The position numbers and the translations under genes are program-made. This document shows, in pieces, positions 1 to 64,000 of a stretch of 64,000 bases of DNA. This stretch comes from a virus: IMG/VR virus record IMGVR_UViG_3300038678_000291, positions 19,018 through 83,017 of that record; one strand, given 5' to 3'. How positions within the stretch are numbered: position 1 is the first letter of the stretch; every line of letters begins with the position of its first letter. Below the pieces are notes generated by a model. That model ran no database searches and had not been told where the DNA came from. It was given only the letters and a program-made list of their open reading frames with translations.

Positions 1-693
1 ATCAAATTCAAGAGAGATTATATCAGGCCATTCAGGGGCATCCTTCACGCTTGCCAAGAGATGCTTGCCCTGACAACTCGTGCGCCAATTGCATTTAGGG
101 CATCGCTTATCTGTGGGCTTAAGCCGATCCGGTTCCTTGCCCACGGTCATCTCATCCCAAAACAAGGTGCAGGCCGAAACAATCTCTTTGATGATTGATT
201 CATCCCTCTCTACATCGGGAGCCAAGAACCCCACATTGTCAGGGCAAAAAACCCCAAAGCCTCCCACTTCAGACCCCCAAATAGCTATCTGGTCTTGTAA
301 TTGCAAAATATAGGCATCGGGGATACCGTTCCGCCTTATTTCGTTGAACATCCGCTCTCCTGGAACTTTTATTTCTAAAGGCACCCTGTCTTTTACGATC
401 ACCGTCAATCTATCCAGGTGACAAAACATTGGGGAGGTTTCCATCCTAATTGTTTCTTTGTGCTCCTCTACCAGCCTTCCTGTCTTATCCGCATATAGAT
501 CGGCCACAATAGGTTCAAAGAAGTTTCCCCGCTCCATTGCCACGGTCGGTATAAGGGCATAATCCGGTGCCACTTGTTTTTTGCGGTAGAACAGCCGCCT
601 CCGGCATCCATAGGGTTCCAGGTTGAATACATCTCCAATCTCAGATGCTCCAATGCCAAGGTGACGCCTAGCAAGTTGTTCTTCTGTTAGCAT
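1..693 (-). CDS. YqaJ-like viral recombinase / lambda-exonuclease family protein (3' end runs off the window)
   Basis: Not in the ORF track. Manual translation from ATG at 693 (RBS AAGGAG): MLTEEQLARRHLGIGASEIG...MERGNFFEP...HLDRL...LEIK...YILQLQDQ, the YqaJ motif series. Confidence 0.85.
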   Translation of the reverse strand, partial: MLTEEQLARRHLGIGASEIGDVFNLEPYGCRRRLFYRKKQVAPDYALIPTVAMERGNFFEPIVADLYADKTGRLVEEHKETIRMETSPMFCHLDRLTVIVKDRVPLEIKVPGERMFNEIRRNGIPDAYILQLQDQIAIWGSEVGGFGVFCPDNVGFLAPDVERDESIIKEIVSACTLFWDEMTVGKEPDRLKPTDKRCPKCNWRTSCQGKHLLASVKDAPEWPDIISLEFD

Positions 694-699
694 TATTTC

Positions 700-1450
700 T
701 CCTTTCTTGATTGGTGGTAAGTGGTGGCTGGCAGGACTTTCATCTCCCTGCCTGGAACGGTTCCCCGCTACTCGCTTCGCCCCGATCGGAAAAGAAGCTC
801 TTGGTGCATGCCAAAACCGCAGCCACCACATCGTTCACCAGCCCCTCGCCTCGATCCCGGTTGCAGTCGGCGAGCCCACCCTGTGATTCCCCGCTGGCAT
901 AATTAGTTTGTCCCCCGCCCCCCTGGTTCCCTGTATTTCCCCACCCAGAGGATTAGGCCGCCCAATGTCACATCACCTCGGCCAGCGGGGAGCATTAGGT
1001 TCCCTGCGGGCAGCTTGCTCATGTACGCTGCGGATAGCCTCCAGCCTTGACAAGTGGAATGCAAAGGCACTGTCTGGCTATTTTCCCCTATCTGTCCACC
1101 ACTGATACCGCAGGGAATCTTGTCAAAATGTGGATGGGCATGCGCTAGCCTTTGTCAACGCCGTTAACTCTCCCGAAGGATACAAAGGCGGGCCGACGCC
1201 ACCCCAGAACCATGGGCGTACTCAGCATTTCTGCCTATCCGTTTCCCTGTTTAATGTGCGGGCTTACACATATACCCAAGTCGGTATTTGCCCATCCACA
1301 TTGTCAAAGTGCAGTTTGTTTGCCTAGCTCTCCTCTCTCCAGGCTTGGCAGCCCCTAGGTCGTACTCACCACCGCTGCTACCCTTCCATTTCCTGTTTGC
1401 TCTAGCCTTACCACATCCTCAGCTTGGGCAAGCTTCAGTCGTTACTGGCT
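700..1450 (-). ncRNA. Putative large multi-domain structured non-coding RNA
   Basis: No coding-strand ORF >=60 aa over ~750 nt of a gene-dense phage. Perfect helices at 721-730/820-829, 1000-1009/1108-1117, 1127-1140/1289-1302 and 1148-1155/1182-1189, with a cUUCGg tetraloop on the minus strand. Confidence 0.65.
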
Positions 1451-1847
1451 ATTGCCTGGACTGGTTGCCCGGTGCTGGTGGATGGGTTAGCAAGTGCTCA
1501 TGCTCGTAAATATTGCCAAGTATTTCCCAATCAAGTGTTACGTGCCCTCTAAAATATCGGCTCCATGTTTTTTGACTTGCAAAAGGATAGAAACCTGTCT
1601 TGCCTTTTAGCCAGCTCACTATTTCCGTTTCGCCCCAGTTATTTAAAACAATATCCCCCTCATATATTTCTCGGCCATTCTTGTCTATGAGGCCAGTGTA
1701 TTGCATAAGCTCAACCTTGTCTCCACCGAGGTCATGAAAAATTAGTTCATTTTTGCCTAGCCATTTTCCAATTGTGTGGTTTGATGTAGGGAAAACATCA
1801 AATCTCATTTCTTGTTTATCCCATGCTCTAAACTTAAACTCCCTCAT
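1449..1847 (-). CDS. YopX family phage protein
   Basis: MREFKFRAWDK...LMQYTGLIDKNGREIYEGDIV...EILGNIYE, the YopX signature. Confidence 0.92.
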   Translation of the reverse strand: MREFKFRAWDKQEMRFDVFPTSNHTIGKWLGKNELIFHDLGGDKVELMQYTGLIDKNGREIYEGDIVLNNWGETEIVSWLKGKTGFYPFASQKTWSRYFRGHVTLDWEILGNIYEHEHLLTHPPAPGNQSRQ

Positions 1848-2437
1848 GATTCTTCTCCATGTTCGGCTCTCTCTTTGTATAACTCAATAATTTGCTTTCT
1901 CACCTTAAGGTTTTGGGGGCGTGCTCCCTCTAACCAGCCCCTCACTCCCATTTCAGACACTCCCGTCTCTATGGCAAGTTCTCTCAATGTCATCCGGTTG
2001 GGAGTTGTTGGGTTAGTAATGAGAACTACCATTTCTTTCATTGTCATTACGGTTAAATTCTTATCAATCCCGCATCTGGGGTGGTTCTTTTCTGATAATA
2101 AATGGGTTTGGGGTTTGTGGGCAAGCCGCCTAAAATATTCACATCGCACGTCTCTGCTGTTTTTGTATTCGCTCCCGTCAGGATTTACGACCTTGAATTT
2201 AATGTCAGGGCGTATTTTCCTCAACAGCTTTATTTTCTTAATGCTTTGATGATATGCCTGTCTGTTGGCACTTACCTCGTAATATGTATCGTTGCTAGGG
2301 CAATAAAAATCTGGTTTATAGGTTTGATTGCCTCCCCTTTTGGGGCAGGGAGTATCTAACTGGAGCACTGGCTCGTAGATGTAGGTTTTGCCCTGAGCGG
2401 TTAGAAAATCTGCGAATTGTTGTTCAGATGGATACAT
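1844..2437 (-). CDS. PD-(D/E)xK-like endonuclease domain fused to a C-terminal HTH
   Basis: SEQQFADFL...YIYEP...YKPDFY...YYEV; C-terminal TLRELAIETGVSEMGVRGWLEG. Confidence 0.6.
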   Translation of the reverse strand: MYPSEQQFADFLTAQGKTYIYEPVLQLDTPCPKRGGNQTYKPDFYCPSNDTYYEVSANRQAYHQSIKKIKLLRKIRPDIKFKVVNPDGSEYKNSRDVRCEYFRRLAHKPQTHLLSEKNHPRCGIDKNLTVMTMKEMVVLITNPTTPNRMTLRELAIETGVSEMGVRGWLEGARPQNLKVRKQIIELYKERAEHGEES

Positions 2438-2579
2438 TTTCTTTTTTTTTGCTCTTTTTTGTTTTTTCCTTGATTAGCTCAACAAGCAGGTCTTGCAAGC
2501 TCTTCCCTTCTAATGCAGCAATTGCCTTAATTTCTCTGTGGACTTGCTCATTAAGGTCTCTTAAGTTTATATTGGCCAT
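2424..2579 (-). CDS. Ribbon-helix-helix (Arc/FitA-like) DNA-binding protein
   Basis: MANINLRDLNEQVHREIKAIAALEGKSLQDLLVELI; likely start ATG 2579 after RBS AAGGAG. Confidence 0.75.
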   Translation of the reverse strand: MANINLRDLNEQVHREIKAIAALEGKSLQDLLVELIKEKTKKSKKKENVSI

Positions 2580-2620
2580 GTTTAATCTCCTTGTGTGTTG
2601 AGTTAGTATATTGTGTTTGC

Positions 2621-2650
2621 ATTGTAGCACAAGATACAAAAGATTGTCAA
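2621..2650 (-). promoter_or_regulatory. Sigma70-type promoter for the RHH-nuclease pair
   Basis: TTGACA-18 nt-TACAAT with extended -10 TG on the minus strand. Confidence 0.65.
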
Positions 2651-2712
2651 GAGAAATCGCATCCTAAACCCAACTTTTCCCAATAAATTACAAACCATAA
2701 TTATATTCTCGG

Positions 2713-3306
2713 CTATGGGTTCACTTTATGGGTTAATCCACCACAGAGAATATCTACAAACCAGAATTTATCCACCTTGCGAATATCTATTAAGCCTATA
2801 TTCTCCTTGATAAAATTCTGTATATTCTTCTCTTTTATCCACCACATGTCTCCGCCTTGTTTTTCCGTTCTTAATGTCCCCCTCTTTTTCGCTTTCAAAT
2901 AGCCCAGGTTTATCCATCTGGTAATGGTTTTCACATCACATCCAAAACATTCTGCAAGTTGACGGGCTGTGTATCCGGAAAGGTTTTTTAATAGCCTGAG
3001 CCTTCTCCGTTTTAAATGGATTCCGGTAAAACTTCTGGTAAATCCCCTTTTCTTGAGATGTTTTCGTATTATTTGAAGGGATTTATGTGCATTTTTCGTT
3101 AAAATCTCTATTTCTTTTGATGACCACCGAGATTCTTTTATTTTAGGCTCATATGCGTTAATTTCTCTGGCTCTCCGTGAGATCGTATAGCTTGGCATGC
3201 CAAGCCTCTGGGCAAGTTCGGTTACCTCACTGTTCCCGGTTTTATGGCGATAAACCCTCCTGATCCTTTCGTCAATTTCGGGGGTAAAAAAATATTTGCG
3301 GCGCAT
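2713..3306 (-). CDS. Multi-HTH DNA-binding protein (C-terminal excisionase/MerR-like HTH)
   Basis: YTARQLAECFGCDVKTITRWINLGYLKA; N-terminal VTELAQRLG and WSSKEIEIL segments. Confidence 0.6.
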   Translation of the reverse strand: MRRKYFFTPEIDERIRRVYRHKTGNSEVTELAQRLGMPSYTISRRAREINAYEPKIKESRWSSKEIEILTKNAHKSLQIIRKHLKKRGFTRSFTGIHLKRRRLRLLKNLSGYTARQLAECFGCDVKTITRWINLGYLKAKKRGTLRTEKQGGDMWWIKEKNIQNFIKENIGLIDIRKVDKFWFVDILCGGLTHKVNP

Positions 3307-3471
3307 CTTTAACCATGAGTCCTTTTTGTTTTAAGCCTTCTCACCAAAAAAGGACAGTTTGGGTTTTTAGGGATACAGTATCTAAGATATTTCCATTTGG
3401 GAATTAGCTTGGGCTTTCGCTTGCTGTTTTTCCGGCAATAATAGTTGAGCAGGATTTTCATGGCCAATCTA

Positions 3472-3678
3472 CTAATTCAAACTCCCAGTCAAACTCTTGT
3501 GTTTCTTGGCCGGCGGCGGCTTAGCATCCAACAGGCCTGCCAACATCTTGTGTTGGGCGGCCAGCGTATCTCTCAAGGAAACGGCTTTTCTTACATCTTC
3601 GTTAGCTTGCCGCATATCTGCTTCATAGGCTGCCAGTAATTTTTCTATCTTAATGCGTTCCGCGCTCTTTTTGCTCAT
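3472..3678 (-). CDS. Small coiled-coil hypothetical protein
   Basis: ORF with RBS GGAGAG, co-oriented with the early operon. Confidence 0.55.
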   Translation of the reverse strand: MSKKSAERIKIEKLLAAYEADMRQANEDVRKAVSLRDTLAAQHKMLAGLLDAKPPPAKKHKSLTGSLN

Positions 3679-3687
3679 GACTCTCTC

Positions 3688-3888
3688 CTAAATTGGTTGG
3701 ATTGAATCCAGCAATAGCTTATAATACCAAGAATGTTCCCCTGTTTTACTGCCATCGCTTTTGCGATATTTAATTCCACCTTCGCTAATCCAGTATAATT
3801 GAGTTTCTCTTAATTTGGCTGTGTAGCCACTTTCGCCATGTCCCCTTGATTGTTCGATCCCAGTATGCGTAAACTTAGGATTGCCCAT
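3688..3888 (-). CDS. Hypothetical phage protein
   Basis: ORF with RBS AAGGAG in the leftward operon. Confidence 0.55.
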   Translation of the reverse strand: MGNPKFTHTGIEQSRGHGESGYTAKLRETQLYWISEGGIKYRKSDGSKTGEHSWYYKLLLDSIQPI

Positions 3889-3917
3889 GATTATTTCATC
3901 TCCTTAAGTTTATCCGG

Positions 3918-4163
3918 CTACCCTGACAATTCAAAGCTCCCATCAAACCCAATGCCGCGGTAATCAACAGCATGTTTTACGGCTATCGGTTCCTGCCCAA
4001 AACCAATATAGACAGAATTTCCACAAGAGGGACACTCCCACTCATCTGCCATAACTTTGTAGTAGGGCTTCCCCTCGTTCAATGCCTGCAAAACCACTCC
4101 GTTCTTTTTAGGGCGCATTTTTACCATGCAGCAACCACAGACCACTTTAGGTATTTCTGGCAT
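3918..4163 (-). CDS. Small zinc-ribbon protein
   Basis: CGCC...WECPSCG; RBS GGAG. Confidence 0.6.
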   Translation of the reverse strand: MPEIPKVVCGCCMVKMRPKKNGVVLQALNEGKPYYKVMADEWECPSCGNSVYIGFGQEPIAVKHAVDYRGIGFDGSFELSG

Positions 4164-4409
4164 TTAACTCCCTCCTCTCTGTTTAAATCGTTCCTTTTTA
4201 AATTTTGATAGTTCATTAAGAAATCTTCTTATGGTATGCTCTTCGCTTATAATTATATCTTCATCGTCAAGGCTATCGGCTTCTCCTGTGATACAAGGAG
4301 CACACCCAACCCACCCAACAGCTAGTGATAATAAATAGCTTGCAGGGTTATCGCAGTTATCGCAGAGAACTAAAAAAGTATCTATTCTTAACCCTTTTTT
4401 GTTTGCCAT
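4164..4409 (-). CDS. Small Cys-containing hypothetical protein
   Basis: CDNC...CAPC; probable start MANKK after CACGGAG. Confidence 0.5.
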   Translation of the reverse strand: MANKKGLRIDTFLVLCDNCDNPASYLLSLAVGWVGCAPCITGEADSLDDEDIIISEEHTIRRFLNELSKFKKERFKQRGGS

Positions 4410-4651
4410 TGTTGTTCTCCGTGTTTTCACAATTCAACAGACAAGTGCTCAATAAACCATGTCCGCATAGATGATAAATCGTTTGCCAGGCCGAATAATT
4501 CTCTCCTGTCAAAACCGTCCTTCGCCAAGATTCCCTCACGCAGGCAGATTATCCTTTGTAAGTCTATCTCGGTAGCCAGCCTCACCGCTTTATCCTTGTC
4601 CCGGCTTCTATCCACAACCCACCCCTCCTGTATAATACATAGTACGCCTAA

Positions 4652-4936
4652 TTAAGCCTCCTCTTTATATTCAGCATCTTCAAGCATCTGGTCAACGGTA
4701 TAGTGGTTTGGGTATTTGGCCTCATATTCATCTGCTGTAAGGGCTTTGGGCACTGTCAATGCCTCAACTAGGATCATCAACTCCATCCGGTTTAGCCTTT
4801 TGATGGGGGTGAGCCTGAATTTTTCTCCGGCCTCACTGCAAAGCTGATCGAACCGTTCATACATCTTGGCGCTACCACCAAACCGATCACAAAGTAAATC
4901 AAAAAACTGGTTGAAAATTACCTCTTTGCTGTCCAC
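4652..4936 (-). CDS. Hypothetical phage protein
   Basis: ORF overlapping its upstream neighbour, RBS AAGGAG. Confidence 0.5.
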   Translation of the reverse strand: MDSKEVIFNQFFDLLCDRFGGSAKMYERFDQLCSEAGEKFRLTPIKRLNRMELMILVEALTVPKALTADEYEAKYPNHYTVDQMLEDAEYKEEA

Positions 4937-5148
4937 TGTTTTTTCTCCTTTGCAAATTTCAGCATTTCCTGTAAGGTTTCGCTTAAAGTGTTTGTGTTGA
5001 ATCGCTTGGTCTCATAGCTGTTTCGGTGTATCCAGCCCGTATACCATGTTTCGCCTCTACTTGTAGTGGTTTGGCCAATATCCCAGATATGGAACTTCCC
5101 CTGTTTGCACAAACGCTGGAGTTCTTTAATTGATTGGAGTATCGTCAC
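4918..5148 (-). CDS. Hypothetical phage protein
   Basis: GTG start with RBS AGGAGGG. Confidence 0.5.
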   Translation of the reverse strand: MTILQSIKELQRLCKQGKFHIWDIGQTTTSRGETWYTGWIHRNSYETKRFNTNTLSETLQEMLKFAKEKKQWTAKR

Positions 5149-5160
5149 TGTTCCCCTCCT

Positions 5161-5466
5161 TTACAATTCTGTGTCTATGCTGATTATTTCCCAGTTCCCA
5201 CGCCTTGTCCATCCCTCCCAGCCCAGGGTAGCCTCCGCCCGGCCTGAAGGTGTATGAGCAGGATCGTTGTCGTCTGGATGCCGTTTATACTCCCCGCAGA
5301 TAATTACTCTAAACGCCCCCTTGCATATATCTATCACGGCCTGATTCAAGCTTATGCGGTCTGGATAGAAACCCCCTTCCTTTTGCAAATCCCAATGTGC
5401 CTGGTTGGGATAGACATTAAGTTTCCATTGCTCTACAAATCGGTTTGCTCTGTCTTGGGCATCCAC
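5161..5466 (-). CDS. Hypothetical phage protein
   Basis: GTG start with RBS GGAGGT. Confidence 0.5.
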   Translation of the reverse strand: MDAQDRANRFVEQWKLNVYPNQAHWDLQKEGGFYPDRISLNQAVIDICKGAFRVIICGEYKRHPDDNDPAHTPSGRAEATLGWEGWTRRGNWEIISIDTEL

Positions 5467-5480
5467 GAGGCTACCTCCCC

Positions 5481-5690
5481 TTAAGAGAAAATCCAGGAAC
5501 TTAGATAATAAAACGCAATCACAACAGAAACAAATGAAGCAATTATGATAATACCTAGCCTCTCTTGGTTTTTCTTTAATATCCCATAATCATATTTATT
5601 ATCTGGCAGACTATTACACCAGATTATCCCTACCCGGAACACTAAAAATGAAATAAAAAACCACAATACAGTTGCTTTTAAGTCATTCAT
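5481..5690 (-). CDS. Small two-transmembrane protein
   Basis: Probable start MNDLK at 5690; two hydrophobic segments. Confidence 0.55.
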   Translation of the reverse strand: MNDLKATVLWFFISFLVFRVGIIWCNSLPDNKYDYGILKKNQERLGIIIIASFVSVVIAFYYLSSWIFS

Positions 5691-5703
5691 TGCTCTGCCT
5701 TTC

Positions 5704-5763
5704 ATGTTAAGGTTAACTGCCTGGCCCAACCTACCACAAGGCGATAAGCTGGATAGAAAGTTA
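5704..5763 (-). repeat. Intergenic hairpin repeat, copy 1 (diverged)
   Basis: Minus strand TAAC-tttct-atccagcttatc...ggtaggttggg-ccaggca-GTTAACCTTAACAT. Confidence 0.7.
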
Positions 5764-5970
5764 AACATGGATAACCTTAATGTCATTGTTAAAGGCATTG
5801 GCCTTGTGTAATTCACTTATCCAGCCAGAGGGATACTTATGCTCAACTCCTTCGCTGGTAACTAAGTAATAATGCTTCCCATTTTGATATACCTTGCTGC
5901 CCCGGTCTATCTTAATCAGCTTCCCCTGAACTACTATCTTCGCTATACGCTTGAGTAATTTTTTTTGCAT
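5761..5970 (-). CDS. Hypothetical phage protein
   Basis: MQKKLLKR...; lies between repeat copies 1 and 2. Confidence 0.55.
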   Translation of the reverse strand: MQKKLLKRIAKIVVQGKLIKIDRGSKVYQNGKHYYLVTSEGVEHKYPSGWISELHKANAFNNDIKVIHV

Positions 5971-5982
5971 GATACTGCCCCC

Positions 5983-6044
5983 CATGTTAAGGTTAACCGC
6001 CTATCCCAACCCACCCGGTGGATGGGCTGAAGAGGGAGTTAAGC
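5983..6044 (-). repeat. Intergenic hairpin repeat, copy 2
   Basis: GCTTAAC-tccct-cttcagcccatcc-acc-gggtgggttggg-ataggcg-GTTAACCTTAACATG. Confidence 0.8.
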
Positions 6045-6266
6045 TTCTTGAAATTGGTTGCAGTTTCCCTCTTTATTACAATCCCTGCAGACGCTAAACC
6101 CCTGATTGGCATAAACCCCCACGCCCAAAGCGTTTTTTTTGTAACTTTGCGTAATTCCCGTAACGGGATTGGTTTTTTTAGGTAATGGATTTGCCTCGCA
6201 AAGCTGGGTATACCACATACCTTCTCGTGTTCCCCTAAAGTTCCTACATAAGCAACAAATCGTCAT
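6039..6266 (-). CDS. Small Cys-rich hypothetical protein
   Basis: CCLC...C...CRDCNKEGNC. Confidence 0.55.
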   Translation of the reverse strand: MTICCLCRNFRGTREGMWYTQLCEANPLPKKTNPVTGITQSYKKNALGVGVYANQGFSVCRDCNKEGNCNQFQEA

Positions 6267-6317
6267 TTTCCTTCCCTCCTTGTTAAGGCATTCCCAAGTA
6301 TTTCTTGGCCTGACATC

Positions 6318-6599
6318 TTAATCCTCATCATCAACAAAATAAAATCCTGAATTCTCCAATGCGGCACGGTATATCGAAGCCACATAATTACACTCAAAGT
6401 TTCCTGCGTCACCAAACCATTTGTCGTGTTTGGAGCTATAGCGTGCAGATACAATTTGGTTGTTGCCAAACATATCGTGCCTGCTTGCAATATTGGCGGC
6501 AAAAGCAATTCGTTCCCTGTATCCAGCCCTGTTGTTAATCTGCCGGAGGTGGATAGTTTTTCCGGTCTCTCCCTTGTGGCCTTTGTGGATGATTTTCAT
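6318..6599 (-). CDS. Hypothetical protein, duplicate copy 1
   Basis: 93 aa, identical to 8014..8295. Confidence 0.65.
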   Translation of the reverse strand: MKIIHKGHKGETGKTIHLRQINNRAGYRERIAFAANIASRHDMFGNNQIVSARYSSKHDKWFGDAGNFECNYVASIYRAALENSGFYFVDDED

Positions 6600-6612
6600 G
6601 GTTGGTTCTTTT

Positions 6613-6670
6613 TTAAGGTTAACCGCCTATCTCAACCCACCCCGGCGGATGGGTTGAGGAGGAAGTTAAG
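6613..6670 (-). repeat. Intergenic hairpin repeat, copy 3
   Basis: CTTAAC-ttcct-cctcaacccatcc-gcc-ggggtgggttgag-ataggcg-GTTAACCTTAA. Confidence 0.8.
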
Positions 6671-6674
6671 AGCT

Positions 6675-6875
6675 TTACCCGTAAATTGTCAGGGTGATGC
6701 CTGCTGCTAGGTTGAATAGACTCTCAGACATACAGCTGCTTCTGAATGTGCTATTAGCACCATAAAAGAAGCTCGTTACCTTGTACCCTAGGTGTCCTGA
6801 TGTCAACCAAATGCAACGGTATTCCTTATAGTCTTGATATTTAATTGCGTCCATTTCCATCTTCCTGTCCTCCAT
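6675..6875 (-). CDS. Hypothetical phage protein
   Basis: ORF in the leftward operon preceded by the conserved leader motif. Confidence 0.5.
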   Translation of the reverse strand: MEDRKMEMDAIKYQDYKEYRCIWLTSGHLGYKVTSFFYGANSTFRSSCMSESLFNLAAGITLTIYG

Positions 6876-6883
6876 GTTTAAGG

Positions 6884-7105
6884 TTAATTGTTGATTCTAT
6901 CTATCAATTTCTTAATTCGCTTCGCTTTAGCCTGGGCATCGGCGGCTAGTGTTTGTAATTCTTGTTCTACACGATAAGCTATATTGAGTAATCTGGCTTG
7001 GCCTTCAAAACCGAATTCCCCATTTGATTCATAATAATTCGGGTCCCATTCAATCCCTTCGCCAAATAGTTCCGCTAGTCTGTCGGCCTTTTGCTGATCG
7101 TTCAT
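6884..7105 (-). CDS. Hypothetical coiled-coil protein
   Basis: Probable start MNDQQ after CACGGAGGG. Confidence 0.55.
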   Translation of the reverse strand: MNDQQKADRLAELFGEGIEWDPNYYESNGEFGFEGQARLLNIAYRVEQELQTLAADAQAKAKRIKKLIDRINN

Positions 7106-7201
7106 TTTGCTGCCCTCCGTGTTTAGGTTGTTTCGCAAACCGTAACACTGATTGTCCCGCTTTTTGTCCTGCTTCCTAGTGGAAATAGTTGCTGGCCGTA
7201 A

Positions 7202-7399
7202 CTAAGGATTGACCGCCTCGGCCTCGTTCAGTTTCTTTTCTATCTTCCTCAGTTTTTTCTCATATACCTGATGGGGCACCGCGGCTCCCCTTTCCCACCG
7301 GTAAATTGTTGCCTCAGATTTCAATCCCACATTAAGTGCCAGTTCAAGGCGGCCCCCGACCTTTTTCCTGATTGCTTTAATTTCCTTCGGTGTTATCAT
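7202..7399 (-). CDS. XRE-family HTH protein
   Basis: EIKAIRKK...LELALNVGLKSEATIYRWERG. Confidence 0.8.
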   Translation of the reverse strand: MITPKEIKAIRKKVGGRLELALNVGLKSEATIYRWERGAAVPHQVYEKKLRKIEKKLNEAEAVNP

Positions 7400-7434
7400 T
7401 GCTGCAACCTCCGTGACTACTCCGTGATTGTGTT

Positions 7435-7656
7435 TTATAGTAAGTAGAATCCGATGCCCTTTTTTGTAATGCCATACATGCGGTCACTTCCACCACCATC
7501 AAATACTATAAGGCAGAAATTACCCCATCCTGACCGTAGTTTTTCGGTTACCTTCCCTTCACGGCAAAAACCCGATTGGGGAAATTCCCCGGGACCGCAA
7601 ACAGCACCTACCCGCTGCCCGGTTTTTATGTCTCGAAATTCTTGGTCGGTAAACAT
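7435..7656 (-). CDS. Hypothetical phage protein
   Basis: ORF with RBS AAGGA. Confidence 0.5.
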   Translation of the reverse strand: MFTDQEFRDIKTGQRVGAVCGPGEFPQSGFCREGKVTEKLRSGWGNFCLIVFDGGGSDRMYGITKKGIGFYLL

Positions 7657-7831
7657 GCCGTTTCCTTTTTATCTATCAAGTGAAATAACGCCTTGTGTGA
7701 GCGATTAAGCCGATAAGCATCTCTAATTGCCCTAGCACTTGATTTCCCTGTTAAAAATTGCTGGAGCTTGATATAGTCAATATCAATTTCTTGGGTCATA
7801 ATGTTACCTCCAAATTAAATCAATTCTATTG

Positions 7832-7993
7832 TTAGGGCATTCCCAAGCATTTTTTGGCCTGATACCGCCTTATTAACCAGATGGTGTTACCAGCATCAAA
7901 CCAATACTCATCTTTGCGGCTCCCATAAAACAACGCATTCTCAATGTAAGACTTGAAGTTGAAAACAGAATCAGGATACTCACTGTATAACAT
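7832..7993 (-). CDS. 53-aa hypothetical protein (below ORF-track cutoff)
   Basis: MLYSEYPDSVFNFKSYIENALFYG...AKKCLGMP*; G-rich RBS. Confidence 0.5.
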   Translation of the reverse strand: MLYSEYPDSVFNFKSYIENALFYGSRKDEYWFDAGNTIWLIRRYQAKKCLGMP

Positions 7994-8013
7994 GGTATTA
8001 TCCCCCCCTTTTT

Positions 8014-8295
8014 TTAATCCTCATCATCAACAAAATAAAATCCTGAATTCTCCAATGCGGCACGGTATATCGAAGCCACATAATTACACTCAAAGTTTCC
8101 TGCGTCACCAAACCATTTGTCGTGTTTGGAGCTATAGCGTGCAGATACAATTTGGTTGTTGCCAAACATATCGTGCCTGCTTGCAATATTGGCGGCAAAA
8201 GCAATTCGTTCCCTGTATCCAGCCCTGTTGTTAATCTGCCGGAGGTGGATAGTTTTTCCGGTCTCTCCCTTGTGGCCTTTGTGGATGATTTTCAT
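8014..8295 (-). CDS. Hypothetical protein, duplicate copy 2
   Basis: Identical translation to 6318..6599. Confidence 0.65.
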   Translation of the reverse strand: MKIIHKGHKGETGKTIHLRQINNRAGYRERIAFAANIASRHDMFGNNQIVSARYSSKHDKWFGDAGNFECNYVASIYRAALENSGFYFVDDED

Positions 8296-8315
8296 GGTTG
8301 GTTTCCATGTTTAGG

Positions 8316-8696
8316 TTATGAAATATCAATGCCGTATTTGATTTTTGTTTTATATGGCAGGTCTTGGGTTAATCTTAAAATCATTGTTTCGGTGTCTGTG
8401 AGTTCGATCATTATTTCTTCATAGTTTTGGGGCATTTCAAACTCTCCATAAATCTCCTTCATTGTGATCGTTGGGAGTTCATAATCTGCCAACCAATCAG
8501 CATCTATTTTGCCATCTTCCCATTGGATTATTAATTGTTTCAGAGCCCTTATCCTGTGGCTTCCCGTAATGGCTTGAGCCTCATCCAACATTACAAGGGA
8601 CGGCCCAACCCAACCCTCATTTTCCGTCATAGCTTTTTTAAGCTCTTTCACTTTGTTTTCATCGTCTGCCGGGTGGTATTGATATATGTTATTCAT
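8316..8696 (-). CDS. ParB/sulfiredoxin-like domain protein
   Basis: KVKELKKAM..EGWVGPSLVM...ITGSHRIRALKQL resembles the ParB N-terminal GxHRxxA motif. Confidence 0.6.
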   Translation of the reverse strand: MNNIYQYHPADDENKVKELKKAMTENEGWVGPSLVMLDEAQAITGSHRIRALKQLIIQWEDGKIDADWLADYELPTITMKEIYGEFEMPQNYEEIMIELTDTETMILRLTQDLPYKTKIKYGIDIS

Positions 8697-8743
8697 TTTT
8701 TTGCATCCGTGTTCGGGTTATTGTTTATCCTTATCATGTCTAA

Positions 8744-8772
8744 AGTATACCCAAAGACATGGTCTTTGTCAA
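8744..8772 (-). promoter_or_regulatory. Strong leftward early promoter with palindromic spacer (candidate operator)
   Basis: TTGACA-17-TATACT; inverted repeat CAAAGAC-atg-GTCTTTG at 8752-8768. Confidence 0.85.
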
Positions 8773-9036
8773 GCCTTGTCTTGAATTATTTATTTTAAAT
8801 TAACCATATAAAATCAAACAATTAGCTGTTCACGCTAAAAATAATGTAAGATAATTTAGGGTGTGGGTGTGAAAACAGAGGAGATTTGGAGAGGGATAAT
8901 GATGGGTTGTGGATAACTTTGTGGGAAAGTATAGCGGGGAAGGATCGTGGTCATTATCAGTTATAAGCAACTGTCAAGTAAAATTTGACGGTTGAGTAGA
9001 TATTAGTAGAAAAATAGTATTTGGGGCAGAAAAAAC

Positions 9037-9065
9037 TTGACAGATTACTTTGGGTGTGTTAATCT
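9037..9065 (+). promoter_or_regulatory. Rightward promoter of the replication operon
   Basis: TTGACA-17-TAATCT just upstream of RBS AAGGAG and the HTH gene. Confidence 0.75.
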
Positions 9066-9082
9066 TAGGTCTAAAATAAGGA

Positions 9083-9274
9083 GTGAGTATGACTGCCCAG
9101 GAAATTAAAGGGATAAGAATAAGCTTAGGACTTACCCAGGACAAGTTTGCTTATAAACTTGGTGTATCTTCTTCTACTATTAATTTTTGGGAAACTGGCA
9201 GGGTTTCACCATCCCCCCTTGCCTTAGAAAAATTATATCAAGCACAGATTGAAGCTAGTGATTCTTGTTATTAA
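9083..9274 (+). CDS. Cro-like XRE HTH regulator
   Basis: IKGIRISLGLTQDKFAYKLGVSSSTINFWETGRVSP. Confidence 0.9.
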   Translation: MSMTAQEIKGIRISLGLTQDKFAYKLGVSSSTINFWETGRVSPSPLALEKLYQAQIEASDSCY

Positions 9275-10189
9275 AATCTTCTGAGACAGGACACATGAAA
9301 TCAATTTATTTCGCTTCCTCTTTTTGGGATGATGACTTTATTTTTGACCTAAGCATTACCGCAAAACTTTTTTATATTTTTTTAATCACAAACAAAAATG
9401 TTTCACCAAGTGGGCTTTATAAATTGGGGAAAATTGAAAAACTAAAAGCTGGATTAACGCAAGCTCAAATCAATAAAGCATTTCAAGAACTTAATGGTAA
9501 GGTATATGTGTTTGGTGAGTGGATTTTTATAAAAAATTTACTTTTTAAGTCGTTTTTAGATAACAGCACAGAAGAAAAATTTCTAAAATCAAACATTTTT
9601 ACAATGATAAAAGACCAATTTTCCAAAAATAGTTTTTCGCCAGAACTAATTGAAATATTTCTTAAAACCTATCCTTTCTTTGCCCCTTATAAGCCCCTTA
9701 TAAGCCCCTTACTAGCCCCTTATAAGGGGGGGGGGGGGTACCCTTCTCCATACTGATACTGATACTGATACTGATACTGATACTGAAAAAGATATTGAAA
9801 AAGATATTGCTCAGCGCGATAAAAAGACATCGCTCCAAGCCGAAGCTTCGCAACCTGAAATTATCTTATCAATCCCATTAATCAAGAGAGATGGTGAATT
9901 TCGCATCTATCAGCCAGACATTAATCAATGGCAGGATACTTTTCCCGGTGTGGATGTGAGGCAAAAACTAAGGGAAATTAGGCAGTGGAACATTGACAAC
10001 CCAACAAACCGCAAAACTAAAAGCGGTATTTGTAAACATATATCAGTATGGTTGAGCGGGGAGCAAAACAAGATGGGTAATTATAAACAACCACAAAAAA
10101 AAGATTGGAATGTGAAGGAAAAATTGGCGCAGGCGGAGAGATTTTTAAATCAAGAAGGGGAATATAGCGATGAAGATCAAACAAATTAA
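9265..10189 (+). CDS. Phage replication initiator, split by a frameshift at the G13 tract (9726-9738)
   Basis: N-part FWDDDFIFDLSITAKLFYIFLITN...SPSGLY is a typical initiator N-terminus. The +1 frame continues HTDTDTDTDTDTEKDIEKD...WQDTFPGVDVRQKLREIRQWNIDNPTNRKT...WLS, a typical initiator C-terminal domain. Confidence 0.75.
9682..9786 (+). repeat. Iteron-like 11-mer repeats, G13 tract and GATACT hexamer run (candidate replication origin)
   Basis: GCCCCTTATAA x4 (one variant) at 9682-9725, palindrome CCCCTTATAAGGGG, then about 6 tandem TACTGA units. Confidence 0.7.
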
Positions 10190-10736
10190 TTTATTTATTG
10201 ATGAACTTAAAAAAACCTTTATCAGCAAAGAAGAACCAGGGTTGTTTCTTATAGGCAGTTGGCAAAAATTTCTCAAAGGTGTTAATTATGGTGATGCCAG
10301 TGAAGCTGTATTAACTATGTTAGCAGATGAGAATAAGGAGGTTTATGGTTTCCCAACTCCCGGCGACCTTAAGCCATATTTATCCGAAGAGGAGATGCGC
10401 GGGGAAAGGAAACAATGTCCATGTTGTAATAACACCACTTTTATACAGTTTTGGAAAGATAAATCTAAGGGGATAACCACCCCTGTATTTAAATGCCAAT
10501 GCACACCACTTGGGAAAAAGAAATGGTGGGAAAGAGATGGACATGATATTTGTAATAACAATTTTTGTCAAAATCCTTACCACCTATCCAGGATTTATGT
10601 GCCGCCGGGTTGGGGCCAACATGAAAAATTATTACTGGCTGGGTGTAAATTTAGTCCAACCATCACGGAAAGTAGAGACTGGCAGACAATTGATCGGGAT
10701 AATTATAACAAAAAACATGGAGTAACCACAGCATGA
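10170..10736 (+). CDS. Helicase loader/inhibitor-like replication protein with zinc ribbon
   Basis: Follows the initiator; W..FL....Y..A..AV..ML......GFPTPGDL pattern (G39P/P-like); CPCC and CQC. Confidence 0.5.
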   Translation: MKIKQINLFIDELKKTFISKEEPGLFLIGSWQKFLKGVNYGDASEAVLTMLADENKEVYGFPTPGDLKPYLSEEEMRGERKQCPCCNNTTFIQFWKDKSKGITTPVFKCQCTPLGKKKWWERDGHDICNNNFCQNPYHLSRIYVPPGWGQHEKLLLAGCKFSPTITESRDWQTIDRDNYNKKHGVTTA

Positions 10737-10951
10737 GCACCCAAAGGGAAGATGAACAAAGAGAGTCCCGCGCCGTACTATCCCGCATAGGCCAAAAAAT
10801 TGGGAAAAAGCCACAATGCAAGGATTTCCCAGAATGTCCCTGTAGCCAGCTAACGGAAGCATTGAGCCTGGTAGAACAATTAAGCCAACAAAACAGGACC
10901 ATGAAATCGGATATCAAGGAGCTTGTAGATTTACACCGTGGAGGTGAATAA
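10733..10951 (+). CDS. Hypothetical protein
   Basis: Translationally coupled ORF. Confidence 0.5.
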   Translation: MSTQREDEQRESRAVLSRIGQKIGKKPQCKDFPECPCSQLTEALSLVEQLSQQNRTMKSDIKELVDLHRGGE

Positions 10952-11692
10952 ATGAGCACCGGAATCCCATATTGTGATGAGACAATAAATCCAATCCGAA
11001 CACGTGACGGCGGATACCACTGCACCAAAGTGAGCACGGGGTGTACCCATTGTTTTGGGGAGGGGTTTAATAAGCGATTCGGTAATCATAAGCCTTATGA
11101 CAACAGCCCTGCCGAATTCGTGATCAATCAAAAAGCCCTAGATAAACTTTTGAAATGGAAAAAACCACGCCAGGTATTTGTTCAAGATATGAGCGATTTA
11201 CTCCATACAGGGATACCATTTTGGATGATTGATGACGTATTTTCTTTTTTTGTAAGATGGCAAAAACGACATACCTATTTAATTTTGACAAAATATACAC
11301 AAAGAATGTTTGAATATTTTAATAGCATTGAAACTAGGAACATTGAGTATCTTCAAAAAACCAGAGCATGGCTCGGCGTATCAGCAGAAAACCAAAAATG
11401 TTTTGACAAGCGGTGGTATTATTTAAAACAGATTCCGGCTGCCCAATACTGGGTGTCTTACGAACCCGCTCTCGGTCCCCTAATTTTGCCCCCGGATTTC
11501 TTAAGATTGGGGAAAAGGGCGTGGGTAGTCTGTGGGGCTGAGACCGGCCCCGGTGCCCGGCCCATGGATTTGGCTTGGGCTAGGGATTTGAGAGACCAAT
11601 GCAAGGCTGCTGGCGTGCCTTATTTTTTTAAATCTGCGGGGACAAGGAAGCCTATCCCCCCGGACTTGATGATTAGGGAATCAATAGCTTGA
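10952..11692 (+). CDS. DUF5131 / phage Gp37Gp68 family protein
   Basis: CTKVSTGCTHC, VFVQDMSDLLH, ILTK, WLGVSAENQ, SYEPALG, WVVCGAETGPGARPM. Confidence 0.9.
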   Translation: MSTGIPYCDETINPIRTRDGGYHCTKVSTGCTHCFGEGFNKRFGNHKPYDNSPAEFVINQKALDKLLKWKKPRQVFVQDMSDLLHTGIPFWMIDDVFSFFVRWQKRHTYLILTKYTQRMFEYFNSIETRNIEYLQKTRAWLGVSAENQKCFDKRWYYLKQIPAAQYWVSYEPALGPLILPPDFLRLGKRAWVVCGAETGPGARPMDLAWARDLRDQCKAAGVPYFFKSAGTRKPIPPDLMIRESIA

Positions 11693-11812
11693 CAATTTTA
11701 CGCAAACTTAGTATACTGGCCATATCGGTGAGGTCACAAATTATGAGAATATCAAGCCCGTACAGGAAAGTTACAAAGTGGCTTTCACCGATACTGTACG
11801 GGCTTTCTGTTT
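11689..11812 (+). promoter_or_regulatory. Promoter plus structured leader/terminator for the HNH gene
   Basis: TTGACA-17-TATACT (11689-11717); interleaved helices 11723-31/11785-93 and 11754-65/11794-805 followed by a T-rich tract. Confidence 0.7.
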
Positions 11813-11830
11813 GTAGGGGAGAATTGTCAA

Positions 11831-12322
11831 ATGCGTAAGAAATTAGCTGTTAGTAAAACTACTCATTACAGGAGAATTAGGCAAGCAAAAGAACTCGGCT
11901 GTATAGTAGAACAGCTACCAGACAACAGGGGAAAGCACGGCATGGTTCCCATGGCATCAGATAATTATAGGTGGAACAAGGGCAAACTTTTAACTAAAGA
12001 TGGATATGTGTTGGTTAGAATTGGGAAAAGCCATCCATTGGCAGACCAAAATGGATATATTAAAGAGCACTTGTTGGTGGTTATATCCTCGAGGTCGCCA
12101 GGTGCATGGCTATTAGAGCATGGCAAATGTAATTGGGTTGTTCACCATAAAAACGGAGACCGTACAGACAACCGTATTGAAAACTTGGAAGTAATTAAAG
12201 CGGGTGATCATAACAAGATACATAACAAGACAGACAGGTCACGGGGTGGTGATGGTAGATTTGTCGGCAAAAAGACCGCCGGTAGCCGGCTGGACGGGCA
12301 AACATGGGAGCAATTACCATGA
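11831..12322 (+). CDS. HNH homing endonuclease
   Basis: HPLADQNGYIKEH...VVHHKNGDRTDNRIENLEV...HNKIH. Confidence 0.9.
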   Translation: MRKKLAVSKTTHYRRIRQAKELGCIVEQLPDNRGKHGMVPMASDNYRWNKGKLLTKDGYVLVRIGKSHPLADQNGYIKEHLLVVISSRSPGAWLLEHGKCNWVVHHKNGDRTDNRIENLEVIKAGDHNKIHNKTDRSRGGDGRFVGKKTAGSRLDGQTWEQLP

Positions 12323-12757
12323 ATTCATACCTCAAAAATCACGGATCGTCTACCACCTTGTATGGGGTTGGGATTATAACCACTACAGGCGAAGGCTGCT
12401 TTGTAAAATACAACGACAGGGAGATTTGGATAGACAACCATCATGAAATAGCCAAGGGCCGGGACTGGATTCGCATACCAACCTGGTTGGCAAAACGGAA
12501 AGGATTTCTATGAAAACTAGCGGCGGTCTTGTAGGTGGTTTGTTGAGGGATAACAATGCTTTGTAATTCGTGTTCCTATGGTGGGTTTAGTGCTATATCA
12601 AGACCACATCCCCAGGGGCACCTGGTTCAGCAGATAAAGAGATGGTGTGCCAAATCGAAGTATCCGATTGAACGGGCACCAAAAACATGTCAGGGATATA
12701 AATCAAATAAACAAAAAATATTCCCAAAATATTCCAATAACGAAAGGAGAAAAACCA

Positions 12758-13306
12758 ATGTATTTTATAGGTGTTGATCCAGGCCAGACCGGAGCAATTG
12801 CAGTGTTGAACGAGAGTGGACAATGTCAGTTTTTAAGTGATTGGCCGGGAGATGAGATTGGAGTAGCTCACTGTGTAAAAACCCAAACAATCGGCCCGCT
12901 TTCAGGTGCTCAGTTTATGGCAGCCATTGAGGATGTTCACGGGATGCCTAAAATGAGCGTTACGAGTATTTCCAAGTTTATGATTAACTTCGGTATTTGG
13001 CGGTGTGCGTTTGCGATGGTAGATATACCCTGTTGGCTAGTAAAGCCCCGTCAATGGCAGAAAGGAGCTTTGAGAATAGAAGACGGAAGTAAAATTAAAA
13101 TAAACAGAAGGGGGGAATCAATTAGGGTAATAGATACCAAGATAGCCAGCCTGATGGGGGCCCGCCGTCAATGGCCAAAGGCTAACTTGCAGTTCAAAAA
13201 ACATCATGGCCGGGCAGACGCTTTATGGATTGCGGAATGGTTAAGACGGGCACGGCAGGGAGAATCCCCCACGGAAGGCACTGGGAATATCATTTCTACG
13301 CACTAA
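12758..13306 (+). CDS. RuvC-like Holliday junction resolvase
   Basis: Start MYFIGVDPGQTGAIA after RBS AAGGAG; AIEDV, P..WQK and GRADALWIA motifs. Confidence 0.85.
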   Translation: MYFIGVDPGQTGAIAVLNESGQCQFLSDWPGDEIGVAHCVKTQTIGPLSGAQFMAAIEDVHGMPKMSVTSISKFMINFGIWRCAFAMVDIPCWLVKPRQWQKGALRIEDGSKIKINRRGESIRVIDTKIASLMGARRQWPKANLQFKKHHGRADALWIAEWLRRARQGESPTEGTGNIISTH

Positions 13307-13478
13307 GCGCTTACCAGGAGGGTAGTTTGGAGATTAGCGGGGTAAAGACATAGAGCAGTGGGTTGGGCTTTCTGAATGCGAAAATGAGGCTGTGGTGAAG
13401 CTAGAGAGGTAAACCATGGTTTACCAAGGATGGTTGAAAAATGGACAATGAAATTAGAAAATTAAGGGACGGCAGAAA

Positions 13479-14084
13479 ATGATCACCCATCTTTGCGTCC
13501 AAAATCCTGTTGCAGGTGAACTTAAAGGGGTTTGCGTTGTTTGTGGCCAACAAACCCTTACTGGATATAAATTACCTTTTTCGGATAATTTCACAGGATA
13601 TTCCTATTTGTCTCATGGGGACTTAACCTGTCCCCGTTGTTATACCTTTTTCAAAACCCCTGAGTTTAGGCGAAAATCATGGATAGCTTCTCAAGACGGA
13701 GTCCTATATCTGAAGCGCCTTGAATGCAGGCAGCATATTCTTAATCCCCCAACTCCACCGTTTTTTCTTTATATTACCAAAACCGGACAAAGACAAGGGT
13801 GGTTATCTGCTTTGAAACTTATGAATTATAGTCAAGGCAGATTTTATATTTCAACGGATTGGGTGGGGCATTTTTTGGTTGAAAGGAGCGAAGCACTGAT
13901 AATGGCTACTCAAATTGCATTTCTTAGGGAACGGGAAATTTCAAAAACTACTCTTTTAACTGGCAATCCTAGCATGAAACAATATAGGCTTGCCATAGAG
14001 GGTGGGTGGGAAGGAGAGTTTGGAAAAATTAGAAAATATGTTAAACAACCACTTTGGGAGGTGATGGTATATGTCTCTGAATGA
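13479..14084 (+). CDS. csf1: Type IV CRISPR-Cas Csf1 (Cas8-like large subunit)
   Basis: N-terminal zinc finger CVVCG...FSDNFT...CPRC; NPPTPPF...TGQRQGW; first gene of the csf operon. Confidence 0.75.
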   Translation: MITHLCVQNPVAGELKGVCVVCGQQTLTGYKLPFSDNFTGYSYLSHGDLTCPRCYTFFKTPEFRRKSWIASQDGVLYLKRLECRQHILNPPTPPFFLYITKTGQRQGWLSALKLMNYSQGRFYISTDWVGHFLVERSEALIMATQIAFLREREISKTTLLTGNPSMKQYRLAIEGGWEGEFGKIRKYVKQPLWEVMVYVSE

Positions 14085-14418
14085 GGCACAAGAAAAGGCC
14101 CTGGTTGAATTTCTGGCTATAGTTTATGGCCGCATTCCCTGGGGAAAAATGCGGACATCAAAAAACCCCCATGATATTTTCAATCATCGGGTGCGGGCAG
14201 CTACCAGAAGGGCGACTCTTTATGGGTTTGCCTCAAAACTGTGTAATTATTTTGGGCTTCAAACATTACCCCTTGAGGCTCAAGCGTTGCTTGATTTGCT
14301 GAGGCCAGAGGAGCAGCGAATATTAAGCACCTTATCCTCAGAACATATTCCCTGGTGTGTTAGGGGGATAATCAGATCAAAAGAGATGAAACTCAAAAAC
14401 AAGGAGGCCGGCAAATGA
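14071..14418 (+). CDS. cas11: Type IV-B small subunit (Cas11-like, Csf4)
   Basis: Small helical protein between csf1 and csf2, the canonical IV-B position. Confidence 0.65.
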   Translation: MSLNEAQEKALVEFLAIVYGRIPWGKMRTSKNPHDIFNHRVRAATRRATLYGFASKLCNYFGLQTLPLEAQALLDLLRPEEQRILSTLSSEHIPWCVRGIIRSKEMKLKNKEAGK

Positions 14419-15251
14419 TTGAGAAATATGATGGCTGGATATTAGCCAAAAGCACCATTCATCATGGCGGGAACGAGAAAACCGGCAGCACCCCCGTACT
14501 TAGAACAATCTATCTGTATGTTGAAGGCCAGGGGGAAATACCCTTCCCATATATCAACGGTAATGCTATTAGAGGTAAACTGCGAAGGCTGCTGATGCGG
14601 GAGTTTTTTCAGCTTATAGGATTAGAGCCGGAAAATCTCAAAACCAAACTATATCATATTTTTTTCACCGGGGGAGTATTAACAAGTACCGAATCTTCCT
14701 ATGCTACAGTGGACTTGGAATTAAGGAAAGAAATCCGTCGGTTGCTACCCCCGCTTGCTTTGCTTGGCGGTGCCATTGGAAACCAGATGATACCGGGAAA
14801 GCTGAAGGTGGGCCACGCTTTTCCTGTTTGCCAGGAATATGCTCAATATCTTCCTGAAAGGCTAAAAGCAGATAAACGGGTTGGCATGTCGGTACGAAGC
14901 TTCACCGATGAGTCGTTCAATACCAGAAAAGATGATTTGCGGGCAGGTCGGGCAGAAGATGAACAGGCGACCCAAATGAAAATAGAGTTTGAATGTTTCA
15001 TTCCTGGCACAAAATTCTATCACTGGTGGGTGCTGGAGTGGCCCACAGAAATAGAAAAAGCCTGTTTCGGCAGATTGATTGAGGTCTTTCAATCATCTCC
15101 TTTTGTTGGGGGGAAGTTGTCTTCCGGCAACGGAGATGTGATGTTTGAGTATCAACCAAAAACACCTTCAGCACAACCGTATTTGGAGTTTGTGCTGAAA
15201 CACAAAACGGACATCCTTCCACTTCTTCAGACCATTGAGGACAAGTTATGA
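14415..15251 (+). CDS. csf2: Type IV Cas7-group RAMP backbone Csf2
   Basis: STIHHGG..KTG, PYINGNAIRGKLRR, FFTGG.L, LLGGAIGNQMIPGKLKVG, TQM...E.FIPGT, VGGKLSSGNG G-loop. Confidence 0.9.
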   Translation: MIEKYDGWILAKSTIHHGGNEKTGSTPVLRTIYLYVEGQGEIPFPYINGNAIRGKLRRLLMREFFQLIGLEPENLKTKLYHIFFTGGVLTSTESSYATVDLELRKEIRRLLPPLALLGGAIGNQMIPGKLKVGHAFPVCQEYAQYLPERLKADKRVGMSVRSFTDESFNTRKDDLRAGRAEDEQATQMKIEFECFIPGTKFYHWWVLEWPTEIEKACFGRLIEVFQSSPFVGGKLSSGNGDVMFEYQPKTPSAQPYLEFVLKHKTDILPLLQTIEDKL

Positions 15252-15988
15252 TTGAGCAAGAAATGACCTATTTCCTTGATTCTTTCCTTTTGGGGACATC
15301 AAGAAGATATAGACCAATGAAATACGAGTCATTAAAAATCACCTTTTGGCTTTCGGCCCCCATATCTCTTACCCACCCCTGGATGCACTTTGATGGGCTT
15401 ATAGGACATCTCTTGACGATAGATGCTCTTGGGCAGGATTTTTATTTACTGCCCAGAAAATTCCCGCTTTCTCGTATGCTTCGGCAAGTAAAGATTCCAC
15501 CGTTTCCCATCAAACATACCAGGGGAATGTATCACGCCTCGGCATCCATTTTTGATACCGGCAGGAAGTCTCTTGAAATTATGTATAAAAAATTTGAGGA
15601 TCGGTGGGCAGGCGGCAGAAGAAAAGTATCTAAGGGAATGGGATATTTTCGGGACTATATGATCCAACACATCTATATTCCCACAAAAACCGTAATATTC
15701 TATGTAATGGGAGACAGAAAAACTTTGGAGCAACTTTGTCACTTGGTAACAGGGTTAGGAGACAATACCCGCGTAGGGTGGGGAGCGGTGAGAAGACATG
15801 AGATAGAAGACATGCAACAAGATTGGAGTATTATAAAAAATGGGATTGCTATGCGCCCTATCCCCGAAAAATTGATTGAATACACTTCCTTAAAAGTTGC
15901 TGTGGCCTGGAAACCCCCATATTGGGCGCCAGAATGTGTTGGAATATGTGCACCACCTGGTGCAGAGGTGAAACTGAAAAATGGATAA
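15248..15988 (+). CDS. csf3: Type IV Cas5-group RAMP Csf3
   Basis: LKITFWLSAPI...FDGLI, YHASA, LGDNTRVGWGAV G-loop, MRPIP...KPPYW. Confidence 0.85.
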   Translation: MIEQEMTYFLDSFLLGTSRRYRPMKYESLKITFWLSAPISLTHPWMHFDGLIGHLLTIDALGQDFYLLPRKFPLSRMLRQVKIPPFPIKHTRGMYHASASIFDTGRKSLEIMYKKFEDRWAGGRRKVSKGMGYFRDYMIQHIYIPTKTVIFYVMGDRKTLEQLCHLVTGLGDNTRVGWGAVRRHEIEDMQQDWSIIKNGIAMRPIPEKLIEYTSLKVAVAWKPPYWAPECVGICAPPGAEVKLKNG

Positions 15989-16673
15989 ACAGTGGAGGGA
16001 AACATTTTTGCTTCATGCCAGAAGCGAAGAATATATCCAAAAAATTCAGGAAGCAGAGTACAATATTTTAACTACCCTTCTGCGATATAAAAAACCCTAT
16101 GTGGCCTTTTCTGGGGGTAAGGATTCAACCTGTATGTTACATTTAGTATTGCAGCAAGCTTTAAATACGATGATTTTACATTGGGATTATGGCAGATTTT
16201 ATATTCCTTACTACCTACACAACGAATTAATAGAAAACGCACGCAGATGTGGAGCAAAAAATCTTCGGATAGAAACATCTAGTCTATATGAAAAACTTGG
16301 CCGAAAGGCAATTAATGTATTGGGTAAAGAAATGATGGAAAAACTTATCCCTCAACTGATAAAAGAAGGCTACGATGTTGTTTTTGTTGGCTTACGAATA
16401 CAAGAATCAGTTAAACGGAAACTAAGAATCAAAGCAGGGAGAAGCCTTACAAATATTTTTGAAGTATGGCCATTAAAAAACTGGTCATGGCTTGATGTAT
16501 GGGCATATATCATCTCCAGTAAAATTCCTTATCTTTCTTATTATGATAAATATGCTCCTGTTGTGGGATGGGATAAAGCTAGGTTCACTACTTTGTTTGA
16601 TCCCGAATTTGATAAATTTGGCTGTTCTAATGTTGATGGAATATTGTCTTGGAAATATAGGAATTTAATATGA
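15981..16673 (+). CDS. cysH: CysH-like PAPS-reductase family protein of type IV-B
   Basis: PP-loop YVAFSGGKDS, GLRIQES..R, PLKNWSWLDVWAYI. Confidence 0.88.
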   Translation: MDKQWRETFLLHARSEEYIQKIQEAEYNILTTLLRYKKPYVAFSGGKDSTCMLHLVLQQALNTMILHWDYGRFYIPYYLHNELIENARRCGAKNLRIETSSLYEKLGRKAINVLGKEMMEKLIPQLIKEGYDVVFVGLRIQESVKRKLRIKAGRSLTNIFEVWPLKNWSWLDVWAYIISSKIPYLSYYDKYAPVVGWDKARFTTLFDPEFDKFGCSNVDGILSWKYRNLI

Positions 16674-16683
16674 GCCGAACCAA

Positions 16684-16712
16684 TTGACAAAAATCCTTAT
16701 CCGTGATAAACT
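16684..16712 (+). promoter_or_regulatory. Sigma70-type promoter
   Basis: TTGACA-17-TAAACT immediately after cysH. Confidence 0.6.
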
Positions 16713-16736
16713 TTAACCAGTTTAGGAACAACGAAG

Positions 16737-17396
16737 ATGCAAACTCACGCCTTGCAAGACTTTCAATCCAGTAGGATTAGCGTTACTGGCCTGTTTAATG
16801 CTCCCCAAGAGCAAGCATTACGGGACTGGAACAATGTCCTTGCGAAAATAAATCTCACTAATCTCCCCCATACCCCCCAACAGGTTGCCGAAAACCGCCA
16901 GGCAGCCCTTCAAATATATCGAATTAGGTTTGACGAAAATGCCCTGAATGCCTTATCGCAAGCATTTAGTCAGTTACATGTGTGCTGGGTAAATGGTGAC
17001 CCCCCGTTTGAAATTATCCAGCAAATTATTTCCCACCTAAACCAAGACTTACTTAACCCTTTCTCTGGGCTTGTACATTATCGTAGCAGCTTCGCTAGCA
17101 TGGAGTCCCGTTCTATAGATATATCTAAAGACAGATCAAGAGGTCGGGGTTTGTGTTTAGTACATCCGCAAAAGCAGGCATTATGTAAAGGATTATGTAA
17201 TAATTGCTATGAAAAAGCACGGAGACTAAATCTGTTGCACCTTGATTTGGGAGTCTGGCTATCGGTATTGTTGAAAAGGCGCAAGCCCAGAGATGTTTCT
17301 CAGTGCGTTAACCACGCAAAGATACAATCTTATGCTGACGGCCTGTGTGTGGAGTGCCTACATAGGTTGGGAAAGCTGAATAAGAATCTACTATGA
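16737..17396 (+). CDS. Hypothetical protein with two C-terminal CxxH-x7-GLCxxC zinc-finger-like repeats
   Basis: CLVHPQKQALCKGLCNNCY and CVNHAKIQSYADGLCVECL. Confidence 0.5.
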   Translation: MQTHALQDFQSSRISVTGLFNAPQEQALRDWNNVLAKINLTNLPHTPQQVAENRQAALQIYRIRFDENALNALSQAFSQLHVCWVNGDPPFEIIQQIISHLNQDLLNPFSGLVHYRSSFASMESRSIDISKDRSRGRGLCLVHPQKQALCKGLCNNCYEKARRLNLLHLDLGVWLSVLLKRRKPRDVSQCVNHAKIQSYADGLCVECLHRLGKLNKNLL

Positions 17397-17551
17397 ACCC
17401 TGGGGCATTATTAAGTAGTTTTTTTGTTGCTTCTGTATTTAGTGAGGAAAATACAGGAGTTGGGGCTGTGTCTGAAAGGGGTTGCCTGCAGAAAAGTTAT
17501 TCAAGAAAAACCACATTATCCAATAGAGAATTTCGATAAAAGGAAAGGGCT

Positions 17552-18046
17552 ATGCGCAAAATTAATAAGCTGATTTTACATTGTTCAGATTCCTCCTGGG
17601 GTAATGCTTTGGTAATTAATCAATGGCATTTAGCACGAGGGTGGCATGGCAGAGAATCTAAGATTTCTTGTGGTTATCATTTTATAGTTCAAAACGGATA
17701 TCCTTATTATTTGGAACACCAGAGTATTCTTGATGGTATGATAGAATCGGGCCGCCCAGTGAAAGAAATTGGGGCGCATGTTAGAGGGCACAATCAGAAC
17801 AGTATTGGTATTTGTCTTATTGGCAAGCCAGGACATTTTACACATAAACAACTAGGACATTCTTTGCGAGCATTGTTTTTATCTCTTCTGCAAGAATTTA
17901 ATTTATCTACAGCAGATATTTATGGACACTATGAGTTTGATTCAAAAAAAACCTGCCCAGGGTTGAACATGGATGCTTTTCGGTTATACATCGAGAACGG
18001 CGGAGAGGCTTTTTTGAGAGAGACGGTGGAGCTTACACCGATGTAA
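17552..18046 (+). CDS. N-acetylmuramoyl-L-alanine amidase endolysin (Amidase_2, T7 lysozyme-like)
   Basis: LILHCS, WH..RGW...GYH, IGAHVRGHNQNSIGICLIG, GHYE...KTCPG. Confidence 0.93.
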   Translation: MRKINKLILHCSDSSWGNALVINQWHLARGWHGRESKISCGYHFIVQNGYPYYLEHQSILDGMIESGRPVKEIGAHVRGHNQNSIGICLIGKPGHFTHKQLGHSLRALFLSLLQEFNLSTADIYGHYEFDSKKTCPGLNMDAFRLYIENGGEAFLRETVELTPM

Positions 18047-18158
18047 GGTGTTGGAATTATGAATTCTGTTTTTTTGGAACACCCTTTTAGTAAACGGAAT
18101 ATTGATATAGGATTGGTACTGTGGTGGCTTCATAGAACTAAAAAGAGGTGATAGGATT

Positions 18159-19082
18159 ATGATTAAAACACTTGCTATTCACGGAGGCGGAATTAGGGGG
18201 ATTATTCCAGCGGTAATATTAAATTGGATGGAAAAACATGTCGGTAAGCCAATTGCGGAAATATTTGATTTAGTCGCAGGCACTTCCACCGGTGGGATTC
18301 TAGGGGCAGCCTTAAGTATTGGGTTCACCGCCGAAGATATAATTGGGATGTACGAATATGAAGGAGAGCAAATTTTCCCTCAATCTGTATGGCGAAGTTT
18401 ACACACCATTGGCGGTGCCGCCGAGGAGAAATACCCGTCGGGAGGAATTGAGGCAGTGCTACAAAAGTATTTTGGTACCCACAAACTATCTGATGCCGAA
18501 ACAAATCTTATCATTCCCACCTATGACATAGAGCGCAGACGCCCAATTTTTTTCAAATCGTATAAAGAAAAATTTAAGACTATTTTGATGTGGCAAGTGG
18601 CTCGGGCTACCTCCGCAGCCCCCACATTTTTTGAACCGTACAAATGGTATATGCCCAACGGCGATTATTTTTCTCTTATAGACGGGGGGATGTTTGCTAA
18701 CAACCCGGCCATGTGCGCCTATGTAGAGGCATTGGCTGAGTTTGATGCAACTGATTATATGGTAGTCTCATTGGGTACTGGGTCAGCAACACAACCAATT
18801 CTACATGAAGACGCACAGGGTTGGGGGTTGGTTGGGTGGGCACCGCATATTCTTGATATTAACTTTGATGGCCAATCAGACACAGCAGACTATCAACTTA
18901 ATCGGCTTTTGCCATTGAATAGATTCTATAATTTTCAGCCCATGTTAGTTGGCGTAAATGAGGCAATGGATGATGCCAGCCCTGAGAACATCCGGGCATT
19001 GAAGCTGCTGGCCGAAAACTATATTGAAGACAATAAGTCAATGCTGGAGGCTCTTTGCGATATTCTGGCATATCAAGTTTAG
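18159..19082 (+). CDS. Patatin-like phospholipase
   Basis: GGGIRG oxyanion motif, GTSTG catalytic Ser, ATSAAPTFF, DGG..ANNP. Confidence 0.93.
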   Translation: MIKTLAIHGGGIRGIIPAVILNWMEKHVGKPIAEIFDLVAGTSTGGILGAALSIGFTAEDIIGMYEYEGEQIFPQSVWRSLHTIGGAAEEKYPSGGIEAVLQKYFGTHKLSDAETNLIIPTYDIERRRPIFFKSYKEKFKTILMWQVARATSAAPTFFEPYKWYMPNGDYFSLIDGGMFANNPAMCAYVEALAEFDATDYMVVSLGTGSATQPILHEDAQGWGLVGWAPHILDINFDGQSDTADYQLNRLLPLNRFYNFQPMLVGVNEAMDDASPENIRALKLLAENYIEDNKSMLEALCDILAYQV

Positions 19083-19097
19083 CGGAAAGGAGAGTGA

Positions 19098-19295
19098 GTG
19101 ATGGGAAAAACACTGATAATAATTTTGATTGCTTTTAGTTTAACGGGCTGCGCGTGGTGGAGTTTAGTCTCGCCCAGCCTGGAGTTGGCAGATGGTATTG
19201 AAGAGTTAAGCCAGCCGGCAGAGAAAACAGAGAAAAAGGAGACACAACACTATATTCTGGTTCCGATTAATGGCGGCGTGACGGAGGGTATTTAA
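19098..19295 (+). CDS. Small lipoprotein (possible spanin-like component)
   Basis: Signal peptide with lipobox SLTGC in the lysis module. Confidence 0.55.
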   Translation: MMGKTLIIILIAFSLTGCAWWSLVSPSLELADGIEELSQPAEKTEKKETQHYILVPINGGVTEGI

Positions 19296-19441
19296 ACGGA
19301 AGCGCACGCGCACCGCAGAACACGCGGAAAACTTTTGAGAAAACGGCCTGGCTGCGTTTGGCTAGAAATCAAATTGGAGGGCCGAACTGTTTTTTATTGC
19401 AATGATGAGTGCCAGGAAATTTATGAGCGGGGTAAGGGGAA

Positions 19442-19822
19442 ATGAAAAAGCTAGCCTGTCTAATTATGGCTTTTATCATGCTTAGCCCGGTCATTGCTAA
19501 TGCTGAAACTTATACCCCCTCCCCAGATATTGTGGTTACGAATGCCATGACAGACGAGAGTTCTGGCATGGGGGAGATGAAGTTCAGCTTGGACAACCCA
19601 ATCTGGACTGAACCCGAACCAAACGCAACCGAAAAGAAACAGACCCTTGTTGGCGGTGATGGCCAACATTGTATCTGGGCGATGTTTAGTGACCGGGCTG
19701 GTAATTGGACAGAGTCCCTGAGGGCCTGTGCCATCCTTGATTCTACAGCCCCAGGCGGAGACATACAAATACAGGGACCGGAGATAATAATTAACTTTGT
19801 TTCCGTAGAAAGCGGGGGATAA
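19442..19822 (+). CDS. Secreted beta-rich (Ig-like) protein
   Basis: Signal peptide ending ANA; FSDRAGNW...LDSTAP pattern. Confidence 0.5.
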   Translation: MKKLACLIMAFIMLSPVIANAETYTPSPDIVVTNAMTDESSGMGEMKFSLDNPIWTEPEPNATEKKQTLVGGDGQHCIWAMFSDRAGNWTESLRACAILDSTAPGGDIQIQGPEIIINFVSVESGG

Positions 19823-20009
19823 CATAAAAGGCCGCAAGCCTAGTCTCATCGGCATGTTGCTGATGGTCTTTATAAAAAATAAAGTAACGAGGATGGTGGT
19901 CGAGTCCGAAATCGTTGACCATCGCAAGGGTTACGGCAGCATTAGCTACGCCGGAAGATGCCGACCACCATCTGACATTTAACAGAGAAGGGAAAGGGGA
20001 TGGAAGGGC

Positions 20010-20621
20010 ATGAAAAAGTTAATTATTACTTTAAGTATTCTTTCCTGGCTCGTTGTTAACACGGCTTATGCCCAAGAGAAGCACCGGGAATGGTTGGGGG
20101 AAGTTGCTGTTTCAACTCGTTACTCCCTCTTCGAAAAAAGCATTGGAATAATGACCGGTCTTGGGTTGGGATTTTCGCTTCACGAGGGCGCCCACCGACT
20201 TCAAGCCGAAATAGAAAACGTAGATGTTTCCAATGAAAGCCTTACCTCTCTTAAGTTTAATGGCAACAACAGAGAAGAGAGAAACATTGCCTTAGCCGGC
20301 TTTATCCCAGGAATTGTTGGATCGGAAATTGTCCTGGGGGTAGACGCTATTCCCAAAGACAATTCTATCGTTATTGGGTTTATGTTGTGGAATATTTCAC
20401 ACCCATTGTTGTATATAATCAGACATGAGATTGTATACGATGACGGATATGGTGATTTGAAAACCGTTGAAGATTCTGGTTGGGATAGCAGATATGTAGA
20501 AGCTGGGCTTTTGGCTCACTCCCTCTTAAGCGCCTACCGACTTTATTCAAAAAAGGAGGTGCCTGTGTTTATTGGGGCGACTTATAATGAGATTGTAATT
20601 GGCGTGTGTGGGAGCTTTTAG
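20010..20621 (+). CDS. Exported/membrane protein with HExxH motif
   Basis: Signal peptide AYA; LHEGAH; later YGDL; hydrophobic segments. Confidence 0.5.
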   Translation: MKKLIITLSILSWLVVNTAYAQEKHREWLGEVAVSTRYSLFEKSIGIMTGLGLGFSLHEGAHRLQAEIENVDVSNESLTSLKFNGNNREERNIALAGFIPGIVGSEIVLGVDAIPKDNSIVIGFMLWNISHPLLYIIRHEIVYDDGYGDLKTVEDSGWDSRYVEAGLLAHSLLSAYRLYSKKEVPVFIGATYNEIVIGVCGSF

Positions 20622-20878
20622 TCTTGGCAGAATTTGAAGCTGAAATCAGAGACAGGTTAGGTAATATTGAAGGCAAGCTGAACCTTCTTGTGCCAGCCAT
20701 TCAAGAGATAAGAAAAGGCTTATATGGTGAAGTTGGCATTGATCCCCGTCTCAGAAAAGTAGAGGAAGTTCAGGCAAGCCAAAAAGGCTTTATCGCTTTC
20801 GCCGCCCTTATAGGCAGCTTTGTTGGCGGGCTAATGACCATAATAGCTCAATTTTGGTGGAGTAAGGGGGGTAGGTAA
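20606..20878 (+). CDS. Coiled-coil plus C-terminal TM protein (holin/XhlA-like)
   Basis: Single C-terminal TM after a coiled coil, in the lysis region. Confidence 0.45.
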   Translation: MWELLVLAEFEAEIRDRLGNIEGKLNLLVPAIQEIRKGLYGEVGIDPRLRKVEEVQASQKGFIAFAALIGSFVGGLMTIIAQFWWSKGGR

Positions 20879-21626
20879 GATTGAAACTAGAAATAATTAA
20901 AGTTGGTTATGTGAAAACCATTGACAGGAAGACTTATGTTTTGGAGCCTCCATGGAAACAAAAAAAATAAAGTTGGACTGGGAATGTATAGGAGCCAAGC
21001 CGTCAAGGTTGTTTCAAACAGAAGCAGAAGTTCGCAAGTTCAGGGCAGACCTAGAGGACGCCACAAGAGAAGCATTTAAGAAATACGCCCTAGCCAGACA
21101 GAAGGCGTGGGCAATGGCAGATCACATGATACTGGATTAGCGGTGAATATCACTGAAGTAAACTGCGGAGCTTGTGGCGGTAGTGGACATACCACGGCTG
21201 GAGTTTGTGAAACATGTTTGGGGTCGGGATATAGCTTTTTCCCTGGCGATGGGCTAATGGTGATAAAGAGGTTTCCTGTTTACTGGGTTGATGACTATGG
21301 GGAGGTTAGCGATGTCAATAGGTGAGGGCCGGGAGTTTGCGTTTGGGTTTACCACTGGCGGGATGGTAGTTTCGATGGGCCTGCTGGCATGGGATGCCCT
21401 TAGCATATGGTGGAACGAAAGAATAGCAAAGAAATCCAGGAACTTTAGCTAACACTTGAATCCCGGAGGGCAGGAGAATGATAAAGTTTTGGGTGTTTTT
21501 GGTAGGGATCGGGATAGGCATGGCAATATGGGCGGCACTGCCTAAAGTTTCGGAGCGAATATTTAGTTGGATGGACGAGACTGTGATTGTCGTTGCCCCC
21601 GAAGACAAAGCGGAGGAAATTGAGCA

Positions 21627-22001
21627 ATGTTTATGGGGGCAAGGACGATGACGCCGAAGCAAATAAAAAAAGAGCTAGTTCAGACTAGGGCATACTTTTC
21701 TCTTGGCCTGCCCCGATTATATGCAGACTATGAAGCTAAAATAACCGCAGTGGATAAGTTAGACGAAATGGTTGATTTTGTGGTTAGCTTTCTTAAGATT
21801 CCAAAAGAACGGATACAATTAGAATGGCGCCCTAGCATGGAGAGTGAATATCCAGATTCTATTTGGATTGAAGTCATTTTTGATACGGCAGAGGAAGCTA
21901 AAGTGATTCACGACGATACAGACATGGGGATAACTGGCCAGTTAGAGAAAAAATTCCCGATTGAGTCTCAAAGTGTTAGCCTTAACGCAGAGTTTAGGTA
22001 A
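21627..22001 (+). CDS. Hypothetical protein
   Basis: ORF with normal globular composition. Confidence 0.5.
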   Translation: MFMGARTMTPKQIKKELVQTRAYFSLGLPRLYADYEAKITAVDKLDEMVDFVVSFLKIPKERIQLEWRPSMESEYPDSIWIEVIFDTAEEAKVIHDDTDMGITGQLEKKFPIESQSVSLNAEFR

Positions 22002-22247
22002 CACGGAAACCATAACCAAAAAATTATCTGAGAAAAAATACGTTTCAAAAACTAGCCTTTGATTTATTCGCCTAACCCGGATTTGGCATATTCGGTTAAG
22101 ATTACTCGTTGGAAGCTAGCGAGAGTCTTAAATCCTTTACTCGCTTTTAGTAATTGGAGGCTTTCCCATAATTCTTTTGGGATTGTGACAAGAATGGTTT
22201 TATCCATGATATTCTCCTGGTTGTGTGGTGTAAAAATGAAACTTAAA

Positions 22248-22430
22248 TTATCTTACATACCCGTCCTGGCGCATGTAGAGGGAATCCTCAACTTGAAGAC
22301 ACCATCTGTCATCATAGTTTCCCAATTCATTAGGCAAATAACGTTTAACTGGCCTAGCCTTGCTCCAGCCCATCAATTGCTCAACCGCATCCAGCGCCGC
22401 TTGGCGGCTTGGATAAGTTTGGTGATCCAT
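22248..22430 (-). CDS. Small hypothetical protein, second leftward mini-operon
   Basis: RBS GGAGGG. Confidence 0.55.
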   Translation of the reverse strand: MDHQTYPSRQAALDAVEQLMGWSKARPVKRYLPNELGNYDDRWCLQVEDSLYMRQDGYVR

Positions 22431-22454
22431 GGTGCCCTCCGGAGTTTAGTTTGC

Positions 22455-22700
22455 CTACATGCTAAAATAGCCGCCACCCCATTCTTTATCAGCTTGCCCG
22501 TCAAACGGGCCAGTGAATTCCTTTATGGCTTCTGGCGTGGCCTGGCCCATGTTGCAGAAGACACCATTGCCGCTATCCTCATATATGTAGCCATCTTCGG
22601 TCATTATGTTGCCGCCACCAGCTCCAGGGTCATAAATACTACCACCAGCAAGCAGAATACCATCACAATCTCTCAGGTTCCAGTAGCACTGAGTTTTCAT
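22455..22700 (-). CDS. Small acidic hypothetical protein, second leftward mini-operon
   Basis: Probable start MKTQ after GGAGGG. Confidence 0.55.
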   Translation of the reverse strand: MKTQCYWNLRDCDGILLAGGSIYDPGAGGGNIMTEDGYIYEDSGNGVFCNMGQATPEAIKEFTGPFDGQADKEWGGGYFSM

Positions 22701-22729
22701 TTTCCCGCCCTCCATATTGATGTTAAGGA

Positions 22730-22951
22730 TTATGACCGAAACCACTCAATTCTTGGTCGGTCAGCGAAATATTGCTTTCTGACTATTTTCCCTAGTGCCA
22801 GCATTAAATCTACTGGGTCTATGTCGCCATACAACTCTATGTATTTTTGGCTGGAATGGTATGGCAGGGAATCAACCGCCTTTTCTACTTCAGACTTGGT
22901 TTTTGGGTTTTTTTCATTGAAAAGCTTTTCTGCAATTTCATTGATGTCCAT
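22730..22951 (-). CDS. Small hypothetical protein, second leftward mini-operon
   Basis: Probable start MDINE after AAGGA. Confidence 0.55.
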   Translation of the reverse strand: MDINEIAEKLFNEKNPKTKSEVEKAVDSLPYHSSQKYIELYGDIDPVDLMLALGKIVRKQYFADRPRIEWFRS

Positions 22952-22998
22952 TTCCTTTTCCTCCTTTGGTTTGTGGTTTGCTCTCTCCATCTGTTTAA

Positions 22999-23027
22999 AG
23001 TATACCAAAACGCTAATGTTTTGTCAA
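22999..23027 (-). promoter_or_regulatory. Strong leftward promoter, paralogous to 8744-8772
   Basis: TTGACA-17-TATACT with the same flanks and inverted repeat CAAAAC-gctaat-GTTTTG. Confidence 0.85.
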
Positions 23028-23101
23028 GCTTTTTTTAAAGAAATATGCAGGAAAAGTGCAATTATTTTTCCTTGTAACAAAATACTAGGATGCTGTAGCC
23101 A

Positions 23102-23770
23102 ATGTTAACCGCAACCATTGACCACAAAAGCAAGTCAGATATTCTTAAAGAAATTAGGGATGTTTCGGTAGGCGAACGACATACTTTTTTCTCAAATGGG
23201 ATCGTATCTGCGATTGATGTTTTGCGGGCATTAATGACCAATAGCGGCAATCAACAAACCGACATAATGATAGCCACTTGGCAGCTAGGTATACGGGATG
23301 CCGGAAATTTAGAAGTTCTTGCCAGAAGCGATAACATTAATCTCAAAATTTTGTTGGATGTTTCGTATAAAGATCGGAACCCACAATATTTTGAGCGTGT
23401 CAAGTCCAGCATGGGAAAGATAATTTGGCTCACATCGAATCATACAAAAGTTATGACAATTGGCGGGAAAAACAAGAAATTTACGGTATTATCGTCAGCT
23501 AATTTTAACAGGAACTTCAGGTTTGAATTTTTTGATATTACTGAATCAACAGAATTATATGACATGGTTTTACAAAATTATGAGCCATTTTTTCAGGGCA
23601 AGCCGATTAATGTTGATGTCAATAACAGGCCAGTCGTGAGGGATAGATTTAAGACTATTTTTATCTCTGACAATGAAAACAACAGGACTATTGAGACAAT
23701 TTTTGATAAAGATACCGTTTTGGATTTTGAACTTGAATTGCCCGAAATAGAGTGGGGGGAACTAAGGTGA
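23102..23770 (+). CDS. Phospholipase D-like (single HxK) domain protein
   Basis: IATW, NHTKV...LSSANFNRN.RFE. Confidence 0.65.
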   Translation: MLTATIDHKSKSDILKEIRDVSVGERHTFFSNGIVSAIDVLRALMTNSGNQQTDIMIATWQLGIRDAGNLEVLARSDNINLKILLDVSYKDRNPQYFERVKSSMGKIIWLTSNHTKVMTIGGKNKKFTVLSSANFNRNFRFEFFDITESTELYDMVLQNYEPFFQGKPINVDVNNRPVVRDRFKTIFISDNENNRTIETIFDKDTVLDFELELPEIEWGELR

Positions 23771-23777
23771 GTTTATT

Positions 23778-24356
23778 TTAGGGCTGTTTTTTTAATCTTT
23801 TATGTAAAAACGAATGGTAGGATTTGGAACAAATTAGCAGATTTGCTCGTCTGTTGTCGTGTTTGTTAAGATTTCTGTGGTGGACTATTTCGGGGGGTTT
23901 GAGGGGTCGGCCAAGAGTTTTTTCGGCAACCATTCTATGTAAAGCCCGTTTAGTTTCTTTGTCAATTAAATACTCTTTGTCGGGATAAGAACCAGGGGTT
24001 CTTGGGATATGCTTTATCAGTTTTGTCTGCTTCCAATTATTGGATAACGAGTAAGTATTGGAATATTGCCCATGTCCCCCTTTTGCTCTGGTAACTATTA
24101 TGAAGCCAACTCCTTCCAGTTCTTTTGTACCCTTAAGCCAAGAATGTGAAGATAATTTGCAGACCAATTTACTACGAGGGCATTTGATGTTTTTAGAATT
24201 ATATCCGGTGAAACTATATCGGATGTTAATATAAGAAAGTTGAGCAGATTTACTAAGATTATGCCACTGAGAAGATTTCAGGAGATTGCGGGGTATGGCA
24301 ATGAAGTTTTTGCCGAGATCGTTAAAATCAGATTTAACCGTTTTTTTGCGTCCCAT
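23778..24356 (-). CDS. Winged-helix-like domain fused to an HNH endonuclease
   Basis: N-terminal FIAIPRNLLKS..W..LS.SA; C-terminal LHRMVAEKTLGRPL...VHHRNLNKHDNRRANL...H..LH. Confidence 0.8.
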   Translation of the reverse strand: MGRKKTVKSDFNDLGKNFIAIPRNLLKSSQWHNLSKSAQLSYINIRYSFTGYNSKNIKCPRSKLVCKLSSHSWLKGTKELEGVGFIIVTRAKGGHGQYSNTYSLSNNWKQTKLIKHIPRTPGSYPDKEYLIDKETKRALHRMVAEKTLGRPLKPPEIVHHRNLNKHDNRRANLLICSKSYHSFLHKRLKKQP

Positions 24357-24987
24357 GATGCCCCTGAATCATCATGGTAAAGGAGGGCAGGAAGTTCAGG
24401 GCAACCCACCCTCCCGTACCAGTTTGCGGTCACTCTTTTGAGTTTCCGCTTATATTGTGCTATACTATAACAATGGACATGGAAAAGCAAGCTAAAACGG
24501 GAGGAGGTAAGTGGATGCCCGAAAAGTATGTCTTAAAGCCCCTTAAGGTGGATGTACGGCCCTATGGCCACAACTTGACAGTGGAACACTTAATGCCAGA
24601 TGGGAGTTTGCTTAGGGTTAGGCTTGGTGTGCCCCCCCCCGAATCATTTATGCCCACTCTACCAGTAAAAAACAATGTCTGAACTCTGCACAAACATTCA
24701 TGAAGAGCTTGGCATGAACAAGCCCAGTGATTACGAATATCGTTACGCTTTGTCTGGACAGCTTGAGAAATATAGACAGGAAGGATGGGAGCTAATAGCT
24801 TATGCTGGCCACGGAGTTGATCATGCGCCGGTATTATTCATAAGAAGGCGGCTTGGGTGGTATGCAAGGATAAAACGGTACCTAAATGCTTCTGCCAGGT
24901 ACCACTGATCACCGATTCGGGGAAATGTGCACAGTGTATTTGTTTTCTTAAATGCATGTCGGTAATTAAAGATAAGGCGAGCCGGAA

Positions 24988-25347
24988 ATGGCAAAAGCCC
25001 CCCATATGCGAAAACAGACAATAAACTTAATGGAATTAATATCAACCTTAGAACTGCCTGCCAGGTGCATGGATTGGGTTAAGCTGGATTACTGTGGAGC
25101 CTTGGCCGGTTTGCGGGAATTCAAGAAAATCATAGAAAACCAGCGGCGTGTATTGGCGCTTAAGTACCACCCGGATAAAGATGGTGGTAGCTTGGAGCGA
25201 ATGAAGATAATCAACGGAGCGATTGACTTTTTGCTGGCCCTGAGAATTCAATTACCACAGAGGCAGGTAGTTGTGTTCAGGTCGTTTAGGGGAGACGCTT
25301 CCAGCGTATCAACGAATTCAACCGCAACGAGCTCGGGATACTGGTAA
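24988..25347 (+). CDS. J-domain (DnaJ-like) protein
   Basis: RRVLALKYHPDKDGGSLERMKIINGA contains the HPD motif. Confidence 0.7.
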   Translation: MAKAPHMRKQTINLMELISTLELPARCMDWVKLDYCGALAGLREFKKIIENQRRVLALKYHPDKDGGSLERMKIINGAIDFLLALRIQLPQRQVVVFRSFRGDASSVSTNSTATSSGYW

Positions 25348-25363
25348 GGGAGATTGACTAGGT

Positions 25364-27148
25364 GTGGCTAAAAACAAATCAACAACACCGCAAATCGCCG
25401 CAGAGACGCAACCCGACAATCCCGCTATGCGGGAATTAATATTTGAATATGTTACAAATATTGACAATGTTCACCTTAAAACCGAGGCGATTGCTAAAGC
25501 GGTTGGTCTCCAGGACAGACAAACCAGGGAGTATCTCACCACTGAATTCTGGGAGGCCGTCCGGGATGAGCGGCGCAAAAGATATGCTAAGCACTCGGTT
25601 TTCGTAGATGAGGGGTTGGTTAGGAGTGCGGTTAAAGGCAATCCGGCTGCCGCCAAACTGTTTTATGAGAAATATGAAAAATGGAGCAGTGACAAGGAAG
25701 AGACCGACCCTCAGTCTGCTGGTTGGGTTGAGCGAGCAAAAGAGCAAGCACTCCATAATGTTACATATCATCGCAAAATACTTTACAATTCACCGTTGTA
25801 CCCTCCAGAAATTAAAGCTATTCAGCTTGTTGAAAAGCATATTGATCAAAAATCTGGCAAAATCATTACCATACGCAGTGCCCGTCAGACCATGAAAAAT
25901 GAGTGCTCGGCTATGATTGCAACCAGGGTGCTTGAACGATACAAAGACAAGGGAGGAACTTATATCCGTACCGCCCCTACATGGAAGCCGCAAATCATCA
26001 ACTCTAAGATGCGCCTGGAGAGGTTTTTGATGGCTGACCCTTTAATCCGGGATAACTATCGCCGCCGTGAGGGATTTATTTTTCAGTGCGGGCTTGCTCA
26101 AATACATTTTTTGTCTACTGATACCTCGGCCAAGGTGGTAGGAGATACTGCCGACATCTGCTTAGACATTGACGAGGCGCACAAAGTAGACAAGGGCAAA
26201 TTTGAGGAGGACTTTAGCCCCATGACGGCCTCCAGCAACGCTCCGGTGGTAATGTGGGGTGTTGCGGCGGATAAACAGGATTTGCTATATGAGTACCTAC
26301 AATTCAACCTGGAGCATAATCCCGGTTGCGTCCTCCAGTATCCGGCGAGCATCTGGTGTGAGCTGCTACCACAATATGCTAAGCATTATGAGGAGCGAGT
26401 GGCTAAGCTAGGGGCCGACCACCCGGTAATCCTAACTCAATACGACTTGATAGACGTGGACGCCATTGGGGGATATTTTACCAAGGCCCAGCAGACCAGC
26501 CTGCTCACCGGCGACCATGAGCAGTATTCAGCACCTAAAGACGGTAGAAGCTATGTTGTCACCATAGATATTGGTGGAGAGGCAGAGGAGGAGGAATCTG
26601 ACCCACTGGTGAAGGCCGAGGGAGCCAGGGACAGCACGGTGGCGCTTGTGTTTGAGGTTGACCACAAGGACGAGGTAAACGGTTACCCTATGTGTCGGCT
26701 GGTGGATATACACTGGTGGACTGGTAAGAGCCTGGGGGACGAGCCGAGCGGACTCCCCGGTCAGCAGACCATATTGCTGAAACTACTCAGGGCATGGCAA
26801 CCACATTATGTGGTAGTTGATGCGCGGGGGGTAGGGGAGCAGATTGCGAATTACCTTGACACTAACTGGGGCGTGGAAGCCTATAAGGCTTCGGCCCTTT
26901 CGGTAAGCGATGACTGTTATGGTTTGAAAGCCATGGTGAATAATGATAGAGTTAAGGTGTTCAGAGATGATCAGTCGCCGGAATATGCCGAACTGGCGAG
27001 ACAGATTAAGCATACCAGCTATGAGATAAGGCAACATGACCGAATGAGGATAATCAAGCCCCACGGCAAGGGGCACATTGATATGGTGAAGGCCATGACT
27101 TATTTGTATCAGGCTGCCTTGACAGGCGGTGCGCCGGAGATATATTGA
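25364..27148 (+). CDS. terL: Terminase large subunit with N-terminal small-terminase-like HTH
   Basis: Walker A-like SARQTMKNE, Walker B LDIDEAH, RNase H-like TIDIGG...VVVDARGVG...HIDMVKA; lies upstream of portal. Confidence 0.8.
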   Translation: MAKNKSTTPQIAAETQPDNPAMRELIFEYVTNIDNVHLKTEAIAKAVGLQDRQTREYLTTEFWEAVRDERRKRYAKHSVFVDEGLVRSAVKGNPAAAKLFYEKYEKWSSDKEETDPQSAGWVERAKEQALHNVTYHRKILYNSPLYPPEIKAIQLVEKHIDQKSGKIITIRSARQTMKNECSAMIATRVLERYKDKGGTYIRTAPTWKPQIINSKMRLERFLMADPLIRDNYRRREGFIFQCGLAQIHFLSTDTSAKVVGDTADICLDIDEAHKVDKGKFEEDFSPMTASSNAPVVMWGVAADKQDLLYEYLQFNLEHNPGCVLQYPASIWCELLPQYAKHYEERVAKLGADHPVILTQYDLIDVDAIGGYFTKAQQTSLLTGDHEQYSAPKDGRSYVVTIDIGGEAEEEESDPLVKAEGARDSTVALVFEVDHKDEVNGYPMCRLVDIHWWTGKSLGDEPSGLPGQQTILLKLLRAWQPHYVVVDARGVGEQIANYLDTNWGVEAYKASALSVSDDCYGLKAMVNNDRVKVFRDDQSPEYAELARQIKHTSYEIRQHDRMRIIKPHGKGHIDMVKAMTYLYQAALTGGAPEIY

Positions 27149-28849
27149 TGTATGAGAGTAAACCCATACAGGAAAGGAGAAAAGATGCTTTTATCCGACA
27201 GGGAGCGCCAAGCCCGTGTGAATATTGTGGTAGAACAACCTGCCGTTTTTCGGGTGCATAAACAGGCTCGCATGATGGGGTACACGGGGAAAGATGCCCA
27301 ATAAACCCTCACAGCAGATAAGGCGTGAGCAGGCCATTGACCAGCTTATCCAGCGCTTAAGAGATCATTGGACAAAACCTGGTTTTTTTGCTACAATTAC
27401 ACTAACGGTACAGAATGGCATTATTGGGAACGATGTGCATGTAGCTAAGAATGAGAAGTTGGGGGAGATATAATGTCTAATAATTGTATATATTTAATAC
27501 AGGAATACAAAAGAGACCTCCTTGATATTTATCCTGCTGAACGCCTTCTGCATGGGGAAAGACATATAAATTATGGGCACGGTTGTAAAACTAGGAATGG
27601 AACAAAGGTTAAGTTTCCCAACATGATGACAATGTGTGGGGAAATTATTAGAGCGGATTTGGATTTTTGTTATGAACTGTATCCAAGCGGTATGGAGATA
27701 GCAGGAGAAACTCAATATCCAAAAGAACCCACATGCAAAGAATGCAAAGAAGCTTTTATGCCGGGGGAAATGTGAGCAAAGAAGAGGCAGAAATTAGAGC
27801 ACATTGTCTGGCATTATGCGAGTTGGTTTGGGGGCCAAGCCTTAAGGAAAATTGCCAGGGGCATGCAGAATGTATGTCATTTTACAGGAATGTCGTACAA
27901 CCCAGCCAGACCGAGTATATATGTAAATGCAAGCCTTATGGGATATCGCCCATCCAGGCAATATCAACTGATACCATAGCATCGAGTTACTTAAGGTGTA
28001 ATCCTGTTTTGGGAGAGCGATGAGCCAATCAAAATTAATACACAGAAAACTGATTGACGATAAGGTTCGTGGTGGTTATTCTGAGCGAAATTGGCCGATA
28101 GAACGTAACAGGGAATACTGGGATAAACCTGGCATGCCACATCGCCGATGTATTCTTTTGCCTGTTGATGAGCAGGGCGAGTATTCACGATGCGAGCCGG
28201 GATTTGTTGTAAAAGAATCACATGTTGAAGATGATGTTCGGAAGGGTGTTCTCCTTGTCGTTGACAAGGCAGAGCTTGTGGATGTTTCTCTCTGTTCGTG
28301 ATATGGGGAAGACATGAGCTATAGAGACACAGAAAATCATTGCATTAAGTTGGTAACGGATTTTACATTCTCTGATGCTAATTGGAACGATAAACTCATT
28401 GGCATTGAACTTGGACGCAAAGAAATTGAAGAGATTCAATTTTCAACCGGCTGTTTCATGTTTTCTTCTTATGTGGCAGCGTTGAGAGGAGAAAAAAGAT
28501 TATCTCCCGAAGAGTGGACTTTCCGTGGAGACAAAATTATTCCAGTAAATAAAGAAAGCCACATAAGTCTTTCTATTAGAGGGGCATAATTTCTCAATCG
28601 GGAATGCCGAAGATGAGCAAAACCTTTAAGCAAAAAATTGATACACTAAGGCAGCAGATGGGTACATATGGGTGTGATTTATCAAACCTTACAGATCAAG
28701 AAGTAGCTGACGGAGTCAGAAGTGTTTGTGCTGTATTAATTGAGAAGGGTGGAGGACTTAAAGAGTTTTTTGAAGGTATGGCGACGATTAATAAATTAAA
28801 AACAACCTAGCCTAGTCAAATTGAGGGTCTTGGCGACCTTGTCATGCTG

Positions 28850-28909
28850 AGGGCTGGATATGGAAGGCAACCACACACTGTGGCAACCCCTTCCCGTCCA
28901 GCCCTTTTT
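28850..28909 (+). terminator. Long hairpin plus U-tract upstream of portal
   Basis: AGGGCTGGA...TCCAGCCCT-TTTT. Confidence 0.55.
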
Positions 28910-28924
28910 CTTTGTAGGGTTTTA

Positions 28925-31090
28925 ATGTTAACCAATCTAATCCAAAACATAGGCCACGGCTTCGGGAACGCCCGTGGCGCATTCTTGGCTGGCTATCAGA
29001 AGGCAAGTGGTGGCTGGAGAGACCTGGAAGCTATCTGGTCAAGTGTCTTGGGTGAATCTACCACTAACAGGAAAAGAACCGCCGCCCTTCAACTCAGGGA
29101 ATTTCAGTCCTGGATTTACATTATCCTGACTACCATTTATGGGCGCACATCTACAGTCCCTTGGAACCTCAAGGTACAGCGGCCAGACAATACGCTAGAA
29201 AACTTGAATAACCAGCATGACCACCCGCTCCACAAGCTTCTCACCAAACCAAATCCGTTTATGACAGGTACCTTCTTTCAGCAAATTATTCAGACACAAC
29301 TTGACCTTACCGGCATGGCCATGATCTGGAAAATTAGGAACGGCTTGCGCCGCCCCGCCGAACTATGGCCACTTAATATTTCCGAGTTTATGGATTTTAT
29401 TCCCGGCACCACCACTAAAGATTTTATCAAAGGCTATCGCTTTACCAATATGGAGTTTCCTGTTGAAGATATTATTTATCTCTATTATCCTAATCCTAAC
29501 CCCACCTTTTTCTCCACACTTGCATCCCAACAGACAACCAATTTGTTTGCCAGCCTTGCGGGGATGTCGCCTATTCAGGCTATGGCCCGGACAGTAGATA
29601 TTGAGAAATATATTGAGGTTTATGAGCGGGATTTCTTTGAAAACTCCGCCAGGCCCGATGTAATCCTGACAATGAACGAGAAAAAGAATCTTGGCGAACC
29701 AGAGAGGGAAAGGATATTAACAAAATGGAAGCAAAAACACCAAGGCCCAAGGAAATTTTGGGAGCCGACGATTCTGAAGGATATGACCGCAGAGATTCTC
29801 AAAACCAATAACAAGGATTTCCAACTTGCCAAAACAGCTAACTGGACCAAAGACATGTTGTTTGCTACCTACAGTGTACCGGAGGGGAAGGCGGGGCTGG
29901 TCAAGGATATAAACAGAGCCAATCAGATCGGGGTAGATATAACCTTCAACGAGGAATGTATTCAGCCTCGGCTAAATTTATGGGATGAGACATTCACCAA
30001 CCAGCTTGCCCATGAATTTGACGAGAAGCTGGTAATCCAGCACGATAACCCGGTACCATCAGACAAGGAATTTATCCTCAAGCGGCAGGAGTTTGAGGTT
30101 AAGAATTATATTAAGTCTATCAATCAAATTCGTGATGAGTCGGGCTTGGATAATGTTGATTGGGGGGATAAGCCCTGGATGCCGCTTAACCTAGTACAGG
30201 CTGGTAGTAGCCCTGTAGGTGAAGGTGAACCGGGAAAGCTTTATACCGTCCCCGTGCAACTGGAAACCAAAAACTGGCTGGACGATCCTGAGCGCAGGAA
30301 AGCATACTGGAAACGATTTGATGCGCGGGCAAAGAAACATGAGTTACTGTTTATCAAGGTAATGCGGAAGCTATTTGCCGATCAGCAAAGGGAGGTGCTG
30401 GCGAACTTAGCACGGCTTGCGCCACAGATAGAGTCGCAATTTGCTGGCTGGCATAAGGGTAAGGTGGCTCGGTATATCAAGAAAAATCCCCGCCTGGTGG
30501 CCGGAATATTATTTGACGAAAAGGAGCAGATTAAAGTATTTGAAAAGGCTGGTAAGCCGCTAATCAGCGATGCCTTTGAAGATGCTGGCACCGAGATGTT
30601 TAGCGACCTGGATATTGAGTTTAGTTTTGATCTGCATAACGCCAGGGCGGATAAGTTTATTAAGGGCCGGGCTGGTAAATATGCAGGGCAGGTAGTAGGC
30701 ACCACACACAAAACACTGAGAGAGACCCTTCTGGAAGGCTTCAGAGAGGGGGAGTCTGTCTCACAGCTTGCTAAGCGCATAAGGCATGAGTTTGACATAG
30801 CAGACCGCCACAGGGCGATTGTCATTGCCCGCACTGAGGTAATAGGCGCATCCAATGCTGGCAGTCTTGAGGGGATGAGGCAGTCGGGGGTGGTGAAAAA
30901 AAAGGAGTGGCTGGCTTCCCTGGATGATAGGGTACGGGATAGTCATGTTTCAATGGATGGGCAGGTAGTGGGGATTAACGAACTATTCACATCTGGCGAT
31001 GGTAATACGGCGCAACACCCCGGTGGGTTCGGGGTGGCAGAAGAGGATATTCAGTGCCGATGTACCACAGTGCCCGTGATTGAGGTGTAA
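28925..31090 (+). CDS. HK97-family portal protein fused to a MuF/SPP1-gp7 head morphogenesis domain
   Basis: HPL..LL.KPNPFMT, GMSPI, FFENSARP; C-terminal IARTE...KEWLASLDDRVRDSH..MDGQ...EDIQCRCT. Likely start ATG 28925. Confidence 0.9.
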   Translation: MLTNLIQNIGHGFGNARGAFLAGYQKASGGWRDLEAIWSSVLGESTTNRKRTAALQLREFQSWIYIILTTIYGRTSTVPWNLKVQRPDNTLENLNNQHDHPLHKLLTKPNPFMTGTFFQQIIQTQLDLTGMAMIWKIRNGLRRPAELWPLNISEFMDFIPGTTTKDFIKGYRFTNMEFPVEDIIYLYYPNPNPTFFSTLASQQTTNLFASLAGMSPIQAMARTVDIEKYIEVYERDFFENSARPDVILTMNEKKNLGEPERERILTKWKQKHQGPRKFWEPTILKDMTAEILKTNNKDFQLAKTANWTKDMLFATYSVPEGKAGLVKDINRANQIGVDITFNEECIQPRLNLWDETFTNQLAHEFDEKLVIQHDNPVPSDKEFILKRQEFEVKNYIKSINQIRDESGLDNVDWGDKPWMPLNLVQAGSSPVGEGEPGKLYTVPVQLETKNWLDDPERRKAYWKRFDARAKKHELLFIKVMRKLFADQQREVLANLARLAPQIESQFAGWHKGKVARYIKKNPRLVAGILFDEKEQIKVFEKAGKPLISDAFEDAGTEMFSDLDIEFSFDLHNARADKFIKGRAGKYAGQVVGTTHKTLRETLLEGFREGESVSQLAKRIRHEFDIADRHRAIVIARTEVIGASNAGSLEGMRQSGVVKKKEWLASLDDRVRDSHVSMDGQVVGINELFTSGDGNTAQHPGGFGVAEEDIQCRCTTVPVIEV

Positions 31091-31971
31091 AATGGCCTTT
31101 ATACAAGACGACACAAAAATACAATTGATAAGGTTGTATGGGATTTTTTTGATTATTTGTGCTTGTATAAGTATCCCAATAAGGATAATAGAAATAACCT
31201 ATGGAGAAGCCGAGCTTTTAAACAAGGCTCTGAGCTTAAATTTTTATGAGCTTGCCTGTGGGATGTTTTTAAAAAGCAAGCATATTAATTGTTTAGAGAT
31301 ATTTAGAAGGATGTAAACAGGGCAAATCAGCTTGGGGTGGAGACATGATATTTAAACCAACAGACATAGACCTAATCGTGAATTCATATGAACATGGCGA
31401 GCAACTTGGCTTTCGTGCTGGGATGGCAATGGCGCTAAACGATGATTGGATACAAAGAGCCATGAACGAGGCCGTGCAATCAGACCACTGGCTTAACGGA
31501 AATACTACAACCGCAAGCAACGAAGGAACCACGCAAGTAACGCAACAGGACGTAAGAAACGCTATTATTTTAGCTAAAGGCGAAAAACTTACGCCAAAAC
31601 TTAGCTGTTTATATAACTGGGAATCTGTTCCTGTTGAATCGGTGGTTAGGCTAGCATTAACTTAATCAGACCATGAGACCAATAGCTTACCTTAAGTCAA
31701 TAATTTTCAATTTGCGGATAGCTTGGCACAATTGGCGATACCGCCGCATGTGGGATAAAGAGCAGTGGGCTAACTGGGCAACCATTGCGGATATGCCACT
31801 CAGCAAAAAAGAACTCAAGAAGGCAGCCCGCCGAGGCATAGTGGAGACAAGACAGACACGAGGGGCGGGGACCGGTATGCTCACCACGCAATATCGGTTT
31901 AACAGGGGTGTCCTGGGAGAATATTATCTTAAGGGTAGTTTGATTAAGGCTGCATTAAAACGAGGTTAATC

Positions 31972-32370
31972 ATGGCATTAATAAACGGAAAAGATAGAGG
32001 CGGTCAAGCAGTATATAGATTAGCCGACGGCAAAATTATCCCCGTTGCGATATTGTTAGATACTGATGGAAATGTGATCCCGGTTCCAATAAGAAAAGAC
32101 ATGGAGGGAGGCGGGAAAATATCTGTTGGAACTACCGCCGTAGAAGTTACTTTTACCGGAACAACAACAACGATAATCATTAGCGCCGACCCAGAAAACA
32201 CAGGGACACTATATGTTGGAAAATCAGACATTGATAGCAGCGGTAATAATTCTTTAACATTCCTGGAAGCCGGAGAAGATATAGCAATAAGATACGATGA
32301 CAGCGAAAATCCTATTTATATCGTTGCTTCTGTTGCCAGCCAAAATTATTTTAAAGGAGCTTTGCTTTAG
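31972..32370 (+). CDS. Beta-rich putative virion accessory protein
   Basis: ISVGTTAVEV...ADPENTGTLYVG; lies in the head module. Confidence 0.45.
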   Translation: MALINGKDRGGQAVYRLADGKIIPVAILLDTDGNVIPVPIRKDMEGGGKISVGTTAVEVTFTGTTTTIIISADPENTGTLYVGKSDIDSSGNNSLTFLEAGEDIAIRYDDSENPIYIVASVASQNYFKGALL

Positions 32371-32808
32371 ATGCAAATAATTAAAAACGCAAAAACAAGA
32401 ATCTTTCCCGGTGGGCAAAAGTTTAAAGCTGAAAAGAATCTTACATTTTCCAATGATACGGGAACATTGACACTTTTCAACGTCACTGGGGATGTGATTG
32501 TAGAAATTATTCCAATTGTCATTACTGCAGTAGTATCCGCAGCGGCAGCAAATATTAGGTTAGGTATTGTTGGTTCTACCAATGCCATGATTGCGGATAC
32601 ACTGGCAACCGACTTAGGTCTTGGGTTGTTATGGGTATCCTCCGAAGTTGATAGCAAAATAGAACCATATGATGCTGCTAGGCGTTTTATGGTTACAAGG
32701 GGGACTGATATTGTATTAACCCTATCAGCACAAGTTGATTCTGGCGCAATTACTTTTTATTGTTTTTGGACACCGTTATCTAACGATGGAAAAGTTGTTG
32801 CAACTTAA
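32371..32808 (+). CDS. Putative capsid-decoration-like protein
   Basis: Beta-rich composition; head module position. Confidence 0.4.
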   Translation: MQIIKNAKTRIFPGGQKFKAEKNLTFSNDTGTLTLFNVTGDVIVEIIPIVITAVVSAAAANIRLGIVGSTNAMIADTLATDLGLGLLWVSSEVDSKIEPYDAARRFMVTRGTDIVLTLSAQVDSGAITFYCFWTPLSNDGKVVAT

Positions 32809-32823
32809 GGACGGTAAAAGAAC

Positions 32824-33261
32824 ATGTCACACATAGCGGAAAAAGAAACAGCTTATGATAAGGCTAAAGTAGGGGACGAGCATTTTCATTCCGCTTCTAA
32901 GGTATACCCAACGGGTACAACAGGTGCGGTAATAACATCGGCTTCAGATGCCTGGACGCTAGGAAACTTTACTGAAATTGTACCCGTGAACACCATTACA
33001 GAAGATTTTGACATTCATTGGGTAAACATTGAAGGCGTGAGTGCTGACGGTATTTACGAAATTGTTTTATATGCGGCTACCACAGAGATCGGGAGAATGA
33101 GGTTTACGGCGACCGATATAGCCAATGCAACTTTTTTGGCAGAAAGAAAAATGCAGACGAAAATACTGTTTAAAAACACACAAATCCAAGCAAAAGTTAT
33201 GACTGATAACGGAGGGCAGCAAGATACCGTAACGATCTCTTTGCATTATCACACATATTAG
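32824..33261 (+). CDS. Putative virion accessory protein
   Basis: Beta-rich composition; head module position. Confidence 0.4.
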   Translation: MSHIAEKETAYDKAKVGDEHFHSASKVYPTGTTGAVITSASDAWTLGNFTEIVPVNTITEDFDIHWVNIEGVSADGIYEIVLYAATTEIGRMRFTATDIANATFLAERKMQTKILFKNTQIQAKVMTDNGGQQDTVTISLHYHTY

Positions 33262-33285
33262 CAATTATGGCCGAGGGGCAAAACA

Positions 33286-33453
33286 ATGACATTTCTGGAA
33301 TGCGGACAGGATAAAGGCGGACAGACGGTGAAATAAGTACCCGGGGGGCTTGTTGTGCCAGCTACAATTGCAGTTGACCAATACGGCAATCCACTAGAGC
33401 AGCAATTGGCGGGTGCTTCGGTAAATTTTGTTTTAGCACAGGCGGTTTTGTAA
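33286..33453 (+). pseudogene. Interrupted paralog of the N-terminus of 31972..32370
   Basis: MTFLECGQDKGGQTVK*VPGGLVVPATIAVDQYGNP versus MALINGKDRGGQAVYRLADGKIIPVAILLDTDGNV; in-frame TAA at 33334. Confidence 0.5.
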
Positions 33454-33882
33454 AGGGGCGTTGCAATGGAGAAACAAGACGAAAAGCAAGCGGAAAAAGA
33501 TTTTCCCAAGTGGTTTAGATTTATGTTTATTTTGTTTGGATTTATATATCCCAAGAAAAGCGTGAGGCTTGCTGCTGTGCAGGCTTGGAATAATAATTTT
33601 GGTTATATTTGTAAGATGACAGAAAAGGACGTTAACTGAAGGAGGTTGTTCTAAGTGGAAAAAGACCAAATACCTAGCATCAAAATCACGGTAGACAAAA
33701 AAGCCATGAAGGCAGTTGTTGCTACCGCAAAAACATTTAAAAAAGTAGAAAGGCTTTTAAAGTCAAACGGCGAATTACTTGCCGAAATTCTTGAGGGCAC
33801 TCTGAAAGGAGTCTAATGCCCTTTTCTGTCAGGGAGTTTATGGTAGGAGCAGAAAAGTTCCCGCTTCCCAAAAGCATATAAT

Positions 33883-34038
33883 ATGCAACTTAAACAATCA
33901 ACGGTACTGGAAAACTTAAAGACCAGGATTGACCGCTTGGCAAAGGAAGGATTTTTTGGTATACTAAAGATAACCTTTGTCAAGGGGGAGATAAGCGTGG
34001 TAAAGCAGGAGGCACTTTTTAAGCCGGAGGAAGTATGA
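33883..34038 (+). CDS. DUF2292/YezD-like 51-aa protein
   Basis: EGFFGILKITFVKGEISVVKQE matches the G.(I/V).I.(F/V)..G.I...(Q/E) pattern by eye. Confidence 0.5.
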   Translation: MQLKQSTVLENLKTRIDRLAKEGFFGILKITFVKGEISVVKQEALFKPEEV

Positions 34039-34179
34039 ATAATTCTGAGCTAGCAGGTTGGATTGTGTGTCTCATAATATTCGTTGTAGGATTGGTTGCG
34101 GGCGGAAATTTACAGTACAAAATCAATTAATTAAGATAACCAACATAACATAATCTGACTGACCTGGTCAGGGAAACTG

Positions 34180-34224
34180 AAGGGTCGGGTATAGGAGCTA
34201 ACCACTTCTTGCCCGACCCTTTTT
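34180..34224 (+). terminator. Long hairpin plus U-tract upstream of the protease gene
   Basis: AAGGGTCGGGT...GCCCGACCCTT-TTT. Confidence 0.6.
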
Positions 34225-34256
34225 GCGTTTGTGGAGAAAAAGAGGAGACCGTTGCA

Positions 34257-36425
34257 ATGGCTTATTTCATAGGGAAAACAGAGGACGGACAAGACATTTA
34301 CGGAATGGATTTTGATATAGAGGTTAAGGAGGCTAAGCAGACCGAGGACGGTAAGCGTGTAATTTCTATGATTGGCTCTACCCCCAGCGTGGACAGGGAT
34401 GGGGATACCATCAACCAGTCCGGGTGGGATTTAAGGGCATTTAGAAGCAATCCCGTGGTTCAGTGGGCACATAGCCACGCCATTCCCGCCATAGGCCGAG
34501 CCAACAAGTTTATCAAAAGCAAGGAATCTCTGGATTTCCAGGAGATAGAATTTCCCAAAGAAGGGATACATCCATTCGCCGACATGATTTATGCGCTGCT
34601 CAAGGATAAATTTATCAGGATGTGCAGTGTCGGGTTTATTCCTCTCAAGCATGAAAAACGGGAAGTTGAGGATGACGAAAAAGACCGTTTCTGGTCACCT
34701 CGTAATTTTATCAAGCAGGAGCTTTTGGAACTTTCCATCTGCAATGTGGGTAGCAATAGAGATGCCTTAGTCTACCTCCAGGGCAAGGGATTCAAGGGTG
34801 ATGATGTGAACAAGCTGTTTGACTCCATGATGATCCAAGAGAAGCGGGTTATCCCCTATAAGCAGACCCCCAAAGACCCAGAGGATGCCACTTGGAACGG
34901 CCCCAAAGAGGTAGCTGCTGCCGAGGTTAGCGATCTTAAGATTATGTGCACCTGGGTTGATCCTGATAACGACGAGATTAAGTCAGGCTACAAGCTGCCC
35001 CACCATCGGGCAAGCGGTCATAACACTGTCTGGAAGGGTGTGGCTGCTGCTATGGCTGCATTGCTGGGGGCCAGGGGTGGGGTGGAGATACCCGAAGGCG
35101 AGCGCAAAAGAGTTCACGGACATTTGGCAAAACACTATAAAGAATGGGATAAGCCCGTGCCTGATTTTAAAGAATATTCTGAGGCAGAACTTGAAAAGAT
35201 ATTTCCTGATGCTGAAAGCTGTGTGGAATGCGATAAGACCCTCAGTATTAAGCCTAGCGAAAAATTTGTCTACGAAAGCAAACAACACCTATGTCGGAGT
35301 TGTCTTGATAATCTTAGCCTGGATTGGCCGAGCCTAGTTACCAAAGAACTCGCCGAGAAACCCTATGCCAACGAGCATGCCTGCCGCCTGAAATCCCCCG
35401 ATCAATACGATAGCTTTGCCCGCAAAAACTGTGCTGTCAAGCATGACGGCAAATGCATTGACCATATCTACGGCATCAAAGATGGTAAATCCGATTTACA
35501 AGCCATGAGATACCCGAGGGATGTATGGTCTGCTACCGACGCCCGTGCCCATTGCAAAGACAAGGGTGGAGCCTTTGAGGCAGCTAAGGAGGCGGCAAGC
35601 GAATGTCTTGAGTGTGGTAAGGCTGTCAGCCTTGAAAGCGGTGAACAGTTTACCTGCGAGGGCAAGTGCCCACTGTGTGAGGGATGCTTTGATAAGGCGA
35701 AGGGCACGGCCAAAATTGACCTTTCTGGCCTAACCAGGAGGTTTTGTGTTGAGTGTAACAAGGAAATTGATTTTATGAAAAAGGATACATTTGAAATCAA
35801 TGATGACATAAAGGTCGTATGTATTGAGTGTGTCGACATTGGAATCAAGGCTGGGGCTGAAATTGAGCCATGTGCTTTTTGTGGAAACGATGTTACAAGC
35901 AAACTCGTTTGCGAATCATGTGTCAAGGCCGGTGCAGTCCTAAACCGTGCCAACAAAAAGAAACTAAGGGACGCTATGCGTCTTATCGGTGAAGTCCTTG
36001 CCTCTTCCGAACCGGCGGTAGAGGACGGAAGGGATGCCACTGACACTAAATCGCAACCCCCGGAAGAGGTCGATTTTCAAACCCTCAACGTCGAACAGCG
36101 ATTGGCTGCCTTTGAAGTGAGTTTCGCGGAGGGGATAAGGCAACTCAGAGCAGATATTGCTGCTTATGCCAAGTTTACGGGCCAATCACAGACCGCAGAC
36201 AAAGACGAGATTGACCTTGACGATGATTCCGAAGCTCCTGACGAAATCAATCTGGAGGAACTGGAGCTGTCCTCCAATCCCGAAAAGGACAAAGACGAGA
36301 TTGATTTGGGCACCACTTTAGTTGACGGTAAGCAATTCCTGGAAGAGCTTGGCAAGGAAATCAACCAGTCGGTTACAAATGTAGTGACCCAGGAATTTAA
36401 CCGTGTAACCGGCAAAGTAGACTAA
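34257..36425 (+). CDS. HK97-type prohead protease fused to extra domains, Cys-rich modules and an acidic scaffold-like tail
   Basis: STPSVDRDGD, NPVVQWAH, SVGFIP, ELLELS; start ATG 34257 after RBS GAGGAG. Confidence 0.88.
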   Translation: MAYFIGKTEDGQDIYGMDFDIEVKEAKQTEDGKRVISMIGSTPSVDRDGDTINQSGWDLRAFRSNPVVQWAHSHAIPAIGRANKFIKSKESLDFQEIEFPKEGIHPFADMIYALLKDKFIRMCSVGFIPLKHEKREVEDDEKDRFWSPRNFIKQELLELSICNVGSNRDALVYLQGKGFKGDDVNKLFDSMMIQEKRVIPYKQTPKDPEDATWNGPKEVAAAEVSDLKIMCTWVDPDNDEIKSGYKLPHHRASGHNTVWKGVAAAMAALLGARGGVEIPEGERKRVHGHLAKHYKEWDKPVPDFKEYSEAELEKIFPDAESCVECDKTLSIKPSEKFVYESKQHLCRSCLDNLSLDWPSLVTKELAEKPYANEHACRLKSPDQYDSFARKNCAVKHDGKCIDHIYGIKDGKSDLQAMRYPRDVWSATDARAHCKDKGGAFEAAKEAASECLECGKAVSLESGEQFTCEGKCPLCEGCFDKAKGTAKIDLSGLTRRFCVECNKEIDFMKKDTFEINDDIKVVCIECVDIGIKAGAEIEPCAFCGNDVTSKLVCESCVKAGAVLNRANKKKLRDAMRLIGEVLASSEPAVEDGRDATDTKSQPPEEVDFQTLNVEQRLAAFEVSFAEGIRQLRADIAAYAKFTGQSQTADKDEIDLDDDSEAPDEINLEELELSSNPEKDKDEIDLGTTLVDGKQFLEELGKEINQSVTNVVTQEFNRVTGKVD

Positions 36426-36435
36426 GGAGCATAAA

Positions 36436-37644
36436 ATGACAAAAGAAGACCTGTTGGGCTTCATCAAAGCCTCAACGGACGCCGCTGTGAAGGAAGCTCT
36501 AGCCATACAGCTTAAGTCTCTGTTGGAGGTTGAAGCAAAGGAACTTAAGGCCAGCGTTGGGGCTGGTTACCAGGCTGCGGAGAGATACAATTCGCAGTTT
36601 GTGCCCACTAAGGGCGGGGACCTGATTAATCCCCTAGCTGCAAAAAATTCCCTCCAGTACAATGAGTTCGGGAATTACTGGATTAAGCTAGCCCCAGATG
36701 GGGAAATTGAGAATTGGGTTAAGTCGTTTGTGGCAACCATTAAGGATCAGACCGTATCATCTAATACCGGGAGTGGGTTCTTGGTGCCAGAAGAGTTCGA
36801 GGCTTCTGTCATTCAGTACCGAGAGCCAAATAATATTGTATGGCCCCGTGCCACCATTGTTCCAATGAACACGGACACCAAAAAACACCCAAAGTTGGCG
36901 CAGGTTAGCGTTGGGACGGTAAATCATTTTGGCGGAGTGGTGTTTAATTGGACTGAGGAAACCGGAACCAAAATCGAAACGGAACCTAAATGGGAGCAGG
37001 TCGTGTTACAGGCTAAAGAACTTTCGGCCTATACCCAGATTAGCGACACACTGTTGGCTGATAGTCCTATCAACCTGATCAACTTTATGACTGATCTCTT
37101 CCGGCGGGCCTGGATGTGGACTACCGATAAGGTTTATATTGATGGTGATGCTGCCGGTAAACCTCTGGGCGTGATTGAAGACCCGGCCATCATTACTGTA
37201 GCTCGTCAGACTGCCGGTGCAGTGGTGCTAACTGACATCAGCAACATGTATGAGCAGCACCCGGTTCACTTCATGAACGGGGCTGTGTGGTTCATGAGCA
37301 AGCAGATTGAGGCTCGGTTGCTCAATGAGCGGTCAACCACCAATGACCTGCTGTTGCGGAACATGCTGTCAGTTAAAGACGGCAGAATTTCAACCCTGAA
37401 GGGGCATCCCATTGCCCTGTCCGATAACAAGACCCCAACCCTGGGTACTAAGGGCGATGTAATCCTCGGCAACTGGAGGGAAGGTTACTACATCGGGCGC
37501 AGACAGGGCTTGAAGTTGAATCGTAGTGAGCATGTAGCCTTTCTGCAAAACATGCTTACCCTCCGGGCTACTGGCCGGGTGGCCGGTGTTCCGGCTCAGC
37601 CGAAGGCATTTGTAGTGTTGGATGTAGCTGAGGGTGGCAGCTAA
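36436..37644 (+). CDS. Major capsid protein (HK97 fold)
   Basis: GFLVPEEF, WTEETG.K.ETEPKW.QV.L.AKEL, ISDTLLADS, GKPLGVI, GDVILGNW. Confidence 0.93.
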   Translation: MTKEDLLGFIKASTDAAVKEALAIQLKSLLEVEAKELKASVGAGYQAAERYNSQFVPTKGGDLINPLAAKNSLQYNEFGNYWIKLAPDGEIENWVKSFVATIKDQTVSSNTGSGFLVPEEFEASVIQYREPNNIVWPRATIVPMNTDTKKHPKLAQVSVGTVNHFGGVVFNWTEETGTKIETEPKWEQVVLQAKELSAYTQISDTLLADSPINLINFMTDLFRRAWMWTTDKVYIDGDAAGKPLGVIEDPAIITVARQTAGAVVLTDISNMYEQHPVHFMNGAVWFMSKQIEARLLNERSTTNDLLLRNMLSVKDGRISTLKGHPIALSDNKTPTLGTKGDVILGNWREGYYIGRRQGLKLNRSEHVAFLQNMLTLRATGRVAGVPAQPKAFVVLDVAEGGS

Positions 37645-37744
37645 AAACTAGCTGACCGTTTAACCATTTACCGTTTTGGTGGTCGGTAGCTGCGTAACCA
37701 ACGGTTGCTGACCACCAAAGTCAATTTTTACCAAGGAGGTTGAA

Positions 37745-38185
37745 ATGGCTCAAACACGGGATTTAACCAGTGTTTTGAAGATGATTGATTTCCTGCTGCG
37801 GGGTAGCCTGTCAGCAGCAACCCATATCACCAAACCAGTAGACTTGCGGGCTGCTATTACCAATAGCGACCTCACGGAAGTCGTGACCCGCATCATACTC
37901 GGTATGGCAGTTGAATTTGGCGGTGCCGGTACCATCGACATTGAGGTGCTGCATTCCGATGATGTTTCTTTCGGTTGGGTAAGGGTTGGCACAATTGCCC
38001 AAGCATCCGCTGCTGATGGTGCCAACTTCTACCATTCGGAATTCTATAACCTGAAGCGGTATGTCAGGCTACAGATTACCGTGACAGGTGTGGTTGCAGC
38101 AATTTGCATTATCGGTGCTGGCGATCATGGGTTGAGAGAGCCTGTGGTACAGACGGGCACTCAGTTGGTCTATACCGCTGCGTAA
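37745..38185 (+). CDS. Putative head decoration/cement protein
   Basis: Directly after MCP; HSDD...W...KRYVRL pattern. Confidence 0.55.
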   Translation: MAQTRDLTSVLKMIDFLLRGSLSAATHITKPVDLRAAITNSDLTEVVTRIILGMAVEFGGAGTIDIEVLHSDDVSFGWVRVGTIAQASAADGANFYHSEFYNLKRYVRLQITVTGVVAAICIIGAGDHGLREPVVQTGTQLVYTAA

Positions 38186-38235
38186 GAAAAAAGGAATGGG
38201 GGACTGGTGATATTGCCAGTCCCCTAAACCCCACC

Positions 38236-39309
38236 ATGGACACAATTAAAATCAAATTTATCAACACAGACTTGATGAACCATTTTGGGGCGGTAGCAGA
38301 GGTTCCCTATGATTGGGGAATGAAAAGAATAAGCAAGGGTCACGCTATCCTTTACCAGCCCCAAAAAAATACATATACACCGTTATATTTTGCATCTCCC
38401 CAAAAGATAGTTTCCCCTAAAACAAGCGCAGTAATGGGTTTGCGCAAATATCCCGAAATAGTCTGGGTGCAAGATAATAACATCATGGGGGGGGCGGAGC
38501 TTAGCAGCCGCCAAGTCATTAATGTTGGCAGGAGATTAGGGTTTGAAATTCATGTTTTAACCCCACAAAACTTTGATTTTAGTATATTGAGGAATGCAAA
38601 ATTGCTTATCCTCAATAATATTTTTACATTCAACTCTACTCAGATGGTAGAGATCAAGCGGGCAATCTTTGAATTCCAGATTCCCTATATCAAATATGAG
38701 CATGATATGAGAGAGGCATATGATAATAGACTCAGCTTTTCCCGGCGTCTATTCAAACACTCTAAGCTAAACATGTTTATCTCACCTCTACATCTACAGG
38801 AATATCAAACCAAGATTTACGACATGAGTCCTTCCTATACTTTCCCCCTTGCCATTGATGTAGACAGGTTCAAACCAAACCCTAAAATCAAGCGGGATAT
38901 AAAAAAAGTAGTGCATACCTCTGGAAACCTGCATAACAAAGGATTGGTGTCTTTGTTTGCTATGACTAAGCAGCGCAAGGATTTAAGATTTGAAATCTAT
39001 GTGGGCGACAATAATCTCATTGCCCAGATGTTTGCTAAGGCTAAGAATGTTAGGCTGATGCCCAGGATTGACAACGACAAGATGCCAGATGTCTATAGTG
39101 GAGCGGGCTATTTGGTGCATCTGCCGACAGGGGCTTGGGCAGGGGAGCGGGTGGTATTGGAAGCTGCTCTCTGTGGCTGTAAGCTAATAATCAATGACAA
39201 TGTAGGGCATAAATCCTGGGGCTGGGATTTAGAGGACATAGGTGCTCTCAGGGATAAGCTGAAGGTAGCGCCTTATGACTTTTGGCATAGGGTTGAGGAG
39301 GTAATGTGA
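38236..39309 (+). CDS. GT-B (GT4-like) glycosyltransferase with a short N-terminal head-accessory-like domain
   Basis: GGAE motif, AIDVDRFKP, VVLEAALCGC. Confidence 0.8.
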   Translation: MDTIKIKFINTDLMNHFGAVAEVPYDWGMKRISKGHAILYQPQKNTYTPLYFASPQKIVSPKTSAVMGLRKYPEIVWVQDNNIMGGAELSSRQVINVGRRLGFEIHVLTPQNFDFSILRNAKLLILNNIFTFNSTQMVEIKRAIFEFQIPYIKYEHDMREAYDNRLSFSRRLFKHSKLNMFISPLHLQEYQTKIYDMSPSYTFPLAIDVDRFKPNPKIKRDIKKVVHTSGNLHNKGLVSLFAMTKQRKDLRFEIYVGDNNLIAQMFAKAKNVRLMPRIDNDKMPDVYSGAGYLVHLPTGAWAGERVVLEAALCGCKLIINDNVGHKSWGWDLEDIGALRDKLKVAPYDFWHRVEEVM

Positions 39310-39556
39310 AATATAGGCTAAAAGTTTTAGAGAAAACTACTGACATTGAGATTGACGGGGAAATTTCTAGCCTTACAAATAAGATAAAGATTTGCAGATT
39401 ATCCAATAATCTAAAATCGGTTGAGGCAATAGAACAAGTGGGATGAAAGCTTGAAAGTGAATTCCCAGAATTTAAGTGGATTTTTTTGCGTGGAAACGAC
39501 ATTGAAATTTTGGAATTGGAACAAATTGAAAACTGAGGGGATATTGTAATTTTAAG

Positions 39557-39974
39557 TTTAGGTGCGTACCGTTAAATCAAGTAAAGCCAAGAAAGGAGAG
39601 TAAAGTCATGGAAGGTAAGGAAACAGTGCCCCCTACAGAAAACACACAGGGGGAAAAACAAGCTGAGGATTACTTGGATTGGTTGCCAGTTGCAATGCAA
39701 GCCATCAAAGAAGAGCACAATGTTCTGATTGCCAGGATATGTACACTTCTGGAGGCAACAATATCCAGCAATCTCGGTTCACAGCTTACGGCAATCAAAC
39801 GAACCATGAAGGATATTGTGCGTGAGGAGCAGGACAGAATGAATGATTATTTGGATTTACGGGCATATCCTAATCATATTCATTGTGAACCTGCCACATA
39901 TAAGCGGTTTTGGGTAGGCAGCAATAATGGAGTGAAGAACGATTAATTTCTAACCAACACGGTACGCACCTAAA
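39557..39974. repeat. Perfect 16-bp inverted repeat bracketing ORF 39608..39946
   Basis: TTTAGGTGCGTACCGT (39557-72) and ACGGTACGCACCTAAA (39959-74). Confidence 0.85.
39608..39946 (+). CDS. Helical hypothetical protein inside the inverted repeat
   Basis: RBS AAGGAG; 112 aa. Confidence 0.6.
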   Translation: MEGKETVPPTENTQGEKQAEDYLDWLPVAMQAIKEEHNVLIARICTLLEATISSNLGSQLTAIKRTMKDIVREEQDRMNDYLDLRAYPNHIHCEPATYKRFWVGSNNGVKND

Positions 39975-40172
39975 TCATGAGGGAAATGTAATGAGCAGGA
40001 AAAAGGGAAGCAACCCCCCGCCACCCGGCTTTAAGTATCGACCAAAGCCACCACCATCTCCTCCACACAACCGAGGGTGCAAGTGCGGGCAATGCCTAAA
40101 CAATAGCCACCAATCTTTTCGGACAATGGCAGTGAGAAAAAATGAGGCTGGCGGATTCTTAGTGGGGTAACC

Positions 40173-40724
40173 ATGACCTGTATAGTGGGATATGTAGAAA
40201 AAGAAAGGGTTTATATAGGCGGTGATTCGGCAGGATTGGCGGGCTGGAGCAGTCTTGCTAGGGCAGATGAAAAAGTGTTCGTGAAACCCAACAATGGGAA
40301 TCCCATGATATTTGGTTTTACATCTTCATTTAGGATGGGGCAAATAATTAGATATTCGTTTAAGTTGCCGGAGCAATCAAGCAAATCATCAGACTATGAA
40401 TATTTATGCTCAGTGTTTGTAGATGAACTTAGAAAAAGTTTCAAGGACAAGGGTTACTGTGAAGTAAAAGACAACAAAGAAAGAGGCGGGACTTTCCTGA
40501 TGGGATATAAGGGGGCTTTGTATCAGATAAATCCTGATTTTCAGGTTGGTCAATCACTGAAAAATTATGAAGCTGTTGGGTGCGGGCAGGATTTGGCACT
40601 AGGAGCTTTGTTTGCTCTTGAGAATAATCAAGCATCTCCAGACCATAAGATAAAAGTAGCATTACAGGCCGCCACTGAGTTTTCTGGTGCCGTGAGACCC
40701 CCATATAACATTTTGAGCATTTAG
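40173..40724 (+). CDS. Ntn-hydrolase (HslV/proteasome-beta-like) peptidase
   Basis: MTCIVG...GGDS...EKVF...AVGCG..ALGAL; N-terminal Thr nucleophile. Confidence 0.8.
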   Translation: MTCIVGYVEKERVYIGGDSAGLAGWSSLARADEKVFVKPNNGNPMIFGFTSSFRMGQIIRYSFKLPEQSSKSSDYEYLCSVFVDELRKSFKDKGYCEVKDNKERGGTFLMGYKGALYQINPDFQVGQSLKNYEAVGCGQDLALGALFALENNQASPDHKIKVALQAATEFSGAVRPPYNILSI

Positions 40725-41306
40725 TGAGGTGACAAGATGATTAGGTTTATCAAAAACTTGAAACAAGAATTTGGTAGGGTTGGCTATAACCCCCCGCCCA
40801 CCAAAGATTATACCCGGCCAGCGAAGCCCCCACCGGCACCGCCAGCAATACGCAAGGTTAGTTGCAATTGCCCACTTTAGGCAAATGTGTTGTCTTGAAG
40901 GAGGTTTAATATTATGCACTGCGTGACAGACAGATCGGGGAAAATGTTTGTTCCCAATGAACCGAATCGACATAATCCACCAGAAGGCATGGTCGCCCGT
41001 GAAACCAGTAAGCATGGCTACCGGTGCAAGTGCTTTCTGTGCATTAAGCGCCGCCCAACCTTTAGGGAAAAGATGGTGATAAAATGACAGTAGATAATAT
41101 ACTCTTCGTTCATTCAATTCTGCTGGCAATTGGGTTTATTCTGCAATGCGTGTGTTTTAAGCTAATAATAACAGGTTGGAAACTGCTTAAATCAGAAGCG
41201 AGACGGTGATTAAGCGATGAACATAGGAAGCTTTTTGGATGGGATGTTAACTGCGTGTATGATTTTAATTATTTTAGGTATGATTTTTGATTGAGGATAA
41301 ACCTAC

Positions 41307-42302
41307 ATGCGACTCATCTTCAACCTCCTCAATTGCGGTTTGGCCAATAACGGTGGTAGTGACACCATTATCAGGTCGGCAAACACCTTGATGGACTTAG
41401 GCCATAAAGTTACAATAGTTGACAACATAAACTGTAGCTATACCTGGGGGGAGATAAGGGCAGAGCACAGGAAAATCAGGAATCCAGCCGACATTCCCGA
41501 TGCCGATGCAGTCATCTCTACCGGGTTCAAAACGGTAATTGAATCTTTATCGTTTCCTGCCCGGTGCGGTAAGCGATTCCATTGGATTAGGGGGTGGGAG
41601 ACTTGGACTTACCCGGGGCAGTACATAAGATCAACTATATTGGGCTATCCGGTAACAAGAATGGTTAATGGTGTTCAGCTACAGCAAAAGCTGGCTGGTT
41701 ATGGAGTTGCCTCACACCTTGTAAGGCCAGGCTATGATTTTGATAAATTCTTTTTTTCTGAAGCGAATATGAGAAGTTCCGGCTGTGTTGTTGTCGGGGG
41801 CCTTTATAATACTGGCAAAAAGAGGGGCAGCAAACGCACAGAGTGGATATTAGAAACAGCCGCAAGGCTAAAGCGTGAATACAACAATGTCAATCTTACA
41901 ATATTTGGGGTTCACGAAAACCCAAAGATTGATGTTATTGATACTTACCATCAGTTGCCACCGCAAAATCTGACAAACACTATATACAACCTGATTCATA
42001 TCTGGCTGGCTCCCACAATGCTTGAGGGGTTGCACAAGCCCCCCGCTGAGGCGATGCTCACTGAATGTCCAGTGGTAGGAACTGATGCTGAACTGAGTGG
42101 AATGAGTGATTACCTGGTGCATAACAAGACAGGGCTGGTAGCTGAAAATAACCTGGACTCTTTTGTTGAGCATGTCAGTCTTTTGGTGGCAGATAAGGAA
42201 TTGAGAAGGCGGCTGGGTAAGCAGGCTCGGCAGGCAGTCCTGGCATTGGGGAACAGACAGGATAATATGCAGAAGATGGTTGAGGTATTGGAAAATGGCT
42301 AA
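41307..42302 (+). CDS. GT4 glycosyltransferase
   Basis: NNGG, EGLHKPPAEAMLTECPVVGTD, HNKTGLV, LRRRLGKQA. Confidence 0.9.
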   Translation: MRLIFNLLNCGLANNGGSDTIIRSANTLMDLGHKVTIVDNINCSYTWGEIRAEHRKIRNPADIPDADAVISTGFKTVIESLSFPARCGKRFHWIRGWETWTYPGQYIRSTILGYPVTRMVNGVQLQQKLAGYGVASHLVRPGYDFDKFFFSEANMRSSGCVVVGGLYNTGKKRGSKRTEWILETAARLKREYNNVNLTIFGVHENPKIDVIDTYHQLPPQNLTNTIYNLIHIWLAPTMLEGLHKPPAEAMLTECPVVGTDAELSGMSDYLVHNKTGLVAENNLDSFVEHVSLLVADKELRRRLGKQARQAVLALGNRQDNMQKMVEVLENG

Positions 42303-42476
42303 AAATGGTATTTGTACCGCTGGGATAGTTTGTGGATGGATGGTTATCGGGACAGGCACAATAGGGGTTTTTAATCCCAAAATGGTTGCACAGGAACCAC
42401 GGTTGGTTGCAGTTATGTTGATGGCGACAGGGCTAATTATGATATTGGCCTTATTGCTATTGCTAAGTGGGTCAAA

Positions 42477-43949
42477 ATGAGTAAAATGTCTAACTTAAAA
42501 TTCCCTCAGTTGAGCATAGTTACGGCCTGCTATAACGCAGCCCCCTTTATAGGGGACTTATTTAAAAGTCTTGTATGCCAAGATTACCAGAATTGGGAGC
42601 TGGTGATCATTGATGACTGCTCAACCGATAATTCCATTGAAACCATCAAGCTGGCTATCAAGGCATTTGATATAGAGGGTAAGGTCAACCTGCTAACTCA
42701 AAACAAAAACAGGGGGTATGGCTACACACTGTGGAATGCTATCAGACACAGTAGGGGGCCGTTAATTGCCGTGGTGGACGCCGACGACGCCCTAGCCGGG
42801 CATAAAGCCTTATCTGAAACTGTTAAAACTCACAACAAGTATCCAGATGTTGCACTGACATACAGCGATTACATAGAGTGTAACAATAGACTAGAACAAC
42901 GGTCGGTTTATCATACACGGCAACTTAAAAGCTGCGAACAATATATCAATACTAAGATAAGATTAAACCATCTAAAATGTTTTAAGAGAAGCTTTTATGA
43001 TGCCACAGAGGGGGTAAACAAGAAACTGCGGCGATCTGTAGATAAGGATTTAGTATTGAAGTTTGAAGAGGTTGGCAGGTTGTTATATATTCCCACACCA
43101 CTTTACTTATATCGCAAACACAGGAATGGTGTCTCCCGCACCGACCATAAAAAAGGCAAAGAATATATCGCTCAGATAAACAGGACCAGAAAACAGATAT
43201 ATGAAGATGCTTGGATGAGGCGGCAACAATCTCTTACATGGTTAAACCCCGAAAAGTGTCAGGCATTACAGAATAAATGGGGTAATTATAACAGTTTTGG
43301 TAAATGCCCAAATCAGGGAAACAAGAAGGATGTTATAAAAGTCTTAAAACAAGTTATCAGTACATTTGGCAAAGAAAAGCCAAGCGTATTGGATGTAGGA
43401 TGCGGTGCAGGCCATTTTATGTGGGTAATAAAAGACAGAGTATCCAAGTTAATTGGCCTTGACTTTTCGCCTGAGATGCTCAAACTAACCAGAAAACAAT
43501 TTGCCAAAACAATGATAATACCAGAACTTCTTTATGAGTCATGCTGGAAAATCCCGTTGCCCGATAACTCTGTTGATATTGTGTATCAGGTTGATGTGGC
43601 TATGCACATAGGGGGAAGTTGGGAATCAATCCAAGAGATGATGCGGGTCAGCAGGAAATATATAATTTTTACCGGCCCATCGTTTGAGTCAAACCTTACA
43701 ACTGAAATGGATATGCCGATGGGATCAGGAAAAAGGTGGGCAGTTAGCATCCCACTTTTAAAGCGGAAGCTGGGAAAATTAGAGTCTAATGGTGAAATCA
43801 AATCATATGATTTTAGAAAAAGAGTGCCAACATCGGTTTATAACCATAAAATTCTTGTGATAGAAAAACCAACGGAATGCCCGGAAAGCTCAAAGATGTT
43901 CTCCTTGCTTACCCCGCAAGTATGTAGGCGGGAGGCAGTTGCGCTATGA
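42477..43949 (+). CDS. GT2 glycosyltransferase fused to a class I SAM methyltransferase
   Basis: SIVTACYN, IIDDCSTD, VDADD, LYLYRKH; C-terminal VLDVGCGAG, GLDFSPEML, PLPDNSVD. Confidence 0.9.
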   Translation: MSKMSNLKFPQLSIVTACYNAAPFIGDLFKSLVCQDYQNWELVIIDDCSTDNSIETIKLAIKAFDIEGKVNLLTQNKNRGYGYTLWNAIRHSRGPLIAVVDADDALAGHKALSETVKTHNKYPDVALTYSDYIECNNRLEQRSVYHTRQLKSCEQYINTKIRLNHLKCFKRSFYDATEGVNKKLRRSVDKDLVLKFEEVGRLLYIPTPLYLYRKHRNGVSRTDHKKGKEYIAQINRTRKQIYEDAWMRRQQSLTWLNPEKCQALQNKWGNYNSFGKCPNQGNKKDVIKVLKQVISTFGKEKPSVLDVGCGAGHFMWVIKDRVSKLIGLDFSPEMLKLTRKQFAKTMIIPELLYESCWKIPLPDNSVDIVYQVDVAMHIGGSWESIQEMMRVSRKYIIFTGPSFESNLTTEMDMPMGSGKRWAVSIPLLKRKLGKLESNGEIKSYDFRKRVPTSVYNHKILVIEKPTECPESSKMFSLLTPQVCRREAVAL

Positions 43950-44734
43950 ACCAAGAATATATACCCAAAATCAGTGTGGCAATGGCTTGCTACAACTCGG
44001 CTAAATACCTTAAAGCAGCCATTAAGAGCATATTGAGGCAGACATATACAAACTGGGAGATTGTTTTTGTAGAAGATATGTCAACAGATAATACAGCGCA
44101 TCTGCTTAAAAAATATATCGTAAAATATTCTTTAAAGGAGAAGGAAATTGTAATTCGGCACAATGAAAACCTGGGGTATGGTACCAGCCTACATGATGCC
44201 ATTAAGTACGGCACAGGTGAACTTGTGGCCGTGGTAGATTCAGATGATGCGCTGGCCGGTAAATATGCCTTCGCTAAAATGGTTGAAGCACACAGGACGC
44301 ATCCCGATGCATCACTGTGTTACAGTACATATTATTTTTGCCGGAACAAACTAAGCACAAGATTTGTTAAAGATGTTATCCCTATTCCCGCCGGGCAAAC
44401 TTATCTGTATACATTGCTAAACCCAGGAACAAGGGGGAACGGAAAGGGGTTATATCATAGGGTTAGCCACCTGAAAGTATTTAAGCGGGCTTGCTATGAT
44501 AGAACCGAAGGGTTGATGCGGGGGTTAAGGAAGGCAGTTGATCGGGATTTGGTGCTGAAGCTAGAGGAAGTGGGGCAATTGATATTCATAAACGAGCCGT
44601 TATACATCCACCGCAAACATGACGGGAATATTACGAACTTGTGGGGGGAGATGTCTAAAGCAGAGAGGGCTGAGATTATAGCTGCTAAAAAACAGATAAT
44701 AAGAAATGCCCAGGTACGGAGGGGGATGGTATGA
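43946..44734 (+). CDS. GT2 glycosyltransferase (paralog of the previous GT2 domain)
   Basis: ISVAMACYN, EDMSTD, VDSDD, AVDRDLVLKLEEVG. Confidence 0.9.
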   Translation: MNQEYIPKISVAMACYNSAKYLKAAIKSILRQTYTNWEIVFVEDMSTDNTAHLLKKYIVKYSLKEKEIVIRHNENLGYGTSLHDAIKYGTGELVAVVDSDDALAGKYAFAKMVEAHRTHPDASLCYSTYYFCRNKLSTRFVKDVIPIPAGQTYLYTLLNPGTRGNGKGLYHRVSHLKVFKRACYDRTEGLMRGLRKAVDRDLVLKLEEVGQLIFINEPLYIHRKHDGNITNLWGEMSKAERAEIIAAKKQIIRNAQVRRGMV

Positions 44735-44756
44735 AATTTACTTTATTTGAGCGGAT

Positions 44757-45695
44757 ATGAAAATATATTTAGATAAGGTAAAAAAAGAGGCTGTTCTGCG
44801 CCTAGTGCCTTATTGGGAAAAAGTTGGCTGTGAAATGGTTGACAGTTCCAATAAAGCAGATATTCACCTATCGTCGGCAAGCATAAAAAGCTCTGTAGAA
44901 TCAAAATTAATATTAAGGCTGGATAGCATTAAATGGGATAAAAACGAGAATTATGAGAGACAAAACCAAGTTATAGGCCATGCTCATTCAATGGCAGATG
45001 GGATAATCTACCAAAGTAATATTTCAAAGCAGATGGGCGAGAAATACTTGACTGAAAGAAAGACTGATAATTATACAGTGATTTATAATGGCATTGATCC
45101 TGTGGGCTGGAATAATCCAGTACCCCATACAGGCATAAATATTATGGCTTGTGCAAAATGGCGAAGGTGGAAAAGATTAAAGGAGATAACTGAAGTGTTC
45201 TTAATGTTTTTGGAAAAGCATCCAAGCTCACTATTGCATGTTTTGGGGAGATTTATAAGCGGTGCGAACACTAGAAAAATACCACATAAAAACATAATTT
45301 ACTATGACAGGGTTACTTATCCAGAAATCAAAAAGATTTATGAAATAGGCGATGTTTTTATTCACTTATGCAAAAACGATAGTTGCCCTAATGTGGTAGT
45401 TGAGGCTATAGCGGCGGGGATGCCCGTGATAACCACCAATGCCTGTGGTGGGGCTACTGAGATGTGCAGGCTAACCCCTGGATGCGTAGTTGTTGATGAA
45501 GGAATGCCGGAATTAGAAGCTGCTTATATTCATAGCGACAAACACAATATTATGCTAGGTGGTGTAAGAATGAATATCATAGAAACTATTGGACAAGTTG
45601 TTAGAGGTAAAACTAGAGTAAAATTACCCGATGTACTTATGGCTAAAACAGTAGCGGCTAAATATTTATCTGTGATGGAGAGAGCATTGTGCTAG
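44757..45695 (+). CDS. GT4 glycosyltransferase
   Basis: IYNGID, DSCPNVVVEAIAAGMPVI. Confidence 0.9.
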   Translation: MKIYLDKVKKEAVLRLVPYWEKVGCEMVDSSNKADIHLSSASIKSSVESKLILRLDSIKWDKNENYERQNQVIGHAHSMADGIIYQSNISKQMGEKYLTERKTDNYTVIYNGIDPVGWNNPVPHTGINIMACAKWRRWKRLKEITEVFLMFLEKHPSSLLHVLGRFISGANTRKIPHKNIIYYDRVTYPEIKKIYEIGDVFIHLCKNDSCPNVVVEAIAAGMPVITTNACGGATEMCRLTPGCVVVDEGMPELEAAYIHSDKHNIMLGGVRMNIIETIGQVVRGKTRVKLPDVLMAKTVAAKYLSVMERALC

Positions 45696-46273
45696 ATGTA
45701 AGGTATGAACAATATGTGAAATGTCAAATCAATGAAAACAGAAAAAAATTAGAAGAAAACCCCTGTATCCATTGGGCTACTGAAAAAGAGATGAAAATAT
45801 TAACAGCATATATAAAAAACAACATGGGTGTGGTTGAATTCGGGATGTGCCATGGAGTTAGAAACGGATGGGAAGTGGAAGAGCTAAGAAAGTCTCTTAT
45901 GTGTGATGTTATTGGTACAGAAATAGCACCAACAGCAAAAAGATATAAACACGTTTTTCAGTGGGACTTCCATAATATAAAAAATGAATGGAAAAACAAG
46001 TTTGATTTCATTTACAGCAATTCATTAGATCATGCCTATGACGCAGAACACTGTATTAATCAATGGCTAAGTTGCCTTAATGATAAAGGGAAGTGTTTCA
46101 TTCAGTGGCAAGTTAGACATGACAAGAGTGTGTCGTGGAATTTTGAAGAATTGGTTGTTAATTCTGGAAAATTCAAAATAAACGATATAATAGTTTTTGA
46201 TCATCCGTGGCGAAAGTTCAGAGTAAACTTATATGTTTTGCAAAATGAGCTTAATGGTGTGGTAGTGCAATGA
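45689..46273 (+). CDS. SAM-dependent methyltransferase-like protein
   Basis: CHGVRNG.E, IGTEI, FDFIYSNSLDH, L...G..F. Confidence 0.7.
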   Translation: MLDVRYEQYVKCQINENRKKLEENPCIHWATEKEMKILTAYIKNNMGVVEFGMCHGVRNGWEVEELRKSLMCDVIGTEIAPTAKRYKHVFQWDFHNIKNEWKNKFDFIYSNSLDHAYDAEHCINQWLSCLNDKGKCFIQWQVRHDKSVSWNFEELVVNSGKFKINDIIVFDHPWRKFRVNLYVLQNELNGVVVQ

Positions 46274-47199
46274 ACATCTATGTTGATGGTAGCAAGCGCC
46301 ATGCAGTTTCCAGAATGTTCCCTGTATGGGAGTCTCTGGAGCATGCTGTAGTAAACAAGCCGGGTAAAGCTGACATACAATTATCGGTGGTCAGGATCGG
46401 CAATGATACGGGGTTGCCAATTGTGTTGAGAGTTGACGGTGTGTATTACGACAAAGACATTGATTATAAGCACACCAATTTGTCAATTTGCAAGGCTCAC
46501 CGTAAGGCCAATGCAGTTATCTATCAATCTAATATGGCGAGACAAATGTGTGAACGATATTTAGGCGAGCGACAGGGGCCATATAGTATAATCCATAACG
46601 GCATTGACCCATCTGGCTGGAATAATCCGGTGGCTCACACAGGTATAAATATATTCTGCTGTGGTAAGTGGCGCAGGCCGAAACGATTAGAGGAGACAAT
46701 TAAAGTATTTAACCTCTTTAGGGAGAGATTCCCTTTTGCCAATTTATGGGTCATTGGTGGATTTAAGAAGGGCGGTAAGCCCATCCCAGGCGAAAACATT
46801 ACTTATTGCGGGCAGATTGATCATGAGAAAATGCAGGGATTATATAGAATTGGTGATATGTTCTTACATCTGTGTAAAAAGGACTCTTGTCCCAGTTCAG
46901 TAGTTGAGGCTATAGCGGCGGGGATGCCCGTGATAACCACCAATGCCTGTGGTGGGGCTACTGAGATGTGCAGGCTAACCCCTGGATGCGTAGTTGTTCC
47001 GGGGGAGGCCGAAGGCACAGACCCAGATTATATTTATCGGGATGCCTACAACAAAATGCCTAAAGATGTGATGATTAATATGGTTAAGGAAATGATAGAA
47101 ATTACTGAGAATAACCTAATAACATCATTGCCCTATGAATTGACAATTGAGCATGCCGCTAAGAAATACTTGGATGTTTTTGAGGGGATTATCCACTAA
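46270..47199 (+). CDS. GT4 glycosyltransferase (paralog of 44757..45695)
   Basis: IHNGID, DSCPSSVVEAIAAGMPVI. Confidence 0.9.
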   Translation: MNIYVDGSKRHAVSRMFPVWESLEHAVVNKPGKADIQLSVVRIGNDTGLPIVLRVDGVYYDKDIDYKHTNLSICKAHRKANAVIYQSNMARQMCERYLGERQGPYSIIHNGIDPSGWNNPVAHTGINIFCCGKWRRPKRLEETIKVFNLFRERFPFANLWVIGGFKKGGKPIPGENITYCGQIDHEKMQGLYRIGDMFLHLCKKDSCPSSVVEAIAAGMPVITTNACGGATEMCRLTPGCVVVPGEAEGTDPDYIYRDAYNKMPKDVMINMVKEMIEITENNLITSLPYELTIEHAAKKYLDVFEGIIH

Positions 47200-47213
47200 G
47201 AGAGGAGTAACCA

Positions 47214-47831
47214 ATGTCTGTATCAGAGAAAAACATTGACAAAAAGCTAGATGATACTTTCTACCAGAAAACATTGCGTCCAGACCGCCAACAATCATAC
47301 AAGCTGATCGCCAAATTCATCACCAGAATAGCATGGCCCCATCAGGCACAAAGTGCAGTGGATTATGGTTGCGGTGCTGGCTGGATTTTGCGCTGGCTAA
47401 ACCATTACGGGGTTACTGACTTGATCGGGATTGAACCTAACCGGGCCGCTGCTTCGGTTATGAACCCGGCAACAAAAACTTGGGTTGAGTTTCGGTCATT
47501 AAGGCGAAGAATAAACCTGGATCGCAAGTTTGACCTGGCTGTATGCTTAGAGGTTGGGGAGCACCTTGAAGAGAGATATGCTGACTTGCTGGTGGAAAAC
47601 ATAACCAAATCTACCGACCTTCTAATATTCTCTGCGGCTACCCCGGGGCAGGGGGGCTGGGGTCATGTCAATGAGCAGCCGCTTGAATACTGGAAAGAGA
47701 AGCTAAGGCTGGTAGGCTTCCTCAACCTCCAGAGCATGACTGCCAAGTTTAGGGTTTATCTGGAAAACAAGGGTGCCAAGAAGTGGTATTGCAATAATAT
47801 TGCGGTATTTGAGAGGGGGATAGTAACTTGA
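47214..47831 (+). CDS. Class I SAM methyltransferase
   Basis: VDYGCGAG, FDLAVCLEVGEHL, FSAATPGQGG.GHVNEQ. Confidence 0.88.
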   Translation: MSVSEKNIDKKLDDTFYQKTLRPDRQQSYKLIAKFITRIAWPHQAQSAVDYGCGAGWILRWLNHYGVTDLIGIEPNRAAASVMNPATKTWVEFRSLRRRINLDRKFDLAVCLEVGEHLEERYADLLVENITKSTDLLIFSAATPGQGGWGHVNEQPLEYWKEKLRLVGFLNLQSMTAKFRVYLENKGAKKWYCNNIAVFERGIVT

Positions 47832-48000
47832 GCAAAAATTGCTGGCTTCATAAAGATCGTTTATGCAGTCCTAACTGCCTTGCTTTTCATGATCAATCTT
47901 CAACTGGAAAAGGGTGCTTGCTTCTTGATGGTTTCAGTTCACTAATTAAGCTGGAAAAATATTTATCAACGACTAAAGCAATGCTTATAAAAAACAAACC

Positions 48001-48894
48001 ATGAACTACATAACTCGCAAAATAAACATTGACGGCAAACAGTGGCTATGCCGGTTAGAAGAGAACGGCGGCGGCATCCAGCGCTTCTTGCGGGGCAAGA
48101 ATGCTACCAACGGTAAGTTGCGGGAGCCTGAGCTATTCTACATTCTCAAGCGGGAAGTCAGGCCAGGAATGACAGTTATGGATTTGGGCGCCAACTTGGG
48201 CTACCTAACCATGTTTTTCGCTGGAGCGGTGGGGAATACGGGCAGGGTATATGCGGTTGAACCTGATCCGATTAATTATAGCATGCTATGGCATAATGTA
48301 GAACTAAACCATATTGGACACATAGTGAAGCACAGTCAAATGGGAATTTCTAACACAAGTGGAGTTGTTGATTTCTACCCTGGCAAGGAGGAGCGGAACC
48401 TGGGCAGCATTAAGAAACACATAAAGTCCAACGGGAAAGCCATCGAAATACAGGTGCATCCCTTAACCACCTATTTCAAAAAACGAGAGCGTTTGCCAGA
48501 TTTAATCAAGATGGACGTAGAGGGGCATGAGGTTGAAATCCTGGAAGGGGGGTTTGACCTGTTTAGCCAGCAGGACTTTCCCTGTAAGATAGTCATGGAA
48601 CTGCACCCGACATTATATTCCAGTGAGCAGAAAATGGAGCAGCGGGTCAGGGCATACCTGGGCATAGGGTTTCAGATTAAATATGTTGTGTCGGCTGGAG
48701 TGCCCGTGCCGGATAAGTTCGGAGAGTGGGGATATACGCCGGTTGCAACCTTTCGGGATAAGCGGGGAGTGTATGAAGGATTCTCGGTTGACCATGCGAT
48801 CCAGGCTTGCTGCTATCGGCATCAGCAATGGATGCCGGGAAAAAAGCGGTATTCGCCTAAGATTGCTAGGTATTTGATGATTGAGAGGGCTTAA
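48001..48894 (+). CDS. FkbM family methyltransferase
   Basis: DLGANLGY, VYAVEP, LIKMDVEGHE.EIL.G. Confidence 0.92.
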   Translation: MNYITRKINIDGKQWLCRLEENGGGIQRFLRGKNATNGKLREPELFYILKREVRPGMTVMDLGANLGYLTMFFAGAVGNTGRVYAVEPDPINYSMLWHNVELNHIGHIVKHSQMGISNTSGVVDFYPGKEERNLGSIKKHIKSNGKAIEIQVHPLTTYFKKRERLPDLIKMDVEGHEVEILEGGFDLFSQQDFPCKIVMELHPTLYSSEQKMEQRVRAYLGIGFQIKYVVSAGVPVPDKFGEWGYTPVATFRDKRGVYEGFSVDHAIQACCYRHQQWMPGKKRYSPKIARYLMIERA

Positions 48895-49167
48895 GTGAAT
48901 GCCGTGTTACGATTGTGGGAAAAAGTATGGGGGCGATGATTGGATCGAGGCTGTTATTCCAGACTTGATTTGGGAAGTGATCAGTCCAACGAAGGGCAAA
49001 AATCCAGATGGAGGTATTCTTTGTATATCTTGTATGGCATGCCGATTAAAAGAAGCTGGATATACAAAAGTCCCTGTTTGGCTCTGCGGGACCGAACCCT
49101 TTAGGGCCGTAGAAGGTGATCCATCAGATAATTTGAGTTTATTGAAAACCTACAAACAAAAAACAAT

Positions 49168-50112
49168 ATGAACATAACTTATATTTACCACGAATACCGA
49201 AATCGCCGTAAGCGATATGCCGATGAGATGACTAAGCTGGGGCATAAAGTGTCTTTGCTCCCCGTGGCGAACAAGAAAGCTCCCGGCCTGATTACCTGCC
49301 AGCAGATTAAGGATACTAAACCTGACCTCCTTTTCCTGCTCAGTCCATTCTATATCGCCAACAAGGTAATCACTGATGAGGCTATTGCCTGGGCCAAGAA
49401 CAGGGGCACCCCCATTGTCTGTTATTCAACCCTCAACACCCAGGTACCGTTTACGGAAATGAATGCGACATGGAAAGCCTTTGATATATTCTTTGCTCAG
49501 CAGAGGCAATTGACAACACACCTGAAATCAATAGGAGTGAATGCTCACTATATGCCGCTTGGCTTTTATCCCGATCAGTATCCGCCGAGGAGGGGAGCAA
49601 AGACCCTGCCTATATCGTTTATGGGCAACCCTCAGACTACAGTCAATGGTAGCGACAAGCGAGTTGAGTATGTGAAGACACTAGCAGGACGTGGCATTAA
49701 AGTATGGGGCAAGGCGTTTAATGGTAAAGGGATTGAGGCTAAAGCATTCAACGGCCACGCAAGGCAATGTGAAGTTTATGCGCAGAGTAAAATCAACTTA
49801 GACTTGCCATTCATAAACTCAGCACACCCGTTTTATGCTAACATGTATCACCTTAAGAACCGCTTCTTTGAGGTACCAGCCACCCAAAATTTTCTGCTTA
49901 CGGCAATGTGCGGGGAGTTCACGGATATATTGGGCGAGGACATGGTGGGCTACTATGATGACAGCCCAGAAGGGTTGCGGACGGCGGTTCATGAATATCT
50001 GGGGAATGATGCCCTGCGTCAGGGGATGGCTACCCGTGCTCATGTCGAGGTAATGGCTAAGCATACTTTTGGGCATAGGTTTAGGGAAATGTTTAGAGTA
50101 TTAGAGGTATAA
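49168..50112 (+). CDS. CgeB-like GT-B glycosyltransferase
   Basis: YAQSKINL, NRFFEVPA..NFLLT, HTF.HRF. Confidence 0.85.
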   Translation: MNITYIYHEYRNRRKRYADEMTKLGHKVSLLPVANKKAPGLITCQQIKDTKPDLLFLLSPFYIANKVITDEAIAWAKNRGTPIVCYSTLNTQVPFTEMNATWKAFDIFFAQQRQLTTHLKSIGVNAHYMPLGFYPDQYPPRRGAKTLPISFMGNPQTTVNGSDKRVEYVKTLAGRGIKVWGKAFNGKGIEAKAFNGHARQCEVYAQSKINLDLPFINSAHPFYANMYHLKNRFFEVPATQNFLLTAMCGEFTDILGEDMVGYYDDSPEGLRTAVHEYLGNDALRQGMATRAHVEVMAKHTFGHRFREMFRVLEV

Positions 50113-50440
50113 GAAATGGAATGGATGATAGAAGATGCAACAATCCCGTTGGCTTCTTTTGGGGCATTTGGACATAAATTTGTTTTCACATTGTTTGAAT
50201 TATATCTTGGCCTTTATGATAATTATGGATTTAGGCTCTTTACCATCGTGGTTCATAGTAAAGAACAATACTATAAGTATACAGGGAGTTTGTTGGGATT
50301 GTCGCTTGATACAACGGGGTCGATTACGGTACGCATCCAGTTTTTGTTTCATCGAATAATTATCAGTAAATTGCAAAAACATAATCCCTTTACTTTCTTC
50401 TATGAGCCGGGCTCATTGTTTTGTAAAAGGTGAACCATTA

Positions 50441-51004
50441 ATGGGGACTGAACGGGGACCGGGATTTTACACTGGTGACAAATACATGAAGCCGGAAATT
50501 TATGCTCGCTATGAGCCAGTATACCGGCAGGCGGTTAGCCTTTTGCCTCCCCCTGGTGTTTGCCCCAGGATTATTGACTTAGGGTGCGGGGTTGGGCATT
50601 TTGCCCGCATGGTAGACGAAGGAGGCTATGCAGGCTATCTGGGCATTGACTTCTCAGAGCAAATGTTAGAGAAGGCCAGAGCGAATGCACCAGGGCTTCA
50701 GTTTGTACAAGGGGATTTATTGGAAAGATCGTCTCAGTGGATTTATAATAATAATGGGATTTTTGTCTTACTCGAAGTATTAGAACACATTAAAGATGAT
50801 TTGGCAGCCCTGGATAATATCTCCTTCGGTAGCCAAGTCATATTTTCAGTACCGAGTTTTGATGCCCGCTCCCATGTGAGGCGTTTTAAGAATACCGGGG
50901 CGGTTATTGCTAGATATGGGCACTTGCTAAGGTTTGATAAAATTGTACAGTTGCCTTGGGGCAAGTCAAACAAGGTGTTTATGTTCAAGTGTGAGCGAAT
51001 ATGA
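50441..51004 (+). CDS. Class I SAM methyltransferase
   Basis: IDLGCGVG, GIDFS..ML, LEVLEHI.DD. Confidence 0.88.
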   Translation: MGTERGPGFYTGDKYMKPEIYARYEPVYRQAVSLLPPPGVCPRIIDLGCGVGHFARMVDEGGYAGYLGIDFSEQMLEKARANAPGLQFVQGDLLERSSQWIYNNNGIFVLLEVLEHIKDDLAALDNISFGSQVIFSVPSFDARSHVRRFKNTGAVIARYGHLLRFDKIVQLPWGKSNKVFMFKCERI

Positions 51005-52014
51005 AAACATTTTGGCTATTTAGAACCAACTTACGGCAGTTTGAATACTACCATCAGTATACCAACCTGGCCGAATTCAAGAAGAAATGCCATGATTTTT
51101 ATCTGTTACAGGGCATCTGGTTTTTAGAGAATGGCATATTTGACGAAGTGGTTATCTGGAGGCTTACACCAAAAGACGTTAGTGAAACAGAGATAGTATT
51201 TGACATTAACGGAAAGAAATTTATACAACGATTTGTGCATAATTTTGATGAATGCTTTTACCACCAGAGCCCAAGTATTACATTTTTTAGGGGGGGGTTC
51301 CCCGAATATGGGAAGCTTACCAAAACGCTACCTGATTATTTTGGGCTAAGCCTCTATTGCGGGACAGGGCAGCGAGTAAGGCCGCGGCACGGCGGGGAAT
51401 ATAGCAAGATACTGGTGGAAGATGACCTGGATTTAGAAAATGGTGATATCCCGTTTTACAAGACGGCTAATCAGCAAATATTTAGACCGATAAAGGCAGA
51501 ACAGCAATATGACATCTGCTGGCCTTGCAATTTCAGCCAGATTAACTGCAAGGGCCAGCAGTTCTTTATCGACGAAGTAGGGAAATCAGCATATTTGAAG
51601 CAGCTTAAAATTTTACATGTGGGTAATAAGCCGGAGATGGGCAGGAAGCTATGTAAACAGTGCAGGGTATCAAACATTGAATTCGCAGGGTATGTTTCCA
51701 GACCAGAATTAAACACCCTGTTAAATCAGAGCAAGCTAGGTTTGATCACTTCAAACCAACTTGATGGTAGCCCCCGAATACTCACTGAGATAATGGCATC
51801 GGGAATTCCGCTGTTAATCAATGGTTGGACAAGGAGACTGAAGTATTACCATAGCGGGGCTGTTGTGGGGTTCCCTCAAGGCGGCATAGAGGCTAGAACA
51901 GCAGAAGCAATGAGAAACTATGCACGGCTAAAGCGAAGGGCACTGGCGGGCTTAGAATGCCTCTCAATGGATACTATTTGCAAACTGAACCTAAGCCAGT
52001 GGGGGTTAGCGTGA
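51001..52014 (+). CDS. GT4-like glycosyltransferase
   Basis: KGQ, NIEFAGYV, DGSPRILTEIMASGIP. Confidence 0.8.
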   Translation: MKTFWLFRTNLRQFEYYHQYTNLAEFKKKCHDFYLLQGIWFLENGIFDEVVIWRLTPKDVSETEIVFDINGKKFIQRFVHNFDECFYHQSPSITFFRGGFPEYGKLTKTLPDYFGLSLYCGTGQRVRPRHGGEYSKILVEDDLDLENGDIPFYKTANQQIFRPIKAEQQYDICWPCNFSQINCKGQQFFIDEVGKSAYLKQLKILHVGNKPEMGRKLCKQCRVSNIEFAGYVSRPELNTLLNQSKLGLITSNQLDGSPRILTEIMASGIPLLINGWTRRLKYYHSGAVVGFPQGGIEARTAEAMRNYARLKRRALAGLECLSMDTICKLNLSQWGLA

Positions 52015-52967
52015 AAGGCTCAAAAGTAGCAGTCTACTTCTGCAACGGCATAGGCAACCTCCTTATGATGACACCGGCAATCCAAGCCCTGAGCAAGTTA
52101 TACGGTGATTCCAAGGTGGATATTGTAATGCCTTCTGAGTGGAACGATTACCGTGCTCCGATTATAAAGGACATTCTTAACCGCTGGGGATTAATTGGCA
52201 AGGTGATAAGCTTTCCGGTGGATAAATTCTATCCCAAAAGTTACAAACTATTATTCACCACGGCCCATTGTGAGCCTTCACAGGCTGCCAGTCTGTTCCA
52301 GCAAAAAGGGAATAAGTTTGGGAAAGCTGACTGGCTAACCGATTATCCGCATGAGATTGAATACTACATGTCCGAGGTTTATGGGCTTGGTTATAAAGGG
52401 TTGACCCCACCCATCGTAGCACCAATGGCAGAGCAGCCCACATTACAGGGCGATAAGCCCAAGATAGCTTTTTATAATGGGGCGGCCAGCCTATCAAAAC
52501 GATACAGGTGGGAACGAAAGAGATGGGATAGATTTGGGGAATTGGCAGAGGAACTGCACAGCTACCATGGGGCGGACATTGTTTTTCTTGGAGGAAAGTC
52601 TGAGCAAAAAGAGGGGAAAAGGTTAGCCGGTAAGTTCGAATTTGTTACTAACTATGCCGGTAATCTGTCTTTCATGGAGTCTGTCAAGGCGCTAAGCCAA
52701 TGCAAGCTAATGATAAGCACGGATTCAGCATTGATGCACGCAGCCGGGGCCGTAGATGTTCCGGTGGTAGCTTTATTCGGAGCAACCATGGTGAGCAAAA
52801 ACCGCCCCTACTCCGGCAAGCATGCCATAGTGAGAGGTAAATGTGCTTATGCCCCCTGTCAGTACAGGAGTCAATTTTACACATGCAAGGATTTTAAATG
52901 CATGGATAGTATTTCAGTTGGGCAGGTAATGCAAGCTGTGAGAGAAATGGGGGTGCAACGACAATGA
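52011..52967 (+). CDS. GT9 (heptosyltransferase-like) glycosyltransferase
   Basis: GIGNLLM.TPAI.AL, KRW..F.ELA, ISTDSALMHAAGAVDVPVVALFG.T, C.PC...C..F.CM. Confidence 0.9.
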   Translation: MKGSKVAVYFCNGIGNLLMMTPAIQALSKLYGDSKVDIVMPSEWNDYRAPIIKDILNRWGLIGKVISFPVDKFYPKSYKLLFTTAHCEPSQAASLFQQKGNKFGKADWLTDYPHEIEYYMSEVYGLGYKGLTPPIVAPMAEQPTLQGDKPKIAFYNGAASLSKRYRWERKRWDRFGELAEELHSYHGADIVFLGGKSEQKEGKRLAGKFEFVTNYAGNLSFMESVKALSQCKLMISTDSALMHAAGAVDVPVVALFGATMVSKNRPYSGKHAIVRGKCAYAPCQYRSQFYTCKDFKCMDSISVGQVMQAVREMGVQRQ

Positions 52968-53198
52968 ACTTCTTGCTGTATTGGGGAATAACAGCTATAA
53001 GTGTAATCCTTGTGGTGTTTTGGTTCTGGGGTGGTGTTGGTATTCTTTGTATTGATCGAAATCGTTCAGGTGATCGAGGATTAATGAAAATAATAGTAAA
53101 AATGATTGTGAAATACAGGGTTTTGGTGTTTTTTGTCCATATAACATTGTGGCCTTCTTTGCTTATGTACGTAAGCAAATAATTCAAGGGGTATTTTA

Positions 53199-53846
53199 AT
53201 GGCAACCGACATAATGGTAGTTAGAGATTATGAACTAACAACCAAAACAGCCCTACAGAATTACCTGGGCATCAATGATGACACCCCAGAGCTATTTGTG
53301 GCTATCCGACTCATGAAGGCGGCCACTGATTTTATTGAGGGTCAATTGATAAGCTCGGATATTATGCAAGGGGGATATTGCTCCCGCCGATTTAAAGCCA
53401 CTGATTATGCCCTGGCGAAATATTCTGGGGAGGGATTTAGGGATTTGCTAATGAGGCAATATCCGATTAATTCCATTACCACGATCATAATTGGCGATAC
53501 AACCGAATTCCCGTCTGGATCAGATACCCTGGCCGACCTGGGATTTTATATTGACGCTGACATTACGGGAAATATTATAAACACCGGGATTTGGCCTACA
53601 GGTGATCCCCAAAACATACAGATTACCTATAATGCGGGTTTTGCTGAGATTCCTTATGATTTAGAAATGGCCGCCATTGGGATGGTAGCTTTGAAATATA
53701 ATATATACAAGGAGCACTCGGAAGGATTCAAATCAGAAAAGAAGGGGCTATATACCTACACCATGGCCGATATTGACAAAGACAATCCCTTCGGCGGCGG
53801 GCTGATTAAGGATATACTGGATCAATTTAGGAAGCCAACATTTTGA
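53199..53846 (+). CDS. Head-tail connector/adaptor (HK97 gp6-like)
   Basis: LTT...L..YLGI, AATDFIE, ITYNAGF..IP.DL..A. Confidence 0.85.
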   Translation: MATDIMVVRDYELTTKTALQNYLGINDDTPELFVAIRLMKAATDFIEGQLISSDIMQGGYCSRRFKATDYALAKYSGEGFRDLLMRQYPINSITTIIIGDTTEFPSGSDTLADLGFYIDADITGNIINTGIWPTGDPQNIQITYNAGFAEIPYDLEMAAIGMVALKYNIYKEHSEGFKSEKKGLYTYTMADIDKDNPFGGGLIKDILDQFRKPTF

Positions 53847-54166
53847 GTTACCCATCATTACTAAACCTAATCTGTGATATACAGGAAGAGACGGTTACTT
53901 ACTCTGATACTGGCTCCCCGTCAACGGCTTGGGCAGACAAGGCGACCAATGAAAAGTGCGGGATACAGCCAGCATCCGGCGGTCTGGTAAGTGCCGAATA
54001 TGCAGAGCGGTATAATATAACCAATGTGGGATTCTTTTTAATCAGTGCGGATATAGTAGCTGGAAATAAGGTGATTGTGGGTGGCACTGAATATATAGTC
54101 AAGCGGGTATTTGATGCTGCTGGCAGGGGGCACCACAAAGAAGTTGGGCTGGAGTTGAAAGCATGA
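53843..54166 (+). CDS. Head closure protein
   Basis: Position; DAAGRGHH.EV C-terminal motif. Confidence 0.75.
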   Translation: MSYPSLLNLICDIQEETVTYSDTGSPSTAWADKATNEKCGIQPASGGLVSAEYAERYNITNVGFFLISADIVAGNKVIVGGTEYIVKRVFDAAGRGHHKEVGLELKA

Positions 54167-54585
54167 ACAAGTACCCGCAGATCAATCCAGATGATTATCA
54201 ACAAGGCTCACCAGAGAGAGTTTTAGCTGAATACCTGGTTGCCTGGCAAAACGAAGATTGGAATAAGATGCTGGGGTCTACTCAGTTAACCTGGCGCAGC
54301 CAGACAAAAGAGGCAACCGAAAGGCTGAAGGCTCAGCATGAATTCATGAAGCTAAAAGGGGCTGAAATGATAAGCGCCAAGACCCCGCCTGGTGTCAATG
54401 GTTCAGTATGTCAGGACATAATTGCCACCATCTTTTATACCGTCCCGGCGGGAGAGAAAAAATTTAGAAAAATGGTTAAGGAAAAGAAAATTAAGGCAAG
54501 GCTTATTCGCGAATCCGCTCCCTTTAAGGCAGATAAAGATGGCGAGTGGGGAGTTAATCCGGTATCGGCATTGAGGACGGCTTAA
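54163..54585 (+). CDS. Hypothetical protein in the neck module
   Basis: Translationally coupled ORF ending GEWGVNPVS. Confidence 0.55.
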   Translation: MNKYPQINPDDYQQGSPERVLAEYLVAWQNEDWNKMLGSTQLTWRSQTKEATERLKAQHEFMKLKGAEMISAKTPPGVNGSVCQDIIATIFYTVPAGEKKFRKMVKEKKIKARLIRESAPFKADKDGEWGVNPVSALRTA

Positions 54586-55064
54586 TGGCTGTAGCAGGCG
54601 GCTTCAGGTCATCGTTTGCGTTGGATACAAGTAGCTTCATGGCTGGTATCCGGAGGGCTAAGGCCGAATATGAGCGGCGGGCAAGGCAAGCTATTAATCT
54701 GGGGGTAATGCTCTTTGAGCGGGAAGTAAAGAAAGAACTCAGTAAACCAGGGACGGGTAGGTTATATAAACGCAGGAGACGAAGGGGAAGGGGGCAGTTT
54801 CACAGGGCATCGGCAGAGGGTCACCCACCGGCTTCAGACATGGGGATACTTAGATCATCCATTACACATTTGGTAGAGCGGGAGCTTTTGGCTTGGGTTG
54901 GGCAGGTAGGAACTGATGCGCCATATGCACGCATACTGGAATTCGGTGGTTATACTGGTAGGGGCGGGGCGACATTCATAGCGGCCAGGCCATTTATCTT
55001 GACCACCTTGGAGCGCATACGACCTCAGTTGCTAATAATCTTTGCGGCAACACTTGGGGGATAA
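54585..55064 (+). CDS. HK97 gp10-like tail/neck protein
   Basis: HRASAEGHPPASDMG.LRSSI, YARILEFG, ARPF. Confidence 0.85.
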   Translation: MAVAGGFRSSFALDTSSFMAGIRRAKAEYERRARQAINLGVMLFEREVKKELSKPGTGRLYKRRRRRGRGQFHRASAEGHPPASDMGILRSSITHLVERELLAWVGQVGTDAPYARILEFGGYTGRGGATFIAARPFILTTLERIRPQLLIIFAATLGG

Positions 55065-55397
55065 TAATGATTTTTATAGAAATTGGCGGGGTTTTGGTAG
55101 TTATCCTTTTGGTTTTAGTGTTTTCTTTGCCGGATGGTGGAGGGACACGCCGGAGTATACGGCCAACAACAAAGCGTCCTGGCCCTACAGCATGGAAGCC
55201 TATGAATGACTGTTTGTAAATATTGTGGTGAGCCCCTGAAAATGGGAATGGTCATTTGCTTGGCTTGTGGCAGACATCAGACCAACAAAGGAATAAGGTT
55301 GGTTAGTGAGTATGTGTACACGGTAAGTAAGTTTAGGGGTGGGCAAATCAAGCACAGCCCAGACAAAAAGGTATTTTATCCTTTCGCCAGGTAGACC

Positions 55398-55826
55398 ATG
55401 AAAGATATTAAAGCCATAATTTATAGCACCATTACCGATGATGCTACATTCAAAACTTTAACGGGGGCGACTGCTAGTGACAAGAGATTATACCGCAATT
55501 TTCCCCCGGAGCAGGTTGATAAGACAAATCCCTGGGTAACAATGTTTACCATCGCAGGGGGGTTATTCGGGCCTGATCAGATTGGCGATGTGCAAGTACC
55601 GGATATTATCCTGACGCTGGATATATGGGGGCTGGATGCTGATGCAGTAGATGATGTATTTGACCAACTCGTGATATTGCTCAACCGGCAGACCTTAACG
55701 GCCACAGGCCATAAGATATTTTATGTGGGACTGGACGGATTCAATGATTTAGTGGAGGTAGAGCCAGACGAAACCATTTACCACAAAAACTGTAGGTTTC
55801 GGCTAAAGGATATAGTGGAAACCTGA
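55398..55826 (+). CDS. Tail terminator/completion protein
   Basis: Position; PWVT, LDIW, YH...RF. Confidence 0.7.
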   Translation: MKDIKAIIYSTITDDATFKTLTGATASDKRLYRNFPPEQVDKTNPWVTMFTIAGGLFGPDQIGDVQVPDIILTLDIWGLDADAVDDVFDQLVILLNRQTLTATGHKIFYVGLDGFNDLVEVEPDETIYHKNCRFRLKDIVET

Positions 55827-55904
55827 GCAGGATAAAACTTAACTAAGCCGGGGAGGGGGTAGCTCCCCCGTGGATTCCCTTATCCCCCTGGTAAGCCAAT
55901 AATG

Positions 55905-55951
55905 AAGGGGTTGTTGGCGGGCATTTTGTGTCCGTTGATGACCCCTTTTTT
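55905..55951 (+). terminator. Long hairpin plus U-tract upstream of the tail tube gene
   Basis: AAGGGGTTGTTGGCGGGCA-ttttg-TGTCCGTTGATGACCCCTT-TTTT, with G-U pairs. Confidence 0.6.
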
Positions 55952-55987
55952 GTTGGATAACAACTTAACCACAAGGAGGAAAGAGAA

Positions 55988-56488
55988 ATGGGACAGATCG
56001 GAAGTGTTGAAAACATAGTTTTTGGACTGTGCAATGTAAGTATTGGCGGAGTCAATCTTGGGTTTTCTAAGGGAGGGACAGAAGCCATAATTACCCAATC
56101 GGTTGTAGAGGCCACCATAGATGATGCTGGCGATGTTCCCGTGGCATTATACGACAAGGGAACAATGATTGAGGTTGTAGTAAACATGGTGGAATATGCG
56201 GACTTAGACAAAATCGCTTTGGCATTTCCAACGGCAACCATAAGGGCTGATCGCATAACATTTGGCAGACAGGCCGGGAGTGTAATCTCCTCCGGGGTGC
56301 TTATCATAGACCCGCTTGATAGCAAAGGGCACAATATTACTATCTACAAGGCTGCTCCTGTAGGTGAGGCAACCCTGGGATATAACAACGATGACCTCAG
56401 AGTGTTTACCGCCAGATTCAAAGGATTATATGACAGCAGCCGCTCGGAAGGTGATCGTGTATTCCGTATTGGCGGACCTAATTCCTAG
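55988..56488 (+). CDS. Major tail tube protein
   Basis: NIVFG...LGFSKGG, ITIYKA; position before the chaperone and tape measure. Confidence 0.8.
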   Translation: MGQIGSVENIVFGLCNVSIGGVNLGFSKGGTEAIITQSVVEATIDDAGDVPVALYDKGTMIEVVVNMVEYADLDKIALAFPTATIRADRITFGRQAGSVISSGVLIIDPLDSKGHNITIYKAAPVGEATLGYNNDDLRVFTARFKGLYDSSRSEGDRVFRIGGPNS

Positions 56489-56496
56489 GGGGGGAT

Positions 56497-57146
56497 ATGA
56501 AGGAAATAAATTATGATGAGGTGCTTTGCGAAGAGGGCTTGACCATAATCCTCAAAGGCAAAAAGTATGAAGTTAAGGCTCCCTCTTTGCTTCAGATATT
56601 TGCTTTTGAGAAAATGACTAACGACTTGGCCAAGCTGAAAACCATGAGCAAAATCGTTTCCCAAATCAAGGGCATTATCCGTACCGTTTTTGATGCCGTG
56701 CCGGATGAGGTATTGGATAATTGTCCCCTTAAAGTGCTCAGGAAAATGCTTGCTGATGTCAAGGAGCTTATCCAGCAAACCATGTTTCCTGGTATGCCCA
56801 AAGAGGGAATAACAGACAAAAAAAAACAGTAGATCGCTATAAAGCGGTCTTTGAGGGCTTTGCAAGGCTAGCCAGGATTTACGGGTGGACACACAACCAA
56901 GTTGGGTCATTAACCGCCAAGCAGTTCTGGGCATATCTTGGGGCGTCTGATGTAATCATGGCTGGAGAGCAACTAAGAGCGATTGAGGCGGTAACTTATC
57001 CCCTAATGAAAGACAGCGACAGGCAAAAGATTTTCTCAAGTTACATGATGATTATTGACCCTAAGCATGAAGAGAAACAGATAGCAGCTTCTATGGCTAA
57101 GCTGGATGCGCTCAAGGGCAAGTTTGGTTACAAAGGAAAAAGGTAA
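56497..57146 (+). CDS. Tail assembly chaperone G (56497-56832) and GT via predicted -1 frameshift
   Basis: A9 slippery run at 56818-26 just before the stop; the -1 frame is open to 57146 and contains IYGWTHNQVGSLT. Confidence 0.8.
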
Positions 57147-59542
57147 TGGCATTTGATGCAGGTAGTCTTGTAGCTAGGCTAAGGCTGGATACCAGGGGCT
57201 TTGTAGCGGGCTTGCGAGGCACCACTGCCCAGTTGGGCCAAGTAGACAGACAGGCTATTAGAACTGACAGTGTCTTTGGCGGTCTGTCCAGGACGGCGGG
57301 CACCCTTGCCCGGACTCTTGGCCCTGCACTGGGGCTGGGGGCCTTGGTGATTGGTTTTAAGAAATCCATTGATGCCGCTGGTGAATTTGAGAAAGAGTTC
57401 GCCAATGTAGCTACCCTGGTTGATACCACAACCGTAAGCATGGATAATCTTAAAGAAGGCATCATGGAAATGAGCGTGGATGTAACCAAAACCACCACCG
57501 ACCTAACCCAGGGGCTATATCAGGTAATCTCTGCTGGCGTGGATAGCGCTGATGCCCTTGAGGTTTTAAGAGTGTCTGCTGTAGCCGCTACTGCTGGCCT
57601 CTCAGATACCCGGACATCGGTGGATGCCATTACCACTGTTTTAAATGCTTATGGTCTGGCGGTAGATCAAGCTACCGATGTTAGTGACCTGATGTTCCAA
57701 ACTGTAAAGTTAGGCAAAACTACTTTTACGGAACTTGCCAGCTCAATCGGTACGGTGATTTCCCCGGCTGCTGCGGTAGGAATTGAGTTAGAGGATTTAT
57801 TTGCAACGATAGCTACCCTCACCAAAGGAGGCATTGAGACCAGAACGGCTACTATGGCTCTGCGTGCTACCTTGATGTCAATTTTAAAACCCACCGATGA
57901 TGCCAGAAAAATGGCTAAAAAGCTTGGACTGGAGTGGTCAGCAAATGCTCTCAAAATCAAAGGATTAATTCCTTTTTTGAATGACATGAAGGAAGCTACT
58001 GGCGGTAACACTGAGATAATGGCCGAGCTTATTCCCGAAACCAGGGCGTTGAATGCAGTGTTAGCCCTAACTGGCTCACAATCTGAAGAGTTGAACAGAA
58101 TATTAGGAGAGATGGGGGAACGGTTAGGCTCAACCCAAGAGGCTTTTGAGAAACAAGAGGATATTTATGAAGCTCAAGCCAAGAAACTGGGAATCCTGGT
58201 TGACAGAATACAGATTAAAATCGGTAATTATTTTTTGCCAGCCCTAACCAGAATGTTGCGGGGCACCCTTGACATATTTGATGAAGTAGAAAACAGGCTG
58301 GCCGCAATAGAGCTAAAGGGATTGACCGCACAGCTAGAAGATAACACAAGAAATATAAAAATGTGGGCATCCGAATTGTCAAAACTGGAAACAGGGGCGG
58401 TTAGTCTTGGTCAAAGATTGCGGGAAGCTTTAACAATTGAAACTCGTGTGGAAGCCATAACTCGCGTAAAAGGCAGCATTAAAGAACTAGCCACTGAGTC
58501 CCAAAACCTGCAAAAACAGATTACAGAAACCATGGATACCTTTAAAACCAAAACCAACGAAGCAACTACTGAAATCAATAAACTAGCTAAAGCCACCGAA
58601 GAAGCTGCTGGAAAAATAAAAACTGGCTGGAAAGAATTGACGGATGACATGAAAGGCTCTCTTGAGGAACTGGGAGTTGTTACCAAGCCATTATTTGACG
58701 AGCAGGCGAATACCGCCCTGGCAGCATTTGAGCAAATCGCCGATCAGCAGGCACTCAACTATGATGATCGAATTAAGCTAACAGAAGCCTTTTTCGCCAA
58801 TTTAACCAGCCTGGCGGAAGGGATTGACCCAAAAACAGCACTGGGATTTGATCCCGAACTAGCCTTGTCAGAGCTTGCGGAGATGCAGGAAGCGGCCATA
58901 AGCGGCTTAACTGAGACTACCAACGCAACAGGAGATTTAATCAAAAAAGCCGGAGATGCCATGAAAACCGAGGGGGATACGATAACCCTAACCCTCAAGG
59001 GCCAGGCTGTTTCTACCCAACAATACATAAAAACCATTTCTGATTCAGTCTCCGAATGGCTTAAGTCTGCTACAACACAAACGGTGTTTGAGATTGATAT
59101 TCGCAAAGCTGCCCTACAGACAGGACTTAATGATATGGCGGTAAGCGTTTCCCATTGGGCAAATGAATATATGGGTTATGAGATGGAAATAACTGGGTTT
59201 ATCACAGGGGAAACAAAAAAAAGAGAGGCTATCGTAAATGCCTCTGTCCAGACAATGATCAATAGTCTGCTTGCATACCAACGGCAACTAGCCACAATTC
59301 GGATGCCTGAAGTTGGGGAAATGCCCAGTGCTCAGCTTGGTATGCCCCGTGTCCCCAGGGACATGCCCGTTTTTGTGCACGAGGGCGAGGCTATAATTCC
59401 CGCCAACCAGAATCTCAACAATGACAACCGTCAAGATAACCGGCAAGTGTCCATCACCATAAATCAGCAGCCAGGAGAAAGTACTTCTGATTTAGTGGAT
59501 TCCTTACAGCAAGCGCTGGAATTACCTGGGGATTATTCCTGA
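57146..59542 (+). CDS. Tape measure protein (TP901 family)
   Basis: GSLVARLRLDT, FEKEFANV, GLYQVISAG, GKTTFTELA. Confidence 0.93.
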   Translation: MAFDAGSLVARLRLDTRGFVAGLRGTTAQLGQVDRQAIRTDSVFGGLSRTAGTLARTLGPALGLGALVIGFKKSIDAAGEFEKEFANVATLVDTTTVSMDNLKEGIMEMSVDVTKTTTDLTQGLYQVISAGVDSADALEVLRVSAVAATAGLSDTRTSVDAITTVLNAYGLAVDQATDVSDLMFQTVKLGKTTFTELASSIGTVISPAAAVGIELEDLFATIATLTKGGIETRTATMALRATLMSILKPTDDARKMAKKLGLEWSANALKIKGLIPFLNDMKEATGGNTEIMAELIPETRALNAVLALTGSQSEELNRILGEMGERLGSTQEAFEKQEDIYEAQAKKLGILVDRIQIKIGNYFLPALTRMLRGTLDIFDEVENRLAAIELKGLTAQLEDNTRNIKMWASELSKLETGAVSLGQRLREALTIETRVEAITRVKGSIKELATESQNLQKQITETMDTFKTKTNEATTEINKLAKATEEAAGKIKTGWKELTDDMKGSLEELGVVTKPLFDEQANTALAAFEQIADQQALNYDDRIKLTEAFFANLTSLAEGIDPKTALGFDPELALSELAEMQEAAISGLTETTNATGDLIKKAGDAMKTEGDTITLTLKGQAVSTQQYIKTISDSVSEWLKSATTQTVFEIDIRKAALQTGLNDMAVSVSHWANEYMGYEMEITGFITGETKKREAIVNASVQTMINSLLAYQRQLATIRMPEVGEMPSAQLGMPRVPRDMPVFVHEGEAIIPANQNLNNDNRQDNRQVSITINQQPGESTSDLVDSLQQALELPGDYS

Positions 59543-59931
59543 TGGCGGTCTGGTATTATCCGGCGGGGAATAGGGGTGCAGCTACCAAAATCGTAACGAT
59601 TCCTCTGTTTGAAGCAGCCCCATCACGGTTCCCTAAATTTACACATCAGTTTGTGGATGTAATGGCAGATGGAACAAAAAAACAACAGGATTTGGGCAAT
59701 GCCCGCCAAGAAATAGTTTTGAATATAAAAAACTTAGTCTTGGCCTACAAGAATGCCCTGGTTGATTTTATTGAAAACTATACTGATTACTCCAGTGAAA
59801 ATTTTGATTGGGATGCTGACGATGGTACCCAATACGATAATTTGTTTTTCTTGATAAGAAAAAATGATTTCAGAAAGCATAATGTAACATTGTTCGATGA
59901 GCAAATACGCATGATAGTGGAGCCGACTTAA
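59542..59931 (+). CDS. Distal tail (Dit)-like protein
   Basis: Position directly after the tape measure. Confidence 0.55.
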   Translation: MAVWYYPAGNRGAATKIVTIPLFEAAPSRFPKFTHQFVDVMADGTKKQQDLGNARQEIVLNIKNLVLAYKNALVDFIENYTDYSSENFDWDADDGTQYDNLFFLIRKNDFRKHNVTLFDEQIRMIVEPT

Positions 59932-62900
59932 TGTTTACTTTTCCCGCTAATTTCATAACTGAAATGCTCAAGAATGCAGGCGTAGAGTGGCGTACCCTGC
60001 TGGAGATAGAGGCAGCCAGCACGCTATACTATTCTGATCAGAAACTTACCGTTGACGCTCAAGTCTATTCGGCTATGGTCAAGGGTTTTGGTAAGGTACG
60101 AAATGGTAGAGCAGGCGTAGAGTTATATAACATCCCTAGAATAGATGACCAGATTAAACCGGGACAAACGATTACTTTCTACTTCTGGATGGTAGGGCTG
60201 GCCTCTGGTGACAAAGCCAAGATTTTTAAGGGTGTCATTAACGAAGATATTAAGGGCGGGGCACCTACATTATCATTTACTTGCTCTGGTATGGGCGAGT
60301 GGTTTGATAAGGAAATTTTGCAGCCATTATCTCCAGCCAGCTATCCCAATGCTGACCCCAGTTATTATGGCCGATTTATACCCGAAATACTTGGGGTAGT
60401 AAAGAATATTGAATGCCTGCCCATAGAAGCGGGCATGGCGACTACTCTGCGGGCAGATATTACCTCAAGCCAGACCACAATTGAAATCACGGATTATGCC
60501 CATGAGAGCCTTGCATTCCCCTCCTCCGGCACTGTATTTATTGGTGATGAGAAGATTACTTACACTAGTATTACTCAATCAGATACCCCCACGCTAAACG
60601 GCTGCACCAGGGGGGTAAGCGGTACTACCGCTACATCGCATAGTTATGGCGATGCGGTACTAGAAGATGTGGCCAGTGTCAAATATAAAATGTGTCAGTC
60701 TGACACAACCAATCCAATACAAGCTATGACCAAGCCCCGTATTATTCCCCTGGGCAGGACCGTAAAAGAGGCAGTGCAGATAGATGCATCTGATTACTCG
60801 ACCAACTTAAATACAGGAGAATTTACCTTAACCAACCTGCCAGCTATCAGACGCAAAATAGCCATTGCGGTAACTCAACAGCCCACCCACACAAATCCCG
60901 TTCAACCAGACCAGCCAATTACTACTCAGCCTATAGTTGATGTAACTCCGGGCACTCACGACCATATAGAATCTCAGCAAACCATTTCACTGTTCATGGA
61001 TACCAACTCAAATTTTGGGTTTTCTTCAGTATTAAATAACGAAAGAATTGTGAATGGTAAATTCACCGAATCTGGTTCTTGGGACCCGAATCTTTCAAAC
61101 TGGGAAATCAAGGTGCAGATGTCGGCCTATGCCGGATATTCTGGCGATTTGGTAGAAGGTAGAATTAAAGCCAGGTTGTGGCGGTCTGTATCAGCAGATT
61201 TTACTGCCCAAACAAAATGGTATGTCAATGGTGGGTTGAAAGAAAGCATAGATTGTGTGCTAAATGATGCTCCAGTAACTTATACAGGAGCATGGAAAAC
61301 CTTAACGAGTAATGACTGGGCGGATTTTCTTAATTCTAATAGCTATTTGACTGTATCCTCTTCTTCAGGGATTCCATCTGGCATAATTTATGGCAATGAG
61401 GTGTGGTTGGAAATTAGATTTACCCCCCCATCCCCCAGCAAAATCCTTACCTCCCCCAGAACTACCGATACCGTCAGTAACAGAACTACTGATATGGATT
61501 ATACGCAACAAGACGCCCTAGTAGGCGGTGATTCGGTGACAGATGCTTTTGGGGGGCCGCTTATAGCCAATGCTGAAGGGCGCAAGGATACTTCTGGTGG
61601 CCATTACACTGGCACACCCAATGCCCTGATAGAAAAACCCTGGGAGCAAATTCATTTTATGCTGGAACAATTCGGCAACGGTATAACCCACAGTGACATA
61701 GACATTTCTGGTTCGTTTGCTGACTGCGATACTAACTTGCCAAGTAACTGGAAATGGGGCTTTGCCATAACCAAAAATCTCCACCTGAATATCTTATTGA
61801 AACGGCTTGAACTACAAACCTGGTGTCGTTTTAAATGGGGGTTGGATGGGTTGGCCCGGCTGGAGCGCATTAAGACCAGCGGAACATCTATCAGGACATT
61901 AAATACCAACAGTGATTGCTTCCTTAGCGGGAAACTAGGGGATACCAACAGAGAGCTACTAATAAAATTCAGACGGCCAAAGTTAAACCAGCTTGCCAAT
62001 AAAGTAGCTGTGCAATATCTCCTTGACCCTACCCTGGGGCATTGGAGCAATCCTGATGCATATGATGAGATAATTGAGGATTCTGATTCAGATAGCATAA
62101 CTGAATATGGAGAACGCAAAAAAACCTGGAGAATGTGGGCGGTAAGAGATGACACTATGGCTCAGACATTGCGGGGGTACTTGCTGGATTATTACAAAGA
62201 CCCCAGGCAGGCTGTTTCCTACCTTACGGATTGGACACAGCTTCAATTACAAAGCAATGATTTGGTGGATATAATTAGCCAGCCTTCGGGAATCAGCGGG
62301 AAACATAGAATTTTTGATGTGGCCTATGATATGCCCATACCGCTCAGAGACAAAGGATTAAAGGTTCAGCTTACCCTGGTTGATCTGTTATCGGGGACTT
62401 TATTGCTTCCCGATCCGATCAGTTGTATTGCTGCTGGTGTTGATCCAACGACAGATGTAACCTTTTTAGTTGTTCCTATTCCCGCTGGATGTATAGCTAC
62501 TGGTGTTGATCCAGGGGTGATATTAGGCTCAACGATTGCCATACCTTCCCCCGCTGGATGTATCACTACTGATACCCGGTATTTCGATTCCAGTATATAT
62601 TTTGATTCAACTAGATATTTTGGTGTCCTCCCAATTGTGATACTAGGTTCAACAACTGCCCTCCCTGCTCCTGCTAATTGCATCACCAGCACACTGATAG
62701 GACTTGTACATACTGGGCACTTAGTTATTCCTGCACCTGTTGGCTGTATTACTGCTGGTGTTGATCCTGGGGTAATTTTAGGTTCAATAATTACCACCCC
62801 CGCCCCTGCTAGCTGTATAACTAACAGAGTTAATCCAACGATAGTTATAGGCGCAGAAGACTTAACAACTTATACTGAAGTTGACCCGAATAGTCGCATA

Positions 62901-63401
62901 ACAGTAACCTCGGCCAGGAGTACATTTACAGGATTAACAAGAAATGAAGACGCTTATGTTTATAAAGATTTTGGTGCTTTTTATTTTGGTGATTTTGAAA
63001 TATATGCAGATGTTCGGTTGAATTCAGGGAGCGAGAACGACTCTTTGGTTGGTATAATCGGTTTGTCTAATACAGTAAATGATTGGGATGATTGGGGAGC
63101 TGGTCTTTCAGTTCATTTTATGAAAGCAGGTGGAAACAATTATCTTGTTCTATTCGAGATAGGTGGCTCTAATGATTTTTATGTTATTTCGGGGGACACA
63201 ACCTATTATGTAACCTTCGAGAGGGTGGGCACGGCTTGCACTTTAAAAGTATATTCTGATTCTGCCAGAACCAATTTATTGGACACTCTGAGTATAACGG
63301 TGAACACAACGACATGGAGATATTTATATGTGACCATCAGTGGTAACACCGGAGACTCTTATGCTTGTAGCGGATATTCAGAAAACATTAAAATACTCTA
63401 A
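59931..63401 (+). CDS. Baseplate hub / central tail fibre protein with internal Cys-Pro repeats
   Basis: Position and size (1156 aa); DSITEYGER hub motif; GCTRGVSGTTA.SH module. Confidence 0.7.
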   Translation: MFTFPANFITEMLKNAGVEWRTLLEIEAASTLYYSDQKLTVDAQVYSAMVKGFGKVRNGRAGVELYNIPRIDDQIKPGQTITFYFWMVGLASGDKAKIFKGVINEDIKGGAPTLSFTCSGMGEWFDKEILQPLSPASYPNADPSYYGRFIPEILGVVKNIECLPIEAGMATTLRADITSSQTTIEITDYAHESLAFPSSGTVFIGDEKITYTSITQSDTPTLNGCTRGVSGTTATSHSYGDAVLEDVASVKYKMCQSDTTNPIQAMTKPRIIPLGRTVKEAVQIDASDYSTNLNTGEFTLTNLPAIRRKIAIAVTQQPTHTNPVQPDQPITTQPIVDVTPGTHDHIESQQTISLFMDTNSNFGFSSVLNNERIVNGKFTESGSWDPNLSNWEIKVQMSAYAGYSGDLVEGRIKARLWRSVSADFTAQTKWYVNGGLKESIDCVLNDAPVTYTGAWKTLTSNDWADFLNSNSYLTVSSSSGIPSGIIYGNEVWLEIRFTPPSPSKILTSPRTTDTVSNRTTDMDYTQQDALVGGDSVTDAFGGPLIANAEGRKDTSGGHYTGTPNALIEKPWEQIHFMLEQFGNGITHSDIDISGSFADCDTNLPSNWKWGFAITKNLHLNILLKRLELQTWCRFKWGLDGLARLERIKTSGTSIRTLNTNSDCFLSGKLGDTNRELLIKFRRPKLNQLANKVAVQYLLDPTLGHWSNPDAYDEIIEDSDSDSITEYGERKKTWRMWAVRDDTMAQTLRGYLLDYYKDPRQAVSYLTDWTQLQLQSNDLVDIISQPSGISGKHRIFDVAYDMPIPLRDKGLKVQLTLVDLLSGTLLLPDPISCIAAGVDPTTDVTFLVVPIPAGCIATGVDPGVILGSTIAIPSPAGCITTDTRYFDSSIYFDSTRYFGVLPIVILGSTTALPAPANCITSTLIGLVHTGHLVIPAPVGCITAGVDPGVILGSIITTPAPASCITNRVNPTIVIGAEDLTTYTEVDPNSRITVTSARSTFTGLTRNEDAYVYKDFGAFYFGDFEIYADVRLNSGSENDSLVGIIGLSNTVNDWDDWGAGLSVHFMKAGGNNYLVLFEIGGSNDFYVISGDTTYYVTFERVGTACTLKVYSDSARTNLLDTLSITVNTTTWRYLYVTISGNTGDSYACSGYSENIKIL

Positions 63402-63416
63402 AAAGGAGAACATAAC

Positions 63417-64000
63417 ATGGCTCTAATACCACCGGATTGGATTACTGCCGCTCCAGACGCAGGAAAAGAGTTACAGGTTGGGGAAGAAGGTGGAGCGGGA
63501 GATATTATAAACCGTCCTGCAAAAAAACTATGGGAATATATGCAACTAAATTCTACAAATGTGAAGTGGTATGGAGCTAGTGGGTCTGAGCAGGTAACTA
63601 CTGGCTCAATTACCACTGGTACTAATACCCTAACACTTGCTGCTGCCATAGACTTTGAGGATGGCCAGGGGATTTTAATAGCCGGGGCTGGAGCAGCAAG
63701 TGCAGATTTAATAACGCAAATTTCCAGCGGGGGCGGAACAGTTAATTTGGTGTTGGTTGATAATGCCTCCACAACGGTATCAGGAACGGCTGTTAAGCAT
63801 GATGATACTACGGCACTTCAAGGTGCCTTAAATGCAGCCTCTGCTGCAAAAACATTTTTGAAAATTCCCCCAGGAACCTATCTGTTTTCCAATTTGTCAC
63901 TTGGAGAAAGTTTTGAGGGAAAGGGAATAATCGGATATGGCCGTGAGGCTACAATTTTAGAGCATACAGGATCAGCAAATGCTATTGATATGAACAAGAC
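63417..64000 (+). CDS. Tailspike/depolymerase-like protein (pectate-lyase-3-type start), partial
   Basis: ATG 63417 after AAGGAG; NVKWYGA.G ... HDDTTALQGALNAA...IPPGTY...IIGYG. Confidence 0.7.
   Translation, partial: MALIPPDWITAAPDAGKELQVGEEGGAGDIINRPAKKLWEYMQLNSTNVKWYGASGSEQVTTGSITTGTNTLTLAAAIDFEDGQGILIAGAGAASADLITQISSGGGTVNLVLVDNASTTVSGTAVKHDDTTALQGALNAASAAKTFLKIPPGTYLFSNLSLGESFEGKGIIGYGREATILEHTGSANAIDMNK

Follow-up and report, generated by a model that had tools for sequence, protein, structure and literature searches.

What is the role of a 755-nt stretch devoid of genes in the middle of the early operon of a phage? This question is raised by the interval between the genes of YopX and YqaJ in the window, the whole 64,000-nt stretch of DNA analysed here, which runs from base 19018 to base 83017 of a phage record of 83 kb in IMG/VR. 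The phage stretch was found in a marine sediment metagenome DNA run, its probable source, which was the sole run with a match; no RNA run gave one, and the contigs of the DNA run covered no part of the spacer.

Setting of the spacer in the early operon

The early operon lies on the minus strand downstream of a predicted sigma-70-like promoter (2650-2621). Its genes follow the promoter in the order ribbon-helix-helix (RHH) gene, 197-aa gene, YopX, spacer and YqaJ, and YqaJ is followed by a 124-aa gene, RecT and then more early genes. The late region contains the terminase, portal, capsid and CysH-like protein genes. The start codon of YqaJ at 693-691 is common to its homologues. No terminator was found inside the spacer, which lies within a terminator-free transcription unit. 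A TTGACA sequence was ruled out as a promoter because it has no usable -10 element, and the sequence GCACTTTGACAA may be boxA-like. The features of the locus, in the direction of transcription, are:

1449-1847, minus strand, YopX gene (PF09643)
694-1448, minus strand, ORF-free, GC-rich spacer of 755 nt, from the YopX stop to the YqaJ start
1303-1448, minus strand, 5' segment of the spacer, no long closing helix (folding z-score +0.9)
1127-1302, minus strand, domain closed by a perfect 14-bp helix, with C(UUCG)G at 1178-1173
1000-1117, minus strand, family B domain, perfect 10-bp helix, predicted cloverleaf-like four-way fold
888-991, minus strand, domain closed by a perfect 11-bp helix (TCCCCGCTGGC/GCCAGCGGGGA)
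830-887, minus strand, linker with a 6-bp hairpin (CTCGCC 874-869 / GGCGAG 850-845)
721-829, minus strand, family A domain, 10-bp closing helix (GTGGTGGCTG/CAGCCACCAC) and three internal hairpins
694-720, minus strand, C/A-rich leader with the Shine-Dalgarno sequence (SD) AAGGAG at 699-704
693-691, minus strand, ATG start codon of the YqaJ gene (PF09588), preceded by this SD

The spacer is non-coding and GC-rich

A preliminary description of this DNA had seen no coding-strand ORF between YopX and YqaJ. This was borne out: the longest minus-strand ORF encodes 55 aa, and no credible ORF was found in 694-1448 on either strand. The spurious ORFs of the spacer gave zero matches to Pfam and PHROG and were absent from a collection of 15 billion proteins, and their translations had no homologue either. 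A hidden or recoded gene was dropped as a candidate, since no frame opens with any single stop reassignment. The GC content of this non-coding spacer is 55-62%, as against 42-44% in the flanks and about 44% for the genome, and resembles that of the phage's own tRNA. The motifs GGGGAA and CAGGGA do recur as described, each being present four times for about 0.5 expected, and occupy mixed structural contexts. Three further ORF-poor stretches are found in the same early operon (genome 12540-13378, 16609-17309 and 11721-11960, minus strand).

Perfect helices tile the spacer

An inverted-repeat search revealed four consecutive perfect inverted repeats that tile the spacer, of 10 bp (721-829), 11 bp (888-991), 10 bp (1000-1117) and 14 bp (1127-1302). 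Three of these helices had been described previously and were confirmed, namely 721-730/820-829 (10 bp), 1000-1009/1108-1117 (10 bp) and 1127-1140/1289-1302 (14 bp), as was the presence of a cUUCGg loop. Other proposed domains fared less well: those at 838-898 and 911-991 are weaker alternatives to the perfect 11-bp helix 888-898/981-991, and the one at 1324-1359 is enclosed in the segment 1303-1448 which, like the linker 830-887, folds no better than shuffled sequences.

We evaluated this arrangement by counting perfect inverted repeats of at least 10 bp with a loop of 30-260 nt in 5000 dinucleotide shuffles of the 755 nt. The shuffles contained at most 2 such repeats, with a mean of about 0.11, and none of the 5000 reached 3, compared with the 4 observed. 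The density of such repeats is about 12 times the genome-wide value. The helix-closed, modular and non-coding architecture of the spacer is real and statistically unusual. The closing helices differ in sequence, which suits tandem domains that fold independently.

In two domains a 5-bp arm abuts the closing helix and stacks on its 3' strand without a gap, as had been described. These T-position hairpins are GCAGG-11 nt-CCTGC in 721-829 (731-751) and GCAGC-12 nt-GCTGC in 1000-1117 (1010-1031); their loops of 11-12 nt contain no TTC and hence are not T-loops. A D-like hairpin with a GGUGG loop and a long central arm are also predicted in 1000-1117, the multi-arm junction folds of both domains being single-sequence predictions. 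Shells with a 5-bp arm stacked on a perfect closure of at least 8 bp occur twice in the 755 nt, and stacked-arm shells number 12 in 166 kb (both strands) versus about 2 in shuffled genomes.

Other repeats and structures were noted on the way. The YqaJ coding sequence itself contains two perfect inverted repeats, one of 12 bp (65-247) and one of 11 bp (-13 to 198), whose loops measure 159-190 nt. The G-rich interior of 888-991 contains a G-quadruplex-type run at 946-912 on the minus strand (GGG-T-GGGG-N7-GGG-N5-GGGGGG-C-GGGGG).

The folding signal resides in the helices, which carry no strand information

Folding energies were compared with those of shuffled sequences. On the transcribed strand, where the preliminary description had proposed such a check of its folded array, the z-score is -0.43 for the 755 nt and -0.88 for 721-1302, i.e. 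not beyond shuffles. The opposite (plus) strand gives -2.04 for both stretches. Individual domains range from -1.8 to -2.9 on the minus strand and from -2.6 to -3.9 on the plus strand, and the wobble extension of two closing helices is on the plus strand. Since folding energies give the transcribed strand no advantage, the signal consists of the long perfect helices themselves, and these, being perfectly Watson-Crick paired, carry no information on the strand.

Two families of paralogues share ends, orientation and position

Both 721-829 and 1000-1117 have paralogues elsewhere in the early operon, with the same ends and unrelated interiors. Without exception, the paralogues shortly precede either a ribosome-binding site or the phage tRNA-Met. 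Families A and B together occupy five operon sites, and all five copies are on the transcribed strand; orientation and position relative to genes are constant in both families.

Family A consists of three minus-strand elements that start with GTGGTGGCYG at the 5' end and finish with a 3' hairpin followed directly by CAGCCACC. All three copies end 20-28 nt ahead of a start codon. Two of the three share an identical 17-nt 5' end and a 47-nt 3' block, which spans the hairpin loop, the 3' strand and the C/A-rich leader and continues into the SD; their interiors are unrelated. In the spacer this homology covers the T-position loop and 3' strand of 721-829 together with 694-720, which align over 47 nt with the leader of the family A member located before an HTH gene. 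The third member, at genome 17222-17066, outside the window, is predicted to fold into a cloverleaf with a five-way junction. Its D-like arm ends in a GGG loop, a hairpin with a UACG tetraloop takes the place of an anticodon loop, the variable position is occupied by an arm of 73 nt, and the T-arm is canonical, GGTTCGAATCC (GCAGG-UUCGAAU-CCUGU). The T-stems of family A members differ, with U.G in one and G.U in another, and these pairs can form on the minus strand alone. Changes among paralogues are one-sided only, and no compensatory change was found.

In family B, the paralogue of 1000-1117 shares an identical 20-nt 5' end, including the TTGACAAGA leader, and an identical 9-nt 3' end. This paralogue is an 87-nt helix-closed element, also outside the window, 6 nt upstream of tRNA-Met(CAU) (genome 10579-10653, minus strand), which has an encoded CCA, scores 71 bits and is the phage's only clear tRNA. 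The tRNA-like shell family to which 721-829 belongs has its other members in two of the three ORF-poor stretches listed above, which lie outside the window.

The early operon contains repeats of other kinds. A third intergenic family of 41 nt, 68-83% identical and with the core ATGTTAAGGTTAAC, sits between small early genes at 5695-5735, 5975-6015 and 6601-6641. A perfect 290-nt direct repeat (6318-6607 and 8014-8303, 1696 nt apart) duplicates a 93-aa ORF and could be either a real duplication or an assembly artefact.

The spacer is new to the collections searched

Relatives of the spacer were sought in phage, plasmid, IMG/VR, GTDB and metagenome collections with similarity searches, through the proteins encoded next to it and with exact patterns; no homologue was obtained. 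The relatives reached in IMG/VR through YopX, YqaJ and TerL have at most 40-53% protein identity and no nucleotide similarity. Exact-pattern scans with the family B leader, the family A 5' end and the ends of 1127-1302 gave no copies outside the phage, and a metagenome scan for the family A shell gave 24 matches, all of them chance occurrences in GC-rich coding DNA without a T-arm. The spacer is new to the public collections searched. An 85%-identical YqaJ is encoded on a 2.7-kb contig.

Among 80 phages with a related YqaJ, the gap upstream of this gene has a median length of 32 nt, and only one of them has an RNA gene there, so that the spacer is lineage-specific. A descriptor scan of these 80 loci for tRNA-like shells gave only ordinary or degenerate tRNAs. 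The single upstream RNA gene is a tRNA (RF00005, 42 bits) that ARAGORN classes as tRNA-His and whose acceptor stem is mismatched at its top two pairs; it lies in a 440-nt spacer directly upstream of a YqaJ with 32% amino acid identity.

The spacer matches no available RNA model

Rfam gave zero matches at the gathering score over the 64 kb, and in relaxed mode only chance lncRNA matches (E 0.08-3.4). Both modes applied to the window, the 12 kb upstream and two other loci returned tRNAs only. ARAGORN found no tRNA or tmRNA gene in the window, and tRNA and tmRNA models gave no match to 500-1700 at E up to 10. The tRNA-Met is the sole tRNA in the 12 kb upstream, and lower-threshold ARAGORN tmRNA calls elsewhere in the genome look spurious. 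As Rfam, tRNA and tmRNA matches are lacking, the novelty claimed for the region is not removed and, as far as the available models go, it is not a member of the tRNA, tmRNA, GOLLD, ROOL, Y-RNA-like, Csr/Rsm or CRISPR-repeat families.

The idea that the region might be a CsrA/Rsm-type sponge was rejected on its motif counts (GGA, 21 for 21.3 expected; A.GGA, 7 for 5.5), and Rfam gave no Csr/Rsm match. A CRISPR array or solitary repeat was also rejected, there being no direct repeats of 25-40 nt and no Rfam CRISPR-DR match. The arms of 888-991 (CCCCGC...GCGGGG), which are loosely reminiscent of type I-E repeat cores, lie 82 nt apart. The strong helices are local and follow one another along the region, which makes a single global fold of the GOLLD or ROOL type unlikely.

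A proposed explanation: RNA modules acting in cis

The proposal of a tRNA-like array made in the preliminary description was upheld in part: acceptor/T-arm geometry in two domains, non-coding status and modularity speak for it, whereas the transcribed-strand z-score does not. The tRNA-like component is credible but unproven. We infer that the helices function in RNA, for which the chances appear somewhat better than even, and that RNases may recognize them, with a possible effect on expression.

The explanation that we tentatively put first is that the spacer encodes a set of RNA modules, some of them tRNA-like, which are transcribed with the early genes and either mark where the early transcript is cleaved or stabilize it. 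Transcription of the early operon, from YopX towards YqaJ and RecT, would include the spacer as a series of RNA modules that each close on their own and are not translated. Of these, at least 721-829 and 1000-1117 may form anticodon-less tRNA-like shells, made of an acceptor-like helix and a T-position hairpin, which would be recognized, in the fashion of the t-elements discussed below, by tRNA-processing or structure-specific RNases (RNase P, RNase Z/BN, RNase E). Cutting by such enzymes would split the polycistronic transcript, leaving a defined short leader before the YqaJ ribosome-binding site, and would release or protect stable structured RNAs. For 721-829, the predicted 5' cut is between 827/826 (7/5 stack) or 828/827 (8/5 stack), and the predicted 3' cut is after the putative discriminator C723. 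A reading at the RNA level is favoured by the tRNA-like GC content, the constant orientation and position, the wobble pairs possible only on the minus strand and the lack of an internal terminator. Against RNase processing, the 3' tails lack the form CCA, and RNase P would be hindered by the pairing of leader and trailer.

Palindromic DNA as an alternative

It is less probable, although still a sizeable possibility, that the helices are terminal inverted repeats without RNA function, the spacer being a tolerated landing zone for palindromic or mobile DNA, in which MITE-like or cassette-like elements, or regulatory cassettes spread by recombination, have built up and been duplicated. The perfect Watson-Crick arms, and a fold signal that is equal or stronger on the non-transcribed strand, are in line with such DNA. 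Family ends that are 100% identical over 15-20 nt around unrelated interiors are a signature of DNA-level recognition or exchange; for MITEs, unrelated interiors would be atypical. The domain 1127-1302 is flanked by direct repeats TTTGACA (1308-1302 and 1127-1121), a 7-bp sequence on either side of the 13-bp repeats of 1128-1301. Deleting 1127-1302 together with one TTTGACA copy restores the family B leader almost exactly. The two flanks may have arisen as a target-site duplication upon insertion, or each may be a copy of a leader motif that recurs ahead of every module. When MITE criteria are applied, a TIR-like repeat combined with a 7-bp direct repeat is present only there; the other four elements show no target duplication, and no transposase or integrase gene is nearby.

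The spacer has also been enlarged from within. The segment 1303-1448 carries degenerate copies of three blocks of 1127-1302 (1349-1378 resembles 1205-1234, 1398-1409 resembles 1141-1152 and 1389-1398 resembles 1243-1252), from which we conclude that the spacer grew at least partly by internal duplication. Such block duplications, the further intergenic repeat families of the operon and the lack of conservation of the spacer among the 80 phages would all fit mobile DNA. However, no copy of any element was found in the IMG/VR, phage or plasmid collections, and four distinct adjacent repeat sequences would need four element families. In addition, one paralogue has a canonical T-arm, a D-like arm and wobbles that fit only the transcribed strand. 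Should the helices be no more than palindromic DNA, the locus would be an unremarkable case of repeats accumulating between the genes of a phage.

Less likely alternatives: trans-acting RNAs and tRNA decay

A role of the modules in trans is unlikely, and cis processing or stabilization, the preferred explanation, ranks ahead of it. The modules would then be processed into stable small RNAs, with a constant tRNA-like scaffold and a variable cargo, and act on host or phage targets: they might divert defence enzymes directed at tRNAs or acceptor stems, bind to the array-less type IV-B Csf proteins of the phage, or have a regulatory role. The constant shell and variable interiors of the three family members would agree with this, as would the precedent of GOLLD and ROOL, large phage RNAs near tRNA genes (PMC12286853), and the tRNA-like genes of undetermined anticodon in marine Vibrio phages, whose 3' part resembles member 17222-17066 with borderline significance (E 0.02). 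Type IV-B complexes assemble on heterogeneous non-CRISPR RNA (PMC7937560), and the window contains a CysH-like gene, the PAPS-reductase type being usually located beside type IV-B operons. However, nothing was found that ties the spacer to the Csf genes, located on the opposite strand at a distance of 12 kb. The scanned early proteins include no RNA-processing, Ro, ligase or CCA-adding gene product, the CsrA-type motif is not enriched, and no target complementarity was detected beyond the paralogues.

A more specific version, a hitherto undescribed phage RNA class of anticodon-less scaffolds in which a constant acceptor/T-arm shell presents an interchangeable cargo of 80-150 nt, is quite doubtful. 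Its members would be encoded as an early-operon array, be released by host tRNA-processing enzymes and serve as decoys or guide-like partners, for instance of the array-less type IV-B Csf complex.

Least probable is a decayed tRNA island, in which remnants of tRNA genes would have lost their anticodon arms, gained insertions and become functionless: the tRNA-like GC content and acceptor/T-arm geometry, the real tRNA-Met and the one canonical-T-arm element in the same operon, and the tRNA-His before a distantly related phage YqaJ are in its favour, but no tRNA model matches the region at E up to 10, domain lengths range from 104 to 176 nt, and closures that are perfect over 10-14 bp, together with family ends that are 100% identical, point to maintenance and not to decay.

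Comparison with known systems

Mobile intergenic regulatory cassettes exist in phages, e.g. the PeSL cassettes of T4-type phages. Like these and like MITEs, the phage elements are short intergenic repeats with conserved ends, located between small early genes, and one domain has a flank resembling a target duplication. They differ from them by the lack of a promoter consensus, by unrelated interiors, by their tRNA-like geometry and by the absence of copies beyond their own genome in the collections searched.

GOLLD and ROOL are large phage RNAs of unknown role located near tRNA genes or tRNA islands (PMC12286853). The spacer has in common with them a length of several hundred nt, a phage origin and an association with a tRNA gene. 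In contrast to their one ornate global fold, it consists of local helices and has no Rfam match.

Another comparison is with phage tRNA islands and pseudo-tRNAs of marine Vibrio phages, such as the gene annotated as 'tRNA-OTHER' in Vibrio phage 1.250.O (MG592617.1), which has an unreadable anticodon and scores 38 bits with RF00005. The 'tRNA-OTHER/Und' genes of these phages share 37 nt, corresponding to the T-arm, 3' strand and trailer, with family A member 17222-17066 at 87-89% identity, a borderline match (E 0.02). Both are tRNA-shaped without a readable anticodon; the Vibrio genes are about 73 nt long and score as tRNAs (38 bits), whereas the phage elements are 109-174 nt long and do not score.

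The closest working analogy is provided by the t-elements found in plant mitochondria. These tRNA-like folds are non-canonical, have a GGTTCRANYCC T-arm as their defining feature, and direct cleavage by RNase P and RNase Z at the ends of mRNAs (PMC1920247). The t-element arrangement of an acceptor-like helix with an arm at the T position stacked on its 3' strand is found in 721-829 and 1000-1117 and, as in t-elements, it would occur in polycistronic transcripts close to mRNA ends. The GGTTCRANYCC motif itself is present in one paralogue, 17222-17066, and absent from both window elements, whose loops are GAGATGAAAGT and GTACATGAGCAA. Further differences are the setting, an organelle for t-elements and a phage here, and the much larger interiors of the phage elements, for which RNase cleavage is a prediction. 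If the modules do act as RNA, they would be a candidate RNA partner added for array-less type IV-B systems and a natural version of the tRNA scaffold that stabilizes recombinant RNAs. They would also show how phages structure long polycistronic early transcripts and constitute a bacterial-virus counterpart of organellar tRNA punctuation.

Follow-up and report, generated by a model that had tools for sequence, protein, structure and literature searches.

The plus strand of the window (64,000 nucleotides, bases 19018-83017 of a linear 83,017-bp IMG/VR record) almost certainly carries, from 13479 to 16673, an intact, canonical subtype IV-B CRISPR-Cas cassette, consisting of csf1-cas11-csf2-csf3 and a cysH-like gene (CasCysH). 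As a whole, the locus is best read as canonical IV-B carried by a tailed phage as a mobile accessory module, with guide RNA provided in trans and with AMP transfer by CasCysH; this combined reading is considered probable. Completeness of the record was estimated at ~79% using CheckV, leaving about a fifth of the genome unseen. The cassette genes are as follows.

13479..14084, plus strand: csf1, Cas8-like type IV large subunit, 201 aa (PADLOC Csf1_0_IV, 8e-31)
14071..14418, plus strand: cas11, type IV small subunit, 115 aa, 14-nt overlap with csf1 (PADLOC Cas11_0_IV, 3.2e-34)
14415..15251, plus strand: csf2, Cas7 backbone subunit, 278 aa, ATGA overlap with cas11 (PADLOC Csf2_0_IV, 6.3e-71, full length)
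15248..15988, plus strand: csf3, Cas5 subunit, 246 aa, ATGA overlap with csf2 (PADLOC Csf3_0_IV, 1.4e-51)
15981..16673, plus strand: cysH-like (CasCysH), PP-loop ATP pyrophosphatase with PAPS-reductase fold, 230 aa, 8-nt overlap with csf3 (Pfam PAPS_reduct PF01507, 7.7e-17)

These five co-oriented genes overlap their neighbours by 14, 4, 4 and 8 nt, each is preceded by a Shine-Dalgarno-like motif, and together they form a single translationally coupled operon. The start of CasCysH at 15981 was backed by the conserved N-terminus in an ortholog alignment. The cassette represents the minimal five-gene form of IV-B, without an extra accessory gene. In the first-pass annotation, the region had been described as a type IV-B operon of five overlapping genes located between RuvC and lysis. 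The open reading frames and overlaps were confirmed, and HMM typing agreed with the assignment (PADLOC 8e-31 to 6e-71, together with the PF01507 match). A Holliday-junction resolvase (phrog_1770, 2.7e-22) is the upstream neighbour, and an uncharacterised 219-aa ORF followed by an amidase endolysin (phrog_822, 3.9e-29) lies 3' of the cassette. Scores against the NCBIfam equivalogs were 30, 51 and 61 bits for Csf1, Csf2 (TIGR03115) and Csf3, far short of the curated cut-offs of 140, 130 and 140; on their own, these models would leave csf1, csf2 and csf3 unnamed.

Comparison with solved structures supported the subunit assignments. The AF2 model of Csf1 (pLDDT 96.2) had significant PDB matches to type IV-A Csf1 chains only (7xg1_A: E 5e-7, TM 0.61; 8rc3_G: E 3e-5, TM 0.61). 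Its zinc-finger cysteines C19, C22, C51 and C54 are invariant across 37 orthologs; a clamp-binding tail was sought in Csf1 and was absent. Using a profile of 30 orthologs, Cas11 matched the type IV-C Cas11c chain 11fs_N (4.7e-4). Similarly, a Csf3 profile of 37 orthologs matched type IV-A Csf3 chains (7xfz_B, 7.7e-9; 8rc3_F, 5e-8). For Csf2, the nearest solved chain by single-sequence search was 7jhy Csf2 from the Mycobacterium IV-B complex (3.7e-17).

The carrier is a tailed phage from marine sediment, with portal, head, tape-measure and terminase matches. A single DNA sequencing run, of a marine-sediment metagenome, was listed and probably represents the source sample; no RNA run was listed. 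Its host is probably bacterial, judged by the amidase endolysin and the Shine-Dalgarno motifs. A nucleotide search of GenBank phages with this DNA returned zero matches, and a tyrosine integrase, looked for as a sign of a temperate lifestyle, was not found within the 83 kb of the record (~79% complete genome). Homologs of TGT/DpdA, of ParB-like proteins and of a second PAPS reductase (DUF3440) were likewise not found in this phage genome, nor were counterparts of other gene families that recur as neighbours of such cassettes. GC content at third codon positions (GC3) was 0.32 for csf1 and 0.28 for cysH, versus a mean of 0.45 (sd 0.06) for 13 other genes in the window. This composition fits horizontal acquisition, with a mosaic cassette as a possible alternative. 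Three further candidates elsewhere in the genome were rejected. A downstream patatin-like gene was considered as a signal-activated effector, but the genome lacks a CD-NTase and no patatin homolog occurs near related cassettes. A 234-aa protein considered as a lone Cas7-like protein had no PADLOC match and aligned to the Csf2 profile with 0.8% probability in hhalign. The 840 nt adjoining the gene for this protein, considered as a pentamer array, contain no CRISPR-type units.

A source of guide RNA was searched for across the full 83,017-bp record (~79% complete genome). Repeat scans revealed no CRISPR array, mini-array or solitary repeat, and the Rfam CRISPR-DR families gave zero matches. Direct six-frame family searches of the same 83,017 bp detected no Cas6 (PF01881, PF09618, PF08798), Cas1 (PF01867), Cas2 (PF09827) or Csf4/DinG (TIGR03117). 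These absences were taken from the six-frame searches, the PADLOC screen of all ORFs covering just 25 families. No RecD helicase, as in type IV-D, was found among the immediate neighbours of the cassette (the resolvase and the 219-aa ORF), from which its absence was judged. The earlier statement that array, cas6, cas1/2 and dinG are lacking in 64 kb thus holds and extends to the whole record. Subtype IV-A was rejected, as no CasDinG, Csf5/Cas6 or adjacent array was found. A 69-nt periodic repeat at 4856-6863 of L002, in the 19 kb of the record outside the window, was rejected as an array; it lies inside two ORFs, its copies are 62-74% identical, and it represents a protein repeat.

The 172-nt spacer upstream of csf1 contains two local elements.

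13408..13425, no strand assigned: perfect 18-nt palindrome GGTAAACCATGGTTTACC, single copy in the window
13434..13462, plus strand: weak sigma-70-like promoter match TTGAAA-17-GAAAAT, 9/12, a consensus match only, in a region no richer in such matches than shuffles

The palindrome is possibly a local operator, outside the conserved parts of the cassette. A conserved upstream palindrome or operator was rejected as a cassette part, since the sequence preceding csf1 in 69 loci was no richer in palindromes than background (mean best arm 5.33 nt versus 5.22 nt). The spacer itself showed no excess folding (z +1.16). Repeats bounding the cassette were also rejected, as only short matches at chance level were obtained.

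Relatives of the cassette were collected from 84 loci, 66 of them viral (IMG/VR) and 18 cellular. In 45 loci there was enough sequence to either side of the cassette; the complete set of five genes could be detected in 28 of these, always in colinear order (28/28), and CysH in 41. The five-gene order persists at divergence down to ~30% identity. All 66 viral loci lacked a CRISPR array up to 10 kb from the cassette. No non-coding element proved to be conserved beside the cassette among the viral and cellular loci retrieved, about half of which have csf1 abutting or overlapping the upstream ORF. The genes that flank the cassette in the window are missing from the related loci, except for one DUF5131 match in L007. 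Homologs of the core proteins were found on contigs whose assignments span many phyla of bacteria and archaea, with 51-76% identity among the best 120; for Csf2, these are the best 120 of 281 homologs at E ≤ 1e-10. The cassette is best seen as a horizontally mobile accessory module of the phage. Median identity to the window was 57% for Cas11, 54% for CysH, 53% for Csf2, 40% for Csf3 and 39% for Csf1; by this measure Cas11, Csf2 and CasCysH are slow-evolving, while the caps Csf1 and Csf3 diverge faster. The cysH gene overlaps csf3 or follows it by at most 10 nt in 46/63 loci, and other genes intervene in the remaining 17. Identity of CysH orthologs correlated weakly with Csf identity (Spearman 0.25-0.49). 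Judged by this weak correlation and the intervening genes, CasCysH appears to be linked to the complex yet not fixed to it.

CasCysH was compared across 38 orthologs. The motifs SGGKDS, HWDYG and GLR-EES-KR are invariant and there are zero conserved cysteines; the lone C-terminal cysteine, in FGCSN, is C, A, S, N or G among the orthologs. Foldseek searches with the AF2 model (pLDDT 89.6) gave as top matches CysH (6vpu), the FAD synthase PAPS domain (8ron/8rom), TtuA (5b4f), CysD (1zun) and LarE, all families with TM ~0.5-0.6 and none standing out. Every NCBIfam match was far under cut-off (TIGR00434, 31.8 bits versus 165). CasCysH was therefore rejected as a bona fide PAPS/APS reductase, given this score and the missing ECGLH-type C-terminal catalytic cysteine. 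It shares its fold and nucleotide-binding loop with the PP-loop ATP pyrophosphatases (CysH, CysD, the FAD synthase PAPS domain, TtuA, LarE, TilS, DndC), but differs from PAPS reductase (CysH) and the other members in having neither a conserved C-terminal catalytic cysteine nor Fe-S cysteines. Retention of the PP-motif with loss of the catalytic cysteine has been described before (PMC8175902). Adenylyl transfer seems likelier than sulfur chemistry, because CasCysH keeps the ATP-binding loop without a conserved cysteine. That CasCysH works with the Csf complex as a partner in adenylyl transfer is a tentative assignment, with a reasonable chance of being correct that falls short of probable.

The following mechanism is proposed. 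Csf2 and Cas11 would polymerise as a double filament on ~55-60 nt RNA and would be capped by Csf3 and Csf1, as suggested by 7JHY and the IV-A complexes. Since no guide source is encoded in cis, the RNA would be supplied in trans, as unselected transcripts or host small RNAs. Following PP-loop enzymology, CasCysH would most likely split ATP at the alpha-beta bond and pass AMP on to a substrate bound to the complex or close to it; it would neither reduce PAPS nor transfer sulfur. The benefit to the phage would most likely lie in conflict with host defences or competing mobile elements. In its full form, in which the RNA-bound Csf filament serves as a platform to deliver CasCysH to nucleic acid, which is then adenylylated or otherwise marked, and with use in counter-defence, the proposal is unlikely to be correct in every part. 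RNA-scaffolded modification of nucleic acid is in print in outline (PMC8175902, PMC13676074).

Four other explanations were weighed. According to the first, which is fairly unlikely, the Csf filament acts as a sponge, soaking up host crRNAs or guide RNAs without using them, and thus as a bulky anti-CRISPR. An array-less cassette on a phage would suit this role, as would the heterogeneous RNA of uniform length bound by the solved IV-B complex, the authors of which raise the idea (PMC7937560). A sponge would leave CasCysH, almost invariably linked and with an invariant ATP-binding loop, without a role, and the core proteins are 51-76% identical (best 120 homologs) across phyla that differ in CRISPR types and repeat handles. 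Pinilla-Redondo et al. deemed such a function improbable given the complexity of the system (PMC7038947). Both the crRNA sponge and RNA-directed use of the PP-loop enzyme, offered as inferences in the first-pass annotation, are hypotheses already published.

In the second explanation, the complex is loaded with processed crRNAs of a host or co-resident CRISPR-Cas system, binds competing mobile elements or host genes, and marks or silences them via CasCysH. This guide hijacking would draw on the complete Cascade-like subunit set and on the match of the Csf1 fold to the type IV-A large subunit, which binds DNA, and a few other viral IV-B loci do bear mini-arrays (Fuxivirus, PMC10848311). It is nevertheless quite improbable: neither this record nor the 66 viral loci yielded an array or a solitary repeat, and co-expressed crRNAs stayed unloaded in the sole experiment (PMC7937560).

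Thirdly, the partner RNAs might be encoded by the phage itself, in the region at 0.7-1.45 kb, in the hairpin repeats at 5.7-6.7 kb, or in both; each had been flagged as a candidate. The two regions are genuine oddities of this genome. The former is ORF-poor and GC-rich with several inverted repeats; the latter holds a 41-nt repeat family with TTAAGGTTAA, present in 4 copies and confined to that region. The suggestion gained no support from comparison with related loci: blastn and nhmmer gave no counterpart of either region in the 66 viral IV-B loci, searched up to 10 kb from the cassette. On the strand proposed, 700-1450 folded no better than its shuffles (z -0.02; -1.86 on the other strand), and the 5.7-6.7 kb repeats lie directly before the starts of a series of small early genes on the minus strand, a placement as in promoter, operator or RBS contexts. 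Rfam matched nothing in either region, and both are situated 7-12 kb from the cassette on the opposite transcription arm. Phage-encoded partners are thus highly improbable, and RNA that arrives in trans and is unrelated to the flagged regions appears likely.

Finally, a decaying remnant, acquired by chance and since devoid of function, might be suggested by the lack of an array, nuclease or known function and by the foreign origin to which the lower GC3 of csf1 and cysH points, but is extremely unlikely given five open and tightly coupled frames, retention of every family-invariant residue of the ortholog alignments (including the four Csf1 zinc-finger cysteines and the PP-loop) and a gene order kept down to ~30% identity.

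Among known systems, the IV-B locus of the Mycobacterium sp. JS623 megaplasmid (7JHY; PMC7937560) has the gene set in common and likewise lacks a dedicated array or Cas6, but it belongs to a distant clade and resides on a plasmid instead of a tailed phage. The putative catalytic Asp42 of 7JHY Csf2 aligns with Thr26 here, if the PDB numbering equals that of the paper, and the nearby Glu21 is clade-invariant. Cas11 is too diverged for a sequence match to 7JHY. With type IV-A (7XG1, 8RC3), homology extends over Csf1 (model TM 0.61), Csf2 and Csf3 (profile matches); compared with its Csf1-Csf2-Csf3-Csf5 and CasDinG composition, DinG, Cas6/Csf5 and the array are absent here and Cas11 and CasCysH are present instead. 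Virus-borne IV-B is already in print for Methanoperedens Mp_virus_41kb (bioRxiv 10.1101/2023.08.02.551345), which has the same five genes, is array-less too and was the subject of the same counter-defence speculation, and for the Bathyarchaeia 'Fuxiviridae' (PMC10848311), which carry the same five genes on a virus. This phage differs from Fuxivirus in lacking a mini-array, and from both in its probably bacterial host, as indicated by the amidase endolysin and Shine-Dalgarno motifs. Occurrence of IV-B on prophages and lytic phages is cited in PMC10848311 and PMC7038947. Array-less IV-B on viruses is thus a known, published kind, of which this cassette is another member.

To our knowledge, IV-B is the only CRISPR-Cas subtype to which no function has been assigned, and the same gap is recognised for its CysH-like partner. 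The first-pass annotation, too, gave the function and the RNA partner of IV-B as unresolved, in agreement with the literature (PMC7038947, PMC7937560, PMC13676074). The present cassette is a further example, clean, intact and of minimal form, from a tailed phage of bacterial type. The 84-locus comparison narrows the options in three respects: the cassette is accompanied by neither a guide source nor a conserved non-coding element; Cas11, Csf2 and CasCysH evolve slowly relative to the faster caps Csf1 and Csf3; and CasCysH keeps its ATP-binding loop while lacking a conserved cysteine. If the filament does serve as an RNA-bound platform for CasCysH, the five-gene phage copy would be the smallest sufficient set, and IV-B would be neither an immune effector nor a passive sponge.

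The csf1-cas11-csf2-csf3-cysH cassette was analyzed in its source record, a linear, single IMG/VR virus record of 83,017 bp with an estimated completeness of ~79% (CheckV). Positions are those of the window, except that those marked L002 are genome coordinates in the remainder of the same record. The following genes make up the cassette:

13479-14084, plus strand: csf1 (PADLOC Csf1, 8e-31)
14071-14418, plus strand: cas11 (PADLOC Cas11, 3.2e-34)
14415-15251, plus strand: csf2 (Cas7) (PADLOC Csf2/Cas7, 6.3e-71)
15248-15988, plus strand: csf3 (Cas5) (PADLOC Csf3/Cas5, 1.4e-51)
15981-16673, plus strand: cysH-like gene (Pfam PAPS_reduct domain, 7.7e-17)

Successive ORFs share 14, 4, 4 and 8 nt, and a Shine-Dalgarno-like motif precedes all five start codons. 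Against the older NCBIfam equivalog models, Csf1, Csf2 and Csf3 scored far under the cut-offs, so that the csf genes go unnamed if only those models are used. Structural and profile anchors agree with the PADLOC typing. In a single-sequence search, the solved chain nearest to Csf2 was Csf2 of the Mycobacterium sp. JS623 IV-B complex (7JHY, 3.7e-17), and the top rank for the Csf2 clade profile was type IV-C Cas7c. The Csf1 model (pLDDT 96.2) matched type IV-A Csf1 chains only in the PDB (TM 0.61), the Csf3 profile matched type IV-A Csf3 and the Cas11 profile type IV-C Cas11c. The type IV-B assignment of the first-pass annotation was therefore upheld by HMM typing, with PADLOC identifying the four csf/cas11 genes, Pfam cysH, and the independent anchors concurring. 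The CysH-like protein in the public protein collection has 221 aa, apparently from a later-starting gene call (window 15981-16007). The 230-aa start (ATG at 15981) is the better call, since the N-terminus MxxxWRETFL is conserved in orthologs. GC3 was 0.32 for csf1 and 0.28 for cysH, compared with 0.41-0.46 for cas11, csf2 and csf3 and a mean of 0.45 (sd 0.06) for 13 other window genes; such low values in csf1 and cysH may reflect a mosaic origin or recent import of the cassette.

The cassette is preceded by a replication-initiator-like gene and genes for a DUF5131 protein, an HNH endonuclease and a Holliday-junction resolvase, and is followed by an unannotated ORF, an amidase endolysin and a patatin-like protein. 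Its placement between RuvC and lysis was correctly described, with one unannotated gene intervening. Two of the downstream genes are:

16737-17396, plus strand: 219-aa ORF between cysH and the endolysin, with two CxxC pairs
18159-19082, plus strand: patatin-like phospholipase directly after the endolysin (Pfam 1.9e-24)

The 219-aa ORF had no family in Pfam, NCBIfam or PHROGs and no counterpart near related cassettes. The patatin-like gene is the likely origin of a strong PADLOC match to CBASS-type phospholipase effector models (7e-72). A CD-NTase was sought in the genome and was absent, and the patatin-like gene was found near no other cassette; its product may assist lysis or be an orphan effector homolog. 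That the phage is tailed is shown by portal, major head, tape-measure, terminase, RecT and RecE families in other parts of the record. The sole sequencing run containing this DNA was a marine-sediment metagenome. A single tRNA gene was found across the 83 kb, a tRNA-Met (CAT) at L002 10579-10653, minus strand (ARAGORN; Rfam, 71 bits). Related coding repeats with a 66-69-nt period (23-aa units) occur at L002 4856-6863 and window 62399-62571, in large ORFs at both contig ends that adjoin the structural-gene block, and both record ends seem to be part of one structural module.

Nothing CRISPR-like came out of scans for tandem and interspersed repeats in the window and L002, or of a mini-array scan of the whole 83,017-bp record (~79% of the genome). 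Rfam, CRISPR repeat families included, returned only the tRNA-Met. Six-frame searches of the whole record gave no Cas6 (three families), Cas1, Cas2 or Csf4/DinG. The absence of an array, cas6, cas1/2 and dinG, first noted for 64 kb, was thus borne out over the 83-kb record, about four-fifths of the genome. No array or mini-array was found within 10 kb of the cassette in any of 66 viral loci. The 69-nt-period family was rejected as an array, being a protein repeat within ORFs whose copies are 62-74% identical. A 234-aa protein (L002) was likewise rejected as a lone Cas7-like gene (no PADLOC match; 0.8% probability against the Csf2 profile). Downstream of its gene lies an ORF-free stretch of ~840 nt (L002 12540-13378, minus strand; G 36.6% and C 12.3% on that strand), in which neither CRISPR-type units nor an Rfam match was found.

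Phage RNAs from 0.7-1.45 kb and 5.7-6.7 kb had been proposed as partners of the complex. When 0.7-1.45 kb, 5.6-7.0 kb and two short operon flanks were compared with the 66 viral loci, no significant blastn match and no nhmmer counterpart were obtained. Folding of 700-1450 relative to dinucleotide shuffles gave z -0.02 on the minus strand, the proposed one, and, weakly, z -1.86 on the other. The motif TTAAGGTTAA is common to the 5.7-6.7 kb repeats, and its four occurrences in the genome all lie there. It forms the core of a ~41-nt repeat family (also at 6263 and 6878):

5695-5735: ~41-nt repeat
5975-6015: ~41-nt repeat
6601-6641: ~41-nt repeat

The copies precede successive small minus-strand genes, each immediately 5′ of a start codon, and are suggestive of a repeated (early) promoter, operator or ribosome-binding-site element. 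With no counterparts, weak or no folding excess and promoter-like repeats, the proposal of phage-encoded partner RNAs is unsupported. Window 831-1449 is ORF-poor and GC-rich (~50%), contains several inverted repeats, one of them a perfect 14-nt pair (1127-1140/1289-1302), and could be an origin or regulatory region. In about half of the loci csf1 abuts or overlaps the upstream ORF, and flank similarity was confined to near-identical contigs; by sequence comparison, no non-coding element accompanies the cassette across loci. A perfect, unique 18-nt palindrome 53 nt 5′ of csf1 is at most a local operator, since palindromes were not enriched 5′ of csf1 elsewhere.

Csf2 homologs numbered 281 at E<=1e-10; the best 120 were 51-76% identical and came from contigs assigned to widely differing bacteria and archaea. 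A profile scan placed cassette relatives on 66 IMG/VR viral contigs and in 18 loci of cellular genome assemblies. Both sides of the cassette had room in 45 loci; tblastn detected the full set of five genes in 28 of these, in identical order in every one (28/28), and CysH in 41 of the 45. The short Cas11 was the most frequent tblastn miss; a Cas11-family ORF was recovered by blastp clustering in 67 fetched loci. csf3 and cysH overlapped or lay <=10 nt apart in 46/63 loci and were separated by other genes in 17/63. None of the window's flanking genes recurred in related loci, save one DUF5131 match, and many of those loci have terminase and portal genes close to the cassette, often just downstream of it; together these observations indicate movement of the cassette between unrelated phage backbones. 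A ParB-like family adjoins the cassette or sits between csf3 and cysH in 25 related loci, an unannotated ~220-aa family adjoins it or occupies the csf3-cysH gap in 10, and a second, longer PAPS-reductase with DUF3440 occurs in either position in related phage loci. Such neighbours are exemplified by three related cassette loci, L071 (5280-8382), L047 (5852-7136) and L006 (4538-6440). In the present genome these recurrent families, ParB-like and DUF3440 PAPS-reductase among them, had no counterpart, no TGT/DpdA was found and Csf1 had no clamp-binding tail; this copy carries nothing extra. Type IV-B systems have been described from prophages as well as lytic phages (PMC7038947, PMC10848311); a copy that also lacks an array was described from a Methanoperedens virus (bioRxiv 10.1101/2023.08.02.551345).

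Median identity to the window proteins was 57% for Cas11, 54% for CasCysH (the product of the cysH-like gene), 53% for Csf2, 40% for Csf3 and 39% for Csf1. Judged by these values, filament (Cas11, Csf2) and enzyme form the constrained core, with Csf3 and Csf1 changing faster. In other class 1 complexes, recognition of the guide's handle and of the target's flank falls to the counterparts of Csf3 and Csf1. Such good conservation of the core over wide taxa makes a ligand tied to one lineage, like the crRNA of a given host, slightly less likely. Provided that PDB numbering equals the paper's, Thr26 of the window's Csf2 aligns with Asp42, the putative catalytic residue of the solved Csf2, while Glu21 of that loop does not vary in the window's clade, so that the loop speaks neither for nor against target-RNA cleavage by Csf2.

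CasCysH retains the invariant motifs SGGKDS (PP-loop), HWDYG and GLR-EES-KR and has zero conserved cysteines, the C-terminal one varying between C, A, S, N and G. The published description is the same: PP-loop kept, no conserved cysteine (PMC8175902). Its model (pLDDT 89.6) was about equally similar (TM 0.5-0.6) to PAPS reductase, the FAD-synthase PAPS domain, TtuA, CysD, LarE and TilS. The motif pattern favours cleavage of ATP at the alpha-beta bond with adenylyl transfer over sulfonucleotide reduction or thiolation. Coupling of enzyme and complex is suggested by the linkage of their genes and by similar rates of change; the correlation of CysH with Csf divergence was modest (Spearman 0.25-0.49).

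In the literature up to September 2026, type IV-B is still termed unclear in function and full architecture (PMC13676074). The identity of the cassette as a genuine, intact, minimal type IV-B system, carried as a mobile accessory module, is secure, and the locus adds another example of an already published kind. By homology, Csf2 and Cas11 would form a filament on RNA supplied in trans, which may work jointly with an adenylyl-transferring CasCysH and would help the phage against host defences or competing elements.

Follow-up and report, generated by a model that had tools for sequence, protein, structure and literature searches.

What does a block of sugar- and methyl-transferring genes build when it is placed in the middle of a phage head module, and to what would the product be attached? 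The island considered here lies at positions 38236–52967 of the window, i.e., the 64,000-nt stretch spanning positions 19,018–83,017 of IMGVR_UViG_3300038678_000291, and originates from an uncultured marine sediment phage. The entire 83-kb record is 79% complete (CheckV), and the absences of gene classes reported for it are therefore provisional. The endolysin (164 aa) has a single Amidase_2 domain, from which we judge the bacterial host to be probably diderm. We regard the island as probably a late, cytoplasmic phage-encoded glycosylation system, which would decorate the virion head with a methylated heteroglycan.

Pfam scans of the island ORFs recovered the nine glycosyltransferases (GTs) and five SAM-methyltransferase (MTase) domains listed in the initial annotation, all on the + strand (Table 1); two of the GTs and one of the MTases score at or below the Pfam thresholds. 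The product of the tentative MTase-like gene lacks the canonical GxGxG motif and gave no match in PDB and PHROG searches. In the GT2-MTase fusion, the MTase (motif VLDVGCGAG) constitutes the C-terminal half. The described placement within the morphogenesis operon, between capsid and neck genes, holds as well, with the gene of the major capsid protein (MCP) upstream and the head-tail adaptor and Neck1 genes downstream. Yet, MCP is not the immediate neighbor, as a gene for a Bbp16-like cement protein intervenes, and the 15-kb block of sugar and methyl enzymes is interrupted by approximately 2 kb without any sugar enzyme.

Table 1. Features of the island and its surroundings (window coordinates).
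Feature	Position	Strand	Evidence
Portal	28844		Pfam/PHROG scans
Protease-scaffold	34209		Pfam/PHROG scans
HK97-type MCP, upstream anchor	36436..37644	+	PF05065 E 4e-39; phrog_10; 234 homologues
Hairpin then T-run, 3' of MCP stop codon	37677..37735	+	read directly off sequence
o146, jelly-roll capsid cement/decoration protein, Bbp16-like, 146 aa	37745..38185	+	AF2 pLDDT 81
GTa, first island gene, core GT	38236..39309	+	AF2 pLDDT 84, GT-B/GT4-like fold
Non-glyco insert (HslV-like peptidase gene and small ORFs)	39310..41306	+	sequence reading
o112, within insert	39608-39946	+	sequence reading
Three small Pro-rich/CxC ORFs, within insert	39991-40170, 40738-40880, 40915-41086	+	sequence reading
HslV-family peptidase-like gene, within insert	40173-40724	+	phrog_1040 E 4.5e-18
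Two tiny hydrophobic ORFs, within insert	41085-41210, 41218-41295	+	sequence reading
GT4b, GT4 GT	41307..42302	+	PF00534 E 1.7e-12
GT2-class I SAM-MTase fusion	42477..43949	+	PF00535 E 2.7e-24 (residues 13-174); PF08241 E 1.2e-14 (residues 305-393)
GT2 GT	43946..44734	+	PF00535 E 1.4e-29
GT4c, GT4 GT	44757..45695	+	PF00534 E 1.3e-12; GC low, 0.38
Tentative MTase-like protein	45689..46273	+	PF13489 E 1.4e-4, below threshold; GC low, 0.34
GT4d, GT4 GT	46270..47199	+	PF00534 E 2.4e-13
Class I SAM-MTase	47214..47831	+	PF13489 E 8.7e-9; motif DYGCGAG
FkbM-family MTase	48001..48894	+	PF05050 E 1.4e-18; TIGR01444 85.6 bits, cut-off 37.7
o90, small Cys-rich protein	48899..49171	+	sequence; family searches without match
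Glyco_trans_1_2 (CgeB-like) GT	49168..50112	+	PF13524 E 2.5e-15
Class I SAM-MTase	50402..51004	+	PF13649 E 2.1e-10; motif IIDLGCGVG
GT4e, GT4-like GT	51001..52014	+	PF00534 26.4 bits, exactly the Pfam cut-off
GT9-family GT, last island gene, core enzyme	51957/51999..52967	+	PF01075 83.4 bits, cut-off 22
72-aa ORF, two hydrophobic segments, between GT9 and adaptor genes	52964..53182	+	hydropathy scan; family searches without match
Head-tail adaptor, downstream anchor	53199..53846	+	phrog_442 E 1.8e-17
Neck1	54585		Pfam/PHROG scans

Many island genes start with a 4-nt overlap of the preceding stop, and the gene spacing fits a single operon; no excess of terminators on the + strand was found. The hairpin and T-run behind MCP may act as a leaky terminator and thereby reduce expression of the genes that follow. 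Strong AAGGAGG sites are present at MCP, o146 and o166 and mostly absent from the GT genes, which would fit catalytic rather than structural amounts.

In the synteny survey, GTa was located 53–4149 bp downstream of the MCP stop in 27/27 distinct GTa-carrying relatives, the MCPs of which are 28–49% identical to that of the window. Similarly, MCP lies directly upstream in all 18 IMG/VR loci retrieved by GTa alone, and GT9 follows GTa in 12 of them. In L003, L049, L163, and L165, which are independent assemblies from other samples, GT9 is in turn followed by the adaptor gene, thus repeating the MCP-GTa...GT9-adaptor order. Moreover, 13 metagenomic proteins among the top 150 family representatives are GTa-GT9 fusions, with either domain first, and the two enzymes are therefore predicted to be functional partners. 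In the minimal islands (L049 and L163), a PIG-L-like gene is the sole companion of GTa and GT9 between MCP and the adaptor gene. What lies between GTa and GT9 is variable: MTases in the window, and in the relatives, at the same position, GT-D-like enzymes, pyruvyl transferase, sulfotransferases, WbqC, DegT aminotransferase, PIG-L deacetylase, and sugar-nucleotide epimerase/dehydratase. This variety of glycan-tailoring enzymes implies that the product is a decorated glycan. Homologs of GT4b (33–37% identical) occur in the islands of L003, L004, L089, L099, and L122, and those of GT4e in L003, L004, and L099. The pathway had been called unusually elaborate; the island is indeed the largest fully bounded one that we saw, but the islands of at least three relatives reach at least 10 kb and run off the fetched DNA. 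In a quick MCP tree, the root of which is not fixed, GTa-positive lineages are paraphyletic and the 22 island-less rows group together in a single, fully supported clade; this would fit long vertical co-inheritance of MCP-GTa followed by loss.

The same data bear on whether the island is misassembled host DNA or part of a chimeric contig, which the initial annotation named as grounds for abandoning its reading. The GC content of island genes is heterogeneous (0.34–0.49) and the stretch is contained in one marine-sediment DNA run only, as such an artifact might be. We nevertheless consider it hardly credible: the gene order recurs in the four independent assemblies, a GT9 (65% identical) accompanies an MCP (70% identical) on an 81,460-bp contig, and no break in strand, GC skew or gene packing separates the island from its flanks. 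Misassembly is ruled out by the lasting proximity of GTa and GT9 to the capsid gene in deeply diverged phages, together with the fusions and the tailoring swaps in relatives. As the pair stays by the capsid gene, is found fused, and is accompanied by swapped tailoring enzymes, we favor a system that builds glycans in connection with head morphogenesis, although insertions may merely be tolerated at the MCP-to-connector junction.

GTa matches Pfam weakly (Glyco_trans_1_2, E 0.008, below threshold). In its GT-B/GT4-like model, the N-terminus forms a mini-domain (about 40 aa) and residues 42–69 a disordered linker, and its Foldseek matches include HepE, GlgM, BshA, PimB', and Gtf3. The family counts 210 representatives at E <= 1e-30 and looks virus-specific, since the nearest Atlas clusters are 100% viral. 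T4 alpha-glucosyltransferase also appears among the GT-B fold matches, at rank 31, which raises the question of DNA hypermodification, i.e., GTs acting on modified bases of the phage DNA, as the T4 alpha/beta-glucosyltransferases and 5hmC-glycan systems do. GTs of this kind, with 5hmC as the base on which the glycan is assembled, are known from phages (bioRxiv 10.1101/2023.12.21.572611). Yet, the 83 kb yielded neither a thymidylate-synthase-like hydroxymethylase nor a C5-MTase, and no hydroxymethyl-pyrimidine pathway was recognized; a Tet/JBP search of the same sequence gave no match but is uninformative, as its control gave none either. The island belongs to the head module and not to a replication/nucleotide module, and nine GTs, together with the sulfo-, pyruvyl- and amino-sugar enzymes of relatives, far exceed known DNA glycans. 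DNA modification, listed earlier as an alternative, thus finds no support here and is very improbable.

The GT9 enzyme leads to the host envelope. In this scenario, soluble GTs and MTases would modify lipid A-core or an undecaprenyl-linked O-antigen-like chain on the cytoplasmic side of the inner membrane, with export by host MsbA or Wzm/Wzt, and the altered surface would block superinfection or progeny adsorption to debris. GT9 belongs to the LPS heptosyltransferase family, with WaaF as its best solved relative. GT9 and GT4 enzymes are paired in the LPS inner/outer core (WaaC/WaaF/WaaG), and ABC-transporter-dependent O-antigens are made by soluble GT4/GT2 enzymes with terminal MTases, FkbM and class I MTases acting as caps (WbdD). 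The nearest NCBIfam names of the GT2/GT4 genes are those of EPS, teichuronic and colanic acid enzymes, all far below cut-off, and a diderm host would suit this target. As noted in the initial annotation for the island, and now for the whole 83-kb record, no sugar-nucleotide synthesis, flippase, or polymerase genes were found, and the record contains no recognizable priming transferase (Bac_transf) gene either; this is compatible with an envelope target too, because soluble GTs and MTases build ABC-dependent O-antigens via host exporters. On the other hand, the strict GTa-capsid linkage over such MCP divergence is not expected of a host-conversion moron, the island sits in the late operon without a promoter or terminator of its own, and the nearest GTa clusters are exclusively viral. 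The 83-kb record also revealed no integrase or resolvase, no polytopic membrane protein (GtrA/GtrB-like or otherwise), and no protein with at least 8 TM segments. Finally, the GT9 clade is phage-specific and set apart from cellular heptosyltransferases: E-values drop from 1e-47 to 1e-9 on leaving it, Asn occupies the position of the catalytic Asp of the LPS enzymes, GIGN replaces the GD motif, a C-terminal 4-Cys cluster is present, and the clade scores below every NCBIfam heptosyltransferase cut-off. The suggestion that GT9 hints at heptose use and LPS mimicry, based on family membership only, is therefore not supported, and envelope remodeling seems less likely than a virion target, though it is the leading alternative.

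As for the acceptor, o146 and MCP are the candidates. Foldseek matches of o146 include the BPP-1 cement protein (3j4u_H) and the Carin1 capsid (8cjz_A), and its nearest Atlas clusters are 85–90% viral, with PF21190 (Bbp16) in 14–29% of members. No Ser/Thr-rich tracts were found in the structural proteins, and the MCP alignment contains no column in which Ser/Thr occurs in island-bearing lineages (window included) but not in island-less ones. The proposed methylated glycan coat thus gains from the genomic context (MCP-GTa...GT9 linkage, fusions, tailoring swaps) but not from a Ser/Thr acceptor signature. The missing signature could point to a non-head protein (tail/fiber, a small Pro-rich island ORF, or a host protein) or to a soluble or secreted methylated oligosaccharide. 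The island itself includes three small Pro-rich/CxC ORFs and an HslV-like peptidase gene, and a protein with a ConA-like lectin fold (Laminin_G_3) is among the products of the tail region. However, the small ORFs and the peptidase of the insert are not conserved alongside GTa and GT9, o112 and o183 have no tblastn match in relatives, and the minimal islands dispense with all of them, which makes such a target rather improbable.

The closest precedent for a glycan on the virion head appears to be the virion glycosylation of mycobacteriophages. Two articles, both citing Freeman 2023, state that capsid and tail-tube proteins of Che8, Corndog, and Myrna are glycosylated by the phages' own GTs (PMC12363180, PMC13313380). 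Corndog GT genes 35–38 lie inside the head module, as does the island; the island proteins have no sequence similarity to the proven Corndog enzymes.

In the proposed mechanism, the island would be transcribed within the head-to-tail late operon, and GTa and the divergent GT9 would initiate the glycan, or anchor it, at the capsid surface, with the HK97 MCP, the Bbp16-like cement protein, or both as acceptor. The other seven soluble GTs (GT4, GT2, CgeB-like) would lengthen it with host nucleotide sugars as donors, and four to five SAM-MTases would O-methylate it. We infer the virion protein as acceptor, the enzyme order, the donor sugars and the benefit to the phage, which may be shielding, stability, or adsorption. 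The middle of the island would be an exchangeable cassette, and its content would determine which type of glycan a given phage lineage makes.

The window covers bases 19018-83017 of one IMG/VR virus record, which is 83,017 bp long, linear and 79% complete (CheckV). One DNA run, from a marine-sediment metagenome that is probably its source, contains the stretch, and 0 RNA runs are listed; the contigs of that DNA run cover essentially none of the stretch. The late genes form an ordinary tailed-phage morphogenesis operon in + orientation, running from the terminase and portal genes to a tape-measure-like protein (see the table). Megablast of 34000-54000 against deposited phages gave zero matches, and an IMG/VR locus search with the major capsid protein (MCP) of the window as a single sequence returned nothing; an alignment was required. 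Recoded stop codons, suspected from several short ORFs, were rejected, as the glycosyltransferase (GT) and SAM-methyltransferase (MTase) ORFs reach their full length with genetic code table 11.

Coordinates of the features discussed (window positions unless a locus or contig is named)
Feature	Position	Strand	Remarks
Endolysin	17552-18046	+	164 aa; single-domain Amidase_2
Endolysin and patatin-like phospholipase pair	17552-19082	+	PF01734, E 1.9e-24
Terminase large subunit	25364-27148	+	
Portal	28844-31090	+	
Protease-scaffold	34209-36425	+	738 aa
HK97-type MCP	36436-37644	+	
Hairpin with T-run	37677-37735		3' of MCP stop codon
o146	37745-38185	+	146 aa; jelly-roll model; Foldseek matches BPP-1 cement protein and Carin1 capsid
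GC-rich hairpin	38199-38224		9 bp; 11 nt 5' of GTa start
GTa (first island gene)	38236-39309	+	
Three small Pro-rich ORFs	39991-40170, 40738-40880, 40915-41086	+	~47-60 aa; flank o183
o183, HslV-like	40173-40724	+	183 aa; starts MTCIVG; phrog_1040, 'peptidase HslV family', E 4.5e-18
Two tiny hydrophobic ORFs	41085-41210, 41218-41295	+	precede GT4b, a GT4 gene
GT9 (last island gene)	51999-52967	+	322 aa
Small hydrophobic ORF	52964-53182	+	72 aa; two hydrophobic segments; between GT9 and adaptor genes
Head-tail adaptor	53199-53846	+	
Neck1	54585-55064	+	
Tape-measure-like protein	57146-59542	+	
Endonuclease-like ORFs of relatives	L165:3483-4241, L163:250-774		NUMOD3 motif; DUF559
DnaX fragment	L176:1696-2304	+	PF12169, PF22608; lid and domain III only
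Tail-region ORF	G000 contig 2750-3121 (L176)	+	123 aa
N6/N4 DNA methylase	L176:7269-8600	-	PF01555

The Amidase_2 endolysin indicates a host with peptidoglycan, probably a diderm bacterium. Several contigs of relatives had been binned in archaeal MAGs (Thermoplasmata, Heimdallarchaeaceae); MAG binning of viral contigs is unreliable, and an archaeal host for this phage was rejected on account of its peptidoglycan endolysin. The patatin-like phospholipase encoded directly 3' of the endolysin is possibly a lysis accessory acting on a membrane. Among the structural proteins, the protease-scaffold stands out: its central and C-terminal portions contain at least four zinc-ribbon-like CxxC...CxxC repeats (e.g., CVECDK...CRSC and CLECGK...CPLCEGC), which is unusual for a scaffold.

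Pfam agrees with the gene content first read from the sequence, namely nine GTs (genes at 38236, 41307, 42477 [N-terminal half], 43946, 44757, 46270, 49168, 51001 and 51957/51999) and five MTase domains (42477 [C-terminal half], 45689, 47214, 48001 [FkbM] and 50402). Its support is weak for three of these genes: GTa; the GT at 51001, which scores exactly at the cut-off and has homologues in relatives' islands; and the MTase at 45689 (MT194), which is sub-threshold, lacks the GxGxG motif and is regarded as tentative. Phmmer against PDB gave no match for o183, o146 or MT194. The initial annotation had described 38236-52967 as a sugar-enzyme island between capsid and neck genes. The description holds overall, except that 39310-41306 is not sugar-related (it contains the HslV-family peptidase-like gene, the three small Pro-rich/CxC ORFs and the two tiny hydrophobic ORFs); the location also stands, except that the MCP gene is not the immediate neighbor, with the o146 gene intervening. 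Little space separates the genes, many of which begin 4 nt inside the end of the one before, and we found no excess of + strand terminators. Their GC content ranges from 0.34 to 0.49, a spread that fits piecemeal acquisition. At 44757-46273, the values for GT4c (0.38) and MT194 (0.34) contrast with 0.41-0.49 in the rest of the island and 0.47-0.51 in the structural genes, which suggests that this pair was acquired separately and more recently.

Several small elements accompany these genes. The o183 gene represents an Ntn-hydrolase/proteasome-like gene within a glycosylation island and had no tblastn match among relatives' islands. The three small ORFs around it have a common pattern of N-P-P-P, a Pro-rich stretch and then C-x-C(-x2-C), and could be paralogous peptides or chance ORFs. 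The three hydrophobic ORFs are possible membrane peptides inside the head operon. The hairpins on either side of o146 are, in turn, possible attenuation or RNA-stability elements that would step expression down from the structural genes to the enzymes.

As judged from its predicted model and its nearest clusters, o146 is probably a capsid cement/decoration protein. Its Foldseek TM against 3j4u_H is 0.55-0.57, and PF21190 (Bbp16) is carried by 14-29% of the members in its nearest Atlas clusters. Like Bbp16 of Bordetella phage BPP-1 (PDB 3J4U), it would be a small jelly-roll protein encoded beside an HK97-type MCP gene; in contrast to Bbp16, it has no Pfam match of its own, and the likeness lies in the predicted fold and the cluster neighbors. 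The 123-aa tail-region ORF of locus L176 looks by eye like the o146 jelly-roll family and is a possible second decoration-like protein; it shows the motifs GG..D..EVL.S.D..F and KYLKVK and a short Ser/Thr-rich N-terminal stretch. The same locus encodes a DnaX fragment among tail-side genes and an N6/N4 DNA methylase.

To compare the island with relatives, we gathered 162 loci centred on homologues of the MCP (sources: IMG/VR, JGI metagenomes, GTDB genomes), placed all late-region proteins of the window on them by tblastn and then removed duplicates. Island-less loci represent 28 distinct MCP lineages, where o166, a conserved 166-aa ORF after the neck genes, starts 3.1-3.5 kb past the MCP stop, as against 18.3 kb in the window. 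A GTa homologue starts 53-4149 bp past the MCP stop in 27 distinct lineages; 20 further, more distant lineages were uninformative. Where the DNA reaches that far (L003, L049, L163, L165), the island closes with a GT9 homologue, and the adaptor gene comes next. The reverse search of IMG/VR, with only the GTa alignment as query, yielded 18 loci, every one of them with the MCP gene directly upstream, at MCP identities to that of the window down to 28%; GT9 lies 0.6-4 kb beyond GTa in 12 of them, the rest being truncated loci or long islands. The MCP and GTa searches agree on the arrangement for which a synteny survey (MCP-GT island-connector) had been proposed. That the island is a product of misassembly is excluded in practice, since the gene order is identical in independent assemblies. 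Moreover, among the nearest relatives by MCP (70-89% identical), one 81-kb contig (81,460 bp) contains the close MCP together with a close, 65%-identical GT9. Close GT9 homologues also lie on contigs of 81,872 and 53,958 bp.

The islands differ greatly in size. The smallest (L049 and L163, ~2.7 kb) consist of GTa, a PIG-L-like gene and GT9 only; those of L003 and L165 measure ~6.7 and ~9.8 kb, and those of L099, L171 and L172 exceed 10 kb and run beyond the fetched DNA. At about 15-15.5 kb, the island of the window is the largest fully bounded one among the loci compared. In a quick maximum-likelihood MCP tree, rooted at the midpoint only, the rows with GTa come out as paraphyletic, whereas 22 rows lacking the island group in a single clade with full support, which fits an old, vertically inherited GTa-capsid linkage with later loss. 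Endonuclease-like ORFs between the MCP gene and the island in two relatives suggest homing-endonuclease traffic at this junction.

The AlphaFold model of GTa, based on ten homologues (pLDDT 84), shows a GT-B fold, and Foldseek matches it at probability 1.0 with HepE, BshA, PimB', GlgM and PimA; Gtf3 is also among the best matches, all of them GT4. Although its Pfam match is sub-threshold (16.6 vs 25 bits), GTa is, by this model, a GT-B-fold enzyme with a GT4-type C-lobe. A profile search of 1.84 billion representatives recovered 210 relatives at E <= 1e-30. In 13 of the best 150, GTa shares its polypeptide with a GT9 domain of the phage type; the order is GT9-GTa in seven and GTa-GT9 in six. 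Independent fusions in both orders are a classic sign of two enzymes acting in one pathway, which indicates that GTa and GT9 belong together. IMG/VR context searches with the fused proteins returned nothing. The Atlas clusters closest to GTa are 100% viral. GTa has no tblastn match in 50,697 deposited phage genomes and GT9 no PHROG match; the module is thus known only from uncultured viruses.

GT9 itself is divergent. It matches PF01075 with 83.4 bits (cut-off 22) over the C-lobe only (profile positions 98-241), where it retains the K-RW, DSxxMH and P-V-ALFG motifs common to WaaF and WaaC. It falls below all NCBIfam heptosyltransferase cut-offs (87.3 vs 134.6 for TIGR02195 [HepII], lower for the other models). 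Around 24 close homologues constitute a tight clade, beyond which E-values fall from 1e-47 to 1e-9. All 22 aligned phage-clade proteins have an N-terminal G-I/L-G-N motif in place of the GD of two cellular GT9s, a correspondence based on motif and position, the N-lobe alignment being statistically not significant. The Asp of the GD motif is catalytic (Asp13 in WaaC). Near the C-terminus lies a C-x4-C-x8-C-x4-C cluster.

Similar to the LPS core enzymes WaaC/WaaF (CAZy GT9) and WaaG (GT4), the phage GT9 keeps the donor-binding C-lobe motifs and is paired with a GT4-fold enzyme, both being soluble GT-B proteins. It differs from WaaC/WaaF in the Asn replacing the catalytic Asp, the non-alignable N-lobe, the four-Cys cluster and the capsid-gene neighbor. 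From family membership only, its donor would be a heptose supplied as ADP-heptose, which the conservation of those C-lobe motifs does not prove. GT9 and GT4 are combined in LPS core synthesis too, and host exporters could be used by soluble GTs acting with terminal MTases; both points speak for the main rival reading, remodelling of the host LPS core or of an O-antigen-like chain. We nevertheless hold this to be unlikely, as the linkage to the capsid gene is strict and ancient, the island has a late-operon position, GTa is viral-specific and the 79%-complete record shows no lysogeny genes.

WaaC-like enzymes can also act on proteins, as TibC does. TibC and AAH, members of the BAHT family, are WaaC-like GT-B enzymes that place heptose on Ser residues of proteins in the cytoplasm, and a four-Cys iron finger in the TibC C-lobe grips the protein substrate; TibC further possesses an N-terminal beta-barrel, a beta-hairpin thumb, the spacing C-x2-C-x15-C-x11-C and the catalytic Asp-110 (PMC4358343). 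The phage protein also has a four-Cys cluster, near its C-terminus, but with a different spacing; an additional N-terminal domain is lacking, and Asn occupies the GD position. TibC was not retrieved with the phage GT9 by phmmer at E <= 0.01. We rejected an assignment of the phage enzyme to the BAHT family, as the extra domains, Cys spacing and catalytic Asp of TibC are absent.

Between GTa and GT9, the gene content changes from lineage to lineage. The GT2s and MTases of the window have no homologues in relatives at 1e-5, and GT4c has a single weak match, at 1e-4. Other islands carry GT4 and CgeB-like GTs with MTases (L172); two GT-D-like enzymes, a polysaccharide pyruvyl transferase, a sulfotransferase and an MTase (L168); WbqC and a sulfotransferase (L165); a DegT aminotransferase (L164); or a PIG-L-like deacetylase (L163). 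A set of 68 further ORFs of relatives includes eight GT-D-like, four Glyco_trans_1_2 and two GT2 enzymes, several MTases, a sugar-nucleotide epimerase/dehydratase, a GFO/IDH/MocA oxidoreductase, PIG-L, a sulfotransferase and radical-SAM/B12 proteins. By its gene content, the island middle is a variable tailoring cassette, and such different tailoring enzymes at one position imply a decorated glycan whose structure would be lineage-specific, much as in O-antigen loci.

As to what is glycosylated, the absence of export, lysogeny and base-modification genes together with the capsid linkage favors the head proteins. In the 83-kb record (79% complete) we found no ORFs with at least eight hydrophobic segments, no Bac_transf priming enzyme, and neither integrase nor resolvase; likewise, the arrangement of Gtr lysogenic conversion (GtrA/GtrB-like genes and a polytopic membrane GT near an integrase) was not detected in this 79%-complete sequence. 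Epimerase and NTP_transferase matches are also absent from the record, in line with the earlier remark that no sugar-nucleotide genes were recognised. DNA glycosylation is very improbable, since the record offers no hydroxymethyl-pyrimidine route (no thymidylate-synthase-like PF00303 and no C5-MTase PF00145); Tet/JBP (PF12851) was also unmatched in the record, but so was the control. To targets other than these we give a small chance.

We therefore regard it as fairly probable that head proteins are glycosylated in the cytoplasm late in infection and the glycan then O-methylated. Host nucleotide sugars would be the donors, and the MCP and the cement-like o146 the obvious acceptors, with the MCP favored because the minimal islands occur without o146. 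No structural ORF contains a Ser/Thr-rich window that could mark an acceptor tract, and just one MCP column has Ser/Thr where the island is present but not where it is missing, with Ile in the window itself. Target and sugars alike are what we infer. Going further, we tentatively propose that GTa and the Asn-variant GT9 form an undescribed virus-specific module of two enzymes that primes HK97-capsid glycosylation, a phage counterpart of what TibC/AAH do in cytoplasmic heptosylation of proteins. A 'glyco-serotype' cassette that swaps fast (methyl, sulfate, pyruvate, amino sugars) would make up the middle, giving many uncultured sediment phages lineage-specific capsid glycan coats under diversifying selection.

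Virion glycosylation by phage-encoded enzymes is established for the mycobacteriophages Che8, Corndog and Myrna, according to two papers (PMC12363180, PMC13313380) that cite Freeman et al. 2023 (Cell Host Microbe). Similar to those phages, some of which also encode an MTase, the GTs reported here are phage-encoded within or next to virion genes (Corndog genes 35-38 are located in the head module), are soluble and come without export machinery; the glycan proposed here would likewise sit on capsid proteins. Corndog gp38 and Che8 gp110 are proven GTs. When Corndog gp34-38 and gp41 were compared by blastp with every protein of the island, no match fell below E 0.4. The island, with nine GTs and five MTases, also far exceeds the ~2.75 kb and four genes of Corndog, follows the MCP gene, whereas the Corndog GT genes precede the protease gene, has GT4-like GTa and GT9 as core enzymes, unlike the mycobacteriophage systems, and probably serves in a diderm of marine sediment instead of an actinobacterium. 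In the chlorovirus PBCV-1, the major capsid protein receives a methylated glycan in the cytoplasm from virus-encoded soluble GTs and a methyltransferase domain, independently of the host ER/Golgi. The methylated capsid glycan proposed here would likewise be made by virus-encoded soluble GTs, yet PBCV-1 belongs to the giant viruses of eukaryotes, its MCP has a double jelly-roll, and its enzymes are presumably unrelated. Four features are specific to the present island: GTa and GT9 as a conserved frame, their fusions, the GT9 clade with the Asn variant, and the broad tailoring chemistry that one locus shows in a sediment phage lineage.

To our knowledge, the actinobacteriophages in which phage-encoded virion glycosylation has been shown, with two to four genes each, are as yet few and the only ones. 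Replacement of the catalytic Asp by Asn in the GT9 clade poses a biochemical question in its own right, and the islands, if our reading is true, would be a source of soluble protein-directed glycosyltransferases and of glycan methyl- and sulfotransferases for glyco-engineering. The trait would then extend, with unrelated enzymes, to a broad uncultured lineage of marine-sediment phages with probably diderm hosts. It would have a simple core of one GT4-like and one GT9 enzyme beside the capsid gene, sometimes fused, and the remaining pathway would be exchanged like an O-antigen locus, with a bearing on phage stability, on adsorption in sediments and on how phage surfaces evade recognition.
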